In this document: in pieces, positions 1-64,000 of the stretch
How positions within the stretch are numbered: position 1 is the stretch's first letter
How the letters are laid out: every line of letters starts with the position of its first letter
IMG/VR virus record: IMGVR_UViG_3300042398_001452
Length of the DNA: 64,000 nucleotides
Source: a virus
Taxonomy: Duplodnaviria; Heunggongvirae; Uroviricota; Caudoviricetes
Strand: one strand, 5' to 3'
Translations under genes and position numbers: made by a program
The notes under the pieces: model-generated
The model's database searches: none
Told to the model about the DNA's origin: nothing
The model's input: the letters and a program-made list of their open reading frames with translations, nothing else

Positions 1-2
1 GT

Positions 3-278
3 TGCGACGGTAATCCTTTAACTAGTCTTGTGGGAGCGCCACAGGTGGTTAGCGGGTATTTCTCCTGCACAAATACCAAGCTCACAAGTCTAGAGGGAGC
101 TCCGCTGGAATGGAAGGGAAATTATTCCAATTTTTATCGTAACCCAATTTCAGAGGATACAGTGAATCTAGTTTGGAAGACGATGAGAAAAAATAAGATC
201 GATTATCGTACTGCTTTAATTTCTCTTAAGGGTGAGATACCCGCTAAGGATTGGAAGAAGATGTCTAGTGCATTATAA
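3..278 (+). CDS. C-terminal fragment (5' truncated by window edge) of a LTSLxGAP-repeat protein, paralogous to 1508..2350
   Basis: Reading frame is open from position 3 and contains the same about 22-aa repeat (F-C-x-N-x-LTSL-GAP) as 1508..2350. The track ORF 30..278 is its in-frame tail. Confidence 0.5.
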   Translation, partial: CDGNPLTSLVGAPQVVSGYFSCTNTKLTSLEGAPLEWKGNYSNFYRNPISEDTVNLVWKTMRKNKIDYRTALISLKGEIPAKDWKKMSSAL

Positions 279-329
279 GGAGACATTTAAAAAAATTTCG
301 ATCTAGTTTTTTCTACAACAAGATTCATA

Positions 330-372
330 AATCATTTTTTTCTTTAAATAGAATTTTCTACATTAGCTAAAC
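330..372 (+). promoter_or_regulatory. EPM: conserved early-promoter-like motif (consensus AAATCATTTTTTTATTTGTAGAAAATTCTATATATTAGCTATG)
   Basis: Motif copy about 20 nt upstream of the 394 ORF. Confidence 0.55.
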
Positions 373-393
373 AAACCAATTAAATCAAATAAT

Positions 394-591
394 ATGTCTC
401 CTAAAACAAAAGAAGTGGAAGTAACACCACAAGAAGAATTGAACCAAAGGATCGCTACTGCAATAGCAAATTGCGAGGAGCTAATTCACAACCTAAGATT
501 AAGCTACGATCTTCGGGCTAACAAAAGGATATCTGATATCATCGTAGCTCAAGAGTTATCCTTGATGGAACTAAAAGCCCTCTTAAGATAA
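394..591 (+). CDS. hypothetical small protein (65 aa)
   Basis: Track ORF. The early-promoter-like motif (EPM) ends about 20 nt upstream of the ATG. Confidence 0.55.
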   Translation: MSPKTKEVEVTPQEELNQRIATAIANCEELIHNLRLSYDLRANKRISDIIVAQELSLMELKALLR

Positions 592-592
592 G

Positions 593-634
593 CGGGGTCC
601 CTCCCAGGAGGCCGCGCATGTACGTGCGTAGCAG
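593..634. repeat. GC-rich hairpin element (GCH), copy 1 of 6
   Basis: GCGGGGTCCCTCCCAGGAGGCCGCGCATGTACGTGCGTAGC contains two stacked short hairpins (CCTCC/GGAGG and CGCA/TGCG). Lies immediately 5' of an EPM. Confidence 0.55.
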
Positions 635-648
635 TAAATAATACCAGG

Positions 649-691
649 AATCATTTTTTTAATTAGCTAGATTTTTCTACATTAGAATTAA
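649..691 (+). promoter_or_regulatory. EPM copy
   Basis: GAATCATTTTTTTAATTAGCTAGATTTTTCTACATTAGAATTA upstream of the 707 ORF. Confidence 0.55.
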
Positions 692-706
692 CAAACACAT
701 AAACCT

Positions 707-1027
707 ATGAAATATTTTGGAATTGCAGATGCACACGGAATCGAAAGCTTCATTAAAGGTGATCCAAACGAGGAAGAGCACTCACGTCAAGCTATGATCC
801 TAAACCTTAGAGCAGGAGCTAACCGTCACAGACACGCAGTAGTATACGTTGTTGACATCCCTGAAGACACTGCAGAAGAGGTAGACGATCTTATCATTGC
901 TGGTAATTACATAGGTGCTTTAGAACACCTTAAAAGCTCGATAAAGGAGCTTCAACTAACTAGTCTACCCGGCGCAGAAAAGAGCTGGGGACTTATCCCG
1001 AATCCAGATTTGGATCCTTATAATTAG
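707..1027 (+). CDS. hypothetical protein (106 aa)
   Basis: Track ORF with an EPM copy upstream and a terminator hairpin downstream. Confidence 0.6.
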   Translation: MKYFGIADAHGIESFIKGDPNEEEHSRQAMILNLRAGANRHRHAVVYVVDIPEDTAEEVDDLIIAGNYIGALEHLKSSIKELQLTSLPGAEKSWGLIPNPDLDPYN

Positions 1028-1046
1028 GCGGAACCTGTCCGCTGCG

Positions 1047-1074
1047 GCCTGGGTGATTCACCCAGGCTTTTTTG
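1047..1074 (+). terminator. rho-independent terminator
   Basis: GCCTGGGTG-ATTC-ACCCAGGC hairpin plus TTTTTT. Confidence 0.7.
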
Positions 1075-1111
1075 TGAGCTAAGGTTTCCGAATGATTCTT
1101 TGAATCTCCCT

Positions 1112-1126
1112 CTGAGGAACCCCAGG
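1112..1126. repeat. CTGGGGAACCCCAGG-family palindrome (PAL)
   Basis: CTGAGGAACCCCAGG, between a terminator and an EPM. Confidence 0.6.
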
Positions 1127-1140
1127 TGATTTGATCAGGA

Positions 1141-1181
1141 AATCATTTTTTTCTTTGTAGAAAAATCCATATATTAGCTAT
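1141..1181 (+). promoter_or_regulatory. EPM copy
   Basis: AATCATTTTTTTCTTTGTAGAAAAATCCATATATTAGCTAT directly abutting ATG 1182. Confidence 0.6.
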
Positions 1182-1511
1182 ATGAAAGATAAGGATATAT
1201 TACAAAGAATCAAACAACTATCGGTTGAAGATTGGTTTAAGAATGGTGATGATGCACCTGAAGAGATCTACGATGAGCTTTATGAAATAGAAGCTGAGAA
1301 CGATGATCTTGTGTATCTTCTCGAGTTAACTATTACAGGTCCAGGTCTCACCGATGTTTGGCTTTCCCGTGGTGTACTTATTGGTGATGTTTTTGCGTGG
1401 GGAGATGGATTAGAGGAAGGTGAGGAAGTTACTGAGGATGAGATCTACGAAGATAATCAAATGTTCATAGCGGAGAGAAGAGCTAATTTAATAGAGGAGA
1501 TCGTTTTATGA
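1182..1511 (+). CDS. hypothetical acidic protein (109 aa)
   Basis: Track ORF. EPM copy immediately upstream. Stop overlaps the start of the next gene (ATGA). Confidence 0.6.
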   Translation: MKDKDILQRIKQLSVEDWFKNGDDAPEEIYDELYEIEAENDDLVYLLELTITGPGLTDVWLSRGVLIGDVFAWGDGLEEGEEVTEDEIYEDNQMFIAERRANLIEEIVL

Positions 1512-2350
1512 AGTTAACTAATGAACAAATAGAATGGTTAAATAGCTGCCAAGGATGGGCTTACTTAAAAGCTAAATGGACATTTAACGAAGAAACCGGA
1601 CTAGTAGACGTAGATGGAGATTTTAAAACCCCAAATTCCCATAATTCTTGTAAAGCTTTAGGGAGGAACGGAGGTAAAAGATATGGAGGTATTTCTGATT
1701 TTATGGGTATTAAATTCGGTACTGTTACTGGTGATTTTGATTGCTCATATAACAATCTAACAAATCTAGAGGGAGCGCCTATTTACGTGGGAAAGAATTT
1801 TGATTGCTCATATAATGATCTCACAAGCTTAGTGGGAGCACCACAAGAAGTTGGAGGTTCCTTCAGTTGTATAGATAATAATCTCACAAGTCTTATTGGA
1901 TCTCCTCGAAGGGTTAATCGTCACTTCCACTGTGCTTACAACAAACTACCAAATCTAGTAGGAGCTCCTATGTACGTGGGAGAGAATTTCTGGTGCAGTG
2001 ATTTACCCAATGATCGTCATATAGAAAGTCTGCAGGGAGCAGAAGAATGTATAATACGGGGAGATTTCGATTGTCATTACAACAAATTGAAAGATTTAAA
2101 AGGTGCTCCTAGATTAATTTACGGTCAATTTAGGGTCTATGGTAATTATGAAGGAAATTACAAACGGATTAAAAAAGATACATTCGGGATAATAACCAGG
2201 ATAATGGAAGAAAAAAATCTAGGCTATTTTGGCGCTTTGTGCTATCTAAAAGACACCTTGGATAAGAAGGAATGGAACAAGCTAGCAAAAGGATATGATA
2301 TAACAGCCGAAGCTTTAAGAGCATATTCTATTATTTCAAGATATTCATAG
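1508..2350 (+). CDS. LRR-like repeat protein (about 7 tandem 22-23-aa repeats, F-C-x-Y-N-x-LTSL-x-GAP-x-V-G)
   Basis: Internal periodicity is visible in the translation: FDCSYNNLTNLEGAP / FDCSYNDLTSLVGAP / FSCIDNNLTSLIGSP and so on. LxxNxLxxL cores resemble leucine-rich repeats. Confidence 0.7.
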   Translation: MKLTNEQIEWLNSCQGWAYLKAKWTFNEETGLVDVDGDFKTPNSHNSCKALGRNGGKRYGGISDFMGIKFGTVTGDFDCSYNNLTNLEGAPIYVGKNFDCSYNDLTSLVGAPQEVGGSFSCIDNNLTSLIGSPRRVNRHFHCAYNKLPNLVGAPMYVGENFWCSDLPNDRHIESLQGAEECIIRGDFDCHYNKLKDLKGAPRLIYGQFRVYGNYEGNYKRIKKDTFGIITRIMEEKNLGYFGALCYLKDTLDKKEWNKLAKGYDITAEALRAYSIISRYS

Positions 2351-2392
2351 AATCATTTTTTTCTTTAAGTAGAATTTTCTACATTAGCTAAG
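2351..2392 (+). promoter_or_regulatory. EPM copy
   Basis: Upstream of the 2411 ORF. Confidence 0.6.
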
Positions 2393-2410
2393 TAACCAAA
2401 ATAAAAAAAT

Positions 2411-2887
2411 ATGAGAGATCACAGAAACCCACACGGAGCAAACACTCAAGAACTAAAAGAGCAAAAATTAGCGGATAATTTATTGTTCGCTGAATTCCAA
2501 TGGAACGATGCTAAGACATTAGAAGATAAGAAACGAGCTTTAGATCAGGTCAACCTCGCTATGAAAGAGATTGAAAAATTCGAAGCTGGTAGAAAGGACA
2601 ACAAGAAACCGAACCTTTACTTCGATGTGGATCCTTCGCTTATTCCTATGATGATGCAGGAGATGGAAGCTCGTATTATACGTCACGAAAGATTACAAAA
2701 TTGGCAGAACCCCGAATGGATGGACAAGCAATTGGATGAGTTAAGCAACTTGAAAGAGATGGGCTACTCCGAAAGTGAAGCATTGAAATATGTAGGTATC
2801 CTTGGTAATTCCGTTAGAGAGGTAAGAGAGATCCTAGATCTTGGTGTCGAATGGGACAACCAATCATGGGAAGAACAAAGAGGTTAA
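2411..2887 (+). CDS. hypothetical protein (158 aa)
   Basis: Track ORF with EPM upstream. Confidence 0.6.
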   Translation: MRDHRNPHGANTQELKEQKLADNLLFAEFQWNDAKTLEDKKRALDQVNLAMKEIEKFEAGRKDNKKPNLYFDVDPSLIPMMMQEMEARIIRHERLQNWQNPEWMDKQLDELSNLKEMGYSESEALKYVGILGNSVREVREILDLGVEWDNQSWEEQRG

Positions 2888-2894
2888 TTTACAA

Positions 2895-2938
2895 AATCAT
2901 TTTTTTTATTAAATAGAATTTTCTATATTAGCTAAGTA
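2895..2938 (+). promoter_or_regulatory. EPM copy
   Basis: Upstream of the 2959 ORF. Confidence 0.6.
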
Positions 2939-2958
2939 ACTAATTAAAACTAAAACCA

Positions 2959-3330
2959 ATGGCAAAATGTAACAACTGCGGGGACGAAAGAAAAATAGTA
3001 AGAGTCCTTTCATCTTGTGGATTAACAGGAGCGCGTCAATATGTAGAAATGGGAGAATGTGATTGTGACGACATCTCAGGAAGAATGGTAGACTTTGGTG
3101 AGAATCCCCACTACGAAGAGATTGAGGCTAAAAAAAAGTCCTATCCGCCTCATATTCAAAGAAAGATCGATCAGCTTGAAGAGCTAGAAGAAATGAATAT
3201 GGCATTGGGCTTTCACGACAAGATAGCTTCTGTTAGACATTTGATTGCTAAAGAAATAGAAGAAGAGGCAAAGAAAGAAGCGAGGGTTGCTAATAAAAGA
3301 GTAGAATCCGGATGGTTCATGTATACATGA
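2959..3330 (+). CDS. hypothetical protein with N-terminal Cys cluster (123 aa)
   Basis: Track ORF with EPM upstream. Contains CNNCG...C.CDD cysteines. A terminator follows. Confidence 0.6.
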   Translation: MAKCNNCGDERKIVRVLSSCGLTGARQYVEMGECDCDDISGRMVDFGENPHYEEIEAKKKSYPPHIQRKIDQLEELEEMNMALGFHDKIASVRHLIAKEIEEEAKKEARVANKRVESGWFMYT

Positions 3331-3384
3331 ACGTAACTATATAGCCGCTGCAAAACCGAGGGGTTAAGAGATGGCAAAACCAAG

Positions 3385-3410
3385 AGAGGACTTTTAAGTC
3401 CTCTTTTTTT
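3385..3410 (+). terminator. rho-independent terminator
   Basis: AGAGGACTTTTAAGTCCTCT plus T7. Confidence 0.7.
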
Positions 3411-3442
3411 GTGAAGAAAAAAATGAAAGCAATGGAGATACT

Positions 3443-3457
3443 CTGGGGAACCCCAGG
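3443..3457. repeat. PAL copy
   Basis: CTGGGGAACCCCAGG (perfect 6+2+6 palindrome). Confidence 0.65.
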
Positions 3458-3494
3458 AATCCTGATCAGGCTAAACCTATAGGTTGATTTCTGA

Positions 3495-3537
3495 AATCAT
3501 TTTTTTATCTGTAGAAAATTCTCTATATTAGCATTGT
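3495..3537 (+). promoter_or_regulatory. EPM copy
   Basis: Upstream of the 33-aa ORF at 3555. Confidence 0.55.
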
Positions 3538-3554
3538 AACCAAAATAAAATAAT

Positions 3555-3656
3555 ATGATGTTTTTAGTAATGATCGGAGAAGCCATCGCCGCTTCAAAAA
3601 GAAATAAATCAATATCTTCCGAGAGAGTAAGATATTATTCTTGGGGATCGGAGTAA
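3555..3656 (+). CDS. possible 33-aa peptide
   Basis: Short ORF (MMFLVMIGEAIAASKRNKSISSERVRYYSWGSE) placed exactly where the EPM copy at 3495 predicts a start. Terminator at 3688. Confidence 0.3.
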   Translation: MMFLVMIGEAIAASKRNKSISSERVRYYSWGSE

Positions 3657-3687
3657 GGTAAATTCACATATCGTAATTTTATTATAA

Positions 3688-3710
3688 AGAGGCTATACGC
3701 CTCTTTTTTT
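3688..3710 (+). terminator. rho-independent terminator
   Basis: AGAGGC-TATAC-GCCTCT plus T7. Confidence 0.7.
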
Positions 3711-3714
3711 CAGA

Positions 3715-3760
3715 AATCATTTTTTTATTTATGTAGAATTTTCTATATTTGTATTGTAAC
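3715..3760 (+). promoter_or_regulatory. EPM copy
   Basis: Upstream of the 3778 ORF. Confidence 0.6.
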
Positions 3761-3777
3761 CAATTAAAATAATTAAA

Positions 3778-4278
3778 ATGAAAAAGGGGGAACTAGAAAG
3801 AGTCGAAGGCATTATAGGAAGATATGGGGGTGCAAAAGAATGCGAGATTTGGGTCACTGCGGTAGAGCCAGACGGTGACTGGGAAGCTCCAGGACATTGG
3901 CCAATGTACACTCCAACCATTAAACTATCCATAGTATTAATAAAAGAATCTGGAGAGATCGACCTAATTCTAGATAAGCTTAGAAGCGGTGATTTTACAG
4001 TTGACCTTGACGGAGCAGATTTCTGCGATGAATTGACTAACAATGTTTTGGATAAAGATAGTATAATTTACGAAGCTAGTAAAGCTAAGGATCTTGATGA
4101 ATTTATAGAAAATCTCCAGGACGAAGTATACTCTGCTACTTTAGATTGGTATCGTGAAAATTATGAGTTAGATGAGGATGATGAAGATGCGGAGGATGCT
4201 TGGAATGGCGACGGTATTAACGATGATGCTTTATCAGAGATAACATATTCGGGAGGTAAAGGATTTAAAGTCGGATAG
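3778..4278 (+). CDS. hypothetical protein (166 aa), tandem paralog of 4305..4793
   Basis: N-terminus MKKGELERVEGIIGRYG matches MKKKELERVTSIIERYA of the next gene. EPM upstream. Confidence 0.65.
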   Translation: MKKGELERVEGIIGRYGGAKECEIWVTAVEPDGDWEAPGHWPMYTPTIKLSIVLIKESGEIDLILDKLRSGDFTVDLDGADFCDELTNNVLDKDSIIYEASKAKDLDEFIENLQDEVYSATLDWYRENYELDEDDEDAEDAWNGDGINDDALSEITYSGGKGFKVG

Positions 4279-4304
4279 AAATAATTAAATTAAAAAAGAT
4301 TAAA

Positions 4305-4793
4305 ATGAAAAAGAAAGAACTGGAAAGGGTCACATCGATTATAGAAAGATACGCACCAATGATAAATTGTACTATAAATTTAATGGGCATCATAATAACG
4401 GATCCAGAAAGACTCGATTGTGCAGATAGCTTTGACGGATCAATAGATGTTCAAATAATGGACTCTCGAATAGAAGAAATAAACAAAGAAAGAGTTCTTG
4501 AAAAAATAGCTAAAGGCGATTTCAAAGTTACCTGTGAAAGAGGACCAGATGGATTTATACGCCGTTTGGATGCTCTTTTAAATAAAAAGAATATAGCTAG
4601 TAAAGCGAATATGTCTGATAATTTAGAAGAATTTGTTGAAGAATTACAAGATGAGATGAATGATATATCATGTGATTACGCAGATAAGTTATTTGGCGAC
4701 GAATGGCATCCTGATATGTTCTATGAGCAGATAAGTATTTCTTACAAGTACTTCAGTGAAGATGGTGTTATAGTATTTGATAAAGAAAAATAA
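4305..4793 (+). CDS. hypothetical protein (162 aa), tandem paralog of 3778..4278
   Basis: Shared N-terminal and mid-region similarity with the preceding gene. Terminator at 4815. Confidence 0.65.
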   Translation: MKKKELERVTSIIERYAPMINCTINLMGIIITDPERLDCADSFDGSIDVQIMDSRIEEINKERVLEKIAKGDFKVTCERGPDGFIRRLDALLNKKNIASKANMSDNLEEFVEELQDEMNDISCDYADKLFGDEWHPDMFYEQISISYKYFSEDGVIVFDKEK

Positions 4794-4814
4794 TAATATT
4801 AATACTTTAACAAG

Positions 4815-4837
4815 AAGACCCTTCGGGGTCTTTTTTT
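4815..4837 (+). terminator. rho-independent terminator
   Basis: AGACCC-TTCG-GGGTCT plus T7. Confidence 0.75.
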
Positions 4838-4868
4838 GTGGAGAAAAAACTTAGGATGTCTAGATTTA

Positions 4869-4883
4869 CTGGGGAACCCCAGG
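4869..4883. repeat. PAL copy
   Basis: CTGGGGAACCCCAGG. Confidence 0.65.
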
Positions 4884-4898
4884 TGAATTAATTTCAGA

Positions 4899-4940
4899 AA
4901 TCATTTTTTTATTTGTAGAAAATTCCATACATTAGCTAAG
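4899..4940 (+). promoter_or_regulatory. EPM copy
   Basis: Upstream of the 4954 ORF. Confidence 0.6.
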
Positions 4941-4953
4941 TAAATCAATCAGA

Positions 4954-5301
4954 ATGAAATGTCAAAGATGCGGTAACGAAGTTAAGGAACACACGATGTC
5001 TATGTTTAATATCCAAACTATTTGTTTACCTTGTAAGAAGATCGAAAAGAAGCATCCGAAATATGAAGAAGCTTGTAAAACCGATCTCGAATATATTAGG
5101 GCAGGCGACTATAACTTTCCTGGTATCGGTTGGGACGCTTTGACGTATGAGGAAAGAATAGCTTGGTTCGTTAGCAAGTATTACGAGAGTGGTATGGAAT
5201 ACCAGAGCTTACTAGTTACTATGAAGGACGAAGACCTTGACAATTTCAAATGGTACGATGAGGTGATTAAGTTTCCTAAATATAGATGCGAAATTAAATA
5301 A
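4954..5301 (+). CDS. hypothetical zinc-ribbon protein (115 aa)
   Basis: CQRCGNEV...CLPCKK gives two CxxC pairs. EPM upstream. Confidence 0.6.
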   Translation: MKCQRCGNEVKEHTMSMFNIQTICLPCKKIEKKHPKYEEACKTDLEYIRAGDYNFPGIGWDALTYEERIAWFVSKYYESGMEYQSLLVTMKDEDLDNFKWYDEVIKFPKYRCEIK

Positions 5302-5302
5302 C

Positions 5303-5638
5303 ATGGCAGAGAAAATAGACCCACTAAAAATTGCAAGGTCCTCCAGAGACATGGACGTGAAAGGACTCGTAGGATTCTTTTATGCGCACCAAAGTAAATT
5401 CTGGTCGTGGGGACCGCATAATTTTGTAGATGTCAAAGGTAGAGGCTTACGCTTTAATGTTCAAGGACACCACCACACTGGACATGTGTATCTGTTCGTT
5501 AATGGATTGGACTTGTTCGATATTTACCTTACCTCATCTCATGGTACGATAAAAGAAACTATAAACGATGTTTACTTAGACGATTTGTTTGATACTCTTG
5601 ATAAGAAGATCGAATGGATTGATATTTATGAAGATTAA
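5303..5638 (+). CDS. hypothetical protein (111 aa)
   Basis: Track ORF, translationally coupled to the upstream gene. Confidence 0.55.
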   Translation: MAEKIDPLKIARSSRDMDVKGLVGFFYAHQSKFWSWGPHNFVDVKGRGLRFNVQGHHHTGHVYLFVNGLDLFDIYLTSSHGTIKETINDVYLDDLFDTLDKKIEWIDIYED

Positions 5639-5660
5639 AATAATTTCAATTATTTTCAGA

Positions 5661-5705
5661 AATCATTTTTTTCTTTAAGTAGAAATTTCTATATTTGTAA
5701 TGTTA
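5661..5705 (+). promoter_or_regulatory. EPM copy
   Basis: Upstream of the sigma-factor gene at 5725. Confidence 0.6.
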
Positions 5706-5724
5706 ATCAATTAAACAAAAGCAA

Positions 5725-6597
5725 ATGACAAATTTAAAGCACCACGTTTTCCAACAGTCAGTTACAGGACGTAACGAAGTAGTAGACGCTTACCTAAGCG
5801 AAATCAACAAAATCTCTCCGATCACTGCGGAAGAGGAAAAAACATTATGCAGTCGAATTATCAATGGTGGAGACGAAAGAGCTCGTCAAAGATTTGTCGA
5901 GGGTAACTTAAAAATCGTTGTATCAATCGCAAAGCAGTATCAAGGTACGGGTCTAGAATTAATGGACTTGATAAACGAAGGTAATGTCGGTTTGGTTAAG
6001 GCGTCACAGTTCTACGACCCTAGTGTTAAAGAAAAATACACCGACAGTGGTAAAACTGTTCGTTTTGTATCCTTCGCAGTTTGGTGGGTTCGTCAGGCAA
6101 TCTTAGAGGCGGTAAAAGAAAAAGGTCGTATAGTTAAAGTACCACAAAATCAACTAAACGCTCAAAGAAAGATCGCTAAGGAAATGGACCAAATCATGAA
6201 GACCGAAGGATACACCTCAGTCGAAATGGCAGCGGAATCTTTAGGTTTCGAACCGGACAAATACCAAACACAATCATCGGTTTCGCTAAGCACACCAATC
6301 GGAGAAGAAGACTTCACCCTAGGCGATACAATGTCTGACGGAACAGTTTCAGATGCGGGATTAGAAAAACTAAGTTTCATTAAACAAATCTCCGCAGTAC
6401 TAAGCACCTTAGACGAAAGAGAAAACTTCGTTATCTCCAACTGGTTCGGTATCAACGGTCAATCTATAAAAAGAAAAGATGAGATCGCAAAAGAACTCGG
6501 AGTATCTCAAGAACGTATAGAACAAATCTACCACAAAGGAATTCGAAAACTTAAAGCTTCGAGCCGATCACGATTATTAAAGCCTTTCGTTTCATAG
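5725..6597 (+). CDS. sigma-70 family RNA polymerase sigma factor (phage-encoded), 290 aa
   Basis: Region 2 signature (LINEGNVGLVKA...FVSFAVWWVRQAI) and region 4.2 HTH (KDEIAKELGVSQERIEQIYHKGIRKLK). EPM upstream. Confidence 0.8.
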   Translation: MTNLKHHVFQQSVTGRNEVVDAYLSEINKISPITAEEEKTLCSRIINGGDERARQRFVEGNLKIVVSIAKQYQGTGLELMDLINEGNVGLVKASQFYDPSVKEKYTDSGKTVRFVSFAVWWVRQAILEAVKEKGRIVKVPQNQLNAQRKIAKEMDQIMKTEGYTSVEMAAESLGFEPDKYQTQSSVSLSTPIGEEDFTLGDTMSDGTVSDAGLEKLSFIKQISAVLSTLDERENFVISNWFGINGQSIKRKDEIAKELGVSQERIEQIYHKGIRKLKASSRSRLLKPFVS

Positions 6598-6620
6598 GTT
6601 TGATTGATTAACAAAAAAGA

Positions 6621-6646
6621 GAGGAGACTTCGGTCTCCTTTTTTTG
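6621..6646 (+). terminator. rho-independent terminator
   Basis: GAGGAGAC-TTCG-GTCTCC plus T7. Confidence 0.75.
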
Positions 6647-6674
6647 TGTGATATTATTCACTGAATGATAAATT

Positions 6675-6689
6675 CTGAGGTTCCCCAGG
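6675..6689. repeat. PAL copy
   Basis: CTGAGGTTCCCCAGG. Confidence 0.55.
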
Positions 6690-6764
6690 AGATTTAGTCA
6701 GGTTTAAAAAAGAAGAAAATGAAAGATTGTATTTATTATATCCCCACGAGATTAATAAGATCTA

Positions 6765-6800
6765 GGGGTCCCCACCCGGAGGCCGCGCACGCGTAGGAGG
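6765..6800. repeat. GCH copy 2
   Basis: GGGGTCCCCACCCGGAGGCCGCGCACGCGTAGGAGG, 5' of EPM 6819. Confidence 0.55.
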
Positions 6801-6818
6801 TTTTTAGAAAAAACCAGG

Positions 6819-6858
6819 AATCATTTTTTTAATTAAATAAGATTACTTATATTAGCTA
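6819..6858 (+). promoter_or_regulatory. EPM copy
   Basis: Upstream of the 6860 ORF. Confidence 0.55.
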
Positions 6859-6859
6859 T

Positions 6860-7183
6860 ATGGAAACAATCGATAGAAAGGTATTTGAATCCCATGATCT
6901 ATTTGCAGAGATCATGAAGAAGGAATCACACCACGATCATGAGATTGTTGACGAAGGACATGGTTCAAGATGGAAGGAAGATCCAGATGTAGTTAAGCTT
7001 GTTGATGACATGGGAGGTTTAAATAACATTGTAAGACTATTCTTCTCACTTGGTATCACAAAGAATTCTGAAGAATGGAGGAAACTCTACAGAGATATAG
7101 GTTATTCACTCTATGGATATTGGGAGATATTCTATTGGGATATGAATAACGAAGATGCTGCTGATTATCGTTCAGATTGTTAG
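6860..7183 (+). CDS. hypothetical protein (107 aa)
   Basis: Track ORF with EPM upstream and terminator downstream. Confidence 0.55.
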   Translation: METIDRKVFESHDLFAEIMKKESHHDHEIVDEGHGSRWKEDPDVVKLVDDMGGLNNIVRLFFSLGITKNSEEWRKLYRDIGYSLYGYWEIFYWDMNNEDAADYRSDC

Positions 7184-7204
7184 TGGTTTGATTGATTAAC
7201 AAGA

Positions 7205-7231
7205 AAAGGTCGGATTCGCATCCGGCCTTTT
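7205..7231 (+). terminator. rho-independent terminator
   Basis: GGTCGGAT-TCGC-ATCCGGCC plus TTTT. Confidence 0.6.
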
Positions 7232-7271
7232 CCGTGCTCGAAAGTTTCTGGATGTTAGCTGTGGAGATGCA

Positions 7272-7286
7272 CTGGGGAACCGCAGG
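7272..7286. repeat. PAL copy
   Basis: CTGGGGAACCGCAGG. Confidence 0.55.
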
Positions 7287-7309
7287 AACTTTAGGATGTA
7301 CCAATTAAA

Positions 7310-7350
7310 AATCATTTTTTTTATCAATGTTTTATTACTATCTTTGCATC
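7310..7350 (+). promoter_or_regulatory. EPM copy (degenerate 3' half)
   Basis: AATCATTTTTTTTATCAATGTTTTATTACTATCTTTGCATC before ATG 7351. Confidence 0.4.
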
Positions 7351-7902
7351 ATGGGATACACAACAGAATTTGAAGGTCGATTTGACCTGGATAGAGAATT
7401 AAGCGAGGAGATGTTTAATTTTCTAAAATCATTCAACGAGACAAGGAGAATGAAAAGAAAGATTAGTGACGAATTTGGTGTGGAGGGTGAATTTTTCGTA
7501 AAAGGAGGTAGCTATTTTGGTCAAGGTCGTGAGGATAATATAATTGAGTATAATGAACCTCCGAGTACACAACCCGGGCTATGGTGTCAATGGACACCTA
7601 CGGAAGACCGAAAAGGAATTGAATGGGATGGGGGAGAGAAATTTTATGACTATACCGAATGGCTAGTATATCTTGTTAATAAGATACTTGCCCCGAATGG
7701 ATATGTCTTAAACGGAGCCGTTCAATGGGAGGGTGAAGAAAGAGGTGACAGAGGAAAAATTATAGTCGAGAACAATAAAGTCTATACTAAGAAGGGAAGG
7801 TTAAAAGACGAGATAACCCCAGAAAATGCTAGGAAGTACATAGCAGGTGAAGGATGGAAATACGATTTTATGATGGCCGAGACTGTTTTAAAATTGTCTT
7901 AA
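7351..7902 (+). CDS. hypothetical protein (about 183 aa; the track ORF 7327..7902 probably starts at the internal ATG 7351)
   Basis: A degenerate EPM copy ends just before 7351. Terminator at 7921. Confidence 0.55.
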   Translation: MGYTTEFEGRFDLDRELSEEMFNFLKSFNETRRMKRKISDEFGVEGEFFVKGGSYFGQGREDNIIEYNEPPSTQPGLWCQWTPTEDRKGIEWDGGEKFYDYTEWLVYLVNKILAPNGYVLNGAVQWEGEERGDRGKIIVENNKVYTKKGRLKDEITPENARKYIAGEGWKYDFMMAETVLKLS

Positions 7903-7920
7903 TCTATAGTACGATTCTTA

Positions 7921-7946
7921 AAGGCCGATGTAGTTCGGCCTTTTTT
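7921..7946 (+). terminator. rho-independent terminator
   Basis: AGGCCGA-TGTAG-TTCGGCCT plus T6. Confidence 0.7.
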
Positions 7947-7990
7947 GTGTGCCGTAAATTATTTTTAGAAAATTCTACCTTTTTCTCAGA

Positions 7991-8032
7991 AATCATTTTT
8001 TTATTAGTAGAAAAATCCATATATTTGCTATG
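7991..8032 (+). promoter_or_regulatory. EPM copy
   Basis: Upstream of the 8054 ORF. Confidence 0.6.
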
Positions 8033-8053
8033 TAACCAATTAAAAACAACCCC

Positions 8054-8359
8054 ATGAAAAACCAAATGACAGCAGAACAGAAGGCGAAAAAAGCAGCAGC
8101 TAACAAAGCTTACCGTGAGCGTAAAAAAATGAAAGCTCAAAACTGGATGGAGCTCGACAAGTTCGAAATGAGCTTTGAACATAAAATTCGCCTTTTCAAA
8201 AACCTTAAACTGGAAATCACAAACTCCTACTGTGCGAGTCCAGGTACGGTCTTAAAGTTTGAAAGAATATCGAACGAAGACAACTTGATAGTTTTCCGAG
8301 TACGCCGCACCGGACGAAGAACTTTCTTCACCACCTCTGAAGAACTAACCGTTAGTTAG
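8054..8359 (+). CDS. member A of a 4-copy paralogous family of basic about 100-aa proteins (KAKKAAANKAYRERKK...RVRRTGRRTFFTT)
   Basis: Paralogs at 11083, 14929 and 16281 share NWMELDKFEMSFEHKIRLFKNLKLE and RVRRTGRRTFFTT. EPM upstream. Confidence 0.7.
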   Translation: MKNQMTAEQKAKKAAANKAYRERKKMKAQNWMELDKFEMSFEHKIRLFKNLKLEITNSYCASPGTVLKFERISNEDNLIVFRVRRTGRRTFFTTSEELTVS

Positions 8360-8378
8360 TTCTTTGGAAACCCCGCGA

Positions 8379-8400
8379 AGGAGCTTAGGCTCCTTTTTTT
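8379..8400 (+). terminator. rho-independent terminator
   Basis: GGAGC-TTAG-GCTCC plus T7. Confidence 0.7.
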
Positions 8401-8431
8401 GTGAACCAAGGTTTTATGGATGTTGTATTTT

Positions 8432-8446
8432 CTGGGGAACCCCAGG
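8432..8446. repeat. PAL copy
   Basis: CTGGGGAACCCCAGG. Confidence 0.65.
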
Positions 8447-8460
8447 AATCTGGATACCAA

Positions 8461-8502
8461 AATCATTTTTTTATCTCGCTGGAAAATACTATATTTACTA
8501 TA
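8461..8502 (+). promoter_or_regulatory. EPM copy
   Basis: Upstream of the small ORF at 8503. Confidence 0.55.
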
Positions 8503-8609
8503 TGAAAAACAGGGAGTTAAACAAACAAATACTAATTAAGCTAGCACCATATCTTTTCATTGCTACTATATTAGGTGTATCATTTTTATTACTACATTAT
8601 CTTGGCTAA
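8503..8609 (+). CDS. possible 35-aa membrane peptide
   Basis: EPM copy at 8461 ends right before this ATG. The sequence is hydrophobic. Confidence 0.35.
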
Positions 8610-8649
8610 AACAAAAGTAAGATTCAATCTAAGCAGGGGTAAGAACTAC

Positions 8650-8976
8650 ATGAAGTGGAAGATTGCATACCCCGACGGTTCTATCGAATACATAGATCCA
8701 AATAAAAGCGATTTAACGCTTAAAAAATGCAGACTCAAGAATAATCCTAAAGCCGCTAATAAAATCCTGCTAGGAGCAAATAAAACGGTGTGTGCATGGA
8801 TTCTTTGTGACGATGTTATAATCGTTGAAAGAAATCATAAAGATATAGAAGAAGTGCAAAGACTCCGGTACAACCCCCGGGTAGCTGCAAACTGGAACTT
8901 TAGAGATGTCAATGTTGACGGTAAAGATTTCCATCTCATAGAAAGCCGAGGTAGCAAGCTGTATATTATTTACTAG
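8650..8976 (+). CDS. hypothetical protein (about 108 aa, start chosen at MKWK)
   Basis: Track ORF 8575..8976. Internal ATG at 8650 was chosen to avoid overlap with the small upstream ORF. Confidence 0.5.
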   Translation: MKWKIAYPDGSIEYIDPNKSDLTLKKCRLKNNPKAANKILLGANKTVCAWILCDDVIIVERNHKDIEEVQRLRYNPRVAANWNFRDVNVDGKDFHLIESRGSKLYIIY

Positions 8977-9020
8977 AATCATTTTTTTCTTTTCATAGAT
9001 TTTTCTACATTTGTTGTGTA
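8977..9020 (+). promoter_or_regulatory. EPM copy
   Basis: Upstream of the 9030 ORF. Confidence 0.55.
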
Positions 9021-9029
9021 AACAAAAGA

Positions 9030-9500
9030 ATGCCATCGTTATATTATCTTTCAAATGCACCATCAAATCTAAGAGACCTTGTAGCGTATTTGCCTGAGGA
9101 CTCTCGCATTTATTTAGTTGGCCACGGGCAAATGAATGCTTCAAAACTTTTGACTGCCTTTAAGAAATCATTAAAATTAAAAGGCGTATATTTAGGCTGT
9201 GTAGGCACCGGAAATTACCCGGGTGTTCAAGCAGCCAAAACATCATTGCCCCCTGGAGTTTACTATGGACCAATTAAATTTGATACGTATAATACTAAAG
9301 AACACCGGCATCTTAAAATGGTCCCCGCTTTTCTTGATTCTTATCTAGAGAGTATTAAATTAAAAGATCCCACTAGATATTCTTCTGCAATCTACGCTTT
9401 AAAAGAATCGGGTATTTCCCCTGATATTATAAGAAAGCATGAAGAAGAAAATAGACATATAATACGTTCAGGATCAATCCTTAGCAGATTCAGATTCTAA
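9030..9500 (+). CDS. hypothetical protein (156 aa) carrying the shared C-terminal module ...SAIYALKESGISPDIIRKHEE..RSGSILSRFRF
   Basis: C-terminal about 40 aa align with C-termini of 25482..26555, 29417..29989 and 31305..32828. EPM upstream. Confidence 0.65.
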   Translation: MPSLYYLSNAPSNLRDLVAYLPEDSRIYLVGHGQMNASKLLTAFKKSLKLKGVYLGCVGTGNYPGVQAAKTSLPPGVYYGPIKFDTYNTKEHRHLKMVPAFLDSYLESIKLKDPTRYSSAIYALKESGISPDIIRKHEEENRHIIRSGSILSRFRF

Positions 9501-9533
9501 GCATACTGCTGATCCTCCGGGTAAATAATAAGG

Positions 9534-9577
9534 AATCATTTTTTTATCTATGTAGAATTTTCTATATTAGCTATGTA
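9534..9577 (+). promoter_or_regulatory. EPM copy
   Basis: Upstream of the 9594 ORF. Confidence 0.6.
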
Positions 9578-9593
9578 ACCAACCATAATAATC

Positions 9594-9959
9594 ATGGAAG
9601 ACAAAAAGAAAATTACACCAGAGGAGAGGGTAGAGGGAATACTTAAAAGATATTCTCCTATAGACCATGAATACGAGAAAAGATTAGATAGAGCTGTTAG
9701 TAAATACTTTGCGGGGAGAAGATCTAACGATTCAGCTTTTGATGATGTTTTTGAATTCTATTACAATAAAGGAGACCTTTCAGCCGCTGATATAACTATC
9801 GAGGAATACGATGAATTAGATTGGAATCCTAGTGTCAGAATTCAGGCAGAGGTTGTACAATCTGCAGATCTTGACGATGAATTATTTTATTATCTAAGAG
9901 GGATTGTAGATCCTGATTGGTACGATGATGACGATGATGACGATGATGACGAATGGTAG
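9594..9959 (+). CDS. hypothetical acidic protein with poly-Asp tail (121 aa)
   Basis: Track ORF with EPM upstream. Ends in DDDDDDDDDEW. Confidence 0.6.
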   Translation: MEDKKKITPEERVEGILKRYSPIDHEYEKRLDRAVSKYFAGRRSNDSAFDDVFEFYYNKGDLSAADITIEEYDELDWNPSVRIQAEVVQSADLDDELFYYLRGIVDPDWYDDDDDDDDDEW

Positions 9960-9982
9960 AAAAAGAATCAAAAAAGATTTAA

Positions 9983-10023
9983 AATCATTTTTTTATCTGT
10001 AGAAGAATCCATATATTAGCTTA
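9983..10023 (+). promoter_or_regulatory. EPM copy
   Basis: Upstream of the 10047 ORF. Confidence 0.6.
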
Positions 10024-10046
10024 GTTAATCAATTAAACAAAACCAA

Positions 10047-10226
10047 ATGGAAAAGCTAGCAGAAAGAATCAATCTTACAATCGTATCACTTCTTCTTTTA
10101 GTGACAGCGGGAATCTTCTTCATCTCCGTAATAGGAGGGCACGTACTAATGGGAATCATCTCAGGGTGCCTAACTTGGATAGCAACAAGAATCTTAAAAA
10201 TCACATTGGATGAAACCAGAGGATAA
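10047..10226 (+). CDS. possible 59-aa membrane peptide
   Basis: ATG lies just after EPM copy 9983. Two hydrophobic stretches. Below the ORF-track size cut-off. Confidence 0.4.
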   Translation: MEKLAERINLTIVSLLLLVTAGIFFISVIGGHVLMGIISGCLTWIATRILKITLDETRG

Positions 10227-10440
10227 AACACCCGCTACGAAAAAACAATGGTGGGCTTTAGTAAGAAAGGACCTAGATGAATGGAACTCTAAAGCTCACC
10301 CGGAGGATCGGATGGGAATACAAGACTGGATAGGTGAGGTTGGACCTAACATCCACGGATGGATTGCCTTCAGAGATAGGTACGGTGATTGGGATGCTTC
10401 ACTAAGTGGCTTCCCTGATGATGAAGATGACGATTATTAG
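10210..10440 (+). CDS. hypothetical protein (76 aa)
   Basis: Track ORF overlapping the end of the preceding peptide. Confidence 0.5.
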   Translation: MKPEDKTPATKKQWWALVRKDLDEWNSKAHPEDRMGIQDWIGEVGPNIHGWIAFRDRYGDWDASLSGFPDDEDDDY

Positions 10441-10480
10441 TGGGGTCCCCGGCAGGAGGCCGCGTGCCTACGTGCGTACG
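10441..10480. repeat. GCH copy 3
   Basis: TGGGGTCCCCGGCAGGAGGCCGCGTGCCTACGTGCGTACG, 5' of EPM 10507. Confidence 0.55.
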
Positions 10481-10506
10481 AGAGAGATAAATCAGAAAAA
10501 AACTGG

Positions 10507-10547
10507 AATCATTTTTTTAAACAAAGCATTTTAAATACATTTACCTC
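10507..10547 (+). promoter_or_regulatory. EPM copy (degenerate)
   Basis: Abuts ATG 10548. Confidence 0.4.
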
Positions 10548-10811
10548 ATGAACACTTACAAATTTAGAGCAGAATGCCTTATTGATGTGATACAATTCAT
10601 GGGTCATGCACCAGAACTAATACAAAACATAGAGGTAGACAAGGATGAAAGGTTTCCTGATTGCTATGTCACTCTTAAAACCCTCTCAGATATGTCAGAG
10701 GTACTAAATAAAATACTTGAAATGAAAGGAGACGTTCATGTTATGTTTGAAAGCCTTCAACCAGAAGGAGAATACACAGGGCAAAGAATAAGAAGCTTCT
10801 TTCATTCATAA
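10548..10811 (+). CDS. hypothetical protein (87 aa)
   Basis: Track ORF with a degenerate EPM copy upstream. Confidence 0.55.
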   Translation: MNTYKFRAECLIDVIQFMGHAPELIQNIEVDKDERFPDCYVTLKTLSDMSEVLNKILEMKGDVHVMFESLQPEGEYTGQRIRSFFHS

Positions 10812-10882
10812 AAAGACCACTTCATAAAGAAGTAAAAGAAACTATTCTGTGATATGTTTAGTTTGATTAACACCCCTAAAAG

Positions 10883-10912
10883 GGATTCGGCTTCGGCTCG
10901 GATCCTTTTTTT
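10883..10912 (+). terminator. rho-independent terminator
   Basis: GGATTCGGC-TTCG-GCTCGGATCC (imperfect) plus T7. Confidence 0.6.
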
Positions 10913-10948
10913 GCGAGCCGAGGTTTTGACCAGGCCAGCTTGATTCAC

Positions 10949-10963
10949 CTGGGGAACCCCAGG
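10949..10963. repeat. PAL copy within a longer conserved element (GGCCAGCTTGATTCACCTGGGGAACCCCAGG..GATCCAGCC)
   Basis: The extended element recurs at 12371-12425 and 12921-12953. Confidence 0.65.
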
Positions 10964-11016
10964 AATCTTGATCCAGCCCTAGAATTTTTTTTTAGAAATT
11001 TCCACTTTTTTCCAAG

Positions 11017-11060
11017 AATCATTTTTTTATGTAGAATATTCTACTTATATTTGTATTGTT
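11017..11060 (+). promoter_or_regulatory. EPM copy
   Basis: Upstream of the 11083 ORF. Confidence 0.55.
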
Positions 11061-11082
11061 AATCAATTAAACACTTATAATT

Positions 11083-11394
11083 ATGAAAAAGGAAATGACA
11101 GCAGAACAAAAAGCAAAAAAGGCGGAGGCGAACAAGGCGTACAGAGAGCGCAAAAAAATGAAATCCCAAAACTGGATGGAATTGGATAAGTTCGAAATGA
11201 GTTTTGAACATAAAATCCGACTTTTTAAAAATCTTAAACTTGAGGATAGCAATTCCTACTGCGCTTCCCCGAACACGGTTTTGAGATTTGAAAAACTAAC
11301 CAATAACGATAATATAATCGTTTATCGGGTTCGCCGCACAGGTCGTCGAACTTTCTTCACCACATCCAACCACCTAGTCGCACCGGTTCAATAA
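11083..11394 (+). CDS. member B of the 4-copy basic-protein paralog family
   Basis: MKKEMTAEQKAKKAEANKAYRERKK...RVRRTGRRTFFTT. EPM upstream. Confidence 0.7.
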   Translation: MKKEMTAEQKAKKAEANKAYRERKKMKSQNWMELDKFEMSFEHKIRLFKNLKLEDSNSYCASPNTVLRFEKLTNNDNIIVYRVRRTGRRTFFTTSNHLVAPVQ

Positions 11395-11410
11395 CCGGGC
11401 ACTAGCCGAA

Positions 11411-11436
11411 AGGAACCTTAGGGTTCCTTTTTTACA
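11411..11436 (+). terminator. rho-independent terminator
   Basis: AGGAACC-TTAG-GGTTCCT plus T6. Confidence 0.75.
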
Positions 11437-11446
11437 TCCCAACCCA

Positions 11447-11461
11447 CTGCGGTTCCCCAGG
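11447..11461. repeat. PAL copy
   Basis: CTGCGGTTCCCCAGG, preceded by ACATCCCAACCCA as in the copy at 15311. Confidence 0.6.
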
Positions 11462-11486
11462 AGTTTTGATCAGAAATGATTTAAGA

Positions 11487-11527
11487 AATCATTTTTTTAT
11501 TCTAGATAAATCTCTTATATTTACTAT
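11487..11527 (+). promoter_or_regulatory. EPM copy
   Basis: Abuts ATG 11528. Confidence 0.5.
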
Positions 11528-12307
11528 ATGATATACAACCAAATATATGACTTCTGTAAGGTAAGAAATCTAGGAAGTGTTTTTGAAAATACTGATGTGC
11601 CTACACCGAGGGTGGAATTCCTACTAGAGCTTCTTGAGAAAGAAGGAGTCTCTTATGAGATCGATCGGTACAAGAAAACATTTAACTTTCTAGAGGAGCA
11701 AACAGATGTTTGGTGTTACAACATTATACTAAGGGGTGACTCAGATAAGATGCTAGTTGCTCATCATGATGTTGCTAACCATGAAATCGATAATGCTAAT
11801 GACAACTCCGCTTCCGTTATCAACGCAATAGCTTTAAAGAAAATGTTACCTAACATTCACGTTGTGTTATTAGACGGTGAGGAATTCGGAGGCATCGGAG
11901 CACAAAGAGTATCCGAACAAATCAATAAGGGAGACTTCGGTGATATCTCTTTTGTACTTAACCTTGAACTATCAGGTAAGGGAGGTAAACAATTTTTCGT
12001 CGGAGACGTTGGGGAATTCCCGAGTATACTCCATGAAAAAATTAAATCACAATTTCCATGTCCCACTGTTAGCACTCCGTTTAATGACTCGGTGGTGTTC
12101 AGAAGAAATGGTATAGACTCTTGCGTGATAAATCCTTTACCTAGCACGGATAATATTAATCCTCTCTCCCGAGCTATCTTTGAAGGAAGACAACTAGATA
12201 TGTCAATGCTTTACCACTGCCACACCTCGAAGGACACAATCGATACTATCGACCCAAATGATATGAAAGAATTCACCGAAGAGGTTGTTTTTAAAATTCT
12301 TGAATAA
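11528..12307 (+). CDS. hypothetical protein, possibly an M28/M20-like zinc peptidase fold (259 aa)
   Basis: HHDVANHEIDNANDNSASV followed by LLDGEEFGGIGAQ resembles the H-x-D...D-N-x-S-G and E-E-x-G motifs of M28/M20 aminopeptidases. Weak, motif-level only. Confidence 0.45.
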   Translation: MIYNQIYDFCKVRNLGSVFENTDVPTPRVEFLLELLEKEGVSYEIDRYKKTFNFLEEQTDVWCYNIILRGDSDKMLVAHHDVANHEIDNANDNSASVINAIALKKMLPNIHVVLLDGEEFGGIGAQRVSEQINKGDFGDISFVLNLELSGKGGKQFFVGDVGEFPSILHEKIKSQFPCPTVSTPFNDSVVFRRNGIDSCVINPLPSTDNINPLSRAIFEGRQLDMSMLYHCHTSKDTIDTIDPNDMKEFTEEVVFKILE

Positions 12308-12331
12308 GTAATCCTTCCATCCATAGAAGAG

Positions 12332-12358
12332 TCAGCATTTTATATGCTGGCTTTTTTT
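12332..12358 (+). terminator. rho-independent terminator
   Basis: CAGCAT-TTTATAT-GCTGG plus T7. Confidence 0.65.
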
Positions 12359-12392
12359 GTGGTCCAAAAAACTTAGGCCAGCTTGATTCACC

Positions 12393-12407
12393 TGGGGAAC
12401 CACAGCA
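12393..12407. repeat. PAL copy (degenerate)
   Basis: CTGGGGAACCACAGC within the extended GGCCAGCTTGATTCACCTG element. Confidence 0.5.
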
Positions 12408-12440
12408 AACCTGATCCAGCCTGTGCAAACTTTTTTCAGA

Positions 12441-12482
12441 AATCATTTTTATTTCTGTAGAATAATCTATACTTTAGCCTAG
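12441..12482 (+). promoter_or_regulatory. EPM copy
   Basis: Upstream of the 12504 ORF. Confidence 0.55.
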
Positions 12483-12503
12483 TTAATCAATCAAATAAAA
12501 ACA

Positions 12504-12866
12504 ATGACAAAAGAAACTTTAAATGCAGATTTGATAAATCAAATCATCAAGATGGATGGGGAACTTGATAAGGACCCAACGTACAAGAAGTATGAAAAAA
12601 TATTTGCAACTCAAAAAATAAAAGAGAGTATAGCAAAGAACTTCGGTATCGAGGCTGACCTTGTACCACAAGAGATGGTAGATGATCTACTAGTTTTCGC
12701 TGAAGAAAATAGCAGTGGCAACGGGCTAACTCCAGAGCTCGTAGTAAGCAGGAAAGATGAAGTGATGGAACTAGTTGAAGCTATAATCGATGTAGCCAAC
12801 TGGGATGAGGAATATGAACTAAGTCATAAACTTAAAGTGTTCGTAGACCTTCTTAAACAACTATAA
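12504..12866 (+). CDS. hypothetical acidic protein (120 aa)
   Basis: Track ORF with EPM upstream and terminator downstream. Confidence 0.55.
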   Translation: MTKETLNADLINQIIKMDGELDKDPTYKKYEKIFATQKIKESIAKNFGIEADLVPQEMVDDLLVFAEENSSGNGLTPELVVSRKDEVMELVEAIIDVANWDEEYELSHKLKVFVDLLKQL

Positions 12867-12884
12867 GAACTCAACAAAAAACAG

Positions 12885-12908
12885 AAGCCAGCAATGCTGG
12901 CTTTTTTT
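12885..12908 (+). terminator. rho-independent terminator
   Basis: AGCCAGCA-ATGC-TGGCT plus T7. Confidence 0.7.
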
Positions 12909-12938
12909 GTGCAACAAACCTAGGCCAGCATGATTCAC

Positions 12939-12953
12939 CTGAGGCTCCCCAGG
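12939..12953. repeat. PAL copy
   Basis: CTGAGGCTCCCCAGG within the extended element. Confidence 0.55.
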
Positions 12954-12976
12954 CTAGGAATCAAGAAAGATTCAGA

Positions 12977-13018
12977 AATCATTTTTTTGTTTGTGGAAAA
13001 ATCTATATATTAGCTATG
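12977..13018 (+). promoter_or_regulatory. EPM copy
   Basis: Upstream of the 13042 ORF. Confidence 0.6.
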
Positions 13019-13041
13019 TTAATCAATTAAAACACTAGCTT

Positions 13042-13197
13042 ATGTACTCTTTAGATTGTGACTATTACACAAAACAATTTTCATCCATCGATGAACTTCT
13101 AACAGATATTGTATTATCTGGTATGGACCCGAACTATGTAATAACATATAATGGTGTTACTATAGGATATCAAGCTATTGAACTAATACAATTTTAA
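13042..13197 (+). CDS. possible 51-aa protein
   Basis: ATG placed after EPM copy 12977. Next EPM copy follows immediately at 13200. Confidence 0.35.
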   Translation: MYSLDCDYYTKQFSSIDELLTDIVLSGMDPNYVITYNGVTIGYQAIELIQF

Positions 13198-13199
13198 GA

Positions 13200-13240
13200 A
13201 ATCATTTTTTTAATCAAATAGAATTTTCTACATTTACATT
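13200..13240 (+). promoter_or_regulatory. EPM copy
   Basis: Upstream of the 13256 ORF. Confidence 0.55.
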
Positions 13241-13255
13241 ATAAAACAAAATCAC

Positions 13256-13483
13256 ATGATACTCTTTATAACAATTTTCATCTTAGCTCTCCTGGTCCCC
13301 GTAATCACACAGACAGTAGGAATTGACCAATCCACAAATCAATATAAGGAGAGCTACATCGCGGAGGTGGGTGCCACCAGTTACTTTACCCTACCTCGAG
13401 GACAGCCCAAGTCACGGGCTTCTATTATAACAAACAAATCACTCCCACGCAACAAGGGAGAGCCCAAAGAAAACTCAAGTTAA
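13256..13483 (+). CDS. hypothetical protein with N-terminal transmembrane segment (75 aa)
   Basis: Track ORF with EPM upstream. Confidence 0.45.
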   Translation: MILFITIFILALLVPVITQTVGIDQSTNQYKESYIAEVGATSYFTLPRGQPKSRASIITNKSLPRNKGEPKENSS

Positions 13484-13487
13484 AAAA

Positions 13488-13512
13488 AAGACTCCACAAG
13501 GGTCTTTTTTTG
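13488..13512 (+). terminator. rho-independent terminator
   Basis: AGACTC-CACAA-GGGTCT (imperfect) plus T7. Confidence 0.6.
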
Positions 13513-13548
13513 TGGACCAAGTTTTTCAAATAGCATATGCTAGATTCT

Positions 13549-13564
13549 CTGAGGAACCACAGAG
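13549..13564. repeat. PAL copy (degenerate)
   Basis: CTGAGGAACCACAGAG. Confidence 0.45.
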
Positions 13565-13606
13565 AATCATTTTTTTATTTGTGGAAAAATCTTTATATTT
13601 GGATAT
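13565..13606 (+). promoter_or_regulatory. EPM copy
   Basis: Upstream of the 13634 ORF. Confidence 0.55.
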
Positions 13607-13633
13607 ATAAGTATAAATAAATAAAAAATTAAA

Positions 13634-14137
13634 ATGAAACACATTAAATTATTTGAGGGATTCATGAAGAATCCAAATCCTTATAAGGACATAACAGAAA
13701 GAGGTGAGTCTGTTTTCTTATTCCACGAAGAAGATTCTATTTGGTTTGGAATATTTCCAGATAATGTTGCGGAGGATCTTAAATATGCTTCTGAAGATTA
13801 TATGAAACATGCAATATCTAAAGGTTTAGGAGAGGAATATTACGATGTTTTTGTTGACCGAAGAGAAGGACTAGCTTATGTTGAATGGGAAGGTAAAAAT
13901 GGATGGAATGCTTGTACCCCAGGAGAAATTGATGTAAACGATTATAATTATGTTATGATGCCAGATGGAACTGAAATAGAAATTAATCCATCTGCTAAAT
14001 ATTCATCTCTTCCTTTATTTGCTTTAGAAAGAGGAATGATAACACACTATCAAGGAAACCACGGTAATGAACCTATGACTGTTCGAGAATACATGGATCA
14101 TTTAGAAAGTGGAAAATCAGATTGGTATTCTATGTAA
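13634..14137 (+). CDS. leader-family protein (N-terminus MKHIKLFEGF), 167 aa
   Basis: Carries the conserved N-terminal decapeptide shared by 17 proteins in this window. EPM upstream. Confidence 0.65.
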   Translation: MKHIKLFEGFMKNPNPYKDITERGESVFLFHEEDSIWFGIFPDNVAEDLKYASEDYMKHAISKGLGEEYYDVFVDRREGLAYVEWEGKNGWNACTPGEIDVNDYNYVMMPDGTEIEINPSAKYSSLPLFALERGMITHYQGNHGNEPMTVREYMDHLESGKSDWYSM

Positions 14138-14157
14138 GAAATAAAATATATCTAAAA

Positions 14158-14182
14158 AAAGACCCTACAAGGGTCTTTTTTT
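14158..14182 (+). terminator. rho-independent terminator
   Basis: AGACCC-TACAA-GGGTCT plus T8. Confidence 0.75.
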
Positions 14183-14222
14183 ATGCTCCAAGGTTTACAG
14201 TAAACAGTCTACTGTAAACCAA

Positions 14223-14237
14223 CTGAGGAACCTCAGG
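14223..14237. repeat. PAL copy
   Basis: CTGAGGAACCTCAGG, where both arms changed (G to A with C to T) and the palindrome is preserved. Confidence 0.65.
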
Positions 14238-14287
14238 AAAATAGATGTAGAGAAGGATTACATCTATAACTACATCTATAACTATAG

Positions 14288-14333
14288 CGGGCTCCCCCGG
14301 GGGACGCGTGCGTACGTGTGCACGCGTAGGCAC
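14288..14333. repeat. GCH copy 4
   Basis: GGGCTCCCCCGGGGGACGCGTGCGTACGTGTGCACGCGTAGGCAC carries a perfect 8-bp hairpin ACGCGTGC-gtacgtgt-GCACGCGT. 5' of EPM 14345. Confidence 0.6.
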
Positions 14334-14344
14334 TTTTTTTCAGA

Positions 14345-14388
14345 AATCATTTTTTTATTTGTAGAAAATTCCATACATTAGCTATGTT
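14345..14388 (+). promoter_or_regulatory. EPM copy
   Basis: Upstream of the 14409 ORF. Confidence 0.6.
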
Positions 14389-14408
14389 AATCAATTAAAT
14401 ATATACAA

Positions 14409-14543
14409 ATGGAAAGAACAATCAATTTTATCGCTTGGAGCCTTATCACTGTTTTAGCTTCACTTACAATCTATGGTATACTTTACGCAGCTATACAGAT
14501 AGTTATAGGTAATGTACATTCAACAGCAAGCTTTGAATTTTAA
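14409..14543 (+). CDS. possible 44-aa membrane peptide
   Basis: ATG immediately after EPM copy 14345. Hydrophobic. Confidence 0.3.
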   Translation: MERTINFIAWSLITVLASLTIYGILYAAIQIVIGNVHSTASFEF

Positions 14544-14547
14544 AAAA

Positions 14548-14709
14548 AATGAAAACTGTAATAACAAAATCACAACTTCTTAAGATAGAATCCGGGAGAG
14601 TCAGAGAAGACCAGAAAGCCCAAGGTTTCTTCGATGGAAGATTTGTTACAAGAGCTCAAGATTCAAAAAAGAAATACTCCCGCAAGGAGAAGCACAAGGG
14701 CATCAACTA
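14548..14709 (+). CDS. possible 53-aa basic peptide
   Basis: Small ORF between the preceding peptide and the terminator at 14730. Confidence 0.3.
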
Positions 14710-14729
14710 AGAAACAAAACCCTATCTAC

Positions 14730-14757
14730 CCCTTGTCCGTTCGGACAGGGGTTTTTT
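14730..14757 (+). terminator. rho-independent terminator
   Basis: CCTTGTCCG-TTCG-GACAGGGG plus T6. Confidence 0.7.
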
Positions 14758-14786
14758 GTGCGAATCCAAAATCCCTCTTAATCATC

Positions 14787-14802
14787 CTGGGGTTCCGCCG
14801 AG
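14787..14802. repeat. PAL copy (degenerate)
   Basis: CTGGGGTTCCGCCGAG. Confidence 0.4.
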
Positions 14803-14872
14803 TGGATTCAAAGAATCAGACCTCCTGAGATACCCCGAAAACTTTTTTCAAAAAAAATCAGAAATCATTTTT

Positions 14873-14914
14873 TTATTTGTAGAAAATTCTATATTTTAGC
14901 TAAGTTAATCAATT
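14873..14914 (+). promoter_or_regulatory. EPM copy
   Basis: Upstream of the 14929 ORF. Confidence 0.6.
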
Positions 14915-14928
14915 AAACAATATCAATT

Positions 14929-15249
14929 ATGAAAAAGGAAATGACAATGGAACAAAAAGCAAAAAAAGCAGCAGCGAACAAAGCTTACCGTGAGCGTAAG
15001 AAAAACCAAGCGGCAACTCCGAATTGGATGGAATTGGATAAGTTCGAAATGAGTTTCACTCACAAAATTCGACTTTTCAAAAACCTCAAATTGGAAATCA
15101 CAAATTCCTACTGCGCTTCCCCTGGTACAGTTTTGAGATTTGAAAAAATTAAAAACGAAGATAATAAAATTATCTTTCGAGTACGCCGCACCGGTCGTCG
15201 CACCTTCTTCACCACCTCGACTAACCTACACGCACCAGTCGAGGCGTGA
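14929..15249 (+). CDS. member C of the 4-copy basic-protein paralog family
   Basis: MKKEMTMEQKAKKAAANKAYRERKK...RVRRTGRRTFFTT. EPM upstream. Confidence 0.7.
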   Translation: MKKEMTMEQKAKKAAANKAYRERKKNQAATPNWMELDKFEMSFTHKIRLFKNLKLEITNSYCASPGTVLRFEKIKNEDNKIIFRVRRTGRRTFFTTSTNLHAPVEA

Positions 15250-15273
15250 TCGGGGTGGATGTAAAAAACCCAC

Positions 15274-15297
15274 GGGAATCTTCGGATTCCCTTTTTT
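15274..15297 (+). terminator. rho-independent terminator (paralogous hairpin GGGAATC-TTCG-GATTCCC)
   Basis: Hairpin plus T6. Same hairpin family as those at 15576 and 16604. Confidence 0.7.
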
Positions 15298-15310
15298 ACA
15301 TCCAAGCCCA

Positions 15311-15325
15311 CTGCGGTTCCGCAGG
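15311..15325. repeat. PAL copy
   Basis: CTGCGGTTCCGCAGG, where both arms changed (G to C with C to G) and the palindrome is preserved. Confidence 0.65.
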
Positions 15326-15357
15326 GAGACAGAAATTATTTTAAATAAAAATTCGAA

Positions 15358-15401
15358 AATCATTTTTTTATTTGTAGAAAATTCTATATATTAGCTATGT
15401 T
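15358..15401 (+). promoter_or_regulatory. EPM copy (exact consensus)
   Basis: Upstream of the 15422 ORF. Confidence 0.6.
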
Positions 15402-15421
15402 AATCAATCAAATAAAAACAT

Positions 15422-15571
15422 ATGAAATCAGAAACAAAAAAGAAATTAGAATTTCTAAAATCATTAGGATTGTCAGAAAATGAAATTAGTGAATTATTAG
15501 ATTCCCAATTCATCCTCGACCAATCCCAAGAATTTAAAAGGGAGGAAATTGAAGAAGAAGAAGAGTTTTAA
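15422..15571 (+). CDS. possible 49-aa acidic peptide
   Basis: ATG right after EPM copy 15358. Terminator at 15576. Confidence 0.35.
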   Translation: MKSETKKKLEFLKSLGLSENEISELLDSQFILDQSQEFKREEIEEEEEF

Positions 15572-15575
15572 AATT

Positions 15576-15600
15576 GGGGAATCTCCGGATTCCCTTTTTA
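15576..15600 (+). terminator. rho-independent terminator (GGGGAATC-TCCG-GATTCCC)
   Basis: Hairpin plus T5. Confidence 0.65.
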
Positions 15601-15613
15601 ATTTATATACCCT

Positions 15614-15630
15614 CTGCGGAACCCCAGAGG
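15614..15630. repeat. PAL copy
   Basis: CTGCGGAACCCCAGAGG. Confidence 0.55.
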
Positions 15631-15673
15631 GGCTCCATGGGGGACGCGTGCGTACGTGCGCCCGCGTAGAGGG
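15631..15673. repeat. GCH copy 5
   Basis: GGCTCCATGGGGGACGCGTGCGTACGTGCGCCCGCGTAGAGGG, 5' of EPM 15684. Confidence 0.55.
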
Positions 15674-15683
15674 TTTTTTCAGA

Positions 15684-15724
15684 AATCATTTTTTTATCTT
15701 CCCTAGATTTATTATATTTACACT
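15684..15724 (+). promoter_or_regulatory. EPM copy (degenerate)
   Basis: Abuts ATG 15725. Confidence 0.45.
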
Positions 15725-15928
15725 ATGTCACTAACACCACAACAATTAAAAGCTAATGCAGACTTCTTTAATAATGTAGCTGCAATGACCAAGATGTATG
15801 TGTGGCCTGATACTGGCCACATTTATAAAATAGAAGAAGGGATCTTTATCTGTGACTCCCCGGAATCATTTAATGATTTAAAAGATAACACTCCAGAAAC
15901 TTTCCATTATAAAATCAAAATGAAATAA
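15725..15928 (+). CDS. hypothetical protein (67 aa)
   Basis: Track ORF with EPM upstream. Confidence 0.5.
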   Translation: MSLTPQQLKANADFFNNVAAMTKMYVWPDTGHIYKIEEGIFICDSPESFNDLKDNTPETFHYKIKMK

Positions 15929-15981
15929 AATAAATCCTTATATTTGTATTATACATTTAAATTTTATTCCCATAAAATTTG

Positions 15982-16010
15982 AACCCTAGAAGAAATTCTA
16001 GGGTTTTTTT
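15982..16010 (+). terminator. rho-independent terminator
   Basis: AACCCTAGA-AGAAAT-TCTAGGGTT plus T7. Confidence 0.75.
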
Positions 16011-16072
16011 GTGTAATCAAAATACAAGCATATAGTAAGACACCGGAGTTTCCTCGATAGATCTTATACCCC

Positions 16073-16090
16073 ATAGCGGAACCCCAGGGG
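16073..16090. repeat. PAL copy (first of a 3-copy cluster)
   Basis: ATAGCGGAACCCCAGGGG. Confidence 0.55.
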
Positions 16091-16119
16091 ATAAAAAAAA
16101 ATTAAATATATAAAACCCC

Positions 16120-16134
16120 CTGCGGAACCCCCAG
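16120..16134. repeat. PAL copy (cluster)
   Basis: CTGCGGAACCCCCAG. Confidence 0.55.
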
Positions 16135-16156
16135 TTAAAATTTTAAAAAATACCTT

Positions 16157-16176
16157 GGAAGGTTCCGCAGGGAACC
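16157..16176. repeat. PAL-related palindrome in shifted register (cluster)
   Basis: GGAAGGTTCCGCAGGGAACC contains GGTTCC-gcag-GGAACC. Confidence 0.5.
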
Positions 16177-16215
16177 ATTAAAATAAATTTTTAGAAATTT
16201 CCACTTTTTTCCAAG

Positions 16216-16258
16216 AATCATTTTTTTGTTTGTAGAAAAATCCATATATTAGCTATGT
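16216..16258 (+). promoter_or_regulatory. EPM copy
   Basis: Upstream of the 16281 ORF. Confidence 0.6.
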
Positions 16259-16280
16259 TAATCAATTAAACAAAAACAAA

Positions 16281-16583
16281 ATGAAAAAGGAAACAGTAAA
16301 AAAACCAGTTGCTAAAAAATCAGTTAAAAATTCTAACACTCCAGAATGGTTAAATCTGGAAAAGTTTGAAATGAGTTTTGAACATAAAATCAGACTTTTT
16401 AGAAATCTGAAACTTGAAACTACAAACTCCTACTGTGCAACTCCGGGTACTCCTCTTAAATTTGAAAAAATTAAAAATGAGGATAACAAGATTGTTTATC
16501 GAGTTCGCCGCAACGGTCGTAGAACTTTCTTTACAACTTGCGACCATTTGAAAAATCAAGTTGAAACAATACCCGCGGAATAA
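16281..16583 (+). CDS. member D of the 4-copy basic-protein paralog family
   Basis: ...WLNLEKFEMSFEHKIRLFRNLKLE...RVRRNGRRTFFTT. EPM upstream. Confidence 0.7.
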   Translation: MKKETVKKPVAKKSVKNSNTPEWLNLEKFEMSFEHKIRLFRNLKLETTNSYCATPGTPLKFEKIKNEDNKIVYRVRRNGRRTFFTTCDHLKNQVETIPAE

Positions 16584-16603
16584 TCGGGTTTACAAAAAAT
16601 AAA

Positions 16604-16628
16604 GGGGGAATCTCCGGATTCCCTTTTT
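16604..16628 (+). terminator. rho-independent terminator (GGGGGAATC-TCCG-GATTCCC)
   Basis: Hairpin plus T5. Confidence 0.65.
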
Positions 16629-16641
16629 AATAAAAATTTCT

Positions 16642-16656
16642 CTGCGGAACCCCAGG
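16642..16656. repeat. PAL copy
   Basis: CTGCGGAACCCCAGG. Confidence 0.6.
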
Positions 16657-16680
16657 AACACTGATCAGAAAAGATTCAGA

Positions 16681-16722
16681 AATCATTTTTTTTATTTGGA
16701 AAAATCTATTATATTAGCTATG
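16681..16722 (+). promoter_or_regulatory. EPM copy
   Basis: Upstream of the 16741 ORF. Confidence 0.55.
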
Positions 16723-16740
16723 TAATCAAACTAAGAACAA

Positions 16741-16947
16741 ATGGACATTTTAGAAGTTTTCAAATCTATAAAACAAAGTAGAAAAAATCTTAAAGATTTA
16801 GAAGCCCAAGTGATTCTTTTATGGGGAGATCTCTATTGGCTTAATAGTGATTTTCAAAGTAGTAATGAAGCTGCTATGATGGAAAAGATTAGTACAGATA
16901 TTCAATATGATTTACAAAAATATAATTCATTTATTTCATTAAACTAG
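16741..16947 (+). CDS. hypothetical protein (68 aa)
   Basis: Track ORF with EPM upstream. Confidence 0.5.
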   Translation: MDILEVFKSIKQSRKNLKDLEAQVILLWGDLYWLNSDFQSSNEAAMMEKISTDIQYDLQKYNSFISLN

Positions 16948-17003
16948 AAAATAAATTCTTATATTTGTAGTTCATAAAATATTTATTCTTGGAATAAACA
17001 CTA

Positions 17004-17032
17004 AACCCTAGATTGATCATCTAGGGTTTTTT
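17004..17032 (+). terminator. rho-independent terminator
   Basis: AACCCTAGAT-TGATC-ATCTAGGGTT plus T6. Confidence 0.75.
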
Positions 17033-17065
17033 GTGTGTAAAAAAAATCTATACTATATGATTCCC

Positions 17066-17080
17066 CTGCGGCACCCCAAC
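17066..17080. repeat. PAL copy (CTGCGGCACCCC subtype)
   Basis: CTGCGGCACCCCAAC. Confidence 0.5.
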
Positions 17081-17122
17081 GAGATTTTTTATGTATTTAA
17101 TTTTTATATACTATTTTTACAT

Positions 17123-17137
17123 TGGGGGAACCGCAGG
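17123..17137. repeat. PAL copy
   Basis: TGGGGGAACCGCAGG. Confidence 0.5.
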
Positions 17138-17161
17138 AAGACTAATAAGAAAAGATTTAGA

Positions 17162-17205
17162 AATCATTTTTTTATATGTAGAAAAATCCATATATTTATA
17201 TAATC
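17162..17205 (+). promoter_or_regulatory. EPM copy with no ORF downstream (ATG-TAA immediately, then a terminator)
   Basis: The motif is intact. The downstream 17222..17297 region ends in a hairpin plus T-run. Confidence 0.5.
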
Positions 17206-17266
17206 AATAAAACAAAAAGAAATGTAATATTATCATTTAAAAAATAAAATCCCCAATCCCCCAATG

Positions 17267-17296
17267 GAAGAGTTGTATAACTCTTCTTTTTTTTGT
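17267..17296 (+). terminator. rho-independent terminator closing the ORF-less transcript from EPM 17162
   Basis: GAAGAGTT-GTAT-AACTCTTC plus T8. Confidence 0.65.
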
Positions 17297-17323
17297 GGAA
17301 AATTTTAAAACTATTTAAGCTCC

Positions 17324-17337
17324 CTGAGGAACCCCAC
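17324..17337. repeat. PAL copy
   Basis: CTGAGGAACCCCAC. Confidence 0.5.
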
Positions 17338-17417
17338 ATAAAAATTGTAGAGTATAATAGTAAAGTAATAGTAAGAATAGTAAGTAATAGTAGTAAAAAT
17401 GTATTACCATAATTCCT

Positions 17418-17432
17418 CTGCGGCACCCCAGG
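17418..17432. repeat. PAL copy (CTGCGGCACCCCAGG subtype)
   Basis: CTGCGGCACCCCAGG. Confidence 0.6.
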
Positions 17433-17462
17433 GTGGTAAATATATAATTAACTATTTTCAGA

Positions 17463-17505
17463 AATCATTTTTTTATATGTAGTATAATCCATATATTTAC
17501 TTAAT
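17463..17505 (+). promoter_or_regulatory. EPM copy
   Basis: Upstream of the 17519 ORF. Confidence 0.55.
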
Positions 17506-17518
17506 CAATCATTCAAAC

Positions 17519-17755
17519 ATGGCATCATCTAAAACATCTTCAAGCATTAGTATCACAACAGTACTATTTCTGATATTCCTAACTCTTAAACTAACTAACC
17601 TCATAGCATGGTCTTGGTGGTGGGTCACAGCTCCTTTATGGATACCTGTATTACTAGCAATAGCTATTATAGTGATAGCTGCATCAGTAATCATTATTGC
17701 ATTTGCTCTAGGATTCTCCGGAGATGACATTAAAAGAAGAATAAGAAGAAATTAA
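17519..17755 (+). CDS. hypothetical membrane protein (78 aa)
   Basis: Track ORF with EPM upstream. Hydrophobic W-rich core. Confidence 0.5.
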   Translation: MASSKTSSSISITTVLFLIFLTLKLTNLIAWSWWWVTAPLWIPVLLAIAIIVIAASVIIIAFALGFSGDDIKRRIRRN

Positions 17756-17771
17756 CTTAACACACAATATA

Positions 17772-18008
17772 ATGGAAAATCAAACAAAAGTAGATTATCT
17801 AAAAACACTCTTTACTGTAACAGAAGTACAAGATGAAGGATGTAGCTTTGAAGCTCCCGACTGCTATGAAGCATATATCTTATTTGAAGACTTTCAAGTA
17901 GGGGACACCGCGAATGATATATGTAGTGCTTCAGAATACTACTCATGCTGTGGAGACGTATTAGACAAAGACTATATGATGTGTCCAACTTGCTACGAAC
18001 ATTGCTAA
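17772..18008 (+). CDS. hypothetical Cys-rich protein (78 aa)
   Basis: Track ORF. CxxC...CC...CPTC cysteines. Terminator at 18041. Confidence 0.5.
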   Translation: MENQTKVDYLKTLFTVTEVQDEGCSFEAPDCYEAYILFEDFQVGDTANDICSASEYYSCCGDVLDKDYMMCPTCYEHC

Positions 18009-18040
18009 TTTCATAGTTCATAGATTAACAAAAAAAGAGA

Positions 18041-18062
18041 GGAGCTTTATGCTCCTTTTTTT
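18041..18062 (+). terminator. rho-independent terminator
   Basis: GGAGC-TTTAT-GCTCC plus T7. Confidence 0.7.
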
Positions 18063-18081
18063 ATGCACATCTCTTTTCCCT

Positions 18082-18096
18082 CTGCGGCACCCCAGG
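18082..18096. repeat. PAL copy (CTGCGGCACCCCAGG subtype)
   Basis: CTGCGGCACCCCAGG. Confidence 0.6.
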
Positions 18097-18128
18097 GAAT
18101 ACAATTAATATAATTAATTATTTTCAGA

Positions 18129-18172
18129 AATCATTTTTTTATTCGTGGAAAAATCCATATATTTATATAGTT
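18129..18172 (+). promoter_or_regulatory. EPM copy
   Basis: Upstream of the 18193 ORF. Confidence 0.55.
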
Positions 18173-18192
18173 AATCAATTAAACATATAAAC

Positions 18193-18372
18193 ATGAAAAA
18201 ACTAAATCTCTTCATCACACTAACTATCCTAGTATTACCAATAGGAACTATCCTAATGCTAGGAGGTAATCACATAGGAGAATACCTAGTATCAATAGGC
18301 TCTATTATGGGTCTTTATACATGCTACCTTCTAGACCAAGAAGAACAGAAAAAACCCGAAAACCAACCCTAA
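18193..18372 (+). CDS. possible 59-aa membrane peptide
   Basis: ATG after EPM copy 18129. Hydrophobic N-terminal two-thirds. Confidence 0.4.
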   Translation: MKKLNLFITLTILVLPIGTILMLGGNHIGEYLVSIGSIMGLYTCYLLDQEEQKKPENQP

Positions 18373-18415
18373 AAAATAGCCCCCTAAAAAGGGCTATATT
18401 TATATGGTAAAACCC

Positions 18416-18430
18416 CTGCGGCACCCCCTA
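18416..18430. repeat. PAL copy (subtype)
   Basis: CTGCGGCACCCCCTA. Confidence 0.5.
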
Positions 18431-18461
18431 GTGAAAAATGATAAATCTTTCATTTATCACA

Positions 18462-18478
18462 CTGAGGCACCCCCACAT
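18462..18478. repeat. PAL copy (subtype)
   Basis: CTGAGGCACCCCCACAT. Confidence 0.5.
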
Positions 18479-18510
18479 AAATACCTTTAAACTTAAAAAC
18501 TATAGCACAT

Positions 18511-18545
18511 TAAAAAGGCCCTTATTTTAAGGGCCTCTTCTTTTA
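18511..18545 (+). terminator. terminator-like hairpin at the end of the early block
   Basis: AGGCCCTTA-TTTT-AAGGGCCT followed by a T-rich stretch. Confidence 0.5.
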
Positions 18546-18880
18546 GATATGTAACCAACTAAAAGATATATGGAGAATATACAGCTAATATAGATATAAT
18601 TCACTATATAAAAAAATGATTCCAGGCCCCAAATATCACTAAAATAAGGGGCCTAAAATGAGCTTTTTAAAGGGCCCAAAATCTCTTAAAAAAGGCCCTA
18701 AAAACCCCCCATTTTAAGCCTTTTTGGCCCCCTCTAAAAGTGTGCTAATGCCCCGGGGGGTAATTCTAATTTTGGCCCCCGGCTTCGGGCTAGCAAAATT
18801 TTATGAGCCTACCAAAAGGGTCCTTTCTAGGATTTATCCCGGACTATCCAGGAGGTCTAGGTGAGTTACCTTTAAACATT

Positions 18881-18925
18881 CCTATGCGTACGCGCACACG
18901 CGTATAGGGGTGGGCCCAGGCCCTG
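18881..18925. repeat. GCH-related copy 6 inside the gene-free GC-island region
   Basis: CCTATGCGTACGCGCACACGCGTATAGGGGTGGGCCCAGGCCC. Confidence 0.45.
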
Positions 18926-19050
18926 AATATGGTGTGTGTTCTCGAATCAAAATTTTTTTTTATAGGGAAACTATAGCCTCCTAGGGCTCGCCTCGATATA
19001 CTATCTAATAGGGTGGGGTTGGGACCTAAATATGATGTGTGTTCATTTTT
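18903..19050. repeat. about 45-nt imperfect direct repeat, 2 copies (TATAGGGGTGGGCCCAGGCCCTGAATATGGTGTGTGTTC / TAATAGGGTGGGGTTGGGACCTAAATATGATGTGTGTTC)
   Basis: Copies at about 18903-18945 and about 19006-19046, each followed by an A/T tract. Confidence 0.6.
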
Positions 19051-19100
19051 GAAAATTTTACGTGCGGGGTAGAACTTGTGTTTCTAGGGCTTCGTATTAA

Positions 19101-19571
19101 TCAATTACCTGTCCAGATAGGAATTATTTTAGCATCTGAAGGTATTATTCTCTTGTATTTATCTGAAATCTGTAGGATATCATATTTAGATATTAGTCTT
19201 TGAAGTGGTGTAGATTCGCCTGATTTATTTCTTCTAATCACATTAGAGAAAGCTTTCTCTGGATCATTTTCGAAGTACATTATTTCTAGTTCAGCCCCGG
19301 AATCTTTTATTTTTTTTATTGTTGAATATGGAATATCTGTATATAATCTATAATCAAACATTATAGGACCATCTGATATTATCTGATTTTCCATTCCTGA
19401 ATTTTCTAATGCTTTTCTAATCTGATTATCATCATAGATCTTATAATCCATATTAGGGTTTTCCATCTGTATTTTCTTAGCAAGATATGATTTACCAGAT
19501 CCAGGAAGACCTAGTATTAGTATAGTTTTCTTTTTGTTGGTGTATTCTTCAAAAAGTTTAATCCTTCTCAT
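19101..19571 (-). CDS. P-loop NTPase / nucleotide-kinase-like protein with N-terminal leader MRRIKLFEEY (156 aa)
   Basis: Walker A motif ILILGLPGSGKSYLAKK directly follows the leader. Confidence 0.7.
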   Translation of the reverse strand: MRRIKLFEEYTNKKKTILILGLPGSGKSYLAKKIQMENPNMDYKIYDDNQIRKALENSGMENQIISDGPIMFDYRLYTDIPYSTIKKIKDSGAELEIMYFENDPEKAFSNVIRRNKSGESTPLQRLISKYDILQISDKYKRIIPSDAKIIPIWTGN

Positions 19572-19603
19572 CTTATCTATATTTATCTTTGAATATATAT
19601 ATT

Positions 19604-19629
19604 AAGCCAGCTTCTAGCTGGCTTTTTTG
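19604..19629 (+). terminator. rho-independent terminator (plus-strand sense) upstream of the minus-strand kinase gene
   Basis: AAGCCAGC-TTCT-AGCTGGCTT plus T6. Confidence 0.65.
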
Positions 19630-19746
19630 TGACCAATGGTTTGCCCTCCGGGCCTTAGATTTTTCTACAGTTCTTGTATGAGGCCCTGGGGGCCTTTAAT
19701 CTTAGATGGCTTTGGATTCTCTTTGATTTATGTGAATATATAATGT

Positions 19747-20862
19747 ATGAAACACCTTAAGTTATTTGAAGATTTTAATCCTTATGAGTATGAGCTTCCT
19801 AATTTCAGGGTAAGCCTAGTAAGTTCGGGCATGACTAACGGTAAATACCTTTTTAGCCTAGTTGATGGAGACGCCAATTCTTATTGGGGGATTTTCGATT
19901 TGGAAGGTCTTAAAGTCCTAGAGGATGAGATGAACACCATATGTGTCTTAGAAGAATTATTCAATGCTATAGCATACAACAAAAAAAATGATCCTGTTGT
20001 GTGGGCTACGAAAAAATGGACTAAACTTGTTATCAATAAGGTTCCAGAAGATTCTAAGCTTATTGTTCTTCTGAATAAGCTTGTGGTTGATAAAGACATA
20101 ATGGCGGATTGGGGGATTAGAAAAAATCTTAATATCTTAGGTGCTTTTCACGAATACATTGCAGATGTTGTCTCTGACGAGAATGAAATTCCAGAAGTTG
20201 ATTTTGGATTTTCGAAGGACGAGGGCATAATAATCGTTCCCGCTGAGGTGAACACTTTATACCATGAAGGAAACCATCTAGGAAGCTTCGATGACACCAC
20301 AGGGAAAATCATTAAAGACAAGAGAGATGAAAATTACTTTGCCATTGATTATGAAAACCCTTTAATGGTTAAACACGATAATAATTACACAGATCCTAAA
20401 TTCTGGAATGCTCCTCCTGATAACAAAGAATGGATTACTACCCCTATAAATTTTGATGACATAGAGCCTTATATGCCATCCATCATAGAAGGAGGAGCTC
20501 CTAAAGCATTTTTAAAGGTCATAGAAAAGTATAAGGGCATAAGAGACAGAAAGCCAACCATAAGAAAAATACCAACATTCATCGAAGGGGTTGAGAAGGG
20601 ACTTCTTAGGGATTATGGAAATGATTTAGAATTTAAGAAATTCCTAGAAGAGACCGATTACATTCAATTGGTGGACCAGATAGAGAAAGAAGAGACTAAA
20701 TTACGAAGAGAAAGATCACCGGAGAAATTATTGATCCTCAAATCCATATTGGATAAAAAAGAGGTGCTTATTAATTCATGGGAAGATAGACTTCCTATTG
20801 ACTTTATTAAAATGGAGAGAAGCGGTCTGGGTATAACCAGATTTAATTACGGTCTTAAATAG
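19747..20862 (+). CDS. leader-family protein (MKHLKLFEDF), 371 aa
   Basis: Track ORF. Leader decapeptide at N-terminus. C-terminus ..GITRFNYGLK loosely resembles the shared ..RF tail. Confidence 0.7.
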   Translation: MKHLKLFEDFNPYEYELPNFRVSLVSSGMTNGKYLFSLVDGDANSYWGIFDLEGLKVLEDEMNTICVLEELFNAIAYNKKNDPVVWATKKWTKLVINKVPEDSKLIVLLNKLVVDKDIMADWGIRKNLNILGAFHEYIADVVSDENEIPEVDFGFSKDEGIIIVPAEVNTLYHEGNHLGSFDDTTGKIIKDKRDENYFAIDYENPLMVKHDNNYTDPKFWNAPPDNKEWITTPINFDDIEPYMPSIIEGGAPKAFLKVIEKYKGIRDRKPTIRKIPTFIEGVEKGLLRDYGNDLEFKKFLEETDYIQLVDQIEKEETKLRRERSPEKLLILKSILDKKEVLINSWEDRLPIDFIKMERSGLGITRFNYGLK

Positions 20863-20986
20863 ATTATTTTAATGACTATGCTGAAAAGAGTCCCTATGGA
20901 CCTTGAACACTGGATGCTTTGATTCTCTTTAGGATGTGCATATGGTTAGCCTAGATATAATGGATATATAATATAAAACAAAAGAG

Positions 20987-21487
20987 ATGGCATTATTTGA
21001 CACTTTTCAAGGAGGTACAATCGTATATTATCTTCAGCCGGGTGATCCTGGATTCACTGCACCAGATACTAATGGATTAATAGTTTATCCGCAATTATTA
21101 GGAACAGCAGAATGGGGTTGTTATGGTACACAGTTAGATGTTTTCGGTACTGCTTTAGGAACTGGGAGTGCTAACACTGCTAGTATAGTAGCTGGATGTA
21201 CTCAAGCTGGTACAGCTGCAAAGATATGTTCAGATTTAAATGTTGGTGGATATTCAGATTGGTATCTTCCTTCTAAGGATGAATTAAACAAAGTTTATCT
21301 TGTTCAGTCTAGTCTTTCTTTCTTAAACATCACTGCTGGTTATTGGAGTTCTTCTGAGACTGCAGTTGATGTAAACTTTACTGTTCTGAACACTGCTTAT
21401 GCTCAGTTATTTGCTCAGACTTCAAATTCACAGGTTTCCACTAGTAAGTCGAATCCTTATTATGTTATTGCAATGAGATCGTTCTAA
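20987..21487 (+). CDS. hypothetical protein, DUF1566-like (W-x-LP-x-x-x-EL) motif
   Basis: GYSDWYLPSKDELNKVY resembles the conserved core of DUF1566-type domains. Ends ..NPYYVIAMRSF, similar to the tails of 21490 and 47622. Confidence 0.5.
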   Translation: MALFDTFQGGTIVYYLQPGDPGFTAPDTNGLIVYPQLLGTAEWGCYGTQLDVFGTALGTGSANTASIVAGCTQAGTAAKICSDLNVGGYSDWYLPSKDELNKVYLVQSSLSFLNITAGYWSSSETAVDVNFTVLNTAYAQLFAQTSNSQVSTSKSNPYYVIAMRSF

Positions 21488-21489
21488 TA

Positions 21490-21864
21490 ATGAAGAGTTT
21501 CAAGTGTGGGTTTATTGAGGTGATGGATCACGATTACTATAAGAATCAGAGGCAACGTGGAAGTATTCATATGAATTGGAATGATTATATTCATAATGGA
21601 TGGGATCCTTTTTTAAAATCTTTGAAAGAGGACGGATGGAGAGCTCCTTACATACAGGAGATCAAATATCTTTATAGTCTACACCTTATGAACATTGGAG
21701 CTTTTAGTTACGAGCTTCCTCCTTATAGTTATTATATAACAGAGCCTTATAGGAGAACTACTTGGAATGACAAATGTAGTTTTTTCGATTTTCATAATGG
21801 TAGGCTTTCTAATGATGTTGGTGATAAGTCGCTAGGTCATCTCAGATTAGTTAGAAATATATAG
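21490..21864 (+). CDS. hypothetical protein (124 aa), paralog of 47622..47948
   Basis: GWRAPYIQEIKYLY and terminal HLRLVRNI match GWRLPYESEFLTIY and YYVRLVRNI of the 47622 ORF. Confidence 0.55.
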   Translation: MKSFKCGFIEVMDHDYYKNQRQRGSIHMNWNDYIHNGWDPFLKSLKEDGWRAPYIQEIKYLYSLHLMNIGAFSYELPPYSYYITEPYRRTTWNDKCSFFDFHNGRLSNDVGDKSLGHLRLVRNI

Positions 21865-21867
21865 ATA

Positions 21868-22380
21868 ATGACTTACTTTGTTAATCTATTACAAACATCT
21901 TACGGACAGGCTGGAAGATACTACTCATATCGTTTATATTCAGGAGAATCTGTTGAGGATATAAAAATGAATATACTTAATGGTATAAAAGATGAGTGGG
22001 GTGATTATATAGATGGATTTGAAAGAAATCTTGATATTATAAGTGATAAGCCTTTGAAAGATTTAGTTACCAGAATCAATGATTTAATACAGGATTATAT
22101 GGATGAGGACTATGGAGATATAACAGATTATGATTTGATTTTAGATGATCCTTATACAGATCTTGGTAAGTCTTTTGATTTTTATAGTGACTATCTTGAA
22201 TTATTGGAGGGGGATATTGAAGACTACGAAGATGCTAGCTTTTATTTCTATGGAGATTATGCTATAAAAATACAGGATGTATTTCCCATTCTTTCAGATA
22301 TTAGAGATGAGTATAACGTGAGTATTCCTACTGGATATGCTGAGAAGATGTCTAGATATTTATTTGGGGCATATAATTAA
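21868..22380 (+). CDS. hypothetical acidic protein (170 aa), paralog of 26573..27094
   Basis: YSGESVEDIKMNILNGIKDEWGDY and DDPYTDLGKSFDFYSDYLELL match YSGEDIERIKSEIVEDIKDEWENEF and SDEPYTDIRQAIDFYFEYLSI. Confidence 0.6.
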   Translation: MTYFVNLLQTSYGQAGRYYSYRLYSGESVEDIKMNILNGIKDEWGDYIDGFERNLDIISDKPLKDLVTRINDLIQDYMDEDYGDITDYDLILDDPYTDLGKSFDFYSDYLELLEGDIEDYEDASFYFYGDYAIKIQDVFPILSDIRDEYNVSIPTGYAEKMSRYLFGAYN

Positions 22381-22381
22381 G

Positions 22382-22420
22382 AATCATTTTTTTTATCTCT
22401 TTGAATTTTCTATCTTTGGT
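22382..22420 (+). promoter_or_regulatory. EPM copy outside the early block
   Basis: AATCATTTTTTTTATCTCTTTGAATTTTCTATCTTTGG before ATG 22433. Confidence 0.45.
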
Positions 22421-22432
22421 AAAAACAGAGAT

Positions 22433-22780
22433 ATGGCTTTAAATTATGATCTTAATGAGATAAAGGGGTTTAAAAGACTTTACGAGAAATCTATTGAAAC
22501 TAGCGGATTTAAAATCAAAGATATCCCTCAGACTATTATACTTAGCACTATGAGTGTGGGTATGAGGGAAATCACCAAAGACAATTACATTAAATTCTAC
22601 AATCGTCTCAGTCTACTTGAGAATGTTTATGGACCTATCTTCTATGTGAGAAAGAGAGGTAAGATGATTCCTCGCCCTATTAAATTAGAAGAAGTCGAGC
22701 GTATGATTGGGTTGAAGACTAATGCTTCAGAGATTTCAAGAACTAAATTTATGTCGAGAATCGATAAGGATAAATTTTAA
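22433..22780 (+). CDS. hypothetical protein (about 115 aa; track ORF 22337..22780 trimmed to the ATG after the EPM copy)
   Basis: EPM copy 22382 ends just before ATG 22433. Confidence 0.5.
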   Translation: MALNYDLNEIKGFKRLYEKSIETSGFKIKDIPQTIILSTMSVGMREITKDNYIKFYNRLSLLENVYGPIFYVRKRGKMIPRPIKLEEVERMIGLKTNASEISRTKFMSRIDKDKF

Positions 22781-22830
22781 AATCCTTTTTTTAATCAGAA
22801 ATAGGTTTCTAACTTAGCAAAAAAATCAAG

Positions 22831-23172
22831 ATGAAAAATAAACAAGCACGGGTGCTTAACGCAATCCCAGAGAACATGACACTAACTGAATATTTTGACT
22901 CATTAGATGTCTTCGAAAAAAGAGAGTTGATTGACGAGCTAAAATACATGGGGGATGTTTATTCTAAGAATTTCACTAGAAATATCATTCTTGCAGTGGT
23001 ATCTTGGTTGTGTTCATTCTTGTGTTACTTCGGAGTTCAAGAAACTTGGTTCATTTACTACTTAATTTTGATCAATGTGCCTTTAACTATTTTCTTATGG
23101 TTGAATATTCGAAACTACACCAATTATAGTGGGGTTGCTAAGCATTTAGAAAAACGAATGAGAGAACAATAA
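22831..23172 (+). CDS. hypothetical membrane protein (113 aa)
   Basis: Track ORF with two hydrophobic segments. Confidence 0.55.
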   Translation: MKNKQARVLNAIPENMTLTEYFDSLDVFEKRELIDELKYMGDVYSKNFTRNIILAVVSWLCSFLCYFGVQETWFIYYLILINVPLTIFLWLNIRNYTNYSGVAKHLEKRMREQ

Positions 23173-23182
23173 AAATAGCATA

Positions 23183-23401
23183 ATGGTAAAAAGAGGATTA
23201 TCTGGAATTTACTTCCGAGCAAAAAACGAAGAGACTGGAAAATTTGAGAATTTTGTATTTGAGGACTTGTCCGAAGAGAAACAAGATGAAATGATGAATG
23301 GAAGGTCTGAAGAGTGGCTAAAGAGCTTAGCTAAGCAATTAGCAAGCACACTACGGGCTATTGGTGATCAATTTGATATTGCAGTTGGATCAGATGAGTA
23401 A
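23183..23401 (+). CDS. hypothetical protein (72 aa)
   Basis: Track ORF. Confidence 0.5.
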   Translation: MVKRGLSGIYFRAKNEETGKFENFVFEDLSEEKQDEMMNGRSEEWLKSLAKQLASTLRAIGDQFDIAVGSDE

Positions 23402-23445
23402 TTTAACGGAACTTTTGGTTACTTTTGTATATATAATAAAATAAT

Positions 23446-23866
23446 GGGCCCGCTTTGGATTTGACAGGCGGAGGTAGTTCTTTGAAATGATGCAGGCAGG
23501 GTTAGATTGGAAATCCTTAATCACCTATCGAACAATAAACGCAAACGTTTACAACACCGAGGATATCATGAGTATCCCAACTTCTCTTACTCGCGTAGCG
23601 GTAGCAGAGGAGGCTGAGTTGCTAATGGCAGCTTAACCGGCGGGCCGCACCGGCCTAGGAACAGAAAGGTGATGGTGGAGTCTGGTCTTACCTTAAAGAC
23701 CGAAACGGAAATTCGGCTCATACCGAAGAGTACACAGACTGAGCATTAAGTTTGTAATAAAAGAAATGCAAAAAAGTTTGTCCGTGTCGAACAACGGACT
23801 AAGCCTGTGAATGAGTTTCCTGAGCATTCGATCTGGACGAGGGTTCGACTCCCTCCGGGTCCACCA
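23446..23866 (+). ncRNA. ssrA: tmRNA (transfer-messenger RNA), about 421 nt, with encoded CCA
   Basis: 5' end GGGCCCGCUUUGGAUUUGACAGG resembles the canonical tmRNA 5' end GGGGCUGAUUCUGGAUUCGACGGG. The 3' end has T-arm GAGGGUUCGACUCCCUC and acceptor CGGGUCC-ACCA pairing with the 5' GGGCCCG. An internal reading frame ends with TAA at 23634-23636 (..AEEAELLMAA) followed by a GC hairpin, as in tmRNA tag regions. A terminator follows the CCA. Confidence 0.75.
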
Positions 23867-23870
23867 AAAA

Positions 23871-23900
23871 TAAATCCCACTCTTATAGGGTGGGATTTTT
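23871..23900. terminator. bidirectional terminator between tmRNA and the convergent GGCT gene
   Basis: AAATCCCAC-TCTTATAG-GGTGGGATTT with an A-run on the left and a T-run on the right. Confidence 0.7.
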
Positions 23901-24335
23901 ATTGATTATTGATGTCAACATCTTTTGGTAATCTGGTGAAAGTAATGATGATCCTTCTATCAAGAATTTCATGTAATCGTCAGTGGGTTTAAGACCTTCT
24001 ACTATGTAATCGTTCTGAGCTATGTACGTTATACATTCTATTTTATTACCACATGAGCTCACATTAATTTTTTCTCTTCTATAATGTACAGGAGCTCCCT
24101 CGAATTTATCTAGTTTTTCAAGGTGTGACTCTCTTATTTCAAAGATTATTCCTTCTACTGCATCTCCTTCGCTTTCTTCTATGTTTGCAAAAGACCAATC
24201 ACCTTTAGAAGATTTTTTATTGAATTTTAATACATAATTATTAAGAATTCCTTGAGTTCTAGAAAGTGGTGTTACTCCCCTTTTTATCATTCTAGTAACA
24301 CTCATATTAGATCCATATGCAAAATATTTTATCAT
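23883..24335 (-). CDS. gamma-glutamyl cyclotransferase (GGCT/AIG2)-like protein, 150 aa
   Basis: N-terminal YFAYGSNM and downstream GxxxEGxxVxGxxFE..LDxxEG pattern typical of the GGCT/AIG2 fold. Confidence 0.65.
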   Translation of the reverse strand: MIKYFAYGSNMSVTRMIKRGVTPLSRTQGILNNYVLKFNKKSSKGDWSFANIEESEGDAVEGIIFEIRESHLEKLDKFEGAPVHYRREKINVSSCGNKIECITYIAQNDYIVEGLKPTDDYMKFLIEGSSLLSPDYQKMLTSIINKNPTL

Positions 24336-24388
24336 TCTAATTATTAATCTTATAAAATATATATAATAAAGAAAATTAATAGATTAAA

Positions 24389-24898
24389 TTGGAAGATAAG
24401 GTTTATGCTATATTAAAATTAGAGGTAGAGAGTTCGTATCAAATGGTATATCTTTATTTCTATTGTTATGTTGCTAATAGTGAGGAAGATATAGTTAAGA
24501 ATTTCAGAGACGATCTTTATTCCTATTTTGACAGGATACCTAGGGGATTAAGTAAAATATCAGATTTTAAGGAAAAGCTTGGCTCCTATAATTATGATCT
24601 TAATGAAGAGACAGGAGATGTAGAGTTAATTGATTTTAAAATATATTCAGATCCTTTGGAGTTTTACATAGATATGAAGGGGTGCTGGACGATTGAGAAA
24701 AATCCAGAAGAAACAAAAAATGAAAGGGACCTTGAGGATATAAATTTCATCTATAGAGATCTAACAGTTAATGATGATTATAATACAGCTAGAGTTATTA
24801 TGGTTAGGGATTTAGCCGATAATATATTCCAGTATAATATGGATTTTATGACCGAGTATCGTGTATCTTACGATCCTTATAAAATCCCCTCTAAATAG
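24389..24898 (+). CDS. hypothetical protein (169 aa)
   Basis: Track ORF. Confidence 0.55.
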   Translation: MEDKVYAILKLEVESSYQMVYLYFYCYVANSEEDIVKNFRDDLYSYFDRIPRGLSKISDFKEKLGSYNYDLNEETGDVELIDFKIYSDPLEFYIDMKGCWTIEKNPEETKNERDLEDINFIYRDLTVNDDYNTARVIMVRDLADNIFQYNMDFMTEYRVSYDPYKIPSK

Positions 24899-25490
24899 AT
24901 TTCAATCTATCTATTGGAAATTTATCAACAGAATATTTAGTTATAATAGCATTAGAGATATTTAGTCCTAATTCGTTATATATGTCTGTGATGTCTGTGG
25001 TTTTTGTGATAATCATTCCAGATTCTTGTGCTTTCTTCATTATGAAGTGATTGTATATTCTAGATCTTCTATCATCGCCTAGTGATTCTGATTTTGCAAC
25101 CACTATAATAGATATTAAGTTTCCGCCTTTACTTCTCTCTTTAGCCCATTCCTTTACCGCCCACCACACACTGCCCATAACATCTTGCATATTGTTTCTT
25201 CCTGTGAGCGAGTCTGAGTATTCTGTATCGGACGGATCAGCTTTAGACGAGAAATGTATTTCTAGAGTTACTGTGTTGTCTTCCCATCTTCTTACCAGAA
25301 TAAAAACTTTATATGGAGCTCCGTCTATTTCAAATTCATAGGTCATATCTTCATCCCTTGCTGGAATTTTGTTTATAACCTTGATGTCTGGGATTGTGTC
25401 CCACATCTCATTAAGAAACTGGTAGTATTTAAGAATTGATCTCATTCTTTTTATATATCGTTGTTTTTGATATATAGATATATGAAACAT
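24891..25490 (-). CDS. hypothetical protein (199 aa; alternative start at 25445 gives 184 aa)
   Basis: Track ORF on the minus strand, convergent with 24389..24898. Confidence 0.55.
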   Translation of the reverse strand: MFHISIYQKQRYIKRMRSILKYYQFLNEMWDTIPDIKVINKIPARDEDMTYEFEIDGAPYKVFILVRRWEDNTVTLEIHFSSKADPSDTEYSDSLTGRNNMQDVMGSVWWAVKEWAKERSKGGNLISIIVVAKSESLGDDRRSRIYNHFIMKKAQESGMIITKTTDITDIYNELGLNISNAIITKYSVDKFPIDRLKSI

Positions 25491-26555
25491 ATTAAATATT
25501 TCTCTGAGATCAATGAATCTAAAGAAGAATCAACAGAGATATTAGATTTTATAAAATCTTCACCAGAGGGTATTGATCTTTCTAGAATAAACGACAGGGG
25601 TACAGATATAAACAATATGTTTGAATTAGTAAGAACAGGGAGGGTATATTGTATTGGATTTGGCTCTAAAACTTATATAGATAAAAATCACAATGGAAAT
25701 TATTGCTGGCAAAGCCTATCTAACGGTAAGATATTTGCTCAAGAGTGCTATTCCACACTAAAAGAATGTATTAGAGAATTTTTTGTTACTGTGGTAAGTA
25801 GACAAATATCAGGAATGTATGGGGTTAAAAAGGAGGAAATGAGAAACTGGGTTTCTTCTAATATTCCTGTCGGTATGGGATTAACTATGTCTGATATAAT
25901 AGAAAAATATAAGGAATTAGAGGGAAAGAAAAAAGTGGATTTCTTAGAACTTTCTAAGGATAGTAGGGCTTTAAATATTATTGTTAATGCTTTTGGTGGA
26001 ATATTTGAAAAGCAACCTTATGATTATGACAGATATGACGAATACACATTAACTTTTAATATTTTTAAACCATTTGGGTTAGATATATGCGAATATGGTG
26101 ATAGAGCAAGACCTATTAGTGTCGTTATTAGAGCTGGTATGAAGGGAAAAAATAGCATTAAATCAGATTGGCACGGTGAGATTGTAAGTTTAGGAGATCA
26201 TGATACCGCTTTAAAATATTTCGATACTTCCTTACCTAAACTTCTAATTAATAAGTTATCAGGTAATAATAATAATGGGTATGGTTATTATATTCAGGGA
26301 GTAGATAATCTTTGTCCAGAATTATTGGAGTTGGTAAAATATATTTTTAGGGGAGATTATGATGTTAATAATAATCTTTCAGATATACTGGATTCATATC
26401 TTTCTAAAATTAAAACAAAAAATCCTATAATTTTTTCATCAGCAATACAATCATTAGAATCTAGTGGTAAATTCCCGGAATTGGTTGATAAGTATATTAA
26501 AAGCGATAAAGCTACTATCAAAGCAGGATCTATTTTAAAAAGATTTGAGCTTTAA
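25482..26555 (+). CDS. leader-family protein (MKHIKYFSEI) with shared C-terminal module (..SAIQSLESSGKFPELVDKYIK..KAGSILKRFEL), 358 aa
   Basis: Track ORF 25461..26555 trimmed to the ATG that begins the leader. The C-terminal about 40 aa align with 9030, 29417 and 31305 ORFs. Confidence 0.7.
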   Translation: MKHIKYFSEINESKEESTEILDFIKSSPEGIDLSRINDRGTDINNMFELVRTGRVYCIGFGSKTYIDKNHNGNYCWQSLSNGKIFAQECYSTLKECIREFFVTVVSRQISGMYGVKKEEMRNWVSSNIPVGMGLTMSDIIEKYKELEGKKKVDFLELSKDSRALNIIVNAFGGIFEKQPYDYDRYDEYTLTFNIFKPFGLDICEYGDRARPISVVIRAGMKGKNSIKSDWHGEIVSLGDHDTALKYFDTSLPKLLINKLSGNNNNGYGYYIQGVDNLCPELLELVKYIFRGDYDVNNNLSDILDSYLSKIKTKNPIIFSSAIQSLESSGKFPELVDKYIKSDKATIKAGSILKRFEL

Positions 26556-26572
26556 TATAGGATATATAATGA

Positions 26573-27094
26573 ATGATGAATTTTATTAATTTTAATCAGG
26601 AATATACTGTAGGTAACCTAACATATAAAAAATATATTCTATATTCTGGAGAAGATATAGAAAGAATAAAATCTGAAATAGTAGAAGACATAAAAGACGA
26701 GTGGGAGAATGAATTTGATGACATATCTGACATTTACTCAAGTTTTGATTTAGATAGTATTTCTTACGATACCAATGATATTATTAATGAGTATATAAAA
26801 AGCCGTAATACTGAACTTACTAGTTATAGATTACTTTTGAGTGACGAACCTTATACAGATATAAGACAAGCAATAGATTTTTATTTTGAATACCTTTCTA
26901 TAAGGCAGGAGGATTTAAATGATATCATTTATAATACTAAATTCTTTTTTGCTGGTTATTATGAGGATGTTAATCAGCTAATAGGTATAGTAAATAAGAA
27001 TGCTTTAAGCTATCTAATGGGATTTAAGGAAGACTATAAGATTTCATTGTCTAATCATTATATCGATAAGATAACTAAAATCCTAGCATATTAA
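26573..27094 (+). CDS. hypothetical acidic protein (173 aa), paralog of 21868..22380
   Basis: See the paralog alignment described for 21868..22380. Confidence 0.6.
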   Translation: MMNFINFNQEYTVGNLTYKKYILYSGEDIERIKSEIVEDIKDEWENEFDDISDIYSSFDLDSISYDTNDIINEYIKSRNTELTSYRLLLSDEPYTDIRQAIDFYFEYLSIRQEDLNDIIYNTKFFFAGYYEDVNQLIGIVNKNALSYLMGFKEDYKISLSNHYIDKITKILAY

Positions 27095-27100
27095 AAAAAT

Positions 27101-27913
27101 ATGAAATACATTAAACTATTTGAAGCTTTTTTAGCTAGTGATAATAAATCAACTATAATTTTATTTGGACCTCAAGGAGTGGGAAAAAGCACACTGGCTA
27201 AACAGTTAGGGAACGAGTTAAACATGGGAGTTATTGGCTCAGATGATTTTATAGATCAAGGGAATTGGTCAGCAGAGGAAATATGGAGTAAAGGATGGCA
27301 AGTTAGAAAACAAAATGAATATAAAGGAATGGTTAATTATCTTAATGATAATTTAGGTAAGCCTGTTATATTGGATGTTGGCGGTAGTCATGGAGTATGG
27401 GATGGAAAAATGCTAGAAGATATTATTGGTATGCTAGAGTCATATCCTAATAGATTCTTAATAATACCTTCTGAGAACGAAATAGAAAATCAGGAGTTTT
27501 TAAGAGGAAGATTATTAAAAAGGGAATTAGATATGCACCCTTCCAATATTAAATACTGGGAGGCTATTTTGAAGGGGGATACAAGCTTTGCAAAAGATTT
27601 TGATCACGAAAAAAGAAGTGAATTTTTAGAGAGAATAGAATTAGTAAAAAAAGAAGAAAAATATAGAACTATGGCTATGAATATGCTTAAATCTAGCCAG
27701 AATAGATATAACTCTCTAAAGAGAGGGGTTGAATGGATGGTGTATGATGATTCACCTGAACAAAAATTCGATTTTGAAATGAATAAGATGGAAGATTATT
27801 CAAAGTTCTTTATAGACACAATGAAAAATTCAGGGATAGCTAATCATATAATTTACAATAAAGAAAAGTCCTCTGATTTATTAGTTGGTGAAATAACAAA
27901 ATTATTAAAATGA
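27101..27913 (+). CDS. P-loop kinase-like protein with leader MKYIKLFEAF (270 aa)
   Basis: Walker A IILFGPQGVGKSTLAKQ after the leader. First 39 nt of this gene are identical to those of 27915..28637. Confidence 0.7.
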   Translation: MKYIKLFEAFLASDNKSTIILFGPQGVGKSTLAKQLGNELNMGVIGSDDFIDQGNWSAEEIWSKGWQVRKQNEYKGMVNYLNDNLGKPVILDVGGSHGVWDGKMLEDIIGMLESYPNRFLIIPSENEIENQEFLRGRLLKRELDMHPSNIKYWEAILKGDTSFAKDFDHEKRSEFLERIELVKKEEKYRTMAMNMLKSSQNRYNSLKRGVEWMVYDDSPEQKFDFEMNKMEDYSKFFIDTMKNSGIANHIIYNKEKSSDLLVGEITKLLK

Positions 27914-27914
27914 T

Positions 27915-28637
27915 ATGAAATACATTAAACTATTTGAAGCTTTTTTAGCTAAAAAAAATCCAAGGTATAAAAAACCGGAATATGAATTTAAGGAGTTCTA
28001 TAGGGTTTTTAAGGGTTATCCCGAGTTAAGAGCTCTTCTCCCTTCTGATATTGATCAGGATGTATTTTCTATTAAATCAGACGGATTTGGTGGGGAACCT
28101 AAATGGTTAGATAAACACTTAGATCCACCTAGTAAGTCTGACGAGATCACTACTGATGCTCTTTTAAGAATAGCAGAAGAGATGGATCCAAGATTTGTTC
28201 CTCTTATTCTTTGGTGTTGTGATTTATTTGAAAAGGGTGAGATGGAGAAGATGACTTTAGATTATATACGTCCAAGATTAAGATCTGATTTTAAGAATCA
28301 CGATTGGGCGGAGTTAGAAAAAAATCCGGATCTTTTAGACCAATGCGAGAAAGAATACAATAAAGCAATTGATGTAGGATTAGATGATGATATTCTTAAT
28401 AATACAGAAGGACTTGTACAAGAGTATCCTGATATCACTATATGGAAGGCTCAATTCTGGACTTATGTTAAGGGATCAATAGCACATTTTAATCGTGTCG
28501 AAGCCAGCGGAGGTGAATTACCTTGTACTCAGTTTATATTGTATAGAGGTAAATATTACACTGTGGGTGGTAGAAGAAGAATGTTCTGGCACTTCTATAA
28601 TCATGTGGATCCTACTGTATGGATAATGGAATTATAA
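27915..28637 (+). CDS. leader-family protein (MKYIKLFEAF), 240 aa
   Basis: Leader is identical at DNA level to the preceding gene. Rest of the protein is unrelated. Confidence 0.65.
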   Translation: MKYIKLFEAFLAKKNPRYKKPEYEFKEFYRVFKGYPELRALLPSDIDQDVFSIKSDGFGGEPKWLDKHLDPPSKSDEITTDALLRIAEEMDPRFVPLILWCCDLFEKGEMEKMTLDYIRPRLRSDFKNHDWAELEKNPDLLDQCEKEYNKAIDVGLDDDILNNTEGLVQEYPDITIWKAQFWTYVKGSIAHFNRVEASGGELPCTQFILYRGKYYTVGGRRRMFWHFYNHVDPTVWIMEL

Positions 28638-28685
28638 GGAAATACCAATACACTAGAATATATACAACAAATAGAAATTAAATAG

Positions 28686-29414
28686 ATGAAACATCTTAGA
28701 CCATTTAACGAAATAAACGAGCATTTAGGCGGAAAAGATATTAGTAGTATCGATAGAATGAAAAATAAATACCCTAAAGGTATAGAGATTCCTAAAGAAA
28801 TAAAAGCTACAGGATCTGGTAATTTCTCTATTGGCGTTGATTCGTTAGATCCTGAGTCTAAAAAATTCATGGAAATTGTCGAGATTATTAATGATCTATT
28901 ACAAAACTCAAAAGGAGATGTTAAAGTAAAAGTTAGCGCTGGTGCTTCTGCTGTAGGGCAGGGAAGATATGATAATCAGGGTCTTGCTGAAAGAAGAAGA
29001 GATAACACAATAGAGGCTCTTAAAAAATATCCTTTTATAGATCCTAAGAGAATTGTTTTTATACCAGGAAAAGCAACAGTCGGAAAATCAACAGTTAAAG
29101 GATCTAAAGAAGCTGAGGGTGAACAATATGTTATCGTTGAAGTTTCAGGAACTGGTAGTTTAAATGTTCCTATTACCGGTGTTCAGGGTGATAATACTAA
29201 TGTATATAGACCTGAGTTATTTAAATTTGACGGGAAGAAAAATAACAGCGATGACGACGACTTTGATTTTACTAAAACAAAGATAAAAAGAATATGTTTA
29301 CAGCTTCCTGAGCCTTATGTAGATAAATTTATCGAGATGCTAGGAAAATTCAGAAGGGATAATGGATTTGAAAAGATCCCTTATGGAATCTATGATATAG
29401 AGCCTAAGAAATAA
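28686..29414 (+). CDS. leader-family protein (MKHLRPFNEI) with OmpA-like peptidoglycan-binding-type motif, 242 aa
   Basis: VKVSAGASAVGQGRYDNQGLAERRRDNTIEAL resembles the OmpA_C core (G-x-T/A-D..G...YN..LS..RA..V). Confidence 0.55.
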   Translation: MKHLRPFNEINEHLGGKDISSIDRMKNKYPKGIEIPKEIKATGSGNFSIGVDSLDPESKKFMEIVEIINDLLQNSKGDVKVKVSAGASAVGQGRYDNQGLAERRRDNTIEALKKYPFIDPKRIVFIPGKATVGKSTVKGSKEAEGEQYVIVEVSGTGSLNVPITGVQGDNTNVYRPELFKFDGKKNNSDDDDFDFTKTKIKRICLQLPEPYVDKFIEMLGKFRRDNGFEKIPYGIYDIEPKK

Positions 29415-29416
29415 TA

Positions 29417-29989
29417 ATGAAATATATTAAGATTTTTGAATATTTCCCGCCTGATACAAAATTTGAGGTGGTTGAAAAATATCCAATGAATATTGAGAAG
29501 TTTTTTATCGATGCACCTTTTCAGGATTTTATTTCATTTATAAGTAAAAATTACCCAAAGAGTAGTTTTCTACATGCTTTTGTTAATTCTACCTGGGATT
29601 CCTACAATAAGGAAAAAATATTTATTTTATTGAGTCAATCTACACTTTGGTCTAAAAACGGTGTAATAGAATCTGAGCCAGTTGAAAGACTATTAGGTAT
29701 TACTATGTCTTACGATGGTAATATAAAAGCATCCGGATGGGACAATAATAAATTAGCAACAGACGAAGAACTAAATCAGGCTTCATCCGTTATATCTAAT
29801 AGTGGTTTAATGGATGAAAAACTTAAAGAGTATTTAGAAGAAGTAAGATCTAAAGATGCAGTATTATTTTCCCGTACTATTAACAAATTAGATACCAATG
29901 GAATTTTTCAAAATATTTCTAAATATTTTAAAGAGAAATATCCAGCTTTTTTTAAAGCAGGAAGTATACTGTCAAGATTTTCGAACTAA
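29417..29989 (+). CDS. leader-family protein (MKYIKIFEYF) with shared C-terminal module (..RTINKLDTNGIFQNISKYFKEKYPAFFKAGSILSRFSN), 190 aa
   Basis: Conserved at both termini. Overlapping start/stop with the upstream gene. Confidence 0.65.
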   Translation: MKYIKIFEYFPPDTKFEVVEKYPMNIEKFFIDAPFQDFISFISKNYPKSSFLHAFVNSTWDSYNKEKIFILLSQSTLWSKNGVIESEPVERLLGITMSYDGNIKASGWDNNKLATDEELNQASSVISNSGLMDEKLKEYLEEVRSKDAVLFSRTINKLDTNGIFQNISKYFKEKYPAFFKAGSILSRFSN

Positions 29990-30534
29990 TTTTTAAAAAA
30001 TTCTATGGTTGCCCATCTAGAGGGGGATTCTGCTAAAATCATTCTTCTTGATTTCCAATGATTTATATTCCCTAATTTTTTATCAGCAACTCCCCATATG
30101 TAATCATAGTTTAAATTGCTAACCCAATCTTTTAGCATGTTGCCAAATCCCATGTTTCTGTATTCAGGGTATACTGAAAGTGCTATCCCTTGTAATCCTT
30201 TCCCGTATAGATTCTCCATATATATTTTGGTTTCATCTGGCGGAAAATCTTTTATTTCGTCCATTTTTATTTGTTCTATAAAAGTGGTTGCAGATTTTTC
30301 GTTTAATAAATAACAACCCACTATTTTTTCATTTATAGAAAGGTATATCGATAACCCGTTTGAAAGTCTTGGCTGTATTCTTTTTCTTAATGATTCTTTG
30401 CTATCTTCTAAAAATCCAAAGGATGAATATAAAACATCTATAACATCTTCTTCCTTATCTGGTGTAATCACATCTATTAGGACATCATTTTTTGATTCAG
30501 AAATAAATGAATAGAAAGAATTTAGGTATTTCAT
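29986..30534 (-). CDS. GNAT-family acetyltransferase-like protein (about 183 aa from ATG at 30534; track ORF extends to 30645)
   Basis: IVGCYLL...GIALSVYPEYRNMGFGNMLKD resembles GNAT motif A (Q/R-x-x-G-x-G/A). Only minus-strand gene in this plus-strand run. Confidence 0.5.
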   Translation of the reverse strand: MKYLNSFYSFISESKNDVLIDVITPDKEEDVIDVLYSSFGFLEDSKESLRKRIQPRLSNGLSIYLSINEKIVGCYLLNEKSATTFIEQIKMDEIKDFPPDETKIYMENLYGKGLQGIALSVYPEYRNMGFGNMLKDWVSNLNYDYIWGVADKKLGNINHWKSRRMILAESPSRWATIEFFKN

Positions 30535-30573
30535 ATATCTTATATATTCCCAATTATTTAAGATATATAAAGG

Positions 30574-31308
30574 ATGAATCATATTAAGTCTATAGAGGAA
30601 TTCATATTTGAAAAAAAGAATCCTTGTTGGCCGGGATACAAGCAAATAGGAATGAAAAATAAGAACGGTAAAAAAGTTCCTAATTGTGTAAAGGTTAACG
30701 AGCAGCTTTTTTCCGATGCTAGAAAGTTTTCACAAATGTTAGGTGTGGGAAATCAAGATTCTCAGCAAGCCCCGTATGTTAACACTCCTACTGGACCTAT
30801 ACAAACATCAAGAAACGATGAAGCATCCTGTCCTAATAATGATTGTTGGTCACACTTTGGTAAGGAAGCTTTTTGGAATGGCGACAGTAAAATAAATAAT
30901 ATAACAGTACCTAAAATTACAATACAAAAATCACCCACTCTTTTTAAAATAACATACAGTGGACAGGTATCGGGATTTTTATTAAAACATGCTAAAGGAG
31001 GAAAGGGTGATACTATACATCAATTATTAAATGTATTAACTCTAGAATTAAATGAATACCTGAAAGGAGTTTCTGCAAAACCAGATGTAAATAGAATAAA
31101 AATGACAAAATCTGGTAATGTATTGGAGATTGAAGTACCATTGGTTAGTGGGAATGGTAAAAAATATATGATAGCTAGAAGAGGAGGATTAGGTCACGGT
31201 GGTGATTTTACTGGACTTAGAAAATATAAAAAAATGGAGGGTTACGAAGAAGCTGTACATAAAAGCGAGAATCTAACTGAAAAGTTTGTAACTGTGGTTG
31301 TATCATGA
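30574..31308 (+). CDS. leader-family protein (MNHIKSIEEF), 244 aa
   Basis: Track ORF with leader at N-terminus. Confidence 0.65.
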   Translation: MNHIKSIEEFIFEKKNPCWPGYKQIGMKNKNGKKVPNCVKVNEQLFSDARKFSQMLGVGNQDSQQAPYVNTPTGPIQTSRNDEASCPNNDCWSHFGKEAFWNGDSKINNITVPKITIQKSPTLFKITYSGQVSGFLLKHAKGGKGDTIHQLLNVLTLELNEYLKGVSAKPDVNRIKMTKSGNVLEIEVPLVSGNGKKYMIARRGGLGHGGDFTGLRKYKKMEGYEEAVHKSENLTEKFVTVVVS

Positions 31309-32828
31309 GTAGGATAAAAGGATTTAGCAATTTTATGGATGAAGGGATATATTGGGAAACATTAAAAGAATCCTATAGACGTGTTAAAGGTGTAGCTGTT
31401 AAGGTTTTCAATGCTTTTAAGAATGAGGGGAAAGAAACTTCGGAGATGATGAGAGTTTTTAATTACCAGCTGAGAAAGAAATTAAAACTTGATACAAGAG
31501 GAGACAATCCAACACAAGAGGAAATTAATATGGCCTTAGAGCAATTAAAAGATATTCCAAGATTAGCTCCTTATGCAATTATTCTACTTTCATCACCTAT
31601 ACCTTTTTCGAGTGTTATGTATACTGCTTTAGGAGTATATCTAAAGAGGATAAGCGGGGGATATATAAATCTTCTACCAGGATCTTTCAATAATATATTT
31701 AATGATCCTATTAAGGACGAAAAAATAGATGAAAAAAATATGAAATTTTTAAAATACTTCCATTTATTTGAATCGAGTAATTGGAAATTTACTTTTCCTA
31801 AAACAGATTCTGAATTGAACTCTATGCTAGAAGGACCCGCTGGAAAAAGCCTAAGGGAAATAAAGCAATTTCCTGATGAAATGAGATATGGTACTCCTTC
31901 AATTAGTCAAGGAAAAAGTATACAAATTTGGTCAGGAGCGGGTTACAATCTTATAGCTTCACTTCAAGGAAATATAGTATATGGAACAATGAGAGTATAT
32001 CCTTCAGTGATGCCAGTTCACCAAAGCTTAGAGATACTTATTGACTTTCTAACAATTTATCTTTTCTGTATATCTAAAAGAATTACTTATCATTCAGTGG
32101 AGGAATTTGTTTATTTAGGTAAGCCTCTTAGTTTATCAATATACAATAAGTGTATTCCTAGACCTAAACAATTCGAGGTAATAATTGGAATTGCTAAAAA
32201 ATATAACGGGAATTCTAATATTGAATCCATTATATCTAAAATAAAATCTGATTCTGATAGCAATGTACCATTTAGCCAGGAAACCTTAAATAAGAGTAGG
32301 GCCTATAGATTTTTCGATGAGGTATTTAAATTTAGTATAGGAGATGATAATTCAGATTTTTATCAGATAAATGGCGAGTATTTTGTTCCCTTCGGTATAA
32401 AGGGGACAGGTCGCGATTATAACAGGGGTATGGTTATATACATTCCTAAGAATAAATTTAATTATAAAAAGGAAGATAATGCTATAAAATTTATAGATAA
32501 ACAAATAATAGATAAGGTAAGAGAAAATTTAAGATATAACTATCGGACTCTTAATTCAGATGAAAATGGAGAACTTATTAAAAATCTGACCGAAGCTTTA
32601 TTAGAAGTTTATAATAGTGGAACGGAATTATTATATAGTGGTGGTGATTTATATAGTAGAATAAGAGATATATTAGATTCTGTAAGATTAAAAAATCCGG
32701 TATTATTCTCTGAATTTTTACAAGGACTATCCAATATAGCTGAATTTAAAGAACTAGCAGATGAATATATCGAAAAATATCAATCTTCTTTCAGAAGTGG
32801 TAATATATTAAGTAGATTTAGAAAGTAA
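31305..32828 (+). CDS. large leader-family protein (MSRIKGFSNF) with shared C-terminal module (..FRSGNILSRFRK), 507 aa
   Basis: Conserved at both termini. C-terminal ..SEFLQGLSNIAEFKELADEYIEKYQSSFRSGNILSRFRK aligns with the other tails. Confidence 0.7.
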   Translation: MSRIKGFSNFMDEGIYWETLKESYRRVKGVAVKVFNAFKNEGKETSEMMRVFNYQLRKKLKLDTRGDNPTQEEINMALEQLKDIPRLAPYAIILLSSPIPFSSVMYTALGVYLKRISGGYINLLPGSFNNIFNDPIKDEKIDEKNMKFLKYFHLFESSNWKFTFPKTDSELNSMLEGPAGKSLREIKQFPDEMRYGTPSISQGKSIQIWSGAGYNLIASLQGNIVYGTMRVYPSVMPVHQSLEILIDFLTIYLFCISKRITYHSVEEFVYLGKPLSLSIYNKCIPRPKQFEVIIGIAKKYNGNSNIESIISKIKSDSDSNVPFSQETLNKSRAYRFFDEVFKFSIGDDNSDFYQINGEYFVPFGIKGTGRDYNRGMVIYIPKNKFNYKKEDNAIKFIDKQIIDKVRENLRYNYRTLNSDENGELIKNLTEALLEVYNSGTELLYSGGDLYSRIRDILDSVRLKNPVLFSEFLQGLSNIAEFKELADEYIEKYQSSFRSGNILSRFRK

Positions 32829-32837
32829 TTTTAAAAA

Positions 32838-33410
32838 ATGGTAAGATTATTAAAATTTGAATCTTTTCTAAATGAATCATCAAATTCTGTGATAGATCTA
32901 GTTAAGGATTTAGCTATAAGATTACATGGAGATCAGAAGAGAAAATATAGCGGTGATCCTTATTACACACATCTCTTTAGAGTTTCCGATACTGTTAGAG
33001 AATACGGAGGCGATGATTCTATGATTATGGCAGCCTTGTTACACGATGTTATAGAAGATACACCAACAACAGACGAGGAGCTTATCTTAGAATTAGAAAC
33101 AATAGTAGATCCACAAATGGCTAGGGACATTGTTAATTTAGTTGTTGAATTAACTGATGTGTATACGAAGGAAAATTTTCCAGATTTAAACAGAAGAGCT
33201 AGAAAAGAAATGGAAGCCAAAAGACTTGGAGAGATTTCTTCTAGAGCACAAACTATAAAATATGCAGATCTTTTAGATAACGGTGAGGATATAATGAAGA
33301 ATGATCCCTCGTTTGGTAGGGTTTATATCAAGGAGAAAGAAAGAATACTTAATTATATGAACTTTGGCGATAGGACATTATATAATAAGTGCTTGGATTC
33401 AATATATTAG
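32838..33410 (+). CDS. HD-domain (p)ppGpp-hydrolase-like protein (small alarmone hydrolase-like) with leader MVRLLKFESF, 190 aa
   Basis: LHGDQKRKYSGDPYYTHLFRVSDTV...MIMAALLHDVIEDT matches the Rel/SpoT HD hydrolase core (H..Q.R.SG.PY..H...VA......D....AALLHDv.EDT). Confidence 0.75.
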   Translation: MVRLLKFESFLNESSNSVIDLVKDLAIRLHGDQKRKYSGDPYYTHLFRVSDTVREYGGDDSMIMAALLHDVIEDTPTTDEELILELETIVDPQMARDIVNLVVELTDVYTKENFPDLNRRARKEMEAKRLGEISSRAQTIKYADLLDNGEDIMKNDPSFGRVYIKEKERILNYMNFGDRTLYNKCLDSIY

Positions 33411-33416
33411 AAATAT

Positions 33417-33839
33417 ATGAAGAAATTAAATATAGGTTCATTTGAAGTCTTACCTAAAGATAAAGAATATTCAAGTCCCTCGGAATTTCTTAATAATTAC
33501 TCTAGAAAAACACCCAATAGTGAGGGTATAATAATAGCGGATAGTAGATTGGCAAATTATCTAATATCGCAATTTAAACAATTAAAAGTTGGAGATTATC
33601 TTAAAAACTATTACTATACATTCACTACTGAAATAACTATAGTCTATGATCCTTTTGGAACAGGTAATTATAAGGAAGCTATTATAGATGATCCTGAGGA
33701 GGTTATAAATTTTCAAAATGGAGAGCCAGCAATGGGATACGACGAGGATGGGGATAATGAAGAATTTTTCAAAGGTGCTGGTAAGATAGAGGATTGGAGA
33801 GAGGAGAAATCAATATTTTTCTTAGTTAGAGTGATATGA
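33417..33839 (+). CDS. hypothetical protein (140 aa)
   Basis: Track ORF in the same-strand run. Confidence 0.55.
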   Translation: MKKLNIGSFEVLPKDKEYSSPSEFLNNYSRKTPNSEGIIIADSRLANYLISQFKQLKVGDYLKNYYYTFTTEITIVYDPFGTGNYKEAIIDDPEEVINFQNGEPAMGYDEDGDNEEFFKGAGKIEDWREEKSIFFLVRVI

Positions 33840-34267
33840 ATTTAGAGGAGTCGCTATATAAGTGGATAGTAAAAATAGCTTCTAAAGATTTTGGTCCTGC
33901 TTGTCCCTATGCTTTAAAAGCGCTAACCAATAATCAGGTTATTCTTACCGATGATGGGGTTCCTATTCCAGATGTATTACCCCTTAAAGATGGAGTATCT
34001 GTTTGCGTTGTTCCTAGATTAGGTATCGATTATGATGATCTGGTAATGGTTTGCTATTACTACAATAAAATATTTTCTGATTATATATTTTTAGATACAC
34101 ACCCAGATGAGACTCTAAGACTTAATGGAAAAAAGACCGTATGGGAATATCCCGCTATAATTATACAAAATAAAGTGGAGCTATTAGAAGCAAGATCCCA
34201 GCTGAATAAGATCGGATTCTATAAAAACTGGGATAAGGATCTTTTAGACGATTTAGGCATACCATGA
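33836..34267 (+). CDS. hypothetical protein (143 aa)
   Basis: Track ORF with ATGA overlap with the upstream gene. Confidence 0.55.
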   Translation: MNLEESLYKWIVKIASKDFGPACPYALKALTNNQVILTDDGVPIPDVLPLKDGVSVCVVPRLGIDYDDLVMVCYYYNKIFSDYIFLDTHPDETLRLNGKKTVWEYPAIIIQNKVELLEARSQLNKIGFYKNWDKDLLDDLGIP

Positions 34268-34602
34268 AGGATATTGTTATGTTCAAAACAGAATCGGACG
34301 ACTATTCAAAATTCATAGTAAACTTTGGCATCGTCCCAACATTGGTTTTGTTAGAAAAATTTGAAAAATTAGAGCTATATGAGGAATGTCAAAAGATTCT
34401 TAAGGGAATATCAAAATTAAACGCAAAAGCTAACATCTATAAGGAAACAAAGCTCACTGAGGAGCTAATAAATGACGTTATAGACGATTATAAGAAAATG
34501 GGAATGGTAGATATGGACAGGGAGAAATTAATGCAGCGTGCGGAAAGATACGCATCTTCTTTTATAACTAATAATTCCTTCCTAATTTATAGAACCAAAT
34601 AG
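34264..34602 (+). CDS. hypothetical protein (112 aa)
   Basis: Track ORF with ATGA overlap. Confidence 0.55.
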   Translation: MKDIVMFKTESDDYSKFIVNFGIVPTLVLLEKFEKLELYEECQKILKGISKLNAKANIYKETKLTEELINDVIDDYKKMGMVDMDREKLMQRAERYASSFITNNSFLIYRTK

Positions 34603-34621
34603 GATATATATTTAATCCTAC

Positions 34622-34828
34622 GTGAATAAAATTATGGGTTTTAACGAAGATTTTTTTTATCATGTGTATAATGAAGTTCATGAGAAAGATATTTCTAATG
34701 AGTTTTATAAACAGCTGGACAAAATGAAGTATCAGGATAAGCATAAACATAAAACTGTAAAAGAACAATGGGAATATGCTTATTTAAAAATTATCAATAA
34801 TAAAAATGAAGCACATAAAACTATTTGA
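34622..34828 (+). CDS. hypothetical protein (68 aa)
   Basis: Track ORF. End overlaps the start of the next gene. Confidence 0.4.
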   Translation: MNKIMGFNEDFFYHVYNEVHEKDISNEFYKQLDKMKYQDKHKHKTVKEQWEYAYLKIINNKNEAHKTI

Positions 34829-35309
34829 AAACTTTGATTCGATTAACGAGTCAGAATTTATTGCGGGAGACTATAAGATGTCAGCAACAAAGGACGGAGA
34901 AATACAAGTTGTTGACTCTGCTAATAATAAAACTTATATCTACCTTGTTAGCGCAGGTATGGTTGGTATAAAGGTTAAGGATTTCCCCGAAGGAAATTCT
35001 ATATTAGTTACCGCTTTAGGTAAAAGTATAAAAAGCCCTTTGTCTAAGGACGGATCAACTATAAAAGCAATTAAGGATAATATAGGAAAATCAAAAATAA
35101 AATTTGAACTTCCTGCTGCTTCACTTACTTTAAGCTGTAAATCAGGTTGTGATAAAGGAGCAGAGAACGTTGCAAATATTAAAATATCTAAAGAGGAATT
35201 TGATATCGATTTAGATGATATTATAGATACAGCAAAAGATGCAGGTCACAATATTATTAAAGCAGTTGAAGGCGGTGCAGAGAAACTTAAATCGCTCCTT
35301 AAGTGGTAA
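34806..35309 (+). CDS. leader-family protein (MKHIKLFENF), 167 aa
   Basis: Track ORF with leader at N-terminus. Confidence 0.65.
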   Translation: MKHIKLFENFDSINESEFIAGDYKMSATKDGEIQVVDSANNKTYIYLVSAGMVGIKVKDFPEGNSILVTALGKSIKSPLSKDGSTIKAIKDNIGKSKIKFELPAASLTLSCKSGCDKGAENVANIKISKEEFDIDLDDIIDTAKDAGHNIIKAVEGGAEKLKSLLKW

Positions 35310-35361
35310 ATCTTTTTTTTTAATAATTCTTTATTTCTACATTTGTTTTAAATAAAAACAG

Positions 35362-35523
35362 ATGTATATTAAGCAAATCCTAATTTTAATTTTTACCGCT
35401 GGAATAATCCTAGGTATATTATCGATTGTTAATAATCTATCCTATGGGTATGGAATTACTATAACATCGTTTATTTTCTTTATATTAGTAATAATTATAT
35501 TAAACGAAAAAAACAACAAATGA
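35362..35523 (+). CDS. possible 53-aa membrane peptide
   Basis: Hydrophobic small ORF after a T-run motif variant. Overlaps the next small membrane ORF (ATGA). Confidence 0.35.
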   Translation: MYIKQILILIFTAGIILGILSIVNNLSYGYGITITSFIFFILVIIILNEKNNK

Positions 35524-35708
35524 GACTACACTTAATTGCTTTTCTAATTTTTTTGTTAATAACCAGTACTATTTGGTATTTTTTAACAAGCCCAGAAATA
35601 ATTACATGGATTTTGGGTATGGCGATATTATTTTTCACAATTCTTGGAATGATAGAGCTATACAAATTTATTTATAGATCTGTTAAAAATATATTTGGAA
35701 ATGAGTAA
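35520..35708 (+). CDS. small membrane protein (62 aa)
   Basis: Track ORF with two hydrophobic segments. Confidence 0.45.
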   Translation: MRLHLIAFLIFLLITSTIWYFLTSPEIITWILGMAILFFTILGMIELYKFIYRSVKNIFGNE

Positions 35709-35979
35709 AGCTAAAGGAACATGGATTAAATCCAGCGGGAAGGTTATAGAAATGGAGTTTTCTAAAAAAATGATAACTCTAAAAGAACTTCAGGATTGCG
35801 TAGATGGATATATTGAATTTATCTGGCTTAGAGAGGGTAAGATCCTAGTAGTTAATGAGGATGGCAAAATTAACGGGATGGAGACGAATTCTTTTGCAAG
35901 TGCTCTTATACAAAATGAAGGTATAAATGACTATATAGTCGGAAATGCACTTTTAATAGATTCAAAATACGTAGACTAA
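35695..35979 (+). CDS. hypothetical protein (94 aa)
   Basis: Track ORF. Confidence 0.5.
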   Translation: MEMSKAKGTWIKSSGKVIEMEFSKKMITLKELQDCVDGYIEFIWLREGKILVVNEDGKINGMETNSFASALIQNEGINDYIVGNALLIDSKYVD

Positions 35980-35985
35980 ATTAAA

Positions 35986-36153
35986 TGGATAAGAAAGAAA
36001 AACCTAAACAACCTAATTCTTTTTACGCTTACAATTCTTTAAGAAAGAAAGTTATGAAAAATCCTAACCCAGAAGAAAAAGACTGGATAAGATTAAAGTA
36101 TGAAGATAAAATGGATTGGATAAACAAATACGGAAAAATTTTAGAATTTTAAT
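35986..36153 (+). CDS. possible 55-aa basic protein
   Basis: MDKKEKPKQPNSFYAYNSLRKKVMKNPNPEEKDWIRLKYEDKMDWINKYGKILEF. Loose HMG-box-like composition. Low confidence. Confidence 0.3.
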
Positions 36154-36232
36154 AAATCTTTTTTTTATAAAAATTTTAATATCTACCTTTGTTTCTGTAT
36201 AATTAATTTATTAATAATTTAAATTTTAGCTT

Positions 36233-36574
36233 ATGGCTGTTAAAATGACATCATCAGATTTGATGAAAGAGTACTTCAATGGGGTTCTAAGTAGAGCCGA
36301 TCATCACGCACAAGGGGTTCAAGAAATATCTTTAGCTCTAATGGGTGCAGTAATTTGGAAGAGTGAAGGGGATATAGAGGTTAAGTCCGTAAAAGACGGA
36401 GGAATGGGAAACATCTTATGGTTTAATACAGGGAGTGAAAGATACGCAATGTATTACAATCACGAGACCATTAGTATTGAAATGAGAGCTAGAACAATGA
36501 ATGGTGATACACTACACGTGTTTAATAACGAAACACCAATCTCTGAGGTTTTTGAAATCTTTAAAAATCTTTAG
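36233..36574 (+). CDS. hypothetical protein (113 aa)
   Basis: Track ORF. Confidence 0.55.
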   Translation: MAVKMTSSDLMKEYFNGVLSRADHHAQGVQEISLALMGAVIWKSEGDIEVKSVKDGGMGNILWFNTGSERYAMYYNHETISIEMRARTMNGDTLHVFNNETPISEVFEIFKNL

Positions 36575-36596
36575 TCTAGAAAAAAATAAAAAATGT

Positions 36597-36827
36597 ATGA
36601 AGATTCAACTTAGAAATCTTGGACTGTGGACTATTATCGGGATGATAATGGTATACATCCTATCAATGAATTTATTCTTTGAATATGTTATCAATAGAGA
36701 GGTGCCTCAAATTATTCAAGCAGCCGGACTATTGATATCAATGGCTTACACCGTGTTCATGATAAGGATAATCGTTTGGAACGTATCCAGATTAATAAAC
36801 ATAAAAAAAGAAAAACAAAATGATTAG
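36597..36827 (+). CDS. small membrane protein (76 aa; track ORF 36501..36827 trimmed to ATG 36597)
   Basis: MKIQLRNLGLWTIIGMIMVYIL... is hydrophobic. Confidence 0.5.
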   Translation: MKIQLRNLGLWTIIGMIMVYILSMNLFFEYVINREVPQIIQAAGLLISMAYTVFMIRIIVWNVSRLINIKKEKQND

Positions 36828-37722
36828 TTTAGTTATAATAGTAATATCCCTAATAGTAGCAGGGATTAAATTTTTAAATGCTTTTAGAAATGATGATTCA
36901 AAAGGCAAAACTTTTGCAATCGTTATAGCGGTTGTTGGTATTTTAGTAGGATTAGTACAGCCTTTCTCATTCGAAAGAATTGATGCGGGGAACAAGGGAC
37001 TAAAAGTTAATTTAACGGGATCTGAAAGAGGAGTATCTTCATACCAATATAAAACAGGTTGGGTATTTTATAATGTTTGGACAGAGCAGGTAAAAGAATT
37101 CCCTTTATTCCAACAACACATCGAATACGATGCTCAAACTGTAATTACAAAAGGAGGATTTGCAGCTACCATTAAACCCTCGTTTAATTATTCATTACGT
37201 GAAGATGCTATTGGTGAGATGTTTGTCAACTTGAGATTAGACATTAAGGAAGTTGAACAAGGATGGTTAAAGAATGCTATCGTTTCATCTGTTAATGATG
37301 TTGCTAACCGATGGGAAGTTGATGCTATCTTTAATAAAAGGGAAGAGTTTGAATCTGCAATTATTTTAGAATGTAACAAAAGAGTTTCTAAATGGTTTAC
37401 AGTATCTCAGTTAAGAACTAACATTATTCCACCGAAGTCATTACAACAAGCAATTGAAGGTAAAACAAAGGCTGTACAAGAAGCACAAGCTGCACAACAA
37501 AGAACGTTGGTTGCTCAGGCTGAGGCTTTAGAAAAAATGGCAATTGCAAGAGGTGACTCAGCAAAGACTATTATCAACGCAAATGCAGCTGCACTTGCAA
37601 TGAAGATCAAGCAAAAGGAATTAACTCCTTTATATGTAGAGTTTATTAAAGCTTCGGCTTGGGACGGAAAACTTCCTACAACTGTAGCAGGAGGATCCGG
37701 AACATTTTTGAATATTAAATAA
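36820..37722 (+). CDS. SPFH/band-7 (stomatin/HflK-C/prohibitin-like) membrane protein, 300 aa
   Basis: N-terminal TM helix, then a long region with a coiled-coil (QEAQAAQQRTLVAQAEALEKMAIARGDSAKTIINANAAALAM) typical of SPFH proteins. Confidence 0.6.
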   Translation: MISLVIIVISLIVAGIKFLNAFRNDDSKGKTFAIVIAVVGILVGLVQPFSFERIDAGNKGLKVNLTGSERGVSSYQYKTGWVFYNVWTEQVKEFPLFQQHIEYDAQTVITKGGFAATIKPSFNYSLREDAIGEMFVNLRLDIKEVEQGWLKNAIVSSVNDVANRWEVDAIFNKREEFESAIILECNKRVSKWFTVSQLRTNIIPPKSLQQAIEGKTKAVQEAQAAQQRTLVAQAEALEKMAIARGDSAKTIINANAAALAMKIKQKELTPLYVEFIKASAWDGKLPTTVAGGSGTFLNIK

Positions 37723-37805
37723 TATTAAGGTGCCGGTATAATAGGCAAGGCTTAATTGAGATAAGCCCTTCCCATCTCGAAGGATAAAATCTCAGCCTTA
37801 ATTTT

Positions 37806-37946
37806 AGTCAGGTGGCGGAATGATGGTACAAAGAGTAATTGTATGTACTTGATACGGAAGACGCTCATTAGAAGGTTCCTATAAAGCAATGGTTAATATC
37901 GTGGAGCTTTGGTATTAACATACAGGTTCGAATCCTGTCCTGACTA
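37806..37946 (+). tRNA. tRNA-like element: 7-bp acceptor stem (AGTCAGG/CCTGACT) plus canonical T-arm (ACAGG-TTCGAAT-CCTGT), but 141 nt long (about 65 nt more than a tRNA)
   Basis: Perfect acceptor pairing and GGTTCGAATCC T-loop seen directly. No clean D/anticodon arms could be drawn by eye, so it may be an interrupted or insertion-bearing tRNA or another tRNA-like RNA. Confidence 0.3.
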
Positions 37947-37960
37947 CTTAAAAAAATAAG

Positions 37961-38275
37961 ATGCCATACAAGACAGAAAAATTGAAGCTTGATTCGCCAT
38001 TCTTAGATAAGAGAGTAAAGCTATTACCTTGTCAGAAAGAAATGATTTTGTACTGGACTAAAGAAGGATTAAGCCAAAGAAAGATTGCAGCTATGTTTAA
38101 AGTTTCAAGAAGACTTATAACCTTTATACAAGATCCAAAGAAGAAAGAAAGGGATTTGGAAAATAGAGCAGCTCGTGGAGGTAGTATGGCTTATTATAAA
38201 GGCGGCGAAGAATGGAATGAAACTATGAAGAAACATAGAAGAAGAAAGAATGAACTATTAAAACATTTAGTATGA
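37961..38275 (+). CDS. small basic protein with helix-turn-helix (GLSQRKIAAMFKVSRRLI), 104 aa
   Basis: HTH-like segment. Lies directly downstream of the tRNA-like element. Confidence 0.5.
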   Translation: MPYKTEKLKLDSPFLDKRVKLLPCQKEMILYWTKEGLSQRKIAAMFKVSRRLITFIQDPKKKERDLENRAARGGSMAYYKGGEEWNETMKKHRRRKNELLKHLV

Positions 38276-38829
38276 AAGGTAAGCTGTATAAAACTAATAA
38301 TGATACTTATATTCTCGTAGACCCAACCAAAGAAACTTACGATAAAGGACATCTTCTCGGAACATCAAGAGAAAGTGATGTAAATAAACTATTCATTAAA
38401 AACTGTCAAGCAATTGAAAATGGCTATGACTTGGATAATTTGGCTGACAGTTGGGTCTTTGAAAAAAACGGACACAAGTGGTCAAATAACGATGGAACTG
38501 CGGGGGATAACTATGGATCTTTCAAAGCTGGTTTTGAAAGAGCACTTGAGTTGATGGAAGAAAGGTATTACACTAAGGATCAAATGATGATGTTAGCTGG
38601 ATATGTAGCAGGAATGTTATCAAGAAATAAAGAAATCCCTGCCCTTGATATAAAAAAAGAGTCTTTAGATTTTATCGACTCTATGGAACAAAAAGAATGG
38701 GACGTTGAGATTGAGATGGAGCCTTATCACGATGGTGAATTTGTAGATGATGGTAAAACACATATTTTTGAACCAAAATGGAAACCATTATTAGATGAAA
38801 ATGGATGTTTAATTCTTAAAAGATTATGA
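38272..38829 (+). CDS. hypothetical protein (185 aa)
   Basis: Track ORF with ATGA overlap. Confidence 0.55.
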   Translation: MKGKLYKTNNDTYILVDPTKETYDKGHLLGTSRESDVNKLFIKNCQAIENGYDLDNLADSWVFEKNGHKWSNNDGTAGDNYGSFKAGFERALELMEERYYTKDQMMMLAGYVAGMLSRNKEIPALDIKKESLDFIDSMEQKEWDVEIEMEPYHDGEFVDDGKTHIFEPKWKPLLDENGCLILKRL

Positions 38830-39152
38830 AACAAGAGAAATGGGATAAACTCCACAAAGAACTTGATGATGCTTTAGATTCAGAATTTGGAAAAGCTAAA
38901 TTAGCACTTAGAAAATATATTTCCGATAATAAAGAAAAAGTTACTAGCGATTTAGAACAAATGAGGGAACTGTCAAATAGAGATAAACAAGGATCATTAG
39001 AAGAAATTGCAGCTAATCTTGCTGATCCTAATATATGTAAAACTGATAATTGGATAGCAGGCGCTAAATGGATGCAGGAACAGATGGAAAAGTTAAAATA
39101 CTTTGATACTTGGAAAGAATGGAAAAGCAGCGGTATAATTAAATCTGAATAG
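38826..39152 (+). CDS. hypothetical protein (108 aa)
   Basis: Track ORF. Confidence 0.55.
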   Translation: MKQEKWDKLHKELDDALDSEFGKAKLALRKYISDNKEKVTSDLEQMRELSNRDKQGSLEEIAANLADPNICKTDNWIAGAKWMQEQMEKLKYFDTWKEWKSSGIIKSE

Positions 39153-39153
39153 A

Positions 39154-39492
39154 ATGAGAGCAAGAGTCGAATACATTTTTCATAGAGAATTTAAAAATGA
39201 TACATCTTTTACAGAAAAGCCTACATTATTGCAGGCAATGTTCCCTAGGAAATATTCTGATACTGAGATGAGAGAAACATTTCATAGGGGTGCTAGAATT
39301 GGTATTGAAATAGGATTAAACGAATCATCTCCACAGGGACAGAGAATACAATTGGATAGAAATACCGATTCTAAACATAAAGAGTTTCTTGAAAAAATGT
39401 ATGCACTTTGTGACGAATATAAATGCTCAATCGAATATCACCCGGAAGTGGGAATGATTGTTTTAGATAAAATGAATAGTTATGAAAGATAA
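39154..39492 (+). CDS. hypothetical protein (112 aa)
   Basis: Track ORF. Confidence 0.55.
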   Translation: MRARVEYIFHREFKNDTSFTEKPTLLQAMFPRKYSDTEMRETFHRGARIGIEIGLNESSPQGQRIQLDRNTDSKHKEFLEKMYALCDEYKCSIEYHPEVGMIVLDKMNSYER

Positions 39493-39685
39493 TAAACAAA
39501 CACCAGTGGAAAGAATATTTGAACAATTTAATCTGCTATCGGATGCTGAGTTTAAATCGTGGATGCTAAATCAGCATGATAATTTACACGAAGCAGAAAG
39601 AAGAATTCTTATAGAAGAATATACGAAAGGAAAAAGGGAGGGTAAAAGATTAACAACAACAAGCACTTTAGTAAGAGGAAAATGA
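39482..39685 (+). CDS. hypothetical protein (67 aa)
   Basis: Track ORF. Confidence 0.45.
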   Translation: MKDNKQTPVERIFEQFNLLSDAEFKSWMLNQHDNLHEAERRILIEEYTKGKREGKRLTTTSTLVRGK

Positions 39686-39927
39686 ATAGATTAATTTTAA
39701 TTGTAATTTCATCGGTATCGATTTTAACATCTTGCTCTGAGAGAAGAGGAAATAAAGCTCCTGAGTCAAAAAGAATGGAACTAGATTCTACATCACAATA
39801 CTACGATCAAAACTATGAAGTTTATAATCTTGAAGGCTGTGAGTATGTTGTATTTGGGTATGGTAATACTAGATGGGGATCTCACAAAGGAAACTGTAAA
39901 AATCCGATTCATAATGGAAACAAATAG
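39682..39927 (+). CDS. putative lipoprotein (81 aa)
   Basis: MNRLILIVISSVSILTSCSE is a signal peptide plus lipobox-like LTSC. Confidence 0.5.
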   Translation: MNRLILIVISSVSILTSCSERRGNKAPESKRMELDSTSQYYDQNYEVYNLEGCEYVVFGYGNTRWGSHKGNCKNPIHNGNK

Positions 39928-40120
39928 AATAGTAACTTTTAGCTGTAGTAATAAGATACACATCTATGAAAAAGGATGTGGAAAAATACCAAATCCACCT
40001 TATAAAAGACACGAGAATATAGATTCCGCTGTTTTTTATATGTCTCAAATATTAGGTGTTAATGATATAGAAATAGTTCTAGAGGAAAAAATTAAGAAAG
40101 AAGATTATGGAATTAACTAA
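39914..40120 (+). CDS. hypothetical protein (about 68 aa; track ORF 39815..40120 trimmed to avoid a 110-nt overlap)
   Basis: Internal ATG (METNRIV..) gives a coupled start. Confidence 0.4.
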   Translation: METNRIVTFSCSNKIHIYEKGCGKIPNPPYKRHENIDSAVFYMSQILGVNDIEIVLEEKIKKEDYGIN

Positions 40121-40328
40121 AGATCAGAAGGATTTTATTGTAAAAAAATACAAATCCGTAGACATGGAGAATTTTCCATTTGAAGAGAAAGTAGAGATCA
40201 TTGTTGATTATATGCTAGATGATAATATAGAAGACCTCTCTGATGACGAAAATGGTGACGCGCACGAAGATCTATATAATGCAGTTTGGGAATATTTAGA
40301 AGAAAATATGGTAGGGCCTATTAATTAG
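40107..40328 (+). CDS. hypothetical acidic protein (73 aa)
   Basis: Track ORF. Confidence 0.5.
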   Translation: MELTKDQKDFIVKKYKSVDMENFPFEEKVEIIVDYMLDDNIEDLSDDENGDAHEDLYNAVWEYLEENMVGPIN

Positions 40329-40381
40329 AAATAGGTGTTCTCGAAATAAAGAACCTCAAATTTATTGTTGATATCAATCAG

Positions 40382-40420
40382 AATCGTTTTTTATAAAGAT
40401 CTGATATCCCTACATTAGCT
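40382..40420 (+). promoter_or_regulatory. EPM variant
   Basis: AATCGTTTTTTATAAAGATCTGATATCCCTACATTAGCT upstream of the 40435 ORF. Confidence 0.4.
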
Positions 40421-40434
40421 TAAAATAAGAAAAT

Positions 40435-40734
40435 ATGGATCTAAAAAAATATTTAAAAACTCAAGGATATTACGAGATAAAAGAAATATCAGGGAGGGGA
40501 ATATGTGGTCTTAATGATTTCGTTTTTACTACTGGTCTTATAATAGGAATGAATGAGATAGGATACTTTGGAAGATACTGTTATAAAACTAGACAAGAGG
40601 CATTGGATGCTATTAACTCTTGGAACGGGAAAAAAGATCCTCCTGGAAATTGGATAAAGTATAAAGGAGAAGGAGGAGAGAGAGAAAATCCCAATAATAT
40701 TAACGGATGTTTAAATTGTTCTAAAAATGGATAA
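40435..40734 (+). CDS. hypothetical protein (99 aa)
   Basis: Track ORF with an EPM-variant upstream. Confidence 0.55.
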   Translation: MDLKKYLKTQGYYEIKEISGRGICGLNDFVFTTGLIIGMNEIGYFGRYCYKTRQEALDAINSWNGKKDPPGNWIKYKGEGGERENPNNINGCLNCSKNG

Positions 40735-41332
40735 GATTTTTTTACCTGAGAATTTAGTAGGAATGGTTTCAAAAGGAAGAGATTCTTTGTCTCATCTTAT
40801 GATGCTTAGAGAATCAGCTCCTGATATTGTTGAAAGATATGATTCTAGAGAGAAATTCAGAACCGGAGTGTCGTGGCATGTTCCTACACAATCTCTTATA
40901 GACTTATTGAAGACACATTCACCGCTAGTCTCTGTCGGAAGTGGATTTGCTTATACAGAAAGTATTGCTAAAGAACAAGGGGCTGATATAATACCAACTG
41001 ATTTAAAACCTAATTCTAGCAATGGGTGGTGTAGAGATGGCCAATTTTTTTGTGATGTAGAAGAGATAGAATCTGTTGATGCTGTTAAAAAATATAAAGA
41101 CAGGAACGTTTTTATGGCTTGGCCTCCTTATGATACATCTATGGCTTATGATGTAGCTTTAGCTATGACTCCAGGAACACATTTAATATATGTTGGAGAA
41201 GGATGGGGAGGATGTAACGGGGATGATGAATTTTTTCAATGTTTACGAGACCAATTTGAAGAGATTGATGATTTAGAAATACCAAAATGGTTTGGACTGA
41301 ATGATGCTTGTTCGGTTTATCGAAAAAAATAA
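40727..41332 (+). CDS. hypothetical protein (201 aa)
   Basis: Track ORF. Confidence 0.6.
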   Translation: MDKIFLPENLVGMVSKGRDSLSHLMMLRESAPDIVERYDSREKFRTGVSWHVPTQSLIDLLKTHSPLVSVGSGFAYTESIAKEQGADIIPTDLKPNSSNGWCRDGQFFCDVEEIESVDAVKKYKDRNVFMAWPPYDTSMAYDVALAMTPGTHLIYVGEGWGGCNGDDEFFQCLRDQFEEIDDLEIPKWFGLNDACSVYRKK

Positions 41333-41415
41333 AAAAATAAAATAATCCTTTTTTTATAAGGATTTAATAAACTACCTTAGAGGACAATTTTAAAACTAAT
41401 AAGAATTAAGAAAAA

Positions 41416-42279
41416 ATGAGGCAACTTAAAATTACAACATCGATTACAAATAGATCTGATAGATCCCTAGAGAAATATCTTCAAGATATTTCAAAGGAGG
41501 AAATGATTACCGCAGACGAAGAGACAAGATTGACTAGATTAATTAGAGAGGGTGATACACGGGCTCTAGATAAGATGGTTAAAGCAAATCTAAGATTCGT
41601 TGTTTCTGTAGCTAAACAATATCAACACCAAGGACTTACTCTTACAGATCTTATTAACGAGGGTAATCTTGGTCTGATAAAAGCTGCAAAGAAGTTCGAC
41701 GAAACAAGGGGGTTCAAATTTATATCATATGCTGTTTGGTGGATCAGACAAGCTATATTAGAAGCTCTTTCCGATAAAGCAAGAGTTATTCGTATACCAC
41801 TCAATCAAGTAGGTGTTCTTGGAAAAATAAACAAGGCTTATTCTAAATTAGAACAAGATCTTGGGAGAGCTCCTACAACAGAAGAGATATCAGAAGAAAT
41901 TGACATTGCAGATCATAAGATAAAAGAAACCTTAATGACCTCAAGAAATCATGTTTCTTATGATGCTCCTATGGGTGGTGACGATGAAAATTCATCGATG
42001 ATAGATCTATTGACCAATAAGGATTTCCCGTCAACAGATTCAGTTGTAATTGAAGAGTCACTAAGAATTGATATAGAAAGAACATTAGACACTTTAGATC
42101 CTAAATGCCGTGAGATTATAAAATTAAATTATGGTATAGGATATACACACCCAAGGTCTCTTGATGAAATAGGTGAAAAATATTCATTGACTAGAGAAAG
42201 GGTTAGACAAATAAAAGAAAAAGGATTAAAAAAATTAAGAGCACAAGCTCGTACTAAGATATTAAAACAATATCTATAG
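41416..42279 (+). CDS. sigma-70 family sigma factor (RpoD/RpoS-like, with regions 1.2, 2, 3 and 4), 287 aa
   Basis: YLQDISKEEMITADEE (region 1.2), LINEGNLGLIKAAKKFD..FISYAVWWIRQAI (region 2), EIGEKYSLTRERVRQIKEKGLKKLR (region 4.2). Confidence 0.85.
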   Translation: MRQLKITTSITNRSDRSLEKYLQDISKEEMITADEETRLTRLIREGDTRALDKMVKANLRFVVSVAKQYQHQGLTLTDLINEGNLGLIKAAKKFDETRGFKFISYAVWWIRQAILEALSDKARVIRIPLNQVGVLGKINKAYSKLEQDLGRAPTTEEISEEIDIADHKIKETLMTSRNHVSYDAPMGGDDENSSMIDLLTNKDFPSTDSVVIEESLRIDIERTLDTLDPKCREIIKLNYGIGYTHPRSLDEIGEKYSLTRERVRQIKEKGLKKLRAQARTKILKQYL

Positions 42280-42291
42280 GATAAATAATAT

Positions 42292-42492
42292 GTGAAAGAT
42301 TTTTTAAAATACCTTGTTGTTTGGATAAGTGAAAACTTATCCATTCCTTTTTGGATAGTTGGACATATACACCTTACTATGAATATCTACGAGGATCTCT
42401 ATGAGATCCTCGCTTCTTTTTCTATGAACATTATTGTATTTGTTGGTTTTTTTATTTCCTATAAGGAATGGAAAAAGAATAAGGATATATAA
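42292..42492 (+). CDS. small membrane protein (66 aa)
   Basis: Track ORF. Hydrophobic. Confidence 0.4.
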   Translation: MKDFLKYLVVWISENLSIPFWIVGHIHLTMNIYEDLYEILASFSMNIIVFVGFFISYKEWKKNKDI

Positions 42493-42507
42493 GAAGAACA
42501 ATAAAAT

Positions 42508-44184
42508 ATGAATATGAATTACGTTGACTCTTTTTATAACTTTACTCCTAATGACGGATCAATAAATTTTGAGGAGCTATTTACTTTTAACGAGAATAGA
42601 ACATCTGCTAAATATTCTAAAGATGAATTTAAGGATCTTTTTAGAGATTCTTTAATGGAATCTGATGGATATGCAGACGAGGAAATTCTAGAAAATGCAC
42701 ACGCTCATTATGAGCTTGGTATGTTATATGAAGCAAAATCACATTGGTTTGAATCTAACGTAAATTTTAAATATTTAGATTGTGAATCCCATATCATACT
42801 TATTAAAGAGGGTGAGGGCTATATAATAGATAAAAGCACATTTACGAGATCTAAATCTATTAATGAGGGAGAGGGATTTTGGAGTGACCCTATGGGTTCT
42901 ATATCTGCAGGATGGCAAAAAGTAAAAAGTGTTGCTAAGGCGGTGGTTAAAAAAACAGTAAGTACTGTTAAAGACGGATGGGATAAACTAAGTTACGGAG
43001 CTAAAAAAGCTTGGGAATTTGTTAAAACATGTGGTAAAGTAATTGTTGAATTTGTTAAAGGAATGACTATGATAGAATGGGCAGCTTTAACGATGAGTGT
43101 TTTATCAGCAATATTAGGTATATTAGGTGGAATTGCAGCAGGAAGCGTAGCTTTTTCTGTAGCAGCTCCTTTTCTTACTGGTGCTGCTGGAGTATTTCAG
43201 GGAGTTGGTGGAATCTTACATATATACGAGGGATTTATGAAATATAAGCACTCGGTAGAACTTATAAACAAAGCAAATGTAACATTAACACCAATGTCTA
43301 AAGTAGCTACTGTAGCTATTAAAGTCCTACCGGAATTTACTGTTGGAGGATGTATGCTTCTTCTTGGAATAAATGACATAGTTAAAGGTGCTACAACTAC
43401 GATAAATCCTGCGGGTGGAGCAGAGAGTGTTGCTACAAACACAGCAGCAAAATCCGGTGCAAAAAATGCAGTAAAAGAATTTAAACCTGGTGCTGCTATA
43501 GAGCATAAGATAGAAGAAGTTGGAGTGAAGGTTATAAAATCTATGGGAATAGATATAGCCAAAAAAGAGTCTAAAGAAGCTGTTGGTAAGGTTCTTACAA
43601 GTATAGTCACTACCGTATCTTCCGCAATTCTTTCAGGAGTACTTGGATGGGTATGGGAAGGGATTCTTAAAATAGGACAGGGAATAACTAAAGGTATTGA
43701 TTTTATGATAAATATACCTAAAAAAATATCCTCCATGATAGATTCATTTAATAAGAAAGCGGAGGGTACTTTTTTGAAAATGATAGCAAAGGGGTTAAAT
43801 ACATTGGTTAAACCAATGACTGATGCAGCTGCTAAAGTTATATCTAAATATATACAGCCTATTGTAGACTCTGTTAAGAGATTTTTTACAAGGGAGCTTG
43901 AATCTTATAAACAAGCAGATAAATTACTAGGAGCATTAAAAAAAGAATTACATGGACATGGATCTAAACATGCTCCGCCTAAACCGAGTGGAAAAACTGA
44001 AATGCCTAATGCACCTAAACATAAAATAGACCCGGATAAAGTAAAAAAGAGCGACGTAAAGGTTATTAAAAAAGCGGTTGCTAAATCTAAGGGTAAAGAG
44101 GTTGACAAAAAGAAAAAAGTTAAGGAATCTTTAGTATGGGAGAGAAAGCACGTTCAATCTTTTAACGATCTAAATTTTATTTAA
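42508..44184 (+). CDS. large hypothetical protein with Gly/Ala-rich hydrophobic segments and Lys-rich C-terminal tail (558 aa)
   Basis: Track ORF. Segments AAGSVAFSVAAPFLTGAAGVFQGVGGIL and a C-terminal KHAPPKPSGK...KKKKVKE tail. Function not recognisable from sequence. Confidence 0.65.
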   Translation: MNMNYVDSFYNFTPNDGSINFEELFTFNENRTSAKYSKDEFKDLFRDSLMESDGYADEEILENAHAHYELGMLYEAKSHWFESNVNFKYLDCESHIILIKEGEGYIIDKSTFTRSKSINEGEGFWSDPMGSISAGWQKVKSVAKAVVKKTVSTVKDGWDKLSYGAKKAWEFVKTCGKVIVEFVKGMTMIEWAALTMSVLSAILGILGGIAAGSVAFSVAAPFLTGAAGVFQGVGGILHIYEGFMKYKHSVELINKANVTLTPMSKVATVAIKVLPEFTVGGCMLLLGINDIVKGATTTINPAGGAESVATNTAAKSGAKNAVKEFKPGAAIEHKIEEVGVKVIKSMGIDIAKKESKEAVGKVLTSIVTTVSSAILSGVLGWVWEGILKIGQGITKGIDFMINIPKKISSMIDSFNKKAEGTFLKMIAKGLNTLVKPMTDAAAKVISKYIQPIVDSVKRFFTRELESYKQADKLLGALKKELHGHGSKHAPPKPSGKTEMPNAPKHKIDPDKVKKSDVKVIKKAVAKSKGKEVDKKKKVKESLVWERKHVQSFNDLNFI

Positions 44185-44267
44185 TCAAATCTATCTATTA
44201 ACCATATTCCAATCCACATTAGGATAGACAGGAATAATAAAATAGCTAAAGACTCCATATATTATAT

Positions 44268-44474
44268 ATGATATCGTATACAATTATTATTATCTTAACT
44301 ACTTTGATGTTTTCATCAGGTACTTTATTTTGGATAATATCTATGTTTACTGGTAAAATGGAAAGACCCATATTATCACTATTCGGATATTTATTTTGGC
44401 CTGTTAGTATTTTACTAATTATTTTTTATGTTTATTTATTAAATAGATATAATTCTAGAAAATCTATTTTTTAA
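44268..44474 (+). CDS. small membrane protein (68 aa)
   Basis: Track ORF with two hydrophobic helices. Confidence 0.4.
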   Translation: MISYTIIIILTTLMFSSGTLFWIISMFTGKMERPILSLFGYLFWPVSILLIIFYVYLLNRYNSRKSIF

Positions 44475-44516
44475 TTGAATAATATTTTCTACCTTTATAA
44501 AAGAATATATAATAGT

Positions 44517-45179
44517 ATGAGAGCTATTAAGACATTTGAGAATTTTTCTCCTGATAATTATTTATGGAACGATGCTTCTTTTTGGATAGAGGAACTATAT
44601 CCAGAGGAGATATGCTTCCTTTCGATCTATTCAAAATATATAGATGATTTAAAAACAAAAAAAAATAACGAGTCACCTTTATTTAAGGTAAAACTTGAAT
44701 CGCCTTCTGAGGTAGATTTAGAACTGAATCATGATGATGGAGACGAAGCTTCAACTGGTTTTGAAATGTTTTATAGTATTCCTGCTAAAAAAGGCGAGGC
44801 CACTCTATCATTTGAAGTGACAGCTTCTGGTCATTTTACTCCAGTAAGAAGTTATGGATATTATGATCCAGAGGAGGGTGGAGAACCTATATTAGATGAT
44901 ATAAATATAGAATCCATATATTATCTAGATTCGGAAGAGAATTTAGAGATTGATTTTTCTTATACTTATAATTTTAGCTCAGAATTTATAACAGAAAAGA
45001 TGCTAATGGATATCATGGTTTTTGTTGCAGAAGATCGAATGGTATACGAGGAATCAAGGGTACAAGCTGATCTCCCTTCAATTCCACAAGGTCTTTTAGA
45101 TAAATGCGAAAAAATTAGAAAAAAAAATCCTTCTATATCAAAGGGATATGATATAATTAATAGATTTAATCTTAAATAG
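44517..45179 (+). CDS. leader-family protein (MRAIKTFENF), C-terminus ..GYDIINRFNLK, about 220 aa
   Basis: Track ORF 44475..45179 trimmed to the ATG that begins the leader. Confidence 0.6.
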   Translation: MRAIKTFENFSPDNYLWNDASFWIEELYPEEICFLSIYSKYIDDLKTKKNNESPLFKVKLESPSEVDLELNHDDGDEASTGFEMFYSIPAKKGEATLSFEVTASGHFTPVRSYGYYDPEEGGEPILDDINIESIYYLDSEENLEIDFSYTYNFSSEFITEKMLMDIMVFVAEDRMVYEESRVQADLPSIPQGLLDKCEKIRKKNPSISKGYDIINRFNLK

Positions 45180-45225
45180 ATAAGGAACAAAATATATTTT
45201 TTAATCTATAAAAGTTAAAAAAAAT

Positions 45226-45471
45226 ATGAGAATTTTATTTGCTTTTTTTCTATCTTTTCAAATTAGTATAGGATATTCACAGATGGAAAAAGTTTCGGTA
45301 GTATCAACAAATAGAGATACTTTATGGTTAAGAAATAATGATATAGGACTATTAATAGCTAGATCTTGGGAGATGGGAAATTTACCACCGGAGGAAAAAG
45401 TACCAGTAATATTAATAGTAGATGCACTTCCGGATAATACTAGAAATGGAAAAAGAAAATCTGGAGAATAA
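45226..45471 (+). CDS. secreted small protein with signal peptide (81 aa)
   Basis: MRILFAFFLSFQISIGYSQ is signal-peptide-like. Confidence 0.5.
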   Translation: MRILFAFFLSFQISIGYSQMEKVSVVSTNRDTLWLRNNDIGLLIARSWEMGNLPPEEKVPVILIVDALPDNTRNGKRKSGE

Positions 45472-45615
45472 TAATTTTTGTCACTATTGTGGAGAATCCC
45501 ATTGCAGATCAGGATGTAAACCGGTAGGTAGACTATTAGAAACTATAATTTTTATTCTGTCATTGGCTTTATTTTTTTCCGTAGGATTTTTGATATATAT
45601 AGTAAATAGATAATA

Positions 45616-46017
45616 ATGATGAGATATATAAAACTTTTTGAATCGTTTGATCAAGTAAATGAAGCCGAAGGAATTTCGGAAGATTTAATATTCGATTGGC
45701 TACCTTTTGATGATCAGATAAATAATCCAGTAAATTCTAGAGTACCTATTGAAGTTAAATATTCTGAACTTGCTCAAGTTTGTAATGAGATGGGAAAAGA
45801 CTTTAATGGTGTTGGTCTTTATATAGCTCACCAGAAACTAAGTGATGGCGGATTTGTTAGATTCGTAGTAGGAAACCCTTCACCAGTACTTTTTGACGTA
45901 GCAGTATTTGACAGAGAATTTAAGAAGTCTTCAGAACAAAAAGGCATATCAGCTGATAAATTTAATTTCAAATCATATTTAAGAGGAACAGAAATTCTTA
46001 ATAGATTCAAATTTTAA
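45616..46017 (+). CDS. leader-family protein (MMRYIKLFESF), C-terminus ..GTEILNRFKF, 133 aa
   Basis: Leader and an ..NRF tail. Terminator at 46039. Confidence 0.65.
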   Translation: MMRYIKLFESFDQVNEAEGISEDLIFDWLPFDDQINNPVNSRVPIEVKYSELAQVCNEMGKDFNGVGLYIAHQKLSDGGFVRFVVGNPSPVLFDVAVFDREFKKSSEQKGISADKFNFKSYLRGTEILNRFKF

Positions 46018-46038
46018 TAAAACCCGCATTTTTAAAAA

Positions 46039-46070
46039 GTCCGAAAAATATTTCGGACTTTTTTTTTGAT
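46039..46070 (+). terminator. rho-independent terminator
   Basis: AGTCCGAAA-AATA-TTTCGGACT plus T9. Confidence 0.75.
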
Positions 46071-46152
46071 TTTTTTTCCAAAATCGTAAACTTTTTTAAA
46101 ACCCTCGCATATAAACTATGTATAATATAAAAAACAATTAAATTTAAAAATT

Positions 46153-46644
46153 ATGGAAAAACAAGAAACAATGGAGAGAAGAGAAGCTACTATCGAGGCA
46201 GTTTTAGCTTTAAAAAACGACAAATCAGTAAAAGCTTGGATTGGACCAAATCACTTATTATTTGGTAAAAGCTTAGAGAACAGGGATATGTTTTTGACAA
46301 CATATCGTATAAGAAATTCATACGAGGAGCTGTTATTAAAACTTGATGTTAACGAGGAGGTTACTGATGAGAGAGATCTTATTCTAATTAAAAGATTTTT
46401 TGATATGATGTTTTATCCCCCAAGAAAAATGAGTATTAGCGATTGGAAAAATCAGAGAGACCCTATTGTGAAAATAGTTAAAGCTTATAAGGATGTAAGA
46501 TGGAAAGGTAACAGAAGAAGAAAGCACGAAATAACTTTATTGTTAGATGACGGGAAAAAGATCCAGATTAATCCTGGAGATGTATTAAACCGATTTTTTC
46601 ATATATGGGGTAATTTTGATTCCCTTATAAATTCCAAGTTATAA
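46153..46644 (+). CDS. hypothetical protein (163 aa)
   Basis: Track ORF with terminator at 46669. Confidence 0.6.
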   Translation: MEKQETMERREATIEAVLALKNDKSVKAWIGPNHLLFGKSLENRDMFLTTYRIRNSYEELLLKLDVNEEVTDERDLILIKRFFDMMFYPPRKMSISDWKNQRDPIVKIVKAYKDVRWKGNRRRKHEITLLLDDGKKIQINPGDVLNRFFHIWGNFDSLINSKL

Positions 46645-46668
46645 GGCTCCCTTTGTTAATAAATTATT

Positions 46669-46697
46669 AGCCGGCTTTTCCCAAAGCCGGCTTTTTT
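46669..46697 (+). terminator. rho-independent terminator
   Basis: AGCCGGCTTT-TCCC-AAAGCCGGCT plus T6. Confidence 0.75.
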
Positions 46698-46754
46698 GTG
46701 GTTTTTTTTAAGGGAAGGGGGATATATAATCCATAAATAAATAATTAGAAAGAA

Positions 46755-47126
46755 ATGGAAGAATTCGGCCCTCACATCACAATAGATCTAAAAGGATGCC
46801 CTAAAGAAACACTATCGAATTACGATTTACATTTTAATTACTTAAAGTCTCTTCCTGAACTAATTAATATGACCCCGATAACACAACCCTATGTTTTTCC
46901 TTATTCTGGATTAGTACCAGAGGATAAAGGAATAACAGGAATAGTTATAATAGCAGAAAGTCATATATCAATACATTCTTTTGAAGAAAAGGGATATTCT
47001 TTTATTGATATATTTTCTTGTAAGGATATGGACGTTGAAAGAGCTATACAGATAACTCTAGATATGTTTAAGCCTGCTGACTACGAAATAAATATAGTTA
47101 AAAGAGGTAAAGATTTTCCTAGATAA
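46755..47126 (+). CDS. speH: S-adenosylmethionine decarboxylase proenzyme, small class-1 (SpeH-like, pyruvoyl-dependent), 123 aa
   Basis: Full-length resemblance to Bacillus-type SpeH, including HITIDLKGC near the N-terminus and the self-processing site ESHISIHSF followed by GYSFIDIFSC. Confidence 0.75.
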   Translation: MEEFGPHITIDLKGCPKETLSNYDLHFNYLKSLPELINMTPITQPYVFPYSGLVPEDKGITGIVIIAESHISIHSFEEKGYSFIDIFSCKDMDVERAIQITLDMFKPADYEINIVKRGKDFPR

Positions 47127-47600
47127 TTAGTGTTTTATCTTCTTCTTTAAGTTATCTATTTCGTTTATAATATTACCCATATCATTTTTAACTATAATAG
47201 TTGATTGAGTCGGAGGTTCTGGTGAATATAATAAAGAATCACTAACTGATATTACTGGGAAAAATTCCATATTTGTTTGACTTATTATCTTATTGTTATC
47301 TTTTTTAGCTTTATTCTGCAAATAATCTAGCATTGCTACAAACTCTTTTTCCCTTTCTAATATTTGATTTGTACAGCTTTTTTGCTCCGATCTTATCTTA
47401 GTATCTTTTTCGTTTAATTCGCTCTCTAAAGCCTTTATTTTAATAGTTTTAGCATCTATTTCTTCCTTTAATTCGTCGTTGCTTTCTATCATAGAAGGAC
47501 CTATAGTTATTATCACTATGGACAATAAAATTAAAGAAAGAGCTATTACTTTCTGTGGTGTAGAAAATTGTGCTATGATTTCTGAAATATATCTAAACAT
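47127..47600 (-). CDS. membrane-anchored coiled-coil protein (157 aa)
   Basis: Track ORF on the minus strand. N-terminal TM (IALSLILLSIVIITIG), then Glu/Lys-rich helical region. Confidence 0.55.
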   Translation of the reverse strand: MFRYISEIIAQFSTPQKVIALSLILLSIVIITIGPSMIESNDELKEEIDAKTIKIKALESELNEKDTKIRSEQKSCTNQILEREKEFVAMLDYLQNKAKKDNNKIISQTNMEFFPVISVSDSLLYSPEPPTQSTIIVKNDMGNIINEIDNLKKKIKH

Positions 47601-47621
47601 ATTTTATACCTTATTTGGACT

Positions 47622-47948
47622 TTGTTAATATATACTCATATGATCAATATAATCAAAGGAAATTTAGAAATAATGTCCCAGGATTTACCAGGAAAAATGA
47701 CTTGGACTTCTGTTCCTTCGCAGATAGAATCATTTGGTGGATTCGGATGGAGATTACCTTATGAATCCGAATTTCTTACTATTTATGAGCTTTATAATTT
47801 GGGGATAGGGGGATTTAAGCCATCAAGATATTGGTCTTATTCATCCTATATTAATAAAGCTTGGTACTACGATCTTAGTGTTGGGTATTCACCACACATA
47901 GCAGATCAATCTAATCTTTACTATGTCAGACTTGTTAGAAATATCTAA
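47622..47948 (+). CDS. hypothetical protein (108 aa), paralog of 21490..21864 (DUF1566-like WRLPY core; tail YYVRLVRNI)
   Basis: See the paralog alignment described for 21490..21864. Confidence 0.5.
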   Translation: MLIYTHMINIIKGNLEIMSQDLPGKMTWTSVPSQIESFGGFGWRLPYESEFLTIYELYNLGIGGFKPSRYWSYSSYINKAWYYDLSVGYSPHIADQSNLYYVRLVRNI

Positions 47949-48144
47949 TTATCCAGATAAGGATGAGGAGAAAGCAGATATAATTTTTTGTGATCTTGTT
48001 AAAATAAAGAGAGCATTAGATTATTCGATCGAAAGAGAAATGGAACATGAATTTATTTATAGCATGATAAAATTTGCTAGAAATAATCCAGATTCTAAGG
48101 TAGAAGAAATTATAGACCTTGCTTTATCTGATTGGAAATATTAA
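47923..48144 (+). CDS. hypothetical protein (73 aa)
   Basis: Track ORF. Confidence 0.45.
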   Translation: MSDLLEISNYPDKDEEKADIIFCDLVKIKRALDYSIEREMEHEFIYSMIKFARNNPDSKVEEIIDLALSDWKY

Positions 48145-48147
48145 ATT

Positions 48148-49410
48148 CTATTTCTTTTTAAAAAAATCCTTCCAATCAACTTCCACTGGGGAATATCCAG
48201 AAGCTACTAATTTTCTAACTTCCTGTAGAGCTTTATCTGTAGAGCTTCCTTTTTTGTAAAGTCTATCCCAAGATCCGTCTTTTTTCCTACTCTGATTGTT
48301 CATTAGATCTATAGCAGTTACAGCTCCCTGTGCATTTGGATTTTTACCAACTAATTTTTTAATAGATTCCTTTTGCTTCCATAATGTTTCCTGTATAATA
48401 ACCGTCCACTTATTAGCAACAATAGTTTCTGCATTTTTTATAACATATTTAGGATCTTTATATTCTTCAGGTACTGCTATATCAAGTCTGTCGCCTATGT
48501 TCATTATTTTTACTCCGGTTTTTCTTTCTTCGTATCTTCCAGAATAATATGACTTTATTTTTTTAAATCCTAATGTTGGTAATACTCCAGTAATAGCACG
48601 CATATCGAAAAGGGTAGATCTAACCGTATGTTGTGTACAGTTAGAAAAAAGAAGATTGTAACTTTTATTGCTAGCTCCTATTACTGCAGTTGGTACATCC
48701 TTAACCTTTTTTTTCGCCCAATCACCAACTATTTTTTTAAAGTTGTCGTATTCTTTTTTGTTCATTTTTATTACGACTGATTGTTTTTTGAGATGATTTA
48801 ATTCGGAGCATACTTGATTATACATTGTTTGAGAATACTCTGGGTATATCTTTTCCCCTGTTTTAGTATCACCAACACCACCTAAAAGAACTTTATCTAT
48901 ATCAGCTTTCTCGGGCATTGCATTTATTTGATATTTAGGCTCTTTTAAAGACCAAGCTTGTAGGTGACCGAATCCTCCTCCTGCATCTTTTTGGCCCATC
49001 TCGAAGTAATCAACTACTACCGGATACTGGAACTCTTTTTTAGCATACGCCTTAATTTCTTGTTCCATTGGCATATCAGTTTCTGTGTTGTACCAATTAC
49101 CTCCCCAAACAAAATAATTACATCCTTGTTTTTTAGCTGCTAAGAAAGCTTCCTTTCTAGTTTTTTTGGATGACATATTACAAGATTTCCCTTGCTTTAT
49201 TGAATTGTAATAGAAATCTTTTAATATTCCTTTTCCCCAATTAAAAGAATCGTCGCCTTTCTTTTTTAAATTGGAGACGGTTTTTTTCCCTGTATCCAAA
49301 AGCTTATTTGCAAAATCTTTATAATCATCAAAATTCCAATATTCATTTATATCTTCACTAGATGATTCACTGATATTATTCCAATCTTTAAAAGATTTAA
49401 GATGCTTCAT
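48148..49410 (-). CDS. leader-family protein (MKHLKSFKDW), 420 aa
   Basis: Track ORF on the minus strand with leader at N-terminus. Confidence 0.7.
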   Translation of the reverse strand: MKHLKSFKDWNNISESSSEDINEYWNFDDYKDFANKLLDTGKKTVSNLKKKGDDSFNWGKGILKDFYYNSIKQGKSCNMSSKKTRKEAFLAAKKQGCNYFVWGGNWYNTETDMPMEQEIKAYAKKEFQYPVVVDYFEMGQKDAGGGFGHLQAWSLKEPKYQINAMPEKADIDKVLLGGVGDTKTGEKIYPEYSQTMYNQVCSELNHLKKQSVVIKMNKKEYDNFKKIVGDWAKKKVKDVPTAVIGASNKSYNLLFSNCTQHTVRSTLFDMRAITGVLPTLGFKKIKSYYSGRYEERKTGVKIMNIGDRLDIAVPEEYKDPKYVIKNAETIVANKWTVIIQETLWKQKESIKKLVGKNPNAQGAVTAIDLMNNQSRKKDGSWDRLYKKGSSTDKALQEVRKLVASGYSPVEVDWKDFFKKK

Positions 49411-49415
49411 TTATT

Positions 49416-49631
49416 TTAATCATTTCTTCTCATTTTAGCTAGGTTTTTTCTAACAGAAGAATCTAGATCGTCGAATGTTCTTTTTAGGCCCTTATCATAA
49501 ATATTAGATAATGATCTAGCAACACTGTTTTGCTCCAGTATTATTTCCCATTTAGGATCTTTCTCTTTGTTAATAATCTCCTCTGCTATCTCTCTCCCCA
49601 TTTCCTCAATTTTCTTTTCGTATGTTTTCAT
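49416..49631 (-). CDS. hypothetical protein (71 aa)
   Basis: Track ORF. Confidence 0.5.
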   Translation of the reverse strand: MKTYEKKIEEMGREIAEEIINKEKDPKWEIILEQNSVARSLSNIYDKGLKRTFDDLDSSVRKNLAKMRRND

Positions 49632-49656
49632 AATATTTCTATCAATAAAATGCTTT

Positions 49657-49971
49657 TTATTTCATTTGATTATATATTTTTTCCAGTTCATCAAATATTA
49701 ATTCCTCTGGATATCCATCATCTATTGATGTTTCTATAGCATCACTTATAAGGGATATGTATTTATATTCATCGCTTTGTCTATGAAATTTAGATTGATC
49801 AGCCCATCCTTTGTAGTGATTTAATATTTCTTTTATCATATTTTTTATAGCATATGGATCTGCTCCCATAGCTAAAGCATTGTTTATCTTATTAGAAATA
49901 GTAGTATAAGGGTCTTCTGATCCTGGATGAAATTCGTATAATCTCAAGAAATCTGTATATTTTTTTATCAC
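49657..49971 (-). CDS. hypothetical protein (104 aa)
   Basis: Track ORF. Confidence 0.55.
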   Translation of the reverse strand: MIKKYTDFLRLYEFHPGSEDPYTTISNKINNALAMGADPYAIKNMIKEILNHYKGWADQSKFHRQSDEYKYISLISDAIETSIDDGYPEELIFDELEKIYNQMK

Positions 49972-50026
49972 TTCTTATATATCTGGAAATAAATACTGTT
50001 TTATTACTATAATTAATAAAAATAAA

Positions 50027-51007
50027 ATGGTAAAGAAAAAAGGACCCATATGTATGTTTATAGAGAGAAACTATAAACACTTTAATGCAGCTGCCTTAAA
50101 AGATGCAGCTATAGGATACGAAAAACATATAGATAGCGGAGGAAAGATGCTCGTGTCTCTAGCAGGTGCAATGAGTACAGCAGAGCTTGGTATTTCACTT
50201 GCTGAAATGATAAGAGAAGGAAAAATTGATATAATATCTTGTACAGGAGCAAACTTAGAGGAGGATTTAATGAACCTAGTAGCTCACTCTCACTACAAGA
50301 GAATACCTAACTACCGCGATTTAACTCCTCAGCAAGAAAGGGATCTTTTAGATAAGGGACTGAATAGAGTTACAGATACATGTATACCCGAGGAAGAAGC
50401 TTTTAGAAGACTACAGACCCACATATATGATATTTGGAAAGAAGCTGAAGATAAAGGAGAAAGATATTTTCCGCATGAATACATGTACAAATTAATCAAT
50501 AGTGGAATACTAGCTCAATATTATGAGATAGATCCTAAGGATTCTTGGATGATTGAAGCAGCTAAAAGAAATCTACCGATGGTTGTTCCTGGATGGGAGG
50601 ATTCAACAATGGGAAATATATTTGCTTCTTATGTTATTAAAGGTGAACTAAAAGCTGAAACAGTTAAAAGTGGTATAGAGTATATGGTAGATCTTAGCCA
50701 TTGGTACAGAAATAATTGTTCACCGATGGGTGTCGGTTTCTTTCAAATAGGAGGGGGAATTGCTGGGGATTTTCCTATATGTGTTGTTCCTATGATGTAT
50801 CAGGATCTTGAATGGGAGGATGTTCCTTTCTGGTCTTATTTCTGTCAGATCTCTGATTCGACTACATCATACGGTTCTTATTCAGGAGCAGTACCAAACG
50901 AGAAGATTACATGGGGAAAATTGGATGCAGATACACCAAAATTTGTTATTGAGTCCGATGCAACAATAGTTGCTCCTCTAATGTTCGCTTGGATATTAAA
51001 TAAGTGA
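50027..51007 (+). CDS. deoxyhypusine synthase-like / homospermidine synthase-like NAD-dependent aminobutyl transferase, 326 aa
   Basis: KIDIISCTGANLEEDL (cf. DHS V-D-V-L-V-T-T-A-G-G-V-E-E-D-L), FFQIGGGIAGD, and C-terminal GAVPNEKITWGKLDADTPKFVIESDATIVAPLMFAWIL (cf. DHS [35 protein letters not shown]). Confidence 0.75.
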   Translation: MVKKKGPICMFIERNYKHFNAAALKDAAIGYEKHIDSGGKMLVSLAGAMSTAELGISLAEMIREGKIDIISCTGANLEEDLMNLVAHSHYKRIPNYRDLTPQQERDLLDKGLNRVTDTCIPEEEAFRRLQTHIYDIWKEAEDKGERYFPHEYMYKLINSGILAQYYEIDPKDSWMIEAAKRNLPMVVPGWEDSTMGNIFASYVIKGELKAETVKSGIEYMVDLSHWYRNNCSPMGVGFFQIGGGIAGDFPICVVPMMYQDLEWEDVPFWSYFCQISDSTTSYGSYSGAVPNEKITWGKLDADTPKFVIESDATIVAPLMFAWILNK

Positions 51008-51102
51008 TTTAGGATATATAAACAGTGAAATGTATCTTAGTATTATGTGTTGTAACCATATTAACAATACCTATGGGATACATACATCTAAATAAACAAA
51101 AA

Positions 51103-51840
51103 ATGAGGCATCTAAAAAGTATAGAAGAATTTAAAAAAGTAAATGAGCAGTTATTTAAAAGCGAAGGATCTTTTTTTAATAAGATGTTAAATCTAGGAGA
51201 CACAAAGAATGATAATACAGCATCCGCGGGTGGTACAGGTTCTTCTTCAGGTTCTTCTTCAGGTTCTACTGGAACTATAGACAATAAAGTCGATATATCA
51301 GATTATGGAAAATTCAGTGAGGCTAAGGACAAAAAAGCTCCTTTAGTAGTTGTATATGGTGGAATAGATGTTGGTGGTAAGAAAAGTGGCGTATATATGT
51401 ATGACTATTTAAATACCCTAGGAAATTCAGTAAATTTGTTTGTAGCTAAAGATGCTAGTATTAACGGAAAATCTGCATATACATCTTTAAAAAATAAATT
51501 ATCAGATCTATCAATAACACCATCTAAAAAGATATTATATCTTTTCTCCGGAGGATGGAGTCCAGGTAAAGATCTATTGAGCTCTGTTTCTGCATCTGAA
51601 TTTGATACAATATACCTAGTAGATATATGGATGGGTAAAGATGCTTCTTCTAGTTTTTATAAAAAATTAGCAGCAGACAACAGAAGCAAAGTTAAGTATT
51701 TCTACACTAGCTTTGGTGCTAATGATAAATCTGCTAGCGATGCAATTATTAAGACAGTAAACACTTCTAAATTAAATGGAAATAACGATCATATGTCTAC
51801 TAACACAGATGCAGTTTCAGATTTAAAAGGAATAATATAA
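51103..51840 (+). CDS. leader-family protein (MRHLKSIEEFKKVNEQLF) with Gly/Ser linker, about 245 aa
   Basis: Track ORF 51025..51840 trimmed to the leader ATG. Shares EQLF after the leader with the next gene. Confidence 0.6.
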   Translation: MRHLKSIEEFKKVNEQLFKSEGSFFNKMLNLGDTKNDNTASAGGTGSSSGSSSGSTGTIDNKVDISDYGKFSEAKDKKAPLVVVYGGIDVGGKKSGVYMYDYLNTLGNSVNLFVAKDASINGKSAYTSLKNKLSDLSITPSKKILYLFSGGWSPGKDLLSSVSASEFDTIYLVDIWMGKDASSSFYKKLAADNRSKVKYFYTSFGANDKSASDAIIKTVNTSKLNGNNDHMSTNTDAVSDLKGII

Positions 51841-51849
51841 TATAAAAAA

Positions 51850-52626
51850 ATGAAGCATTTAAAAAATATAAAGGAGTTCGGATTGGTTTACGAGCAGCTA
51901 TTTAGTCAAGAGCTTGCAGCATTTAATAAACTTATGGGTATATCTGTTGAAGAAACAGGAATGGCTGAGCCAAATATGATTTCAGCTGAGAACCCTTCCG
52001 GATTAGGAACTGCTCCAGTATCTGTTGTTAAACTGAACACTAATCAATTAGATAATTACGGATCTACTGTTGGGATAACAGAGAAGGGAGACTCTTCCAG
52101 CTTAAACCAGCCATCAAGGGGTCCTTTAGGAAATATAGTAAACTCAGCTTATGCAAATTTAAATGTTTCAACAAGAAGAATCCCTGGAACAATGGGGGGA
52201 AATCTTGGATGTGCAGCTGCTGTTTCTATTATATTTTACAGAGCTACTGGATATGCAATAGCAGGATCAGGAGCTATAACTTTGGGAACTTCAAGTATGT
52301 GGAGCCACATGGATGCAGAAAGCAAAAAATCCGATGGAGTTTGGCAAAAAATAACTAATTGGAAAACAGATTCTCAGCCTGGTGATATAATATTAACATC
52401 TAGAGCAACTAAAGCAGGACACGTGGGAGTTGTAGTAGAGGGAGGAAATATTATATCTAATTCTTCTGGAGGGTTTCAAGGAGACAGAAAAGGTCAAATA
52501 GAATTAAATTATAATCTAAATACTTGGCAAAGCGTAGCAAACAGAAATCCTACACAAACAGCATCTTTTAGATATAGAGGTCCTTACAAATCAACATGGG
52601 GTAAAGAACAAGCTCCGATAGCATAA
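51850..52626 (+). CDS. CHAP-domain (cysteine/histidine amidohydrolase-peptidase) protein with leader MKHLKNIKEF, 258 aa
   Basis: GNLGCAAAVSIIFYRATG (catalytic Cys context) followed by GDIILTSRATKAGHVGVVVEG (catalytic His context), matching the CHAP/NlpC-P60 topology. Confidence 0.7.
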   Translation: MKHLKNIKEFGLVYEQLFSQELAAFNKLMGISVEETGMAEPNMISAENPSGLGTAPVSVVKLNTNQLDNYGSTVGITEKGDSSSLNQPSRGPLGNIVNSAYANLNVSTRRIPGTMGGNLGCAAAVSIIFYRATGYAIAGSGAITLGTSSMWSHMDAESKKSDGVWQKITNWKTDSQPGDIILTSRATKAGHVGVVVEGGNIISNSSGGFQGDRKGQIELNYNLNTWQSVANRNPTQTASFRYRGPYKSTWGKEQAPIA

Positions 52627-52668
52627 ATCGTTTTTTTATCCAAATAATAATATCTAATTTTACACTGT
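52626..52668 (+). promoter_or_regulatory. EPM variant
   Basis: AAATCGTTTTTTTATCCAAATAATAATATCTAATTTTACAC upstream of 52729. Confidence 0.35.
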
Positions 52669-52728
52669 TATGAAAACGTATCTACTAAATAAATCTCTAA
52701 AGCTCTGCTAACTATAAGTTAGTAGTAT

Positions 52729-53433
52729 ATGAAAAAGAGAAACAAAAAGTGGGCTAAGAAAAAAGATTACCTTAGACTCAGAAGAGAACTTGATAAAAAT
52801 CACGATTCTCAAAAAAACCTAGGATGGATCGAACTAGAAGAACCAATATTCATTGGTTGGAAAGCAAAAATAGAACCTCGTAAGGATATACAAAACAGGG
52901 ACGATTCTTGGGTCTTTTGGAAAATTTGTGAAAGTTTTTCAACTGATGTTTTTGCAAAAAGGATCAAAGATTTCGATTGGAATAGAAAAAAACCAATAAA
53001 TAATTGGTGTGTACATCGACCCCCACATGTAAAGTGTATAAATGATTTAGTCTATAATAGTCTTCATCCACAGGTACAAAAATATTTTACAGAAGATCCT
53101 TTTTTATCTAAAGATTACAAATATAGATTTGGTACTTGGTATTCTTGTAACATCCCAGATTTTTTCTGGGATATTGTTTATGTAAAAGAATACAAGAATA
53201 AAGTCAGAGTTCTAGACGAGATTATTTTACAAGAGGAAGATGATATTGAGAAGGAAATATATCAGAATCACTACTGGTCATATAAATGGTTTAAAGGAGC
53301 GCCTAAGCACTTTCGAAACACATTGAATAGAATACAAAGGGCTAGGTCAAAAGAGGACCTTAGAAATCAAATAAATGGGGAAGATCCTTATTGGACGCCT
53401 AATTATAAAAATGCAAAATGGCTTTGGTGGTAG
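52729..53433 (+). CDS. hypothetical basic Trp-rich protein (234 aa)
   Basis: Track ORF with an EPM-variant upstream. Confidence 0.6.
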   Translation: MKKRNKKWAKKKDYLRLRRELDKNHDSQKNLGWIELEEPIFIGWKAKIEPRKDIQNRDDSWVFWKICESFSTDVFAKRIKDFDWNRKKPINNWCVHRPPHVKCINDLVYNSLHPQVQKYFTEDPFLSKDYKYRFGTWYSCNIPDFFWDIVYVKEYKNKVRVLDEIILQEEDDIEKEIYQNHYWSYKWFKGAPKHFRNTLNRIQRARSKEDLRNQINGEDPYWTPNYKNAKWLWW

Positions 53434-53475
53434 AATCATTTTTTTATTGTGAATGTAATCTCTACATTTGAAAAA
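53434..53475 (+). promoter_or_regulatory. EPM copy
   Basis: AATCATTTTTTTATTGTGAATGTAATCTCTACATTTG upstream of 53487. Confidence 0.5.
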
Positions 53476-53486
53476 AATTTTAATTT

Positions 53487-53711
53487 ATGACAGAAAAAGT
53501 AATTAAGGTAAAGGACAATTATCGAACAAATCCTGAAAGCCACATTCCTGGTGGCTCCGTAGTAGAGACCTTTAATGATAAAGGTATAAGACTCGTTTAT
53601 GATAAGATTAAAAATCCGGGGGCTTATATCCGGAGAATAACCAAGGATGAGTCCATAATTAGGGTTTATGTAGATGGTGAGCTTAAATTCGATAGGAATG
53701 GAGAGCAGTAA
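53487..53711 (+). CDS. hypothetical protein (74 aa)
   Basis: Track ORF with a good EPM copy upstream. Confidence 0.5.
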   Translation: MTEKVIKVKDNYRTNPESHIPGGSVVETFNDKGIRLVYDKIKNPGAYIRRITKDESIIRVYVDGELKFDRNGEQ

Positions 53712-54057
53712 ATTTACGGATCTAGTTTATTTTGGCTACGATCATTATGGAGAGGAAGCAGACAATGCCCAAAAAGACGAAAAGGAATTTATAGAAACCC
53801 TCAGTAAAAGGTTTCCTTCCGTAGAGTTTAAGGATGCTTACGATCAAATTAAAGGATTTAGACGAGAGGTTATCCTAGATGGGTCATTACAGGACCAATA
53901 TTATTCTTGGATATTTGCTTTTGGTTGGCACAATTACTCCTTGAGCGTATCTCTAATGATGGCTAGCATAGACGGAAAAGATGATGCTATAAAATATATC
54001 GATTTAGCAAAAACAGAATATCCACAAAATTTTAAAAACGAAGAAAATGGAAAATAA
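53698..54057 (+). CDS. hypothetical protein (about 119 aa; track ORF 53674..54057 trimmed to ATG 53698)
   Basis: Coupled with the upstream stop. Confidence 0.5.
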   Translation: MESSKFTDLVYFGYDHYGEEADNAQKDEKEFIETLSKRFPSVEFKDAYDQIKGFRREVILDGSLQDQYYSWIFAFGWHNYSLSVSLMMASIDGKDDAIKYIDLAKTEYPQNFKNEENGK

Positions 54058-54463
54058 AGAAATTAAAAACGAAAGAAATCCGGAATCAAACTCTTTTTTA
54101 TTGGATATACAAATGCACAATAGCATAGAACCAGAAATTGCAAGCTCTCTTGCAAAAGATATAGCCAAATATGTATCAGATAGAGAAAAAGTAGAATCGT
54201 GCCTTATTAGTTACATGAATCATAAAAAAGGGGAGGTTTCGTTTGTTATATGTAATAACGAAATTAGAAGAATGATAGATTTTAGCTGGGATGATGATAG
54301 GATAACGGAAGGATCCATTCTTTATACCGATGGAGAACATTTTCCATTAAATAAAAAAGATATCTCTAGAATTAATAAGGAAATATATTCAATACCTGGA
54401 TCTTTTATAGAGTCAGCAATGGATACAGTAACATTAAATTTTATTGACCATCTAATAAAATAA
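54047..54463 (+). CDS. hypothetical protein (138 aa)
   Basis: Track ORF. Confidence 0.55.
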   Translation: MENKEIKNERNPESNSFLLDIQMHNSIEPEIASSLAKDIAKYVSDREKVESCLISYMNHKKGEVSFVICNNEIRRMIDFSWDDDRITEGSILYTDGEHFPLNKKDISRINKEIYSIPGSFIESAMDTVTLNFIDHLIK

Positions 54464-54481
54464 TATCTCTAAGAATTTAAA

Positions 54482-55078
54482 ATGAAAGATCCAATAGAGA
54501 TATGGAAAGATGTTAATCATCCAATATTTTGGAAGTATTATCAAGTAAGTAATTTAGGTAGAATAAAGACCAAAGGAAGATATGTAACCAGGGGAGGCCC
54601 AGAGAATGAATACACTTTCTGGTTAGATGAAAGAATAGTTTCTTGTAGAAGATCTAAAGAAAACCCACACCTTTTTTGTTCACTTTACGCTACTAAAGTT
54701 CTTCTTAAGAATAAAACATCATATTTACATAAGTTGGTTGCTGAGGCCTTTATAAAAAAACCAAGCAAAGATCATGTTTATGTTACTCACATAGACGGAG
54801 ATTATGATAATAATATGGCTATAAATCTTAAGTGGATAACTGCATCAGAGAATTCAAAAAGAAATCTAGAAAAATATCCAGAGAACAGAAATAAATTAAA
54901 AGACCACAACGATAAAGTGGGATATTACGAAAAACTAAGACATCCAATATGGGAGGATAAGAATATTAAAAAGGTTGATAAGATGATTTCTTGGGGGGTT
55001 TCGTATAAGGAGATACAAAGGATATATGGATGCTCAGAAGCAACACTTTATAAAGTAATTAAAAAATTAAAAAAATGA
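54482..55078 (+). CDS. HNH homing endonuclease (NUMOD4 + HNH_3 type, with C-terminal HTH), 198 aa
   Basis: IWKDVNHPIFWKYYQVSNLGRIKT (NUMOD4-like) followed by LHKLVAEAFI..P....VTHIDGDYDNNMAINLKWITASEN (HNH_3), then GVSYKEIQRIYGCSEATLYKVIKK (HTH). Confidence 0.8.
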   Translation: MKDPIEIWKDVNHPIFWKYYQVSNLGRIKTKGRYVTRGGPENEYTFWLDERIVSCRRSKENPHLFCSLYATKVLLKNKTSYLHKLVAEAFIKKPSKDHVYVTHIDGDYDNNMAINLKWITASENSKRNLEKYPENRNKLKDHNDKVGYYEKLRHPIWEDKNIKKVDKMISWGVSYKEIQRIYGCSEATLYKVIKKLKK

Positions 55079-55581
55079 AGTATTTAGATTATGAAGTTAC
55101 TAAACTTCCAGACAGTGTAGAAAATTTGTTCTGCAAACCTTTAGACGAAAATGGGGAGATACAAAGGGCTAGCGATGACCAGATGAGAATTATATTATTT
55201 TCTATGACCTCCGGTAGCCAAGAGATAGATGAAATGTATGATAAGCTAAAGAAAGAATATATGATTCTTCCTATATTGGATGATAGGCTTAGATCTTTTG
55301 GGTGTAAATTAGATAAAGCTTCAAGGATACTAATTTCCCTTTCATGTAAAACCCCAGGGGAGGCTGTTATGTATTCTTGTTATCTAGCTTATAAAATGAA
55401 AAAATTAGGGATTGACTTTTTAGATATTGAAAAAATTTGCACAGATATATTTCCCACTGGTTTTTTTACAGAAAAATCCCTTCATGACCACTGGGATATA
55501 CAAAAAGTAAAAACTGAAGGTAATTATGGATCTGATAATTTATTGGATTATAGATCAGCATCAGAAAGTTTAATGAAATAA
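55075..55581 (+). CDS. hypothetical protein (168 aa)
   Basis: Track ORF. Confidence 0.55.
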   Translation: MKYLDYEVTKLPDSVENLFCKPLDENGEIQRASDDQMRIILFSMTSGSQEIDEMYDKLKKEYMILPILDDRLRSFGCKLDKASRILISLSCKTPGEAVMYSCYLAYKMKKLGIDFLDIEKICTDIFPTGFFTEKSLHDHWDIQKVKTEGNYGSDNLLDYRSASESLMK

Positions 55582-55737
55582 ATTTATAATACCTTTCTAT
55601 AATAATTAAAAGAAACATGGAAAGTAATGAATATATCATTAAGGAAATTGTAAATCTTATAAAGGATTATCCTAATGATTACGAACTAGGTAAAAAAGTT
55701 AGAGAAATATTTAGAGACAAAGTAAAGGAGGAGAAAG

Positions 55738-56142
55738 ATGATAATGGGGATTGATTTTGACGGAACTTGTGTATCTCACGAATTTCCACTGGTAGGAAAC
55801 GATATAGGAGCGGTTTCTGTTCTTAAAGATATTGTAGAAAGTGGAAATAGTCTTATTTTATGGACAATGAGATCTGATAATAATAAAGGTCTTTTCTTAG
55901 CTGCCGCTGTAAAATGGTTTTCTGATAATGATATACCACTATGGGGAATACAAAGAAATCCCTTACAAGATAGTTGGACTAGTTCTCCTAAAGCTTATTG
56001 TGAGATGTATATAGATGACGCAGCTTTAGGATGTCCACTAAAAACAGATTTAGTAATATCTTCTAGACCTTTTGTAGATTGGGAAGAAGTTAGAAAAATC
56101 CTAACAAATCAGGGGGTTATTAAAATAAAGGGAGCTCAATGA
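55738..56142 (+). CDS. HAD-superfamily hydrolase-like (nucleotidase-like) protein, 134 aa
   Basis: N-terminal GIDFDGTCV is a DxDGT motif I. Confidence 0.45.
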   Translation: MIMGIDFDGTCVSHEFPLVGNDIGAVSVLKDIVESGNSLILWTMRSDNNKGLFLAAAVKWFSDNDIPLWGIQRNPLQDSWTSSPKAYCEMYIDDAALGCPLKTDLVISSRPFVDWEEVRKILTNQGVIKIKGAQ

Positions 56143-56654
56143 TCAAGTATTATGCTGGTATAGGTTCTAGAGAAACTCCTCCCGGTATAGAACCAATGAT
56201 AGAGGAGATATCCAAGATTCTTAATAAGTTCGGATATGTTCTTAGATCAGGAGGGGCAGATGGATCTGACTATATGTTTGAAAAATATTTTGATGGCGAA
56301 AAAGAAATATATCTTCCTTGGAAAGGATTTAACAAAAATGATTCAGATTTATATCTAGATAATATAGATCTGGATTTAATAGAAAAATCTAAAGAAATAG
56401 CTAAAAAATTCCATCCATCATGGAATTTTTTATCTGATGGGGGTAGAAAGCTTATGATTCGAAACACTTTTCAAATTCTAGGTAAAGATTTAGAGACTCC
56501 TTCTTCTTTCGTTGTCTGTTGGACCCCAGGAGGTAAAATAACAGGAGGGACTGGGCAGGCTTTAAGAATAGCTAAGAGTTTATCTATACCAATATTTAAT
56601 CTCTACGATAAAGATTGCTTACATAAAATAAAATTACACATAACAAATAATTAA
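56139..56654 (+). CDS. DprA/SLOG-superfamily Rossmann-like protein, 171 aa
   Basis: YAGIGSRETPP...GYVLRSGGADGSDYMFEK resembles the GSR...SGGA.G.D core of DprA/Smf-like proteins. Confidence 0.5.
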   Translation: MIKYYAGIGSRETPPGIEPMIEEISKILNKFGYVLRSGGADGSDYMFEKYFDGEKEIYLPWKGFNKNDSDLYLDNIDLDLIEKSKEIAKKFHPSWNFLSDGGRKLMIRNTFQILGKDLETPSSFVVCWTPGGKITGGTGQALRIAKSLSIPIFNLYDKDCLHKIKLHITNN

Positions 56655-56658
56655 AAAA

Positions 56659-57231
56659 ATGGCAGAAACAGTTAATTTACCCAATCCAAAAGACCGGAAT
56701 CTTTTCTTCAATAGACAAGTAAACCAAAGCTCGGTAAATGATCTTTGTAAGAATCTAGTAGATATTTCAGAGCATGACCAGTATATCAAAAAGATATATG
56801 AAGCACATGATCTTATATACGTACCAAAGCCTATTAAAATATATGTAGATTCTTATGGTGGATACGTATATCAATGTCTAGGTCTTATAGGGATAATGGA
56901 AACATGTAAAACCGAGATTCATACAATTGTAACTGGATGTGCTATATCTTGCGGATTTTTAATAGCCATATCAGGACACAAAAGATTCGGATATGATAGA
57001 TCAACTTATTTATATCATCAGGTAGCAGGAGGAGCTTTTGGAAAGGTTAAGGATATAGAAGAGGAACTTTTAGAGATCTTAAGATTACAAGAAACTACAG
57101 AGGATATAACCCTAAGAAAAACTTCAATAAGTAAAAAAATGCTAGAGAAAGTTTATAAAGGCAAAAAAGACTGGTATATGGATAGTAGAGAGGCATTAAA
57201 ATTAGGTGTAATAGACGAAATAATAAAATAA
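56659..57231 (+). CDS. ClpP-family serine protease, 190 aa
   Basis: IYVDSYGGYVYQCLGLIGIME...IVTGCAISCGFLIAISG...YLYHQVAGGAFG follows the ClpP pattern (nSpGG....aIyD.m......T...G.AaSmg..ll..G.....p.s.imiHQp.gg). Confidence 0.75.
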   Translation: MAETVNLPNPKDRNLFFNRQVNQSSVNDLCKNLVDISEHDQYIKKIYEAHDLIYVPKPIKIYVDSYGGYVYQCLGLIGIMETCKTEIHTIVTGCAISCGFLIAISGHKRFGYDRSTYLYHQVAGGAFGKVKDIEEELLEILRLQETTEDITLRKTSISKKMLEKVYKGKKDWYMDSREALKLGVIDEIIK

Positions 57232-58658
57232 TGTCCGAGGATAAAATTATATCTAAGTCTATAGTAGATCTTTCAACTCTAAACGAGGATCAGAGAAAAT
57301 CATTTGATTTAATGAAAGATTTCATTTATGACAGGAATGATGACGATATTTATGTTTTAAAGGGATGGGCAGGTACTGGTAAAACATATTGTGTAAGCAT
57401 ACTTGTTAGATATGTTCTTGATGTAATATATCCAGACAAAAATTGGTACAAAATAGCTGTTACTGGTCCAACGAATAAATCGGTTAGGGTTATTAAAAAA
57501 AGTACAGGTATAAAAAATCCTAGGGTTGTTTTTCAGACTATACATAAAATGTTAGGTCTAACAGAGAGAATAACACAGGACGGGCAACAGGAATTTGTTA
57601 ATCAGGGTGATTTTGTTCCACCTATTGAGAAAACAAAATTGCTTATAATAGATGAGGTTTCTATGCTCAATGATGATCTATTCCACGAGATATTGAGATA
57701 TAGGGATAAGGTTAAAATTATATGTATGGGAGATCCTGCTCAGATCCCACCAGTCGGTAAGCCTGATTGCATACCATTCAGAGATGAATTTTCTGAAATG
57801 TATGGTATAAAAACAATAGAGCTTAAAACTATAATGAGACAGAAGGGAGATAATCCAATTATAAGCACTTCTGTTACTATAAGAAATGATCTAGAAAATC
57901 CTTACGTTGATACAGGAAATGATTCTAGATTAAATGATAGAGGCGAAGGGATAGAAATAATAAATCTAAATTCCAGCGACAAAAGAGTTACCTTCTCTGA
58001 TATATTATCCAGCTATTTTAAAACTGAAGAATTTAAAGAAGATTCAGAATATTCTAAGATTATAGCTTGGAGAAATAAAACGGTTGAAACTATGAATAAT
58101 CTTGTTAGAAAGGTTATTTATGGAGAGGAGAATATAGGATCTAAAATATTGATAGGAGAGAAGCTTATAGCTAATAATCCAATAATGGATATGAATCAAA
58201 TACTTTTTAATACTAACGACGAATTCAGTGTTGAGGAGTTTGAGATAAAAAAAGAAAAGGTTAGAGTTGGAGATGATGAGGGTATACTAAAATATTATGA
58301 AGCAAGGGTCAGTTACTTAAATGATGACGACAAAAAGATTTATTATTATATAGATATACTACACGAGGATAGCGAATCCTATTTTAATGTTCTAGCAGGG
58401 AAACTTAAAAAAATAGCTATAGAGAAAAGAGGAAAAGAAAAATCCTGGATAAAGTACTACGAATTTATTAGAAGATTTGCAGATGTTAGTTATGCTTATG
58501 CAATAACAGCTCATAAATCTCAAGGGAGTACATATAATACAGCTTTTGTTCTCGAAGACGATATAGATGTTAATACTAATATAGTTGAGAGAAATAGAAT
58601 AAAATACACAGCATACACAAGATCAAGTAAAAAATTATATGTACTTAAACGATTTTAA
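57231..58658 (+). CDS. Dda/RecD-like superfamily-1 DNA helicase, 475 aa
   Basis: Walker A GWAGTGKT, Walker B LLIIDEVSM, GDPAQIPPV, and C-terminal AITAHKSQGST motif. Confidence 0.85.
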   Translation: MSEDKIISKSIVDLSTLNEDQRKSFDLMKDFIYDRNDDDIYVLKGWAGTGKTYCVSILVRYVLDVIYPDKNWYKIAVTGPTNKSVRVIKKSTGIKNPRVVFQTIHKMLGLTERITQDGQQEFVNQGDFVPPIEKTKLLIIDEVSMLNDDLFHEILRYRDKVKIICMGDPAQIPPVGKPDCIPFRDEFSEMYGIKTIELKTIMRQKGDNPIISTSVTIRNDLENPYVDTGNDSRLNDRGEGIEIINLNSSDKRVTFSDILSSYFKTEEFKEDSEYSKIIAWRNKTVETMNNLVRKVIYGEENIGSKILIGEKLIANNPIMDMNQILFNTNDEFSVEEFEIKKEKVRVGDDEGILKYYEARVSYLNDDDKKIYYYIDILHEDSESYFNVLAGKLKKIAIEKRGKEKSWIKYYEFIRRFADVSYAYAITAHKSQGSTYNTAFVLEDDIDVNTNIVERNRIKYTAYTRSSKKLYVLKRF

Positions 58659-59013
58659 TCTAAGACACCTATTAGCAATATTTTTTGCTATTGGTATAGC
58701 ACACGAGGCTAATATTTTATTAGGATTATCATTTCCTATTTTGTCCCTAATTTATACAGTTGGGCTACTATTAATAATATTTAATTTTACACAGCTAAAA
58801 AACTATGTTTGGCCTCCTGGATTAGGTATAATTGGTATTTTTTCACTGATCTATTTTATATTTCTTTTAATTGGATATGGTGAGAAATTTTTTAGAGATC
58901 TTTCTTCCGTCATATCCATATTGGTTTGGTTTAAATGTATATCATATCTAACAGATAATAATAGCGAGGAGGATCAAGATGACGGGTGGGAAATAAACGA
59001 AGAAAATGAATAA
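58639..59013 (+). CDS. hypothetical membrane protein (124 aa)
   Basis: Track ORF with three hydrophobic segments and an acidic tail. Confidence 0.5.
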   Translation: MYLNDFNLRHLLAIFFAIGIAHEANILLGLSFPILSLIYTVGLLLIIFNFTQLKNYVWPPGLGIIGIFSLIYFIFLLIGYGEKFFRDLSSVISILVWFKCISYLTDNNSEEDQDDGWEINEENE

Positions 59014-59446
59014 AAAAATGAAGACATCAGAAAAGTATAGACATATAGGATATTCATACCCAGGGGTACCAAATCCATGGAAACCTATAGTTGAAAAAGC
59101 AATAGTAGAGATAGAAAAAGAAATGTGGCCTAGATGGATACCTCTTTTTATAAAAAGATTGATACATTACTTAGCAACTGGAAATAGTGTGGTTAGAGTT
59201 AGAAGTTGGTTCTGGTATAGAATAAGAACAAAATTAACCAAAGGACAAATTATAACCGATATTAAAGATAAGTTTGCTACTCTAAGAATTTATGGGCATT
59301 TTGGAGAGGAGATAGAAAAAATAATAGAGCAAGCTGAAGACGAATGTTACAAAACATGTGAAAGGTGTGGTGGTAAAGAAAAAGTTAGAAGCGTCGGTAA
59401 AGGATGGATATACAATCTATGCAAAACGTGTAGAAAACCAAAATAA
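59006..59446 (+). CDS. hypothetical protein with C-terminal zinc ribbon (146 aa)
   Basis: CERCGG...CKTCRK. Confidence 0.55.
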   Translation: MNKKMKTSEKYRHIGYSYPGVPNPWKPIVEKAIVEIEKEMWPRWIPLFIKRLIHYLATGNSVVRVRSWFWYRIRTKLTKGQIITDIKDKFATLRIYGHFGEEIEKIIEQAEDECYKTCERCGGKEKVRSVGKGWIYNLCKTCRKPK

Positions 59447-59485
59447 TCATTTTTTATATCAATAAAAAATTCCTATCTTTATAAT
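59445..59485 (+). promoter_or_regulatory. EPM variant
   Basis: AATCATTTTTTATATCAATAAAAAATTCCTATCTTTATAAT abutting ATG 59486. Confidence 0.45.
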
Positions 59486-60304
59486 ATGAAAGTACTAACA
59501 TTAGGAGATGTACATGGTCGTGATAGGTGGATGTTTCATACACACGGAAGCCCTTACGAGTTCAATCACTGGATGACATTGGTTGAGAATGGAGTACCTG
59601 CGGACGAAGCCGAATTTTGGAAAGAAATGCCTTATATGCAATACGATAAGATTGTATTCGTTGGCGATTATGTTGATAGCTTCGATATTAGCAATGCCGT
59701 TATATTAGACAATCTTAAAAAAATACTTTTCTTTAAAAAAGCATTACCTGATAAGGTTGTACTTTTACTTGGAAATCATGATATTCAATATTTCGTTCCT
59801 AACGAAGTATGTAGCGGATATAGAGCAGAAATGAAACCAGATCTTTATCAGTTATTTACGGAGAATAAAGAATGTTTTAAAGTGGCTCACTTAGAGAAGG
59901 ATAATACGGGGGTTAAGTATTTATGGACACATGCAGGTGTTACCAATGGATGGCTAAAAGATGTTTGTAAAGATATTAATAATCCAAGATATAGACATTA
60001 CGAAATAGCTAAGGATTTTGATCCAAATGACCTAGATAAATTTATAAACGATCTATTTGAGCTTCGGGTTGACAATATATTTAACGTTGATGCTCACAGT
60101 GGTGGATATAACTTATGGGCAGGACCATTTTGGATTAGACCCACAATATTAAATGATTATCCTCTAGAAGGTGTTAATCAAATAGTAGGACACACACCAC
60201 AAAAAACGGTTAAAGATATCATCTGTGGAAAAGTTACTCATTATTTAGTAGATTGCCTTTTCGATGACTGTGACGAAGTTCTAGTTTTAGATATAGAAAA
60301 ATGA
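59486..60304 (+). CDS. calcineurin-like metallophosphoesterase (Ser/Thr phosphatase-like), 272 aa
   Basis: GDVHG, GDYVD and GNHD motifs in canonical order. EPM-like motif upstream. Confidence 0.8.
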   Translation: MKVLTLGDVHGRDRWMFHTHGSPYEFNHWMTLVENGVPADEAEFWKEMPYMQYDKIVFVGDYVDSFDISNAVILDNLKKILFFKKALPDKVVLLLGNHDIQYFVPNEVCSGYRAEMKPDLYQLFTENKECFKVAHLEKDNTGVKYLWTHAGVTNGWLKDVCKDINNPRYRHYEIAKDFDPNDLDKFINDLFELRVDNIFNVDAHSGGYNLWAGPFWIRPTILNDYPLEGVNQIVGHTPQKTVKDIICGKVTHYLVDCLFDDCDEVLVLDIEK

Positions 60305-60624
60305 CAAGAAAATTTAAATTTTATAAGGAAGATGATAATAGATGGTTTGTAGATCTACCTGAATGGGAAGGTGAAAAAGACGATCTTGAAATGGTTCTAG
60401 GAGCAGATACTCTTTTAGAGATATTATCCGGAGAATCTGACTATTGCTTTGTCACTTTTTCTGATGAACCATTTGAAGATTCTAAGATACTTTCTTATGA
60501 TCATAATGAATCTACACAAGGATATTATAACAATGACGCATGGCACGGACCATCTACAATCTGGCTCTGTTACGTTACAGAATTTGTATTTGGTAAATAT
60601 CCAGAAAAGATCTACTATAAATAG
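60301..60624 (+). CDS. hypothetical protein (107 aa)
   Basis: Track ORF with ATGA overlap. Confidence 0.55.
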   Translation: MTRKFKFYKEDDNRWFVDLPEWEGEKDDLEMVLGADTLLEILSGESDYCFVTFSDEPFEDSKILSYDHNESTQGYYNNDAWHGPSTIWLCYVTEFVFGKYPEKIYYK

Positions 60625-60679
60625 ATAATTCCATATCAATTTTTCATCACAGGGGGATATATAAAAGAAAATATTCTCA

Positions 60680-62305
60680 GTGAAATATAGTTTAAGAATA
60701 AAAATCACACTAGCCATTGCTTCTATCCTAATGATTTGTTATATGTGTGTTAAAATTGCGGTTCTTGCTGAATTACGAGAATCTACAGAAACTACTAGAT
60801 GGATAGAATTTTTTGGCGTTATTTCGTTAATTCCTATATCAATCCTGTTAATCAAAGACTTTATTAATTCTACTAAAGATTCAGTATCTAAAGATTCTGT
60901 GAATAAGATGATTGAACTTGAGAATTTTTTAGATTCATCTGCTATTATTTCTAAAGCTGATAAAAACGGAAAGATAACTTATGTGAATAATAAATTTACG
61001 GAAGTCTCTGGTTATTCATTAGAAGATGTAATTGGTAAAGATCATAATATCGTAAACAGTGGAACACATCCGAAAGAATTCTGGACAGACATGTATCGTA
61101 CTGTTGTTAAAGAAAGAAAGATCTGGAACTCTGTATGTACTAATCGCACAAAAGATGGTTCTTTATACTATGTAGATACATTCATTAAATGTGAGTTTGA
61201 CGAAAAAGGCAATCTTCAGGGGTTTATGTCAATACGTCAAGACGTAACAGAGATAAAAAGAAAAGAGATAGAGATATCTAATAGAATGAATGCTATTAAC
61301 AGATCAAATGCTGTTATTGAATTTGATTTAGAGGGCAATATAAGATTTGCAAACGATTCATTTCTAAATGTATTAGGATATTCGCAGGAAGAAATCGTAG
61401 GGAAGCATCATAGTATATTTATTGAAGATGATGTAAAAGCGACTGATGAATATCATAATTTTTGGAAAACTTTAGGTAAAGGCGAATTCTTCAGTGGTGA
61501 AATCACAAGAAAGAAAAAAGACGGTACGTTAATTTATCTACAAGCAACATATAACCCTATCATAGGACCCGATGGAAAACCATATCGAGTAATGAAAATT
61601 GCTACTGATATTACTGAAAGTTATAATCAACAGAAAGAGATAGAAAAGAAAAATACATATCTTGAGCATGCTGCTAAAATACTTAGACACGATATGCACA
61701 GTGGAATTAACACATATATGCCTAGAGGTCTAAGCTCTTTAGATAGAAGATTATCAGAAGAACAAATAAAGGAACTTAAAATTGAAGCTCCTATTAAAAT
61801 GATTAAGGAAGGCCTTCGACACACACAAAAAGTTTATAAAGGGGTTTATGAGTTTACAAATCTTGTAAAGAAAGACGTAGTTCTCAATAGAGAAAAATGT
61901 AATCTAAAAAATATTCTTGAAGACTACTTATCAGCAACTGCATATAGACCGCAGGTTGATTTAGGAGATTTGGGAGAATTAAGCGTTAATGAGGCTCTTT
62001 TTTGTACTGCATTAGATAATTTAATAAGAAACGGATTAAAATACAATGACAGTAATAATAAGATAGTAAAAATATACAGAATAGATGATATATTATATGT
62101 AGAAGATAACGGTAGAGGATTAAGCTCTGAGGAGTTTAAATTACTTTCCCAACCATATACTCGTAAGGAAGGGCAGAAAGAATCTGGTACTGGATTAGGA
62201 TTAAATATATGTATAGCAATATTAGAGGAACACGGATTTAGTGTCTCATGTGATAGACTTCCTGAAATTGGAAGCCAAATAAAAATAAATTTAAAAAATG
62301 ATTGA
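60680..62305 (+). CDS. sensor histidine kinase with N-terminal TM anchor, two PAS domains, HisKA and HATPase_c, 541 aa
   Basis: Two PAS-like segments (GKITYVNNKFTEVSGYSLEDVIGKDHNIV...; GNIRFANDSFLNVLGYSQEEIVGKHHSIF...), H-box LRHDMHSGIN, and ATPase motifs LIRNGLKYN / VEDNGRGL / GTGLGLNI. Confidence 0.8.
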   Translation: MKYSLRIKITLAIASILMICYMCVKIAVLAELRESTETTRWIEFFGVISLIPISILLIKDFINSTKDSVSKDSVNKMIELENFLDSSAIISKADKNGKITYVNNKFTEVSGYSLEDVIGKDHNIVNSGTHPKEFWTDMYRTVVKERKIWNSVCTNRTKDGSLYYVDTFIKCEFDEKGNLQGFMSIRQDVTEIKRKEIEISNRMNAINRSNAVIEFDLEGNIRFANDSFLNVLGYSQEEIVGKHHSIFIEDDVKATDEYHNFWKTLGKGEFFSGEITRKKKDGTLIYLQATYNPIIGPDGKPYRVMKIATDITESYNQQKEIEKKNTYLEHAAKILRHDMHSGINTYMPRGLSSLDRRLSEEQIKELKIEAPIKMIKEGLRHTQKVYKGVYEFTNLVKKDVVLNREKCNLKNILEDYLSATAYRPQVDLGDLGELSVNEALFCTALDNLIRNGLKYNDSNNKIVKIYRIDDILYVEDNGRGLSSEEFKLLSQPYTRKEGQKESGTGLGLNICIAILEEHGFSVSCDRLPEIGSQIKINLKND

Positions 62306-62729
62306 TTCGATTTTATTAGTGGATGATGAGAGTTTATTTCATCTTGTATTTGAAGACGCTTGTAGTCTTTTAGATATCTCGCTTTCTTTAGAAAGTCTTG
62401 ATAGCTCAGACCAAGCTGCTAAACTTTTTGAGGGGTTTCAAAAAGATCCTGACGGTAAGCCAGAGTGTGTATTCGTAGATCTAAATATAATTGGTTCTTC
62501 TTATGATGGTATTGAATTAATACGTAAGATCAATTTTGAATATGGTAATAATGTTGTAATCGGTATAATATCCTCATCTAATGAACCAGAAGAACAAGCT
62601 AAAGCGGTTAAAGCTGGTGCTCAATTTTGGATTATAAAATCTGATGATATCGAGCCAAGATTGGAGGATTTTAAAAATGATTTTCCAGGATACAAAAATA
62701 GAACAAATCCTTTTAAGATCTATAAATAA
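62298..62729 (+). CDS. stand-alone response-regulator receiver (REC) domain protein, 143 aa
   Basis: LLVDDE, phospho-acceptor context VFVDLNI, and conserved K in AVKAGA. Overlaps the kinase stop and is co-oriented. Confidence 0.65.
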   Translation: MIDSILLVDDESLFHLVFEDACSLLDISLSLESLDSSDQAAKLFEGFQKDPDGKPECVFVDLNIIGSSYDGIELIRKINFEYGNNVVIGIISSSNEPEEQAKAVKAGAQFWIIKSDDIEPRLEDFKNDFPGYKNRTNPFKIYK

Positions 62730-63301
62730 TGAAGATAGAAAAATCAGTTAGGGATTGCTTATTAGAAATTCAAAAAACGAAGAGAATAAGCTTAGAGGGT
62801 AATATACTGAAGATAATTGAGGCTGATGAGGAGGATACTGAATTTAAAAATTATCTCACTAGCTCCATAGAAAAAGATAAAGAAGGTAGAAGGAAAAGAC
62901 TTGAGATAACTAAGCAAGTACAGGAAAGAAATAAAGAATTGCAAGCTTCAGAAGAGGAAAATATAAGAATAAACGAAGAACTAAAGATTGCATTAGAGGA
63001 AGCTGAAATCGCTAAAAATGAAGCACTAGAAGCAAAAGATATTGCATTGAATGATTTAGATGTAATACAAAAAAAATCTCAAACTGAACTTATAGGAACT
63101 ATAGTAAAGGTTGCTCTTCTTGTTATTATCAGTGTTGGTGTTATCACTACTATTATGTATGCAATTGCAATGATGACAGGGAAAGATACTCAGATAATAG
63201 GATCTACGTGGAGTAATATGTTCGGGATACTCCTAACCAACGCATTCTCTATAGTTGGTACTATCATGGGGGTTAAATACGCTAGCGAAAAAAAGGAATG
63301 A
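62729..63301 (+). CDS. coiled-coil protein with C-terminal transmembrane anchor (190 aa)
   Basis: Track ORF with Glu/Lys-rich heptads, then IGTIVKVALLVIISVGVITTIMYAIAMM. Confidence 0.55.
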   Translation: MKIEKSVRDCLLEIQKTKRISLEGNILKIIEADEEDTEFKNYLTSSIEKDKEGRRKRLEITKQVQERNKELQASEEENIRINEELKIALEEAEIAKNEALEAKDIALNDLDVIQKKSQTELIGTIVKVALLVIISVGVITTIMYAIAMMTGKDTQIIGSTWSNMFGILLTNAFSIVGTIMGVKYASEKKE

Positions 63302-63369
63302 CAAAAAAAGAGAGCCAGGATGGTTGCGATTCTCCTGACTCTCGATGATACTTGCGTAACATCACGGTC

Positions 63370-63855
63370 CTAAGCCGTGTAAGATCTTAATTTTCTTTGT
63401 TTCTGTATTCTATTATATCTTAATAATTCATGTAAATGAAACAAACAAAGAATAGTTATTGCAAATATTTCAGCATATAATATACTATGGAATAAAAATA
63501 ATATAGAAGCGGAATAAGGTACTATCGCCCAGTTTATTTTTTTGTTTAATAAAATTGGATAAAAATTAAACAAAAAGAAACCTATAGCAAATATATTATG
63601 TAGGTTTTCGTTGGTATTAAAAGAGAATGCAGTCAAAAGCAATAGCATTACTGCAGGAATTCTCCATCTATTTAGAGAGAATAGAAAATATGATGTTGAA
63701 GCATTTACTATTATAAACATTGGTTGCATAGATGTAATCCAATAAGAAGATATAGATGGAAGTTCTCCTATTGATCCTATGTATATAAAAGGAGCTATAG
63801 CTGCCATTAAAATTACAAGAAACCTTAGAATGAAATCTTTCCGATTATTGAACAT
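63370..63855 (-). CDS. polytopic membrane protein (161 aa)
   Basis: Track ORF on the minus strand with 4-5 hydrophobic helices. Confidence 0.55.
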   Translation of the reverse strand: MFNNRKDFILRFLVILMAAIAPFIYIGSIGELPSISSYWITSMQPMFIIVNASTSYFLFSLNRWRIPAVMLLLLTAFSFNTNENLHNIFAIGFFLFNFYPILLNKKINWAIVPYSASILFLFHSILYAEIFAITILCLFHLHELLRYNRIQKQRKLRSYTA

Positions 63856-63882
63856 ATAATATGTATTCGATATGGCTAGAAA

Positions 63883-64000
63883 AAAAATAGAAATCGTCGG
63901 GGAATATGAGGAAGATATTTCTACTTTAACGGGTAAAAGAAAAATTCTATTTAATAATATGAGAAAACTACACCCTAAAGGAAATGAAAAAGCACAAATG
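63883..64000 (+). CDS. 5' part of an ORF running off the window end (MARKKIEIVGEYEEDIS...)
   Basis: Open frame from ATG 63883 to the window edge. Confidence 0.3.

Follow-up and report, generated by a model that had tools for sequence, protein, structure and literature searches.

Stand-alone receivers such as CheY, DivK, CpdR and LovR act on varied partners, and some, such as CheY2 and LovR, can act as phosphate sinks. In lytic phages the timing of lysis is usually attributed to a holin "clock", and to our knowledge a signal input to phage lysis is known in only a few cases, for example lysis inhibition in T4 and N4. In these, a lytic phage shifts its lysis time on a signal through accessory proteins which act on the holin, in T4 the antiholins RI and RIII on the holin T (PMC6832632; PMC12642591). 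In Staphylococcus and Bacillus the two-component system LytSR controls the holin/antiholin-like LrgAB and CidAB (PMC6993578), and the Detocs operon consists of the kinase DtcA, the stand-alone receiver DtcB and the receiver-effector DtcC (bioRxiv 10.1101/2023.01.24.525353).

The locus studied here lies near the end of a 64,000 nucleotide stretch of viral DNA (IMG/VR record IMGVR_UViG_3300042398_001452), referred to as the window, and encodes on the plus strand, as do all features given below, a sensor histidine kinase (60680..62305), a stand-alone receiver (62298..62729) and a third gene, G3 (62729..63301). It resembles Detocs in being a three-gene operon of kinase, stand-alone receiver and presumed effector, the latter in Detocs sometimes membrane-spanning; in Detocs, however, the effector has its own receiver domain, DtcB is only a buffer and the system is host-borne, whereas G3 has no receiver domain and is phage-borne. 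As PADLOC returned no match for kinase, receiver or G3, and G3 has no Response_reg domain, Detocs or another defence system was rejected as an identification. The likeness to LytSR is that of a two-component system tied to holin-like membrane proteins governing murein hydrolase access and lysis, but LytSR is a cellular system in which LytS, a multi-TM kinase, is paired with LytR, a LytTR DNA-binding protein acting on transcription, whereas the phage module has no DNA-binding output and is proposed to act post-translationally on a membrane protein. As in T4 and N4, lysis time would be shifted on a signal, and the module lies in or beside the lysis cassette; T4, however, senses superinfection by a periplasmic antiholin, uses no kinase, receiver or PAS domain and shows no homology, whereas the phage module would respond to redox in the cytoplasm or to some ligand, plus periplasmic input where a second kinase is present. 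A search of the literature found no published description of such a phage kinase-receiver-G3 module. The explanation that we favour, at a probability of about one half and inferred from sequence, is that the kinase signals through the receiver to G3, which would adjust the timing of lysis.

The kinase and its overlapping receiver

The kinase has 541 aa and a GTG start, and the open reading frame is exactly that which the preliminary description had read as a TM-PAS-PAS kinase. Its membrane anchor (60689..60868) has two helices, at residues 4-33 and 39-63 by hydropathy and H3-29 and H37-68 in the AlphaFold model, and the loop between them is only about 8 residues long, so that the kinase of the window has no extracytoplasmic sensor. 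In Pfam searches residues 90-189 and 212-313 each matched PAS (E 2e-23 to 3e-24), and residues 441-539 (62000..62296) matched HATPase_c (E 1.5e-12, 48.4 bits against a cut-off of 26.4) with all of its boxes: N451; D476, G478 and G480 of G1; F486; and G503, G505 and G507 of G2. The DHp helical hairpin (residues about 312-399, 61613..61876; predicted helices H312-357 and H360-399) falls in a region modelled with low confidence (pLDDT 32-50) and carries the phospho-acceptor His337 (61688..61690) in the motif YLEHAAKILRHDMHSGINTY, within the H-box KILRHDMHSG (61676..61705). In the alignment His337-Asp338 is in register with His260-Glu of HK853, and His337 and the N, G1, F and G2 boxes are unchanged in 32 kinase homologues, so that both the H-box LRHDMHSG and the complete HATPase_c motifs stand as first read.

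HisKA had been named among the Pfam families to look for; PAS, HATPase_c and, on the receiver, Response_reg were matched, but neither HisKA nor HisKA_2, HisKA_3, HWE_HK or their relatives matched kinase residues 311-541 at E <= 0.5, where HATPase_c was the only match. The DHp, with the motif RHDMHSGINTY, is of a divergent type. Kinase homologues on metagenomic and viral contigs are 93-72% identical, with dN/dS of 0.11-0.16, and vary in their input end: in the near-identical phage L008 the anchor is swapped for a GAF domain, and in the minimal kinases of L044, L045 and L028 the alignment starts only at residues about 167-202.

PAS1 (60947..61246; pLDDT 85-88) is predicted to be of the flavin (FAD) type. 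PDB phmmer searches with the tandem PAS region or PAS1 gave 3ewk (7e-28), 8dik (5e-16) and 2gj3 (4e-12), the best relatives of PAS1 being MmoS, Aer and NifL. In alignments to 8dik and 3ewk its residues G97, H122, N155 and R186 are the equivalents of Aer G28, H53, N85 and R115, for whose roles in the flavin pocket we follow PMC9668731, and all four are invariant among the kinase homologues. PAS2 (61313..61618; Pfam and alignment to 3ewk) lacks the flavin-pocket Asn and Arg; the minimal kinases of the family retain it as their sole PAS, and one-component relatives have it in duplicate (P0414 sequence). The tandem region thus aligns with PAS-A/PAS-B of MmoS (3ewk), in which PAS-B, like PAS2, is without the flavin-pocket residues, while PAS1 keeps its His, Asn, Arg and Gly. 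MmoS differs in being a large hybrid kinase which also has GAF, receiver and Hpt domains and controls methane monooxygenase in Methylococcus capsulatus, NifL no longer functions as a kinase, and Aer signals via a chemoreceptor, whereas the window kinase is short, membrane-tethered, phage-borne and divergent in its DHp, its FAD binding being predicted from these residues. Redox sensing through PAS had been among several signals proposed at the outset, and this suggestion is strengthened because PAS1 appears to be of the Aer/MmoS/NifL flavin type; the pocket residues shared with Aer and MmoS suggest redox as the input.

The receiver has 143 aa, and its open reading frame shares 8 nt with that of the kinase (AAAAATGATTGA). 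Response_reg is matched at 36.5 bits (cut-off 30.2, E 6e-9), the phospho-acceptor is Asp61 (62478..62480), and D9, D10, D61, S92, W111 and K114 are invariant in 16 homologues of 72-92% identity. Beyond the domain there is only a conserved 25-residue tail, so that the overlapping CheY-like receiver without output domain is present as the preliminary description had it. In this, and in its full phospho-switch set (D, D, D, S, W, K), it resembles the receivers of DivK-DivL/CckA, LovK-LovR and CheY-FliM. Their partners, however, have no sequence relation to the partner proposed here, a new coiled-coil membrane protein to which linkage and fusions point. A role as CheY in chemotaxis was rejected since the neighbours in 49 loci include neither che nor flagellar genes and the cognate protein is a PAS kinase, not CheA. 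By sequence, kinase and receiver very probably form a functional phage-borne pair.

Viral origin of the locus

Genes of phage type lie on both sides of the module, with a Dda helicase, a homing endonuclease and a ClpP-like protease upstream and an endolysin downstream; the window as a whole encodes the Dda helicase, two sigma factors, homing endonucleases and a tmRNA. The kinase, receiver and G3 have a GC content of 0.31-0.33 and native codon usage (z-scores of 0.0-0.3 against the other genes of the window), in agreement with the phage genes; composition and codon usage are even across the junctions of the module, around which no host junction was seen. PHROG and Pfam scans of the 81 window ORFs recognised no capsid or terminase gene within the 64 kb, and viral identity is therefore argued from related loci. 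More than 250 homologous loci are found on IMG/VR contigs of up to 430 kb, related loci lie on contigs of up to 322-430 kb, and their flanks hold portal, virion-structural, tail-spike, topoisomerase II, RnlA and homing-endonuclease genes.

Deposited phage genomes offer no cultured relative from which annotation could be borrowed: megablast of positions 56000-64000 and tblastn of the receiver gave no match among the 50,697 deposited phage genomes, and the kinase matched nothing but PAS proteins of a generic kind and, on P1-like records, Aer genes. A search of 185,579 species genomes with the receiver returned six matches, all on MAG contigs labelled with five discordant phyla, and no isolate genome or host. 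Host DNA on the far side of a prophage junction, or a bacterial contig wrongly classed as viral, would account for these six loci in bacteria-labelled MAGs, for the missing capsid and terminase genes, and for the cellular-looking neighbours of one of the homologous loci, L046, which have nothing in common with the viral loci. The scatter of the labels over five unrelated phyla, however, fits mis-binned phage contigs, and the uniform composition, the phage genes on both sides and the virion genes beside the related loci make such an origin of the window extremely improbable; the L046 version of the module is probably cellular. The kinase-receiver-G3 region is phage DNA, not host DNA, inside the phage element in which the preliminary description had placed it, its carrier is an uncultured giant bacteriophage, and both His337 and Asp61 are conserved. 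A hint of a Bacteroidota host comes from L046, the style of the signal peptides and 3ilh, the PDB entry closest to the receiver.

Phage-encoded sensor kinases had been called rare. This holds for deposited phage genomes, from which the family is absent, but not for metagenomes, in which it is very abundant, the putative effector family alone forming thousands of 90%-identity sequence clusters; the family is thus unstudied rather than rare.

G3 and its sensor fusions

Kinase and receiver had been described as a two-gene pair, and while both are genuine the unit has three genes. G3 directly follows the receiver and is co-translated with it, its ATG having one base in common with the receiver stop (TAATG), and this translational coupling is present in all loci. 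The protein has 190 aa and belongs to no known family: its conserved N-terminal part (about residues 1-70), made up of a head and a basic helix, is followed by a coiled-coil stalk, the length of which varies among homologues, and by a C-terminal membrane hairpin (residues 118-185, 63080..63283, by hydropathy) which ends in a short charged C-terminus and is the putative output element. Its second helix, TM2 WSNMFGILLTNAFSIVGTIMGVKYA, is nearly invariant in the G3 alignment, the 67% GC contig L045 included. Searches of Pfam, PHROG and PADLOC gave no match to G3, and no homology to holin or antiholin families was found in Pfam or PHROG. The AF2 model (pLDDT 82.7; helices H37-150 and H155-185) is all-helical and so carries little fold information for a structure search, and its only Foldseek match in BFVD was an uncharacterised homologue. 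The G3 hairpin family is a new, unannotated family of putative membrane effectors. Compared with holins, a length of 190 aa and a cytoplasmic stalk of ~120 residues are atypical.

About 180 IMG/VR loci contain all three genes. The receiver was found in 42/42 loci and G3 in 41/42 of those found via the kinase; in the reverse test 70 of the 72 loci found via G3 alone carry the receiver. Loci carrying the module span contigs of 30-67% GC, and dN/dS values of 0.02-0.16, with synonymous sites saturated, show strong purifying selection on kinase, receiver and G3. Of the genes at the locus the receiver is conserved best (71-97% identity across loci, dN/dS 0.02-0.05). The three genes also form one joint divergence island between otherwise 98% identical phages: the nucleotide identity of the window and L008 is 98% as far as base 60685, falls to 69-91% over precisely the kinase, receiver and G3, and is 95-100% from position 63287.

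Such islands between near-identical phages are common for arms-race loci, which would suit a counter-defence decoy that drains or injects phosphoryl groups in a host phosphorelay, be it a Detocs-kind defensive two-component system or a host stress pathway, and so blunts host responses. Detocs with its kinase and "buffer" receiver, and the capacity of stand-alone receivers such as CheY2 and LovR to serve as sinks, speak for this reading as well. None of the three proteins matches PADLOC, however, a mimic should vary whereas this receiver is highly conserved over contigs of 30-67% GC, and a decoy would need neither elaborate sensor kinases of its own nor G3. We consider a decoy improbable; hijack of a host phosphorelay, raised in the preliminary description, is less likely than a self-contained circuit.

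In variants of G3 the stalk and hairpin are joined to a sensor, either PAS-PAS (P0414; 253 matching stretches in IMG/VR) or GAF (P0374; full-length on three IMG/VR contigs), and sensor-hairpin fusions of this kind occur in hundreds of viral loci without kinase or receiver, so that the hairpin behaves as an output and not as a kinase scaffold. In five 50%-identity clusters it is instead the head and stalk which are fused, here to a canonical HisKA kinase, and in L046 the fusion follows a homologous kinase-receiver pair. The presumed receiver partner is there part of a second kinase, a likeness to DivK-DivL, and the head can evidently feed non-membrane outputs. When metagenomes were searched with the kinase half of these fusions, all matches were generic HisKA kinases (25-36% identity), and neither a G3 head nor a receiver was near them. 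In some sister phages there is an additional kinase, which faces the periplasm and shares the DHp of the first. Taken together, G3 is likely to be the output of the kinase-receiver pair.

Hydrolase genes beside the module and a proposed circuit

The hydrolase genes which abut the module encode a GH24 lysozyme (PF00959, 5e-42), a PG_binding_1/GH19 protein or a phrog_33083 endolysin. In 67/80 one-component loci a cell-wall hydrolase gene is at most 1.5 kb away. With four probe families, the nearest hydrolase was within 1.5 kb in 40 of 77 dereplicated clusters and at 1.5-6 kb in 6/77, none being recognised in the flanks, up to 6 kb on each side, of the remaining 31/77; the density of hydrolase genes within 1.5 kb was 11.8-fold that at 1.5-6 kb, but phage gene order is partly inherited and these adjacency counts are not independent events. 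On the contig whose kinase is identical, G3 is followed after about 1.07 kb by a PG_binding_1/GH19 gene, a position which in the window would be beyond base 64000. In one locus (L214) the order is a small holin-like 2-TM ORF, the sensor-hairpin gene and a GH19 endolysin; the small ORF (cluster c13), without Pfam or PHROG match, is by its features a candidate holin. A precomputed Pfam "Gp23" match downstream of the window was not relied on, as the protein looks glycosyltransferase-like in L005.

The 31 clusters with no recognised hydrolase in the examined flanks are among the points in favour of a genuine phage two-component system with an output other than lysis, in which the receiver would bind another phage or host protein, such as a phage sigma factor, a host response regulator or kinase, or a protease adaptor, and reprogram transcription or metabolism, G3 being a mere membrane scaffold or a separate linked function. 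The diverse partners of stand-alone receivers fit this reading, as do phage sigma-70 genes at 1-9 kb from the module in several lineages and the fusion of the G3 head to a second kinase in the probably cellular L046. Against this, G3 is translated and inherited together with kinase and receiver and the three are exchanged as one unit, the hairpin is fused to sensors in hundreds of loci without them, and hydrolase genes are enriched beside the module. A non-lysis output is unlikely, although less so than a decoy; that the output of G3 concerns lysis timing we put at slightly below even odds.

In the lysis-timing circuit that we propose, PAS1 would bind FAD and report on redox or respiratory conditions in the infected cell, and the kinase would autophosphorylate on His337 and hand the phosphoryl group to Asp61 of the receiver. 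As the receiver has no output domain it is expected to act by binding a partner, and we propose that it docks on the N-terminal head of G3, from where the signal would run along the stalk into the membrane hairpin. Within the lysis machinery the hairpin may then act much as a holin, an antiholin or a holin partner does, whereby the circuit would advance or delay lysis according to host physiology. The second, periplasm-facing kinase of sister phages would feed the same receiver, and the PAS-PAS- and GAF-hairpin fusions would represent a shortened version of the pathway. Membrane anchor, GAF domain, flavin PAS and periplasmic domain could thus be exchangeable inputs onto one output. We tentatively suggest that the conserved hairpin of the lysis cassette represents an undescribed class of signal-gated phage lysis regulators, controlled by a fused sensor or by a phosphorelay. 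The module lends itself to testing, with three small genes, H337 and D61 as sites for point mutants and the one-component form as a natural control. If the proposal is true, large environmental phages would actively read host physiology before bursting the cell, and abundant uncultured giant phages would choose the time of burst by the redox or energy state of the host and by signals from its envelope.

A sensor kinase and a stand-alone receiver

The preliminary description had claimed a TM-PAS-PAS histidine kinase paired with a stand-alone receiver inside phage DNA, and ORF calling recovered both genes where it had placed them. The sensor kinase (60680..62305, + strand) has a GTG start and encodes 541 aa. 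Its proposed membrane anchor and two PAS folds are borne out by hydropathy, which marks residues 4-33 and 39-63 as hydrophobic helices with some 8 residues of loop between them (helices 3-29 and 37-68 in the AlphaFold model), and by Pfam, which identifies PAS domains at residues 90-189 and 212-313 and HATPase_c at residues 441-539. The H-box is also present, with 61676..61705 encoding KILRHDMHSG, and in a phmmer search against the PDB the C-terminal half gave a gapless alignment to HK853 that puts His337 on the phospho-His260. Neither His337 and Asp338 nor the N, G1, F, and G2 boxes vary across 32 homologues, so that the HATPase_c motifs are as complete as had been claimed. Pfam searches matched PAS, HATPase_c, and Response_reg as anticipated, and failed for HisKA: no Pfam DHp family matched the kinase even at E 0.5. 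The DHp, which is the lowest-confidence part of the AlphaFold kinase model, is of a divergent type. The receiver (62298..62729, + strand) overlaps the kinase stop codon with an ORF overlap of 8 nt and matches Response_reg at 36.5 bits against a Pfam threshold of 30.2. Its residues D9, D10, D61 (codon 62478..62480), S92, W111, and K114 are all invariant; the H-box histidine and the receiver aspartate, on whose conservation the original claim depended, are therefore both fixed.

The periplasmic loop is so short that the signal read by the window kinase must arise in the cytoplasm or close to the membrane. Among solved structures, PAS1 is closest to FAD-binding PAS domains, namely those of MmoS (3ewk, 7e-28), Aer (8dik), and NifL (2gj3, 9qq6). 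The Aer pocket residues G28, H53, N85, and R115 have been described as common to MmoS (PMC9668731), and their four counterparts in the kinase, G97, H122, N155, and R186, are all invariant. PAS2 has neither the pocket Asn nor the Arg, in which it resembles the cofactor-free PAS-B of MmoS. Judged from these residues, our best-supported guess for the input would be redox or respiratory state, read through a predicted flavin in PAS1.

A third gene and the phage origin of the module

The two genes are followed by a third, G3 (62729..63301, + strand, 190 aa), the first base of which is the last base of the receiver stop codon. G3 has no match in Pfam, PHROG, or PADLOC. It is present in 41 of 42 kinase-defined loci, where it always abuts the receiver or overlaps it by 1-4 nt, and a reverse search using the G3 N-terminus alone recovered 72 further viral loci with the receiver in 70 and the kinase core in 64. 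For all three genes dN/dS lies at 0.02-0.16 with saturated synonymous sites, indicating strong purifying selection, and the receiver is the most conserved of them (71-97% identity). Comparison with a close relative, L008, showed 98% nucleotide identity through base 60685, a drop to 69-91% over exactly the three module genes (window 60685..63287 vs L008 9355..12470), and a return to 95-100% from 63287; within this island the anchor coding segment (60686..60886 in the window) is swapped in L008 for some 710 nt that code for a GAF domain. Between these near-identical phages, the module has the behaviour of an island of recombination or diversification. Co-occurrence, the reverse test, selection, and the shared island of divergence together place G3 with the kinase-receiver pair, and the trio is kept in contigs spanning 39% to 67% GC.

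Alignment and an AlphaFold model (pLDDT 82.7) divide G3 into three parts: a small head at the N-terminus, which includes a conserved basic helix (LEGNILK...RRKRLxITKQVQxQN), a stalk formed by one unbroken helix (residues 37-150) whose mid-region differs in length by about 35-42 residues, and a membrane hairpin, helix 2 of which (WSNMFGILLTNAFSIVGTIMGVKYA) is near-invariant and found also in a 67% GC contig. The family is compact: in a set of 1.84 billion representatives, it accounts for 262 of the 50%-identity clusters. At 90% identity a single-sequence search gave about 7,300 clusters and a profile search at least 7,985, and none of the 90%-identity matches listed carried a meaningful annotation.

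Downstream of G3, a GC-rich inverted repeat (63310..63343, GAGAGCCAGGA...TCCTGACTCTC, preceded by a run of seven A) lies between G3 and the convergent gene 63370..63855 (- strand); it probably acts as terminator of the minus-strand gene, marking the 3' end of the module transcription unit. That gene encodes a multi-pass membrane protein of 161 aa with no family match, is found only in the closest relatives of the window (L005 and L008), and is located between the module and lipoprotein-plus-endolysin genes. Two genes upstream of the kinase is a calcineurin-like metallophosphoesterase (59486..60304, + strand; motifs GDxHG, GDxxD, and GNHD), which adjoins the module directly in two other lineages (L015 9211..9897 and L018 15941..16636) and could conceivably be a putative circuit phosphatase.

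An origin of the region in host DNA, beyond a prophage junction, was one of the grounds for refutation named in the preliminary description. The GC and codon comparison proposed there shows that the module matches the other window genes, with GC content flat through the region and codon-usage scores of the three genes within 0.3 SD of the other 80. The window encodes a Dda-type helicase (best match 30% identity), two sigma-70 factors (5725..6597 and 41416..42279, + strand; phrog_351, E 1e-52 and 3e-68), HNH/NUMOD4 homing endonucleases, a ClpP-like protease, polyamine synthesis genes, and a tmRNA; it has no DNA-level relative among deposited phage genomes. Kinase homologues of 50-93% identity were found on 42 IMG/VR contigs, the largest of 322 kb, and further scans raised the viral loci to more than 250 on contigs reaching 430 kb. 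Around the first 46 related loci, of which 42 are IMG/VR and 4 MAG contigs, the flanking DNA encodes portal, virion-structural, tail-spike, T4-type topoisomerase II, RnlA, and DNA ligase proteins, and numerous homing endonucleases. Among 185,579 species-representative genomes the receiver occurs on only six contigs, all from MAGs labelled as five unrelated phyla, the pattern that wrongly binned phage contigs would give. Composition, window content, viral homologues, phage flanks, and this scatter all speak against host DNA, and the refutation on that ground fails.

The bona fide tmRNA (23446..23866, + strand; Rfam RF00023, 92.7 bits, E 8e-35) has a GC content of 0.48 against about 0.33 for its surroundings, and its tag as predicted by ARAGORN, ANVYNTEDIMSIPTSLTRVAVAEEAELLMAA, is unusually long at 31 aa; in two related loci (L007 and L025) SmpB (PF01668, 1e-44) is directly upstream of the kinase gene. 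In related phages the distance between the module and a sigma gene is 1-9 kb. The polyamine-related ORFs are deoxyhypusine/homospermidine-synthase-like (50027..51007, + strand; PF01916, 1.5e-41) and an S-adenosylmethionine decarboxylase (PF02675, 6e-27).

Fusion variants and neighbouring lysis genes

One-component relatives lead straight from sensor to hairpin: in P0414 two PAS2-type domains, and in P0374 a GAF domain, are fused onto the G3 stalk and hairpin. The PAS-PAS form is abundant in IMG/VR, where 253 stretches match it, and the top 80 of these are full-length at 75-99% identity and have no kinase or receiver nearby; the GAF form is full-length on 3 viral contigs. These loci (L201-L280, e.g. 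L214 6001..7110, and L281-L283) mostly sit between a small holin-like ORF and a GH19 endolysin. In five other clusters the G3 head and stalk are fused to a canonical HisKA-HATPase kinase, a type not found in IMG/VR. One such fusion occurs in L046, a MAG contig labelled as Bacteroidetes, where it takes the third place behind a homologous kinase-receiver pair (5709..9090 for all three genes); the kinase of that pair has three PAS domains and the same DHp, and the receiver is 70% identical. The other L046 genes have nothing in common with 3.2 Mb of viral loci, and this is probably a cellular version of the module; by eye, its neighbours include proteins of secreted appearance with a C-terminal sorting domain and one CreD-like protein. 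In some phages (L018 11404..13418, L030 11143..13184, and also L025, L026, L033, and L043) an insertion between the first kinase and the receiver encodes a secreted protein, about 200 aa long, together with a second kinase. Since this second kinase, which has a signal peptide, a periplasmic domain, and one TM helix, carries the same RHDMHSGINTY DHp, several inputs would converge on one receiver, and these loci would be multi-input versions of the system. We accordingly read the hairpin as an output that responds to cytoplasmic sensors, the G3 head as an input element able to drive hairpin or kinase, and the kinase-receiver pair as an adaptor that would link head and sensors in the three-gene form.

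When neighbour genes were clustered across 49 loci, peptidoglycan hydrolases were the most widely shared after the module genes themselves. A GH24 phage lysozyme (PF00959, 5e-42) ends 8-83 bp upstream of the kinase in some loci, and a PG_binding_1/GH19 or PG_binding_1/phrog_33083 "endolysin" starts 5-30 bp after G3 or ends about 10 bp before the kinase. A hydrolase or a small 2-TM holin-like ORF lies within 1.5 kb in 67 of 80 one-component loci, the order in L214 being holin-like ORF, sensor-hairpin, GH19 endolysin, and secreted nuclease-like ORF. After dereplication a hydrolase was found within 1.5 kb in 40 of 77 clusters, at a density 11.8-fold that at 1.5-6 kb, and a recognised hydrolase was absent from the flanks examined in 31. 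In the lineage of the window the endolysin follows about 1.07 kb past G3, beyond base 64000. G3 shows no likeness to any known holin or antiholin. Because hydrolases cluster beside the module, guilt by association points to the lysis machinery as the concern of its output.

Relation to known systems

Several known systems are the nearest functional analogues of the module. LytSR control of LrgAB/CidAB is cellular and transcriptional, lysis inhibition in T4 and N4 works without a phosphorelay, DivK- or LovR-type single-domain regulators resemble the stand-alone receiver, and Detocs is host-borne with an effector that has its own receiver. A survey of 224 jumbo phages reported only a divergent receiver, never linked to histidine kinases (PMC7824862), and a huge-phage survey makes no mention of two-component genes. 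Kinase and regulator annotations in phages are scattered (bioRxiv 10.64898/2026.05.02.722434) and include PHROG families 857, 10912, and 731. Literature searches, by exact phrase for histidine kinases or two-component systems of phages and viruses and by keywords on holins, lysis inhibition, PAS domains, and response regulators, turned up no description of a system of this type. PAS kinase, stand-alone receiver, and flavin PAS are each familiar and their assembled combination is not; with components and kind already known, the novel part is the reading of the module as a lysis gate. The pair of the preliminary description is real and better than described, being a conserved, abundant, phage-owned three-gene sensory unit. 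Its mechanism past the domain assignments we infer: flavin-based redox sensing as the probable input, and as output a new membrane element linked to the lysis cassette.
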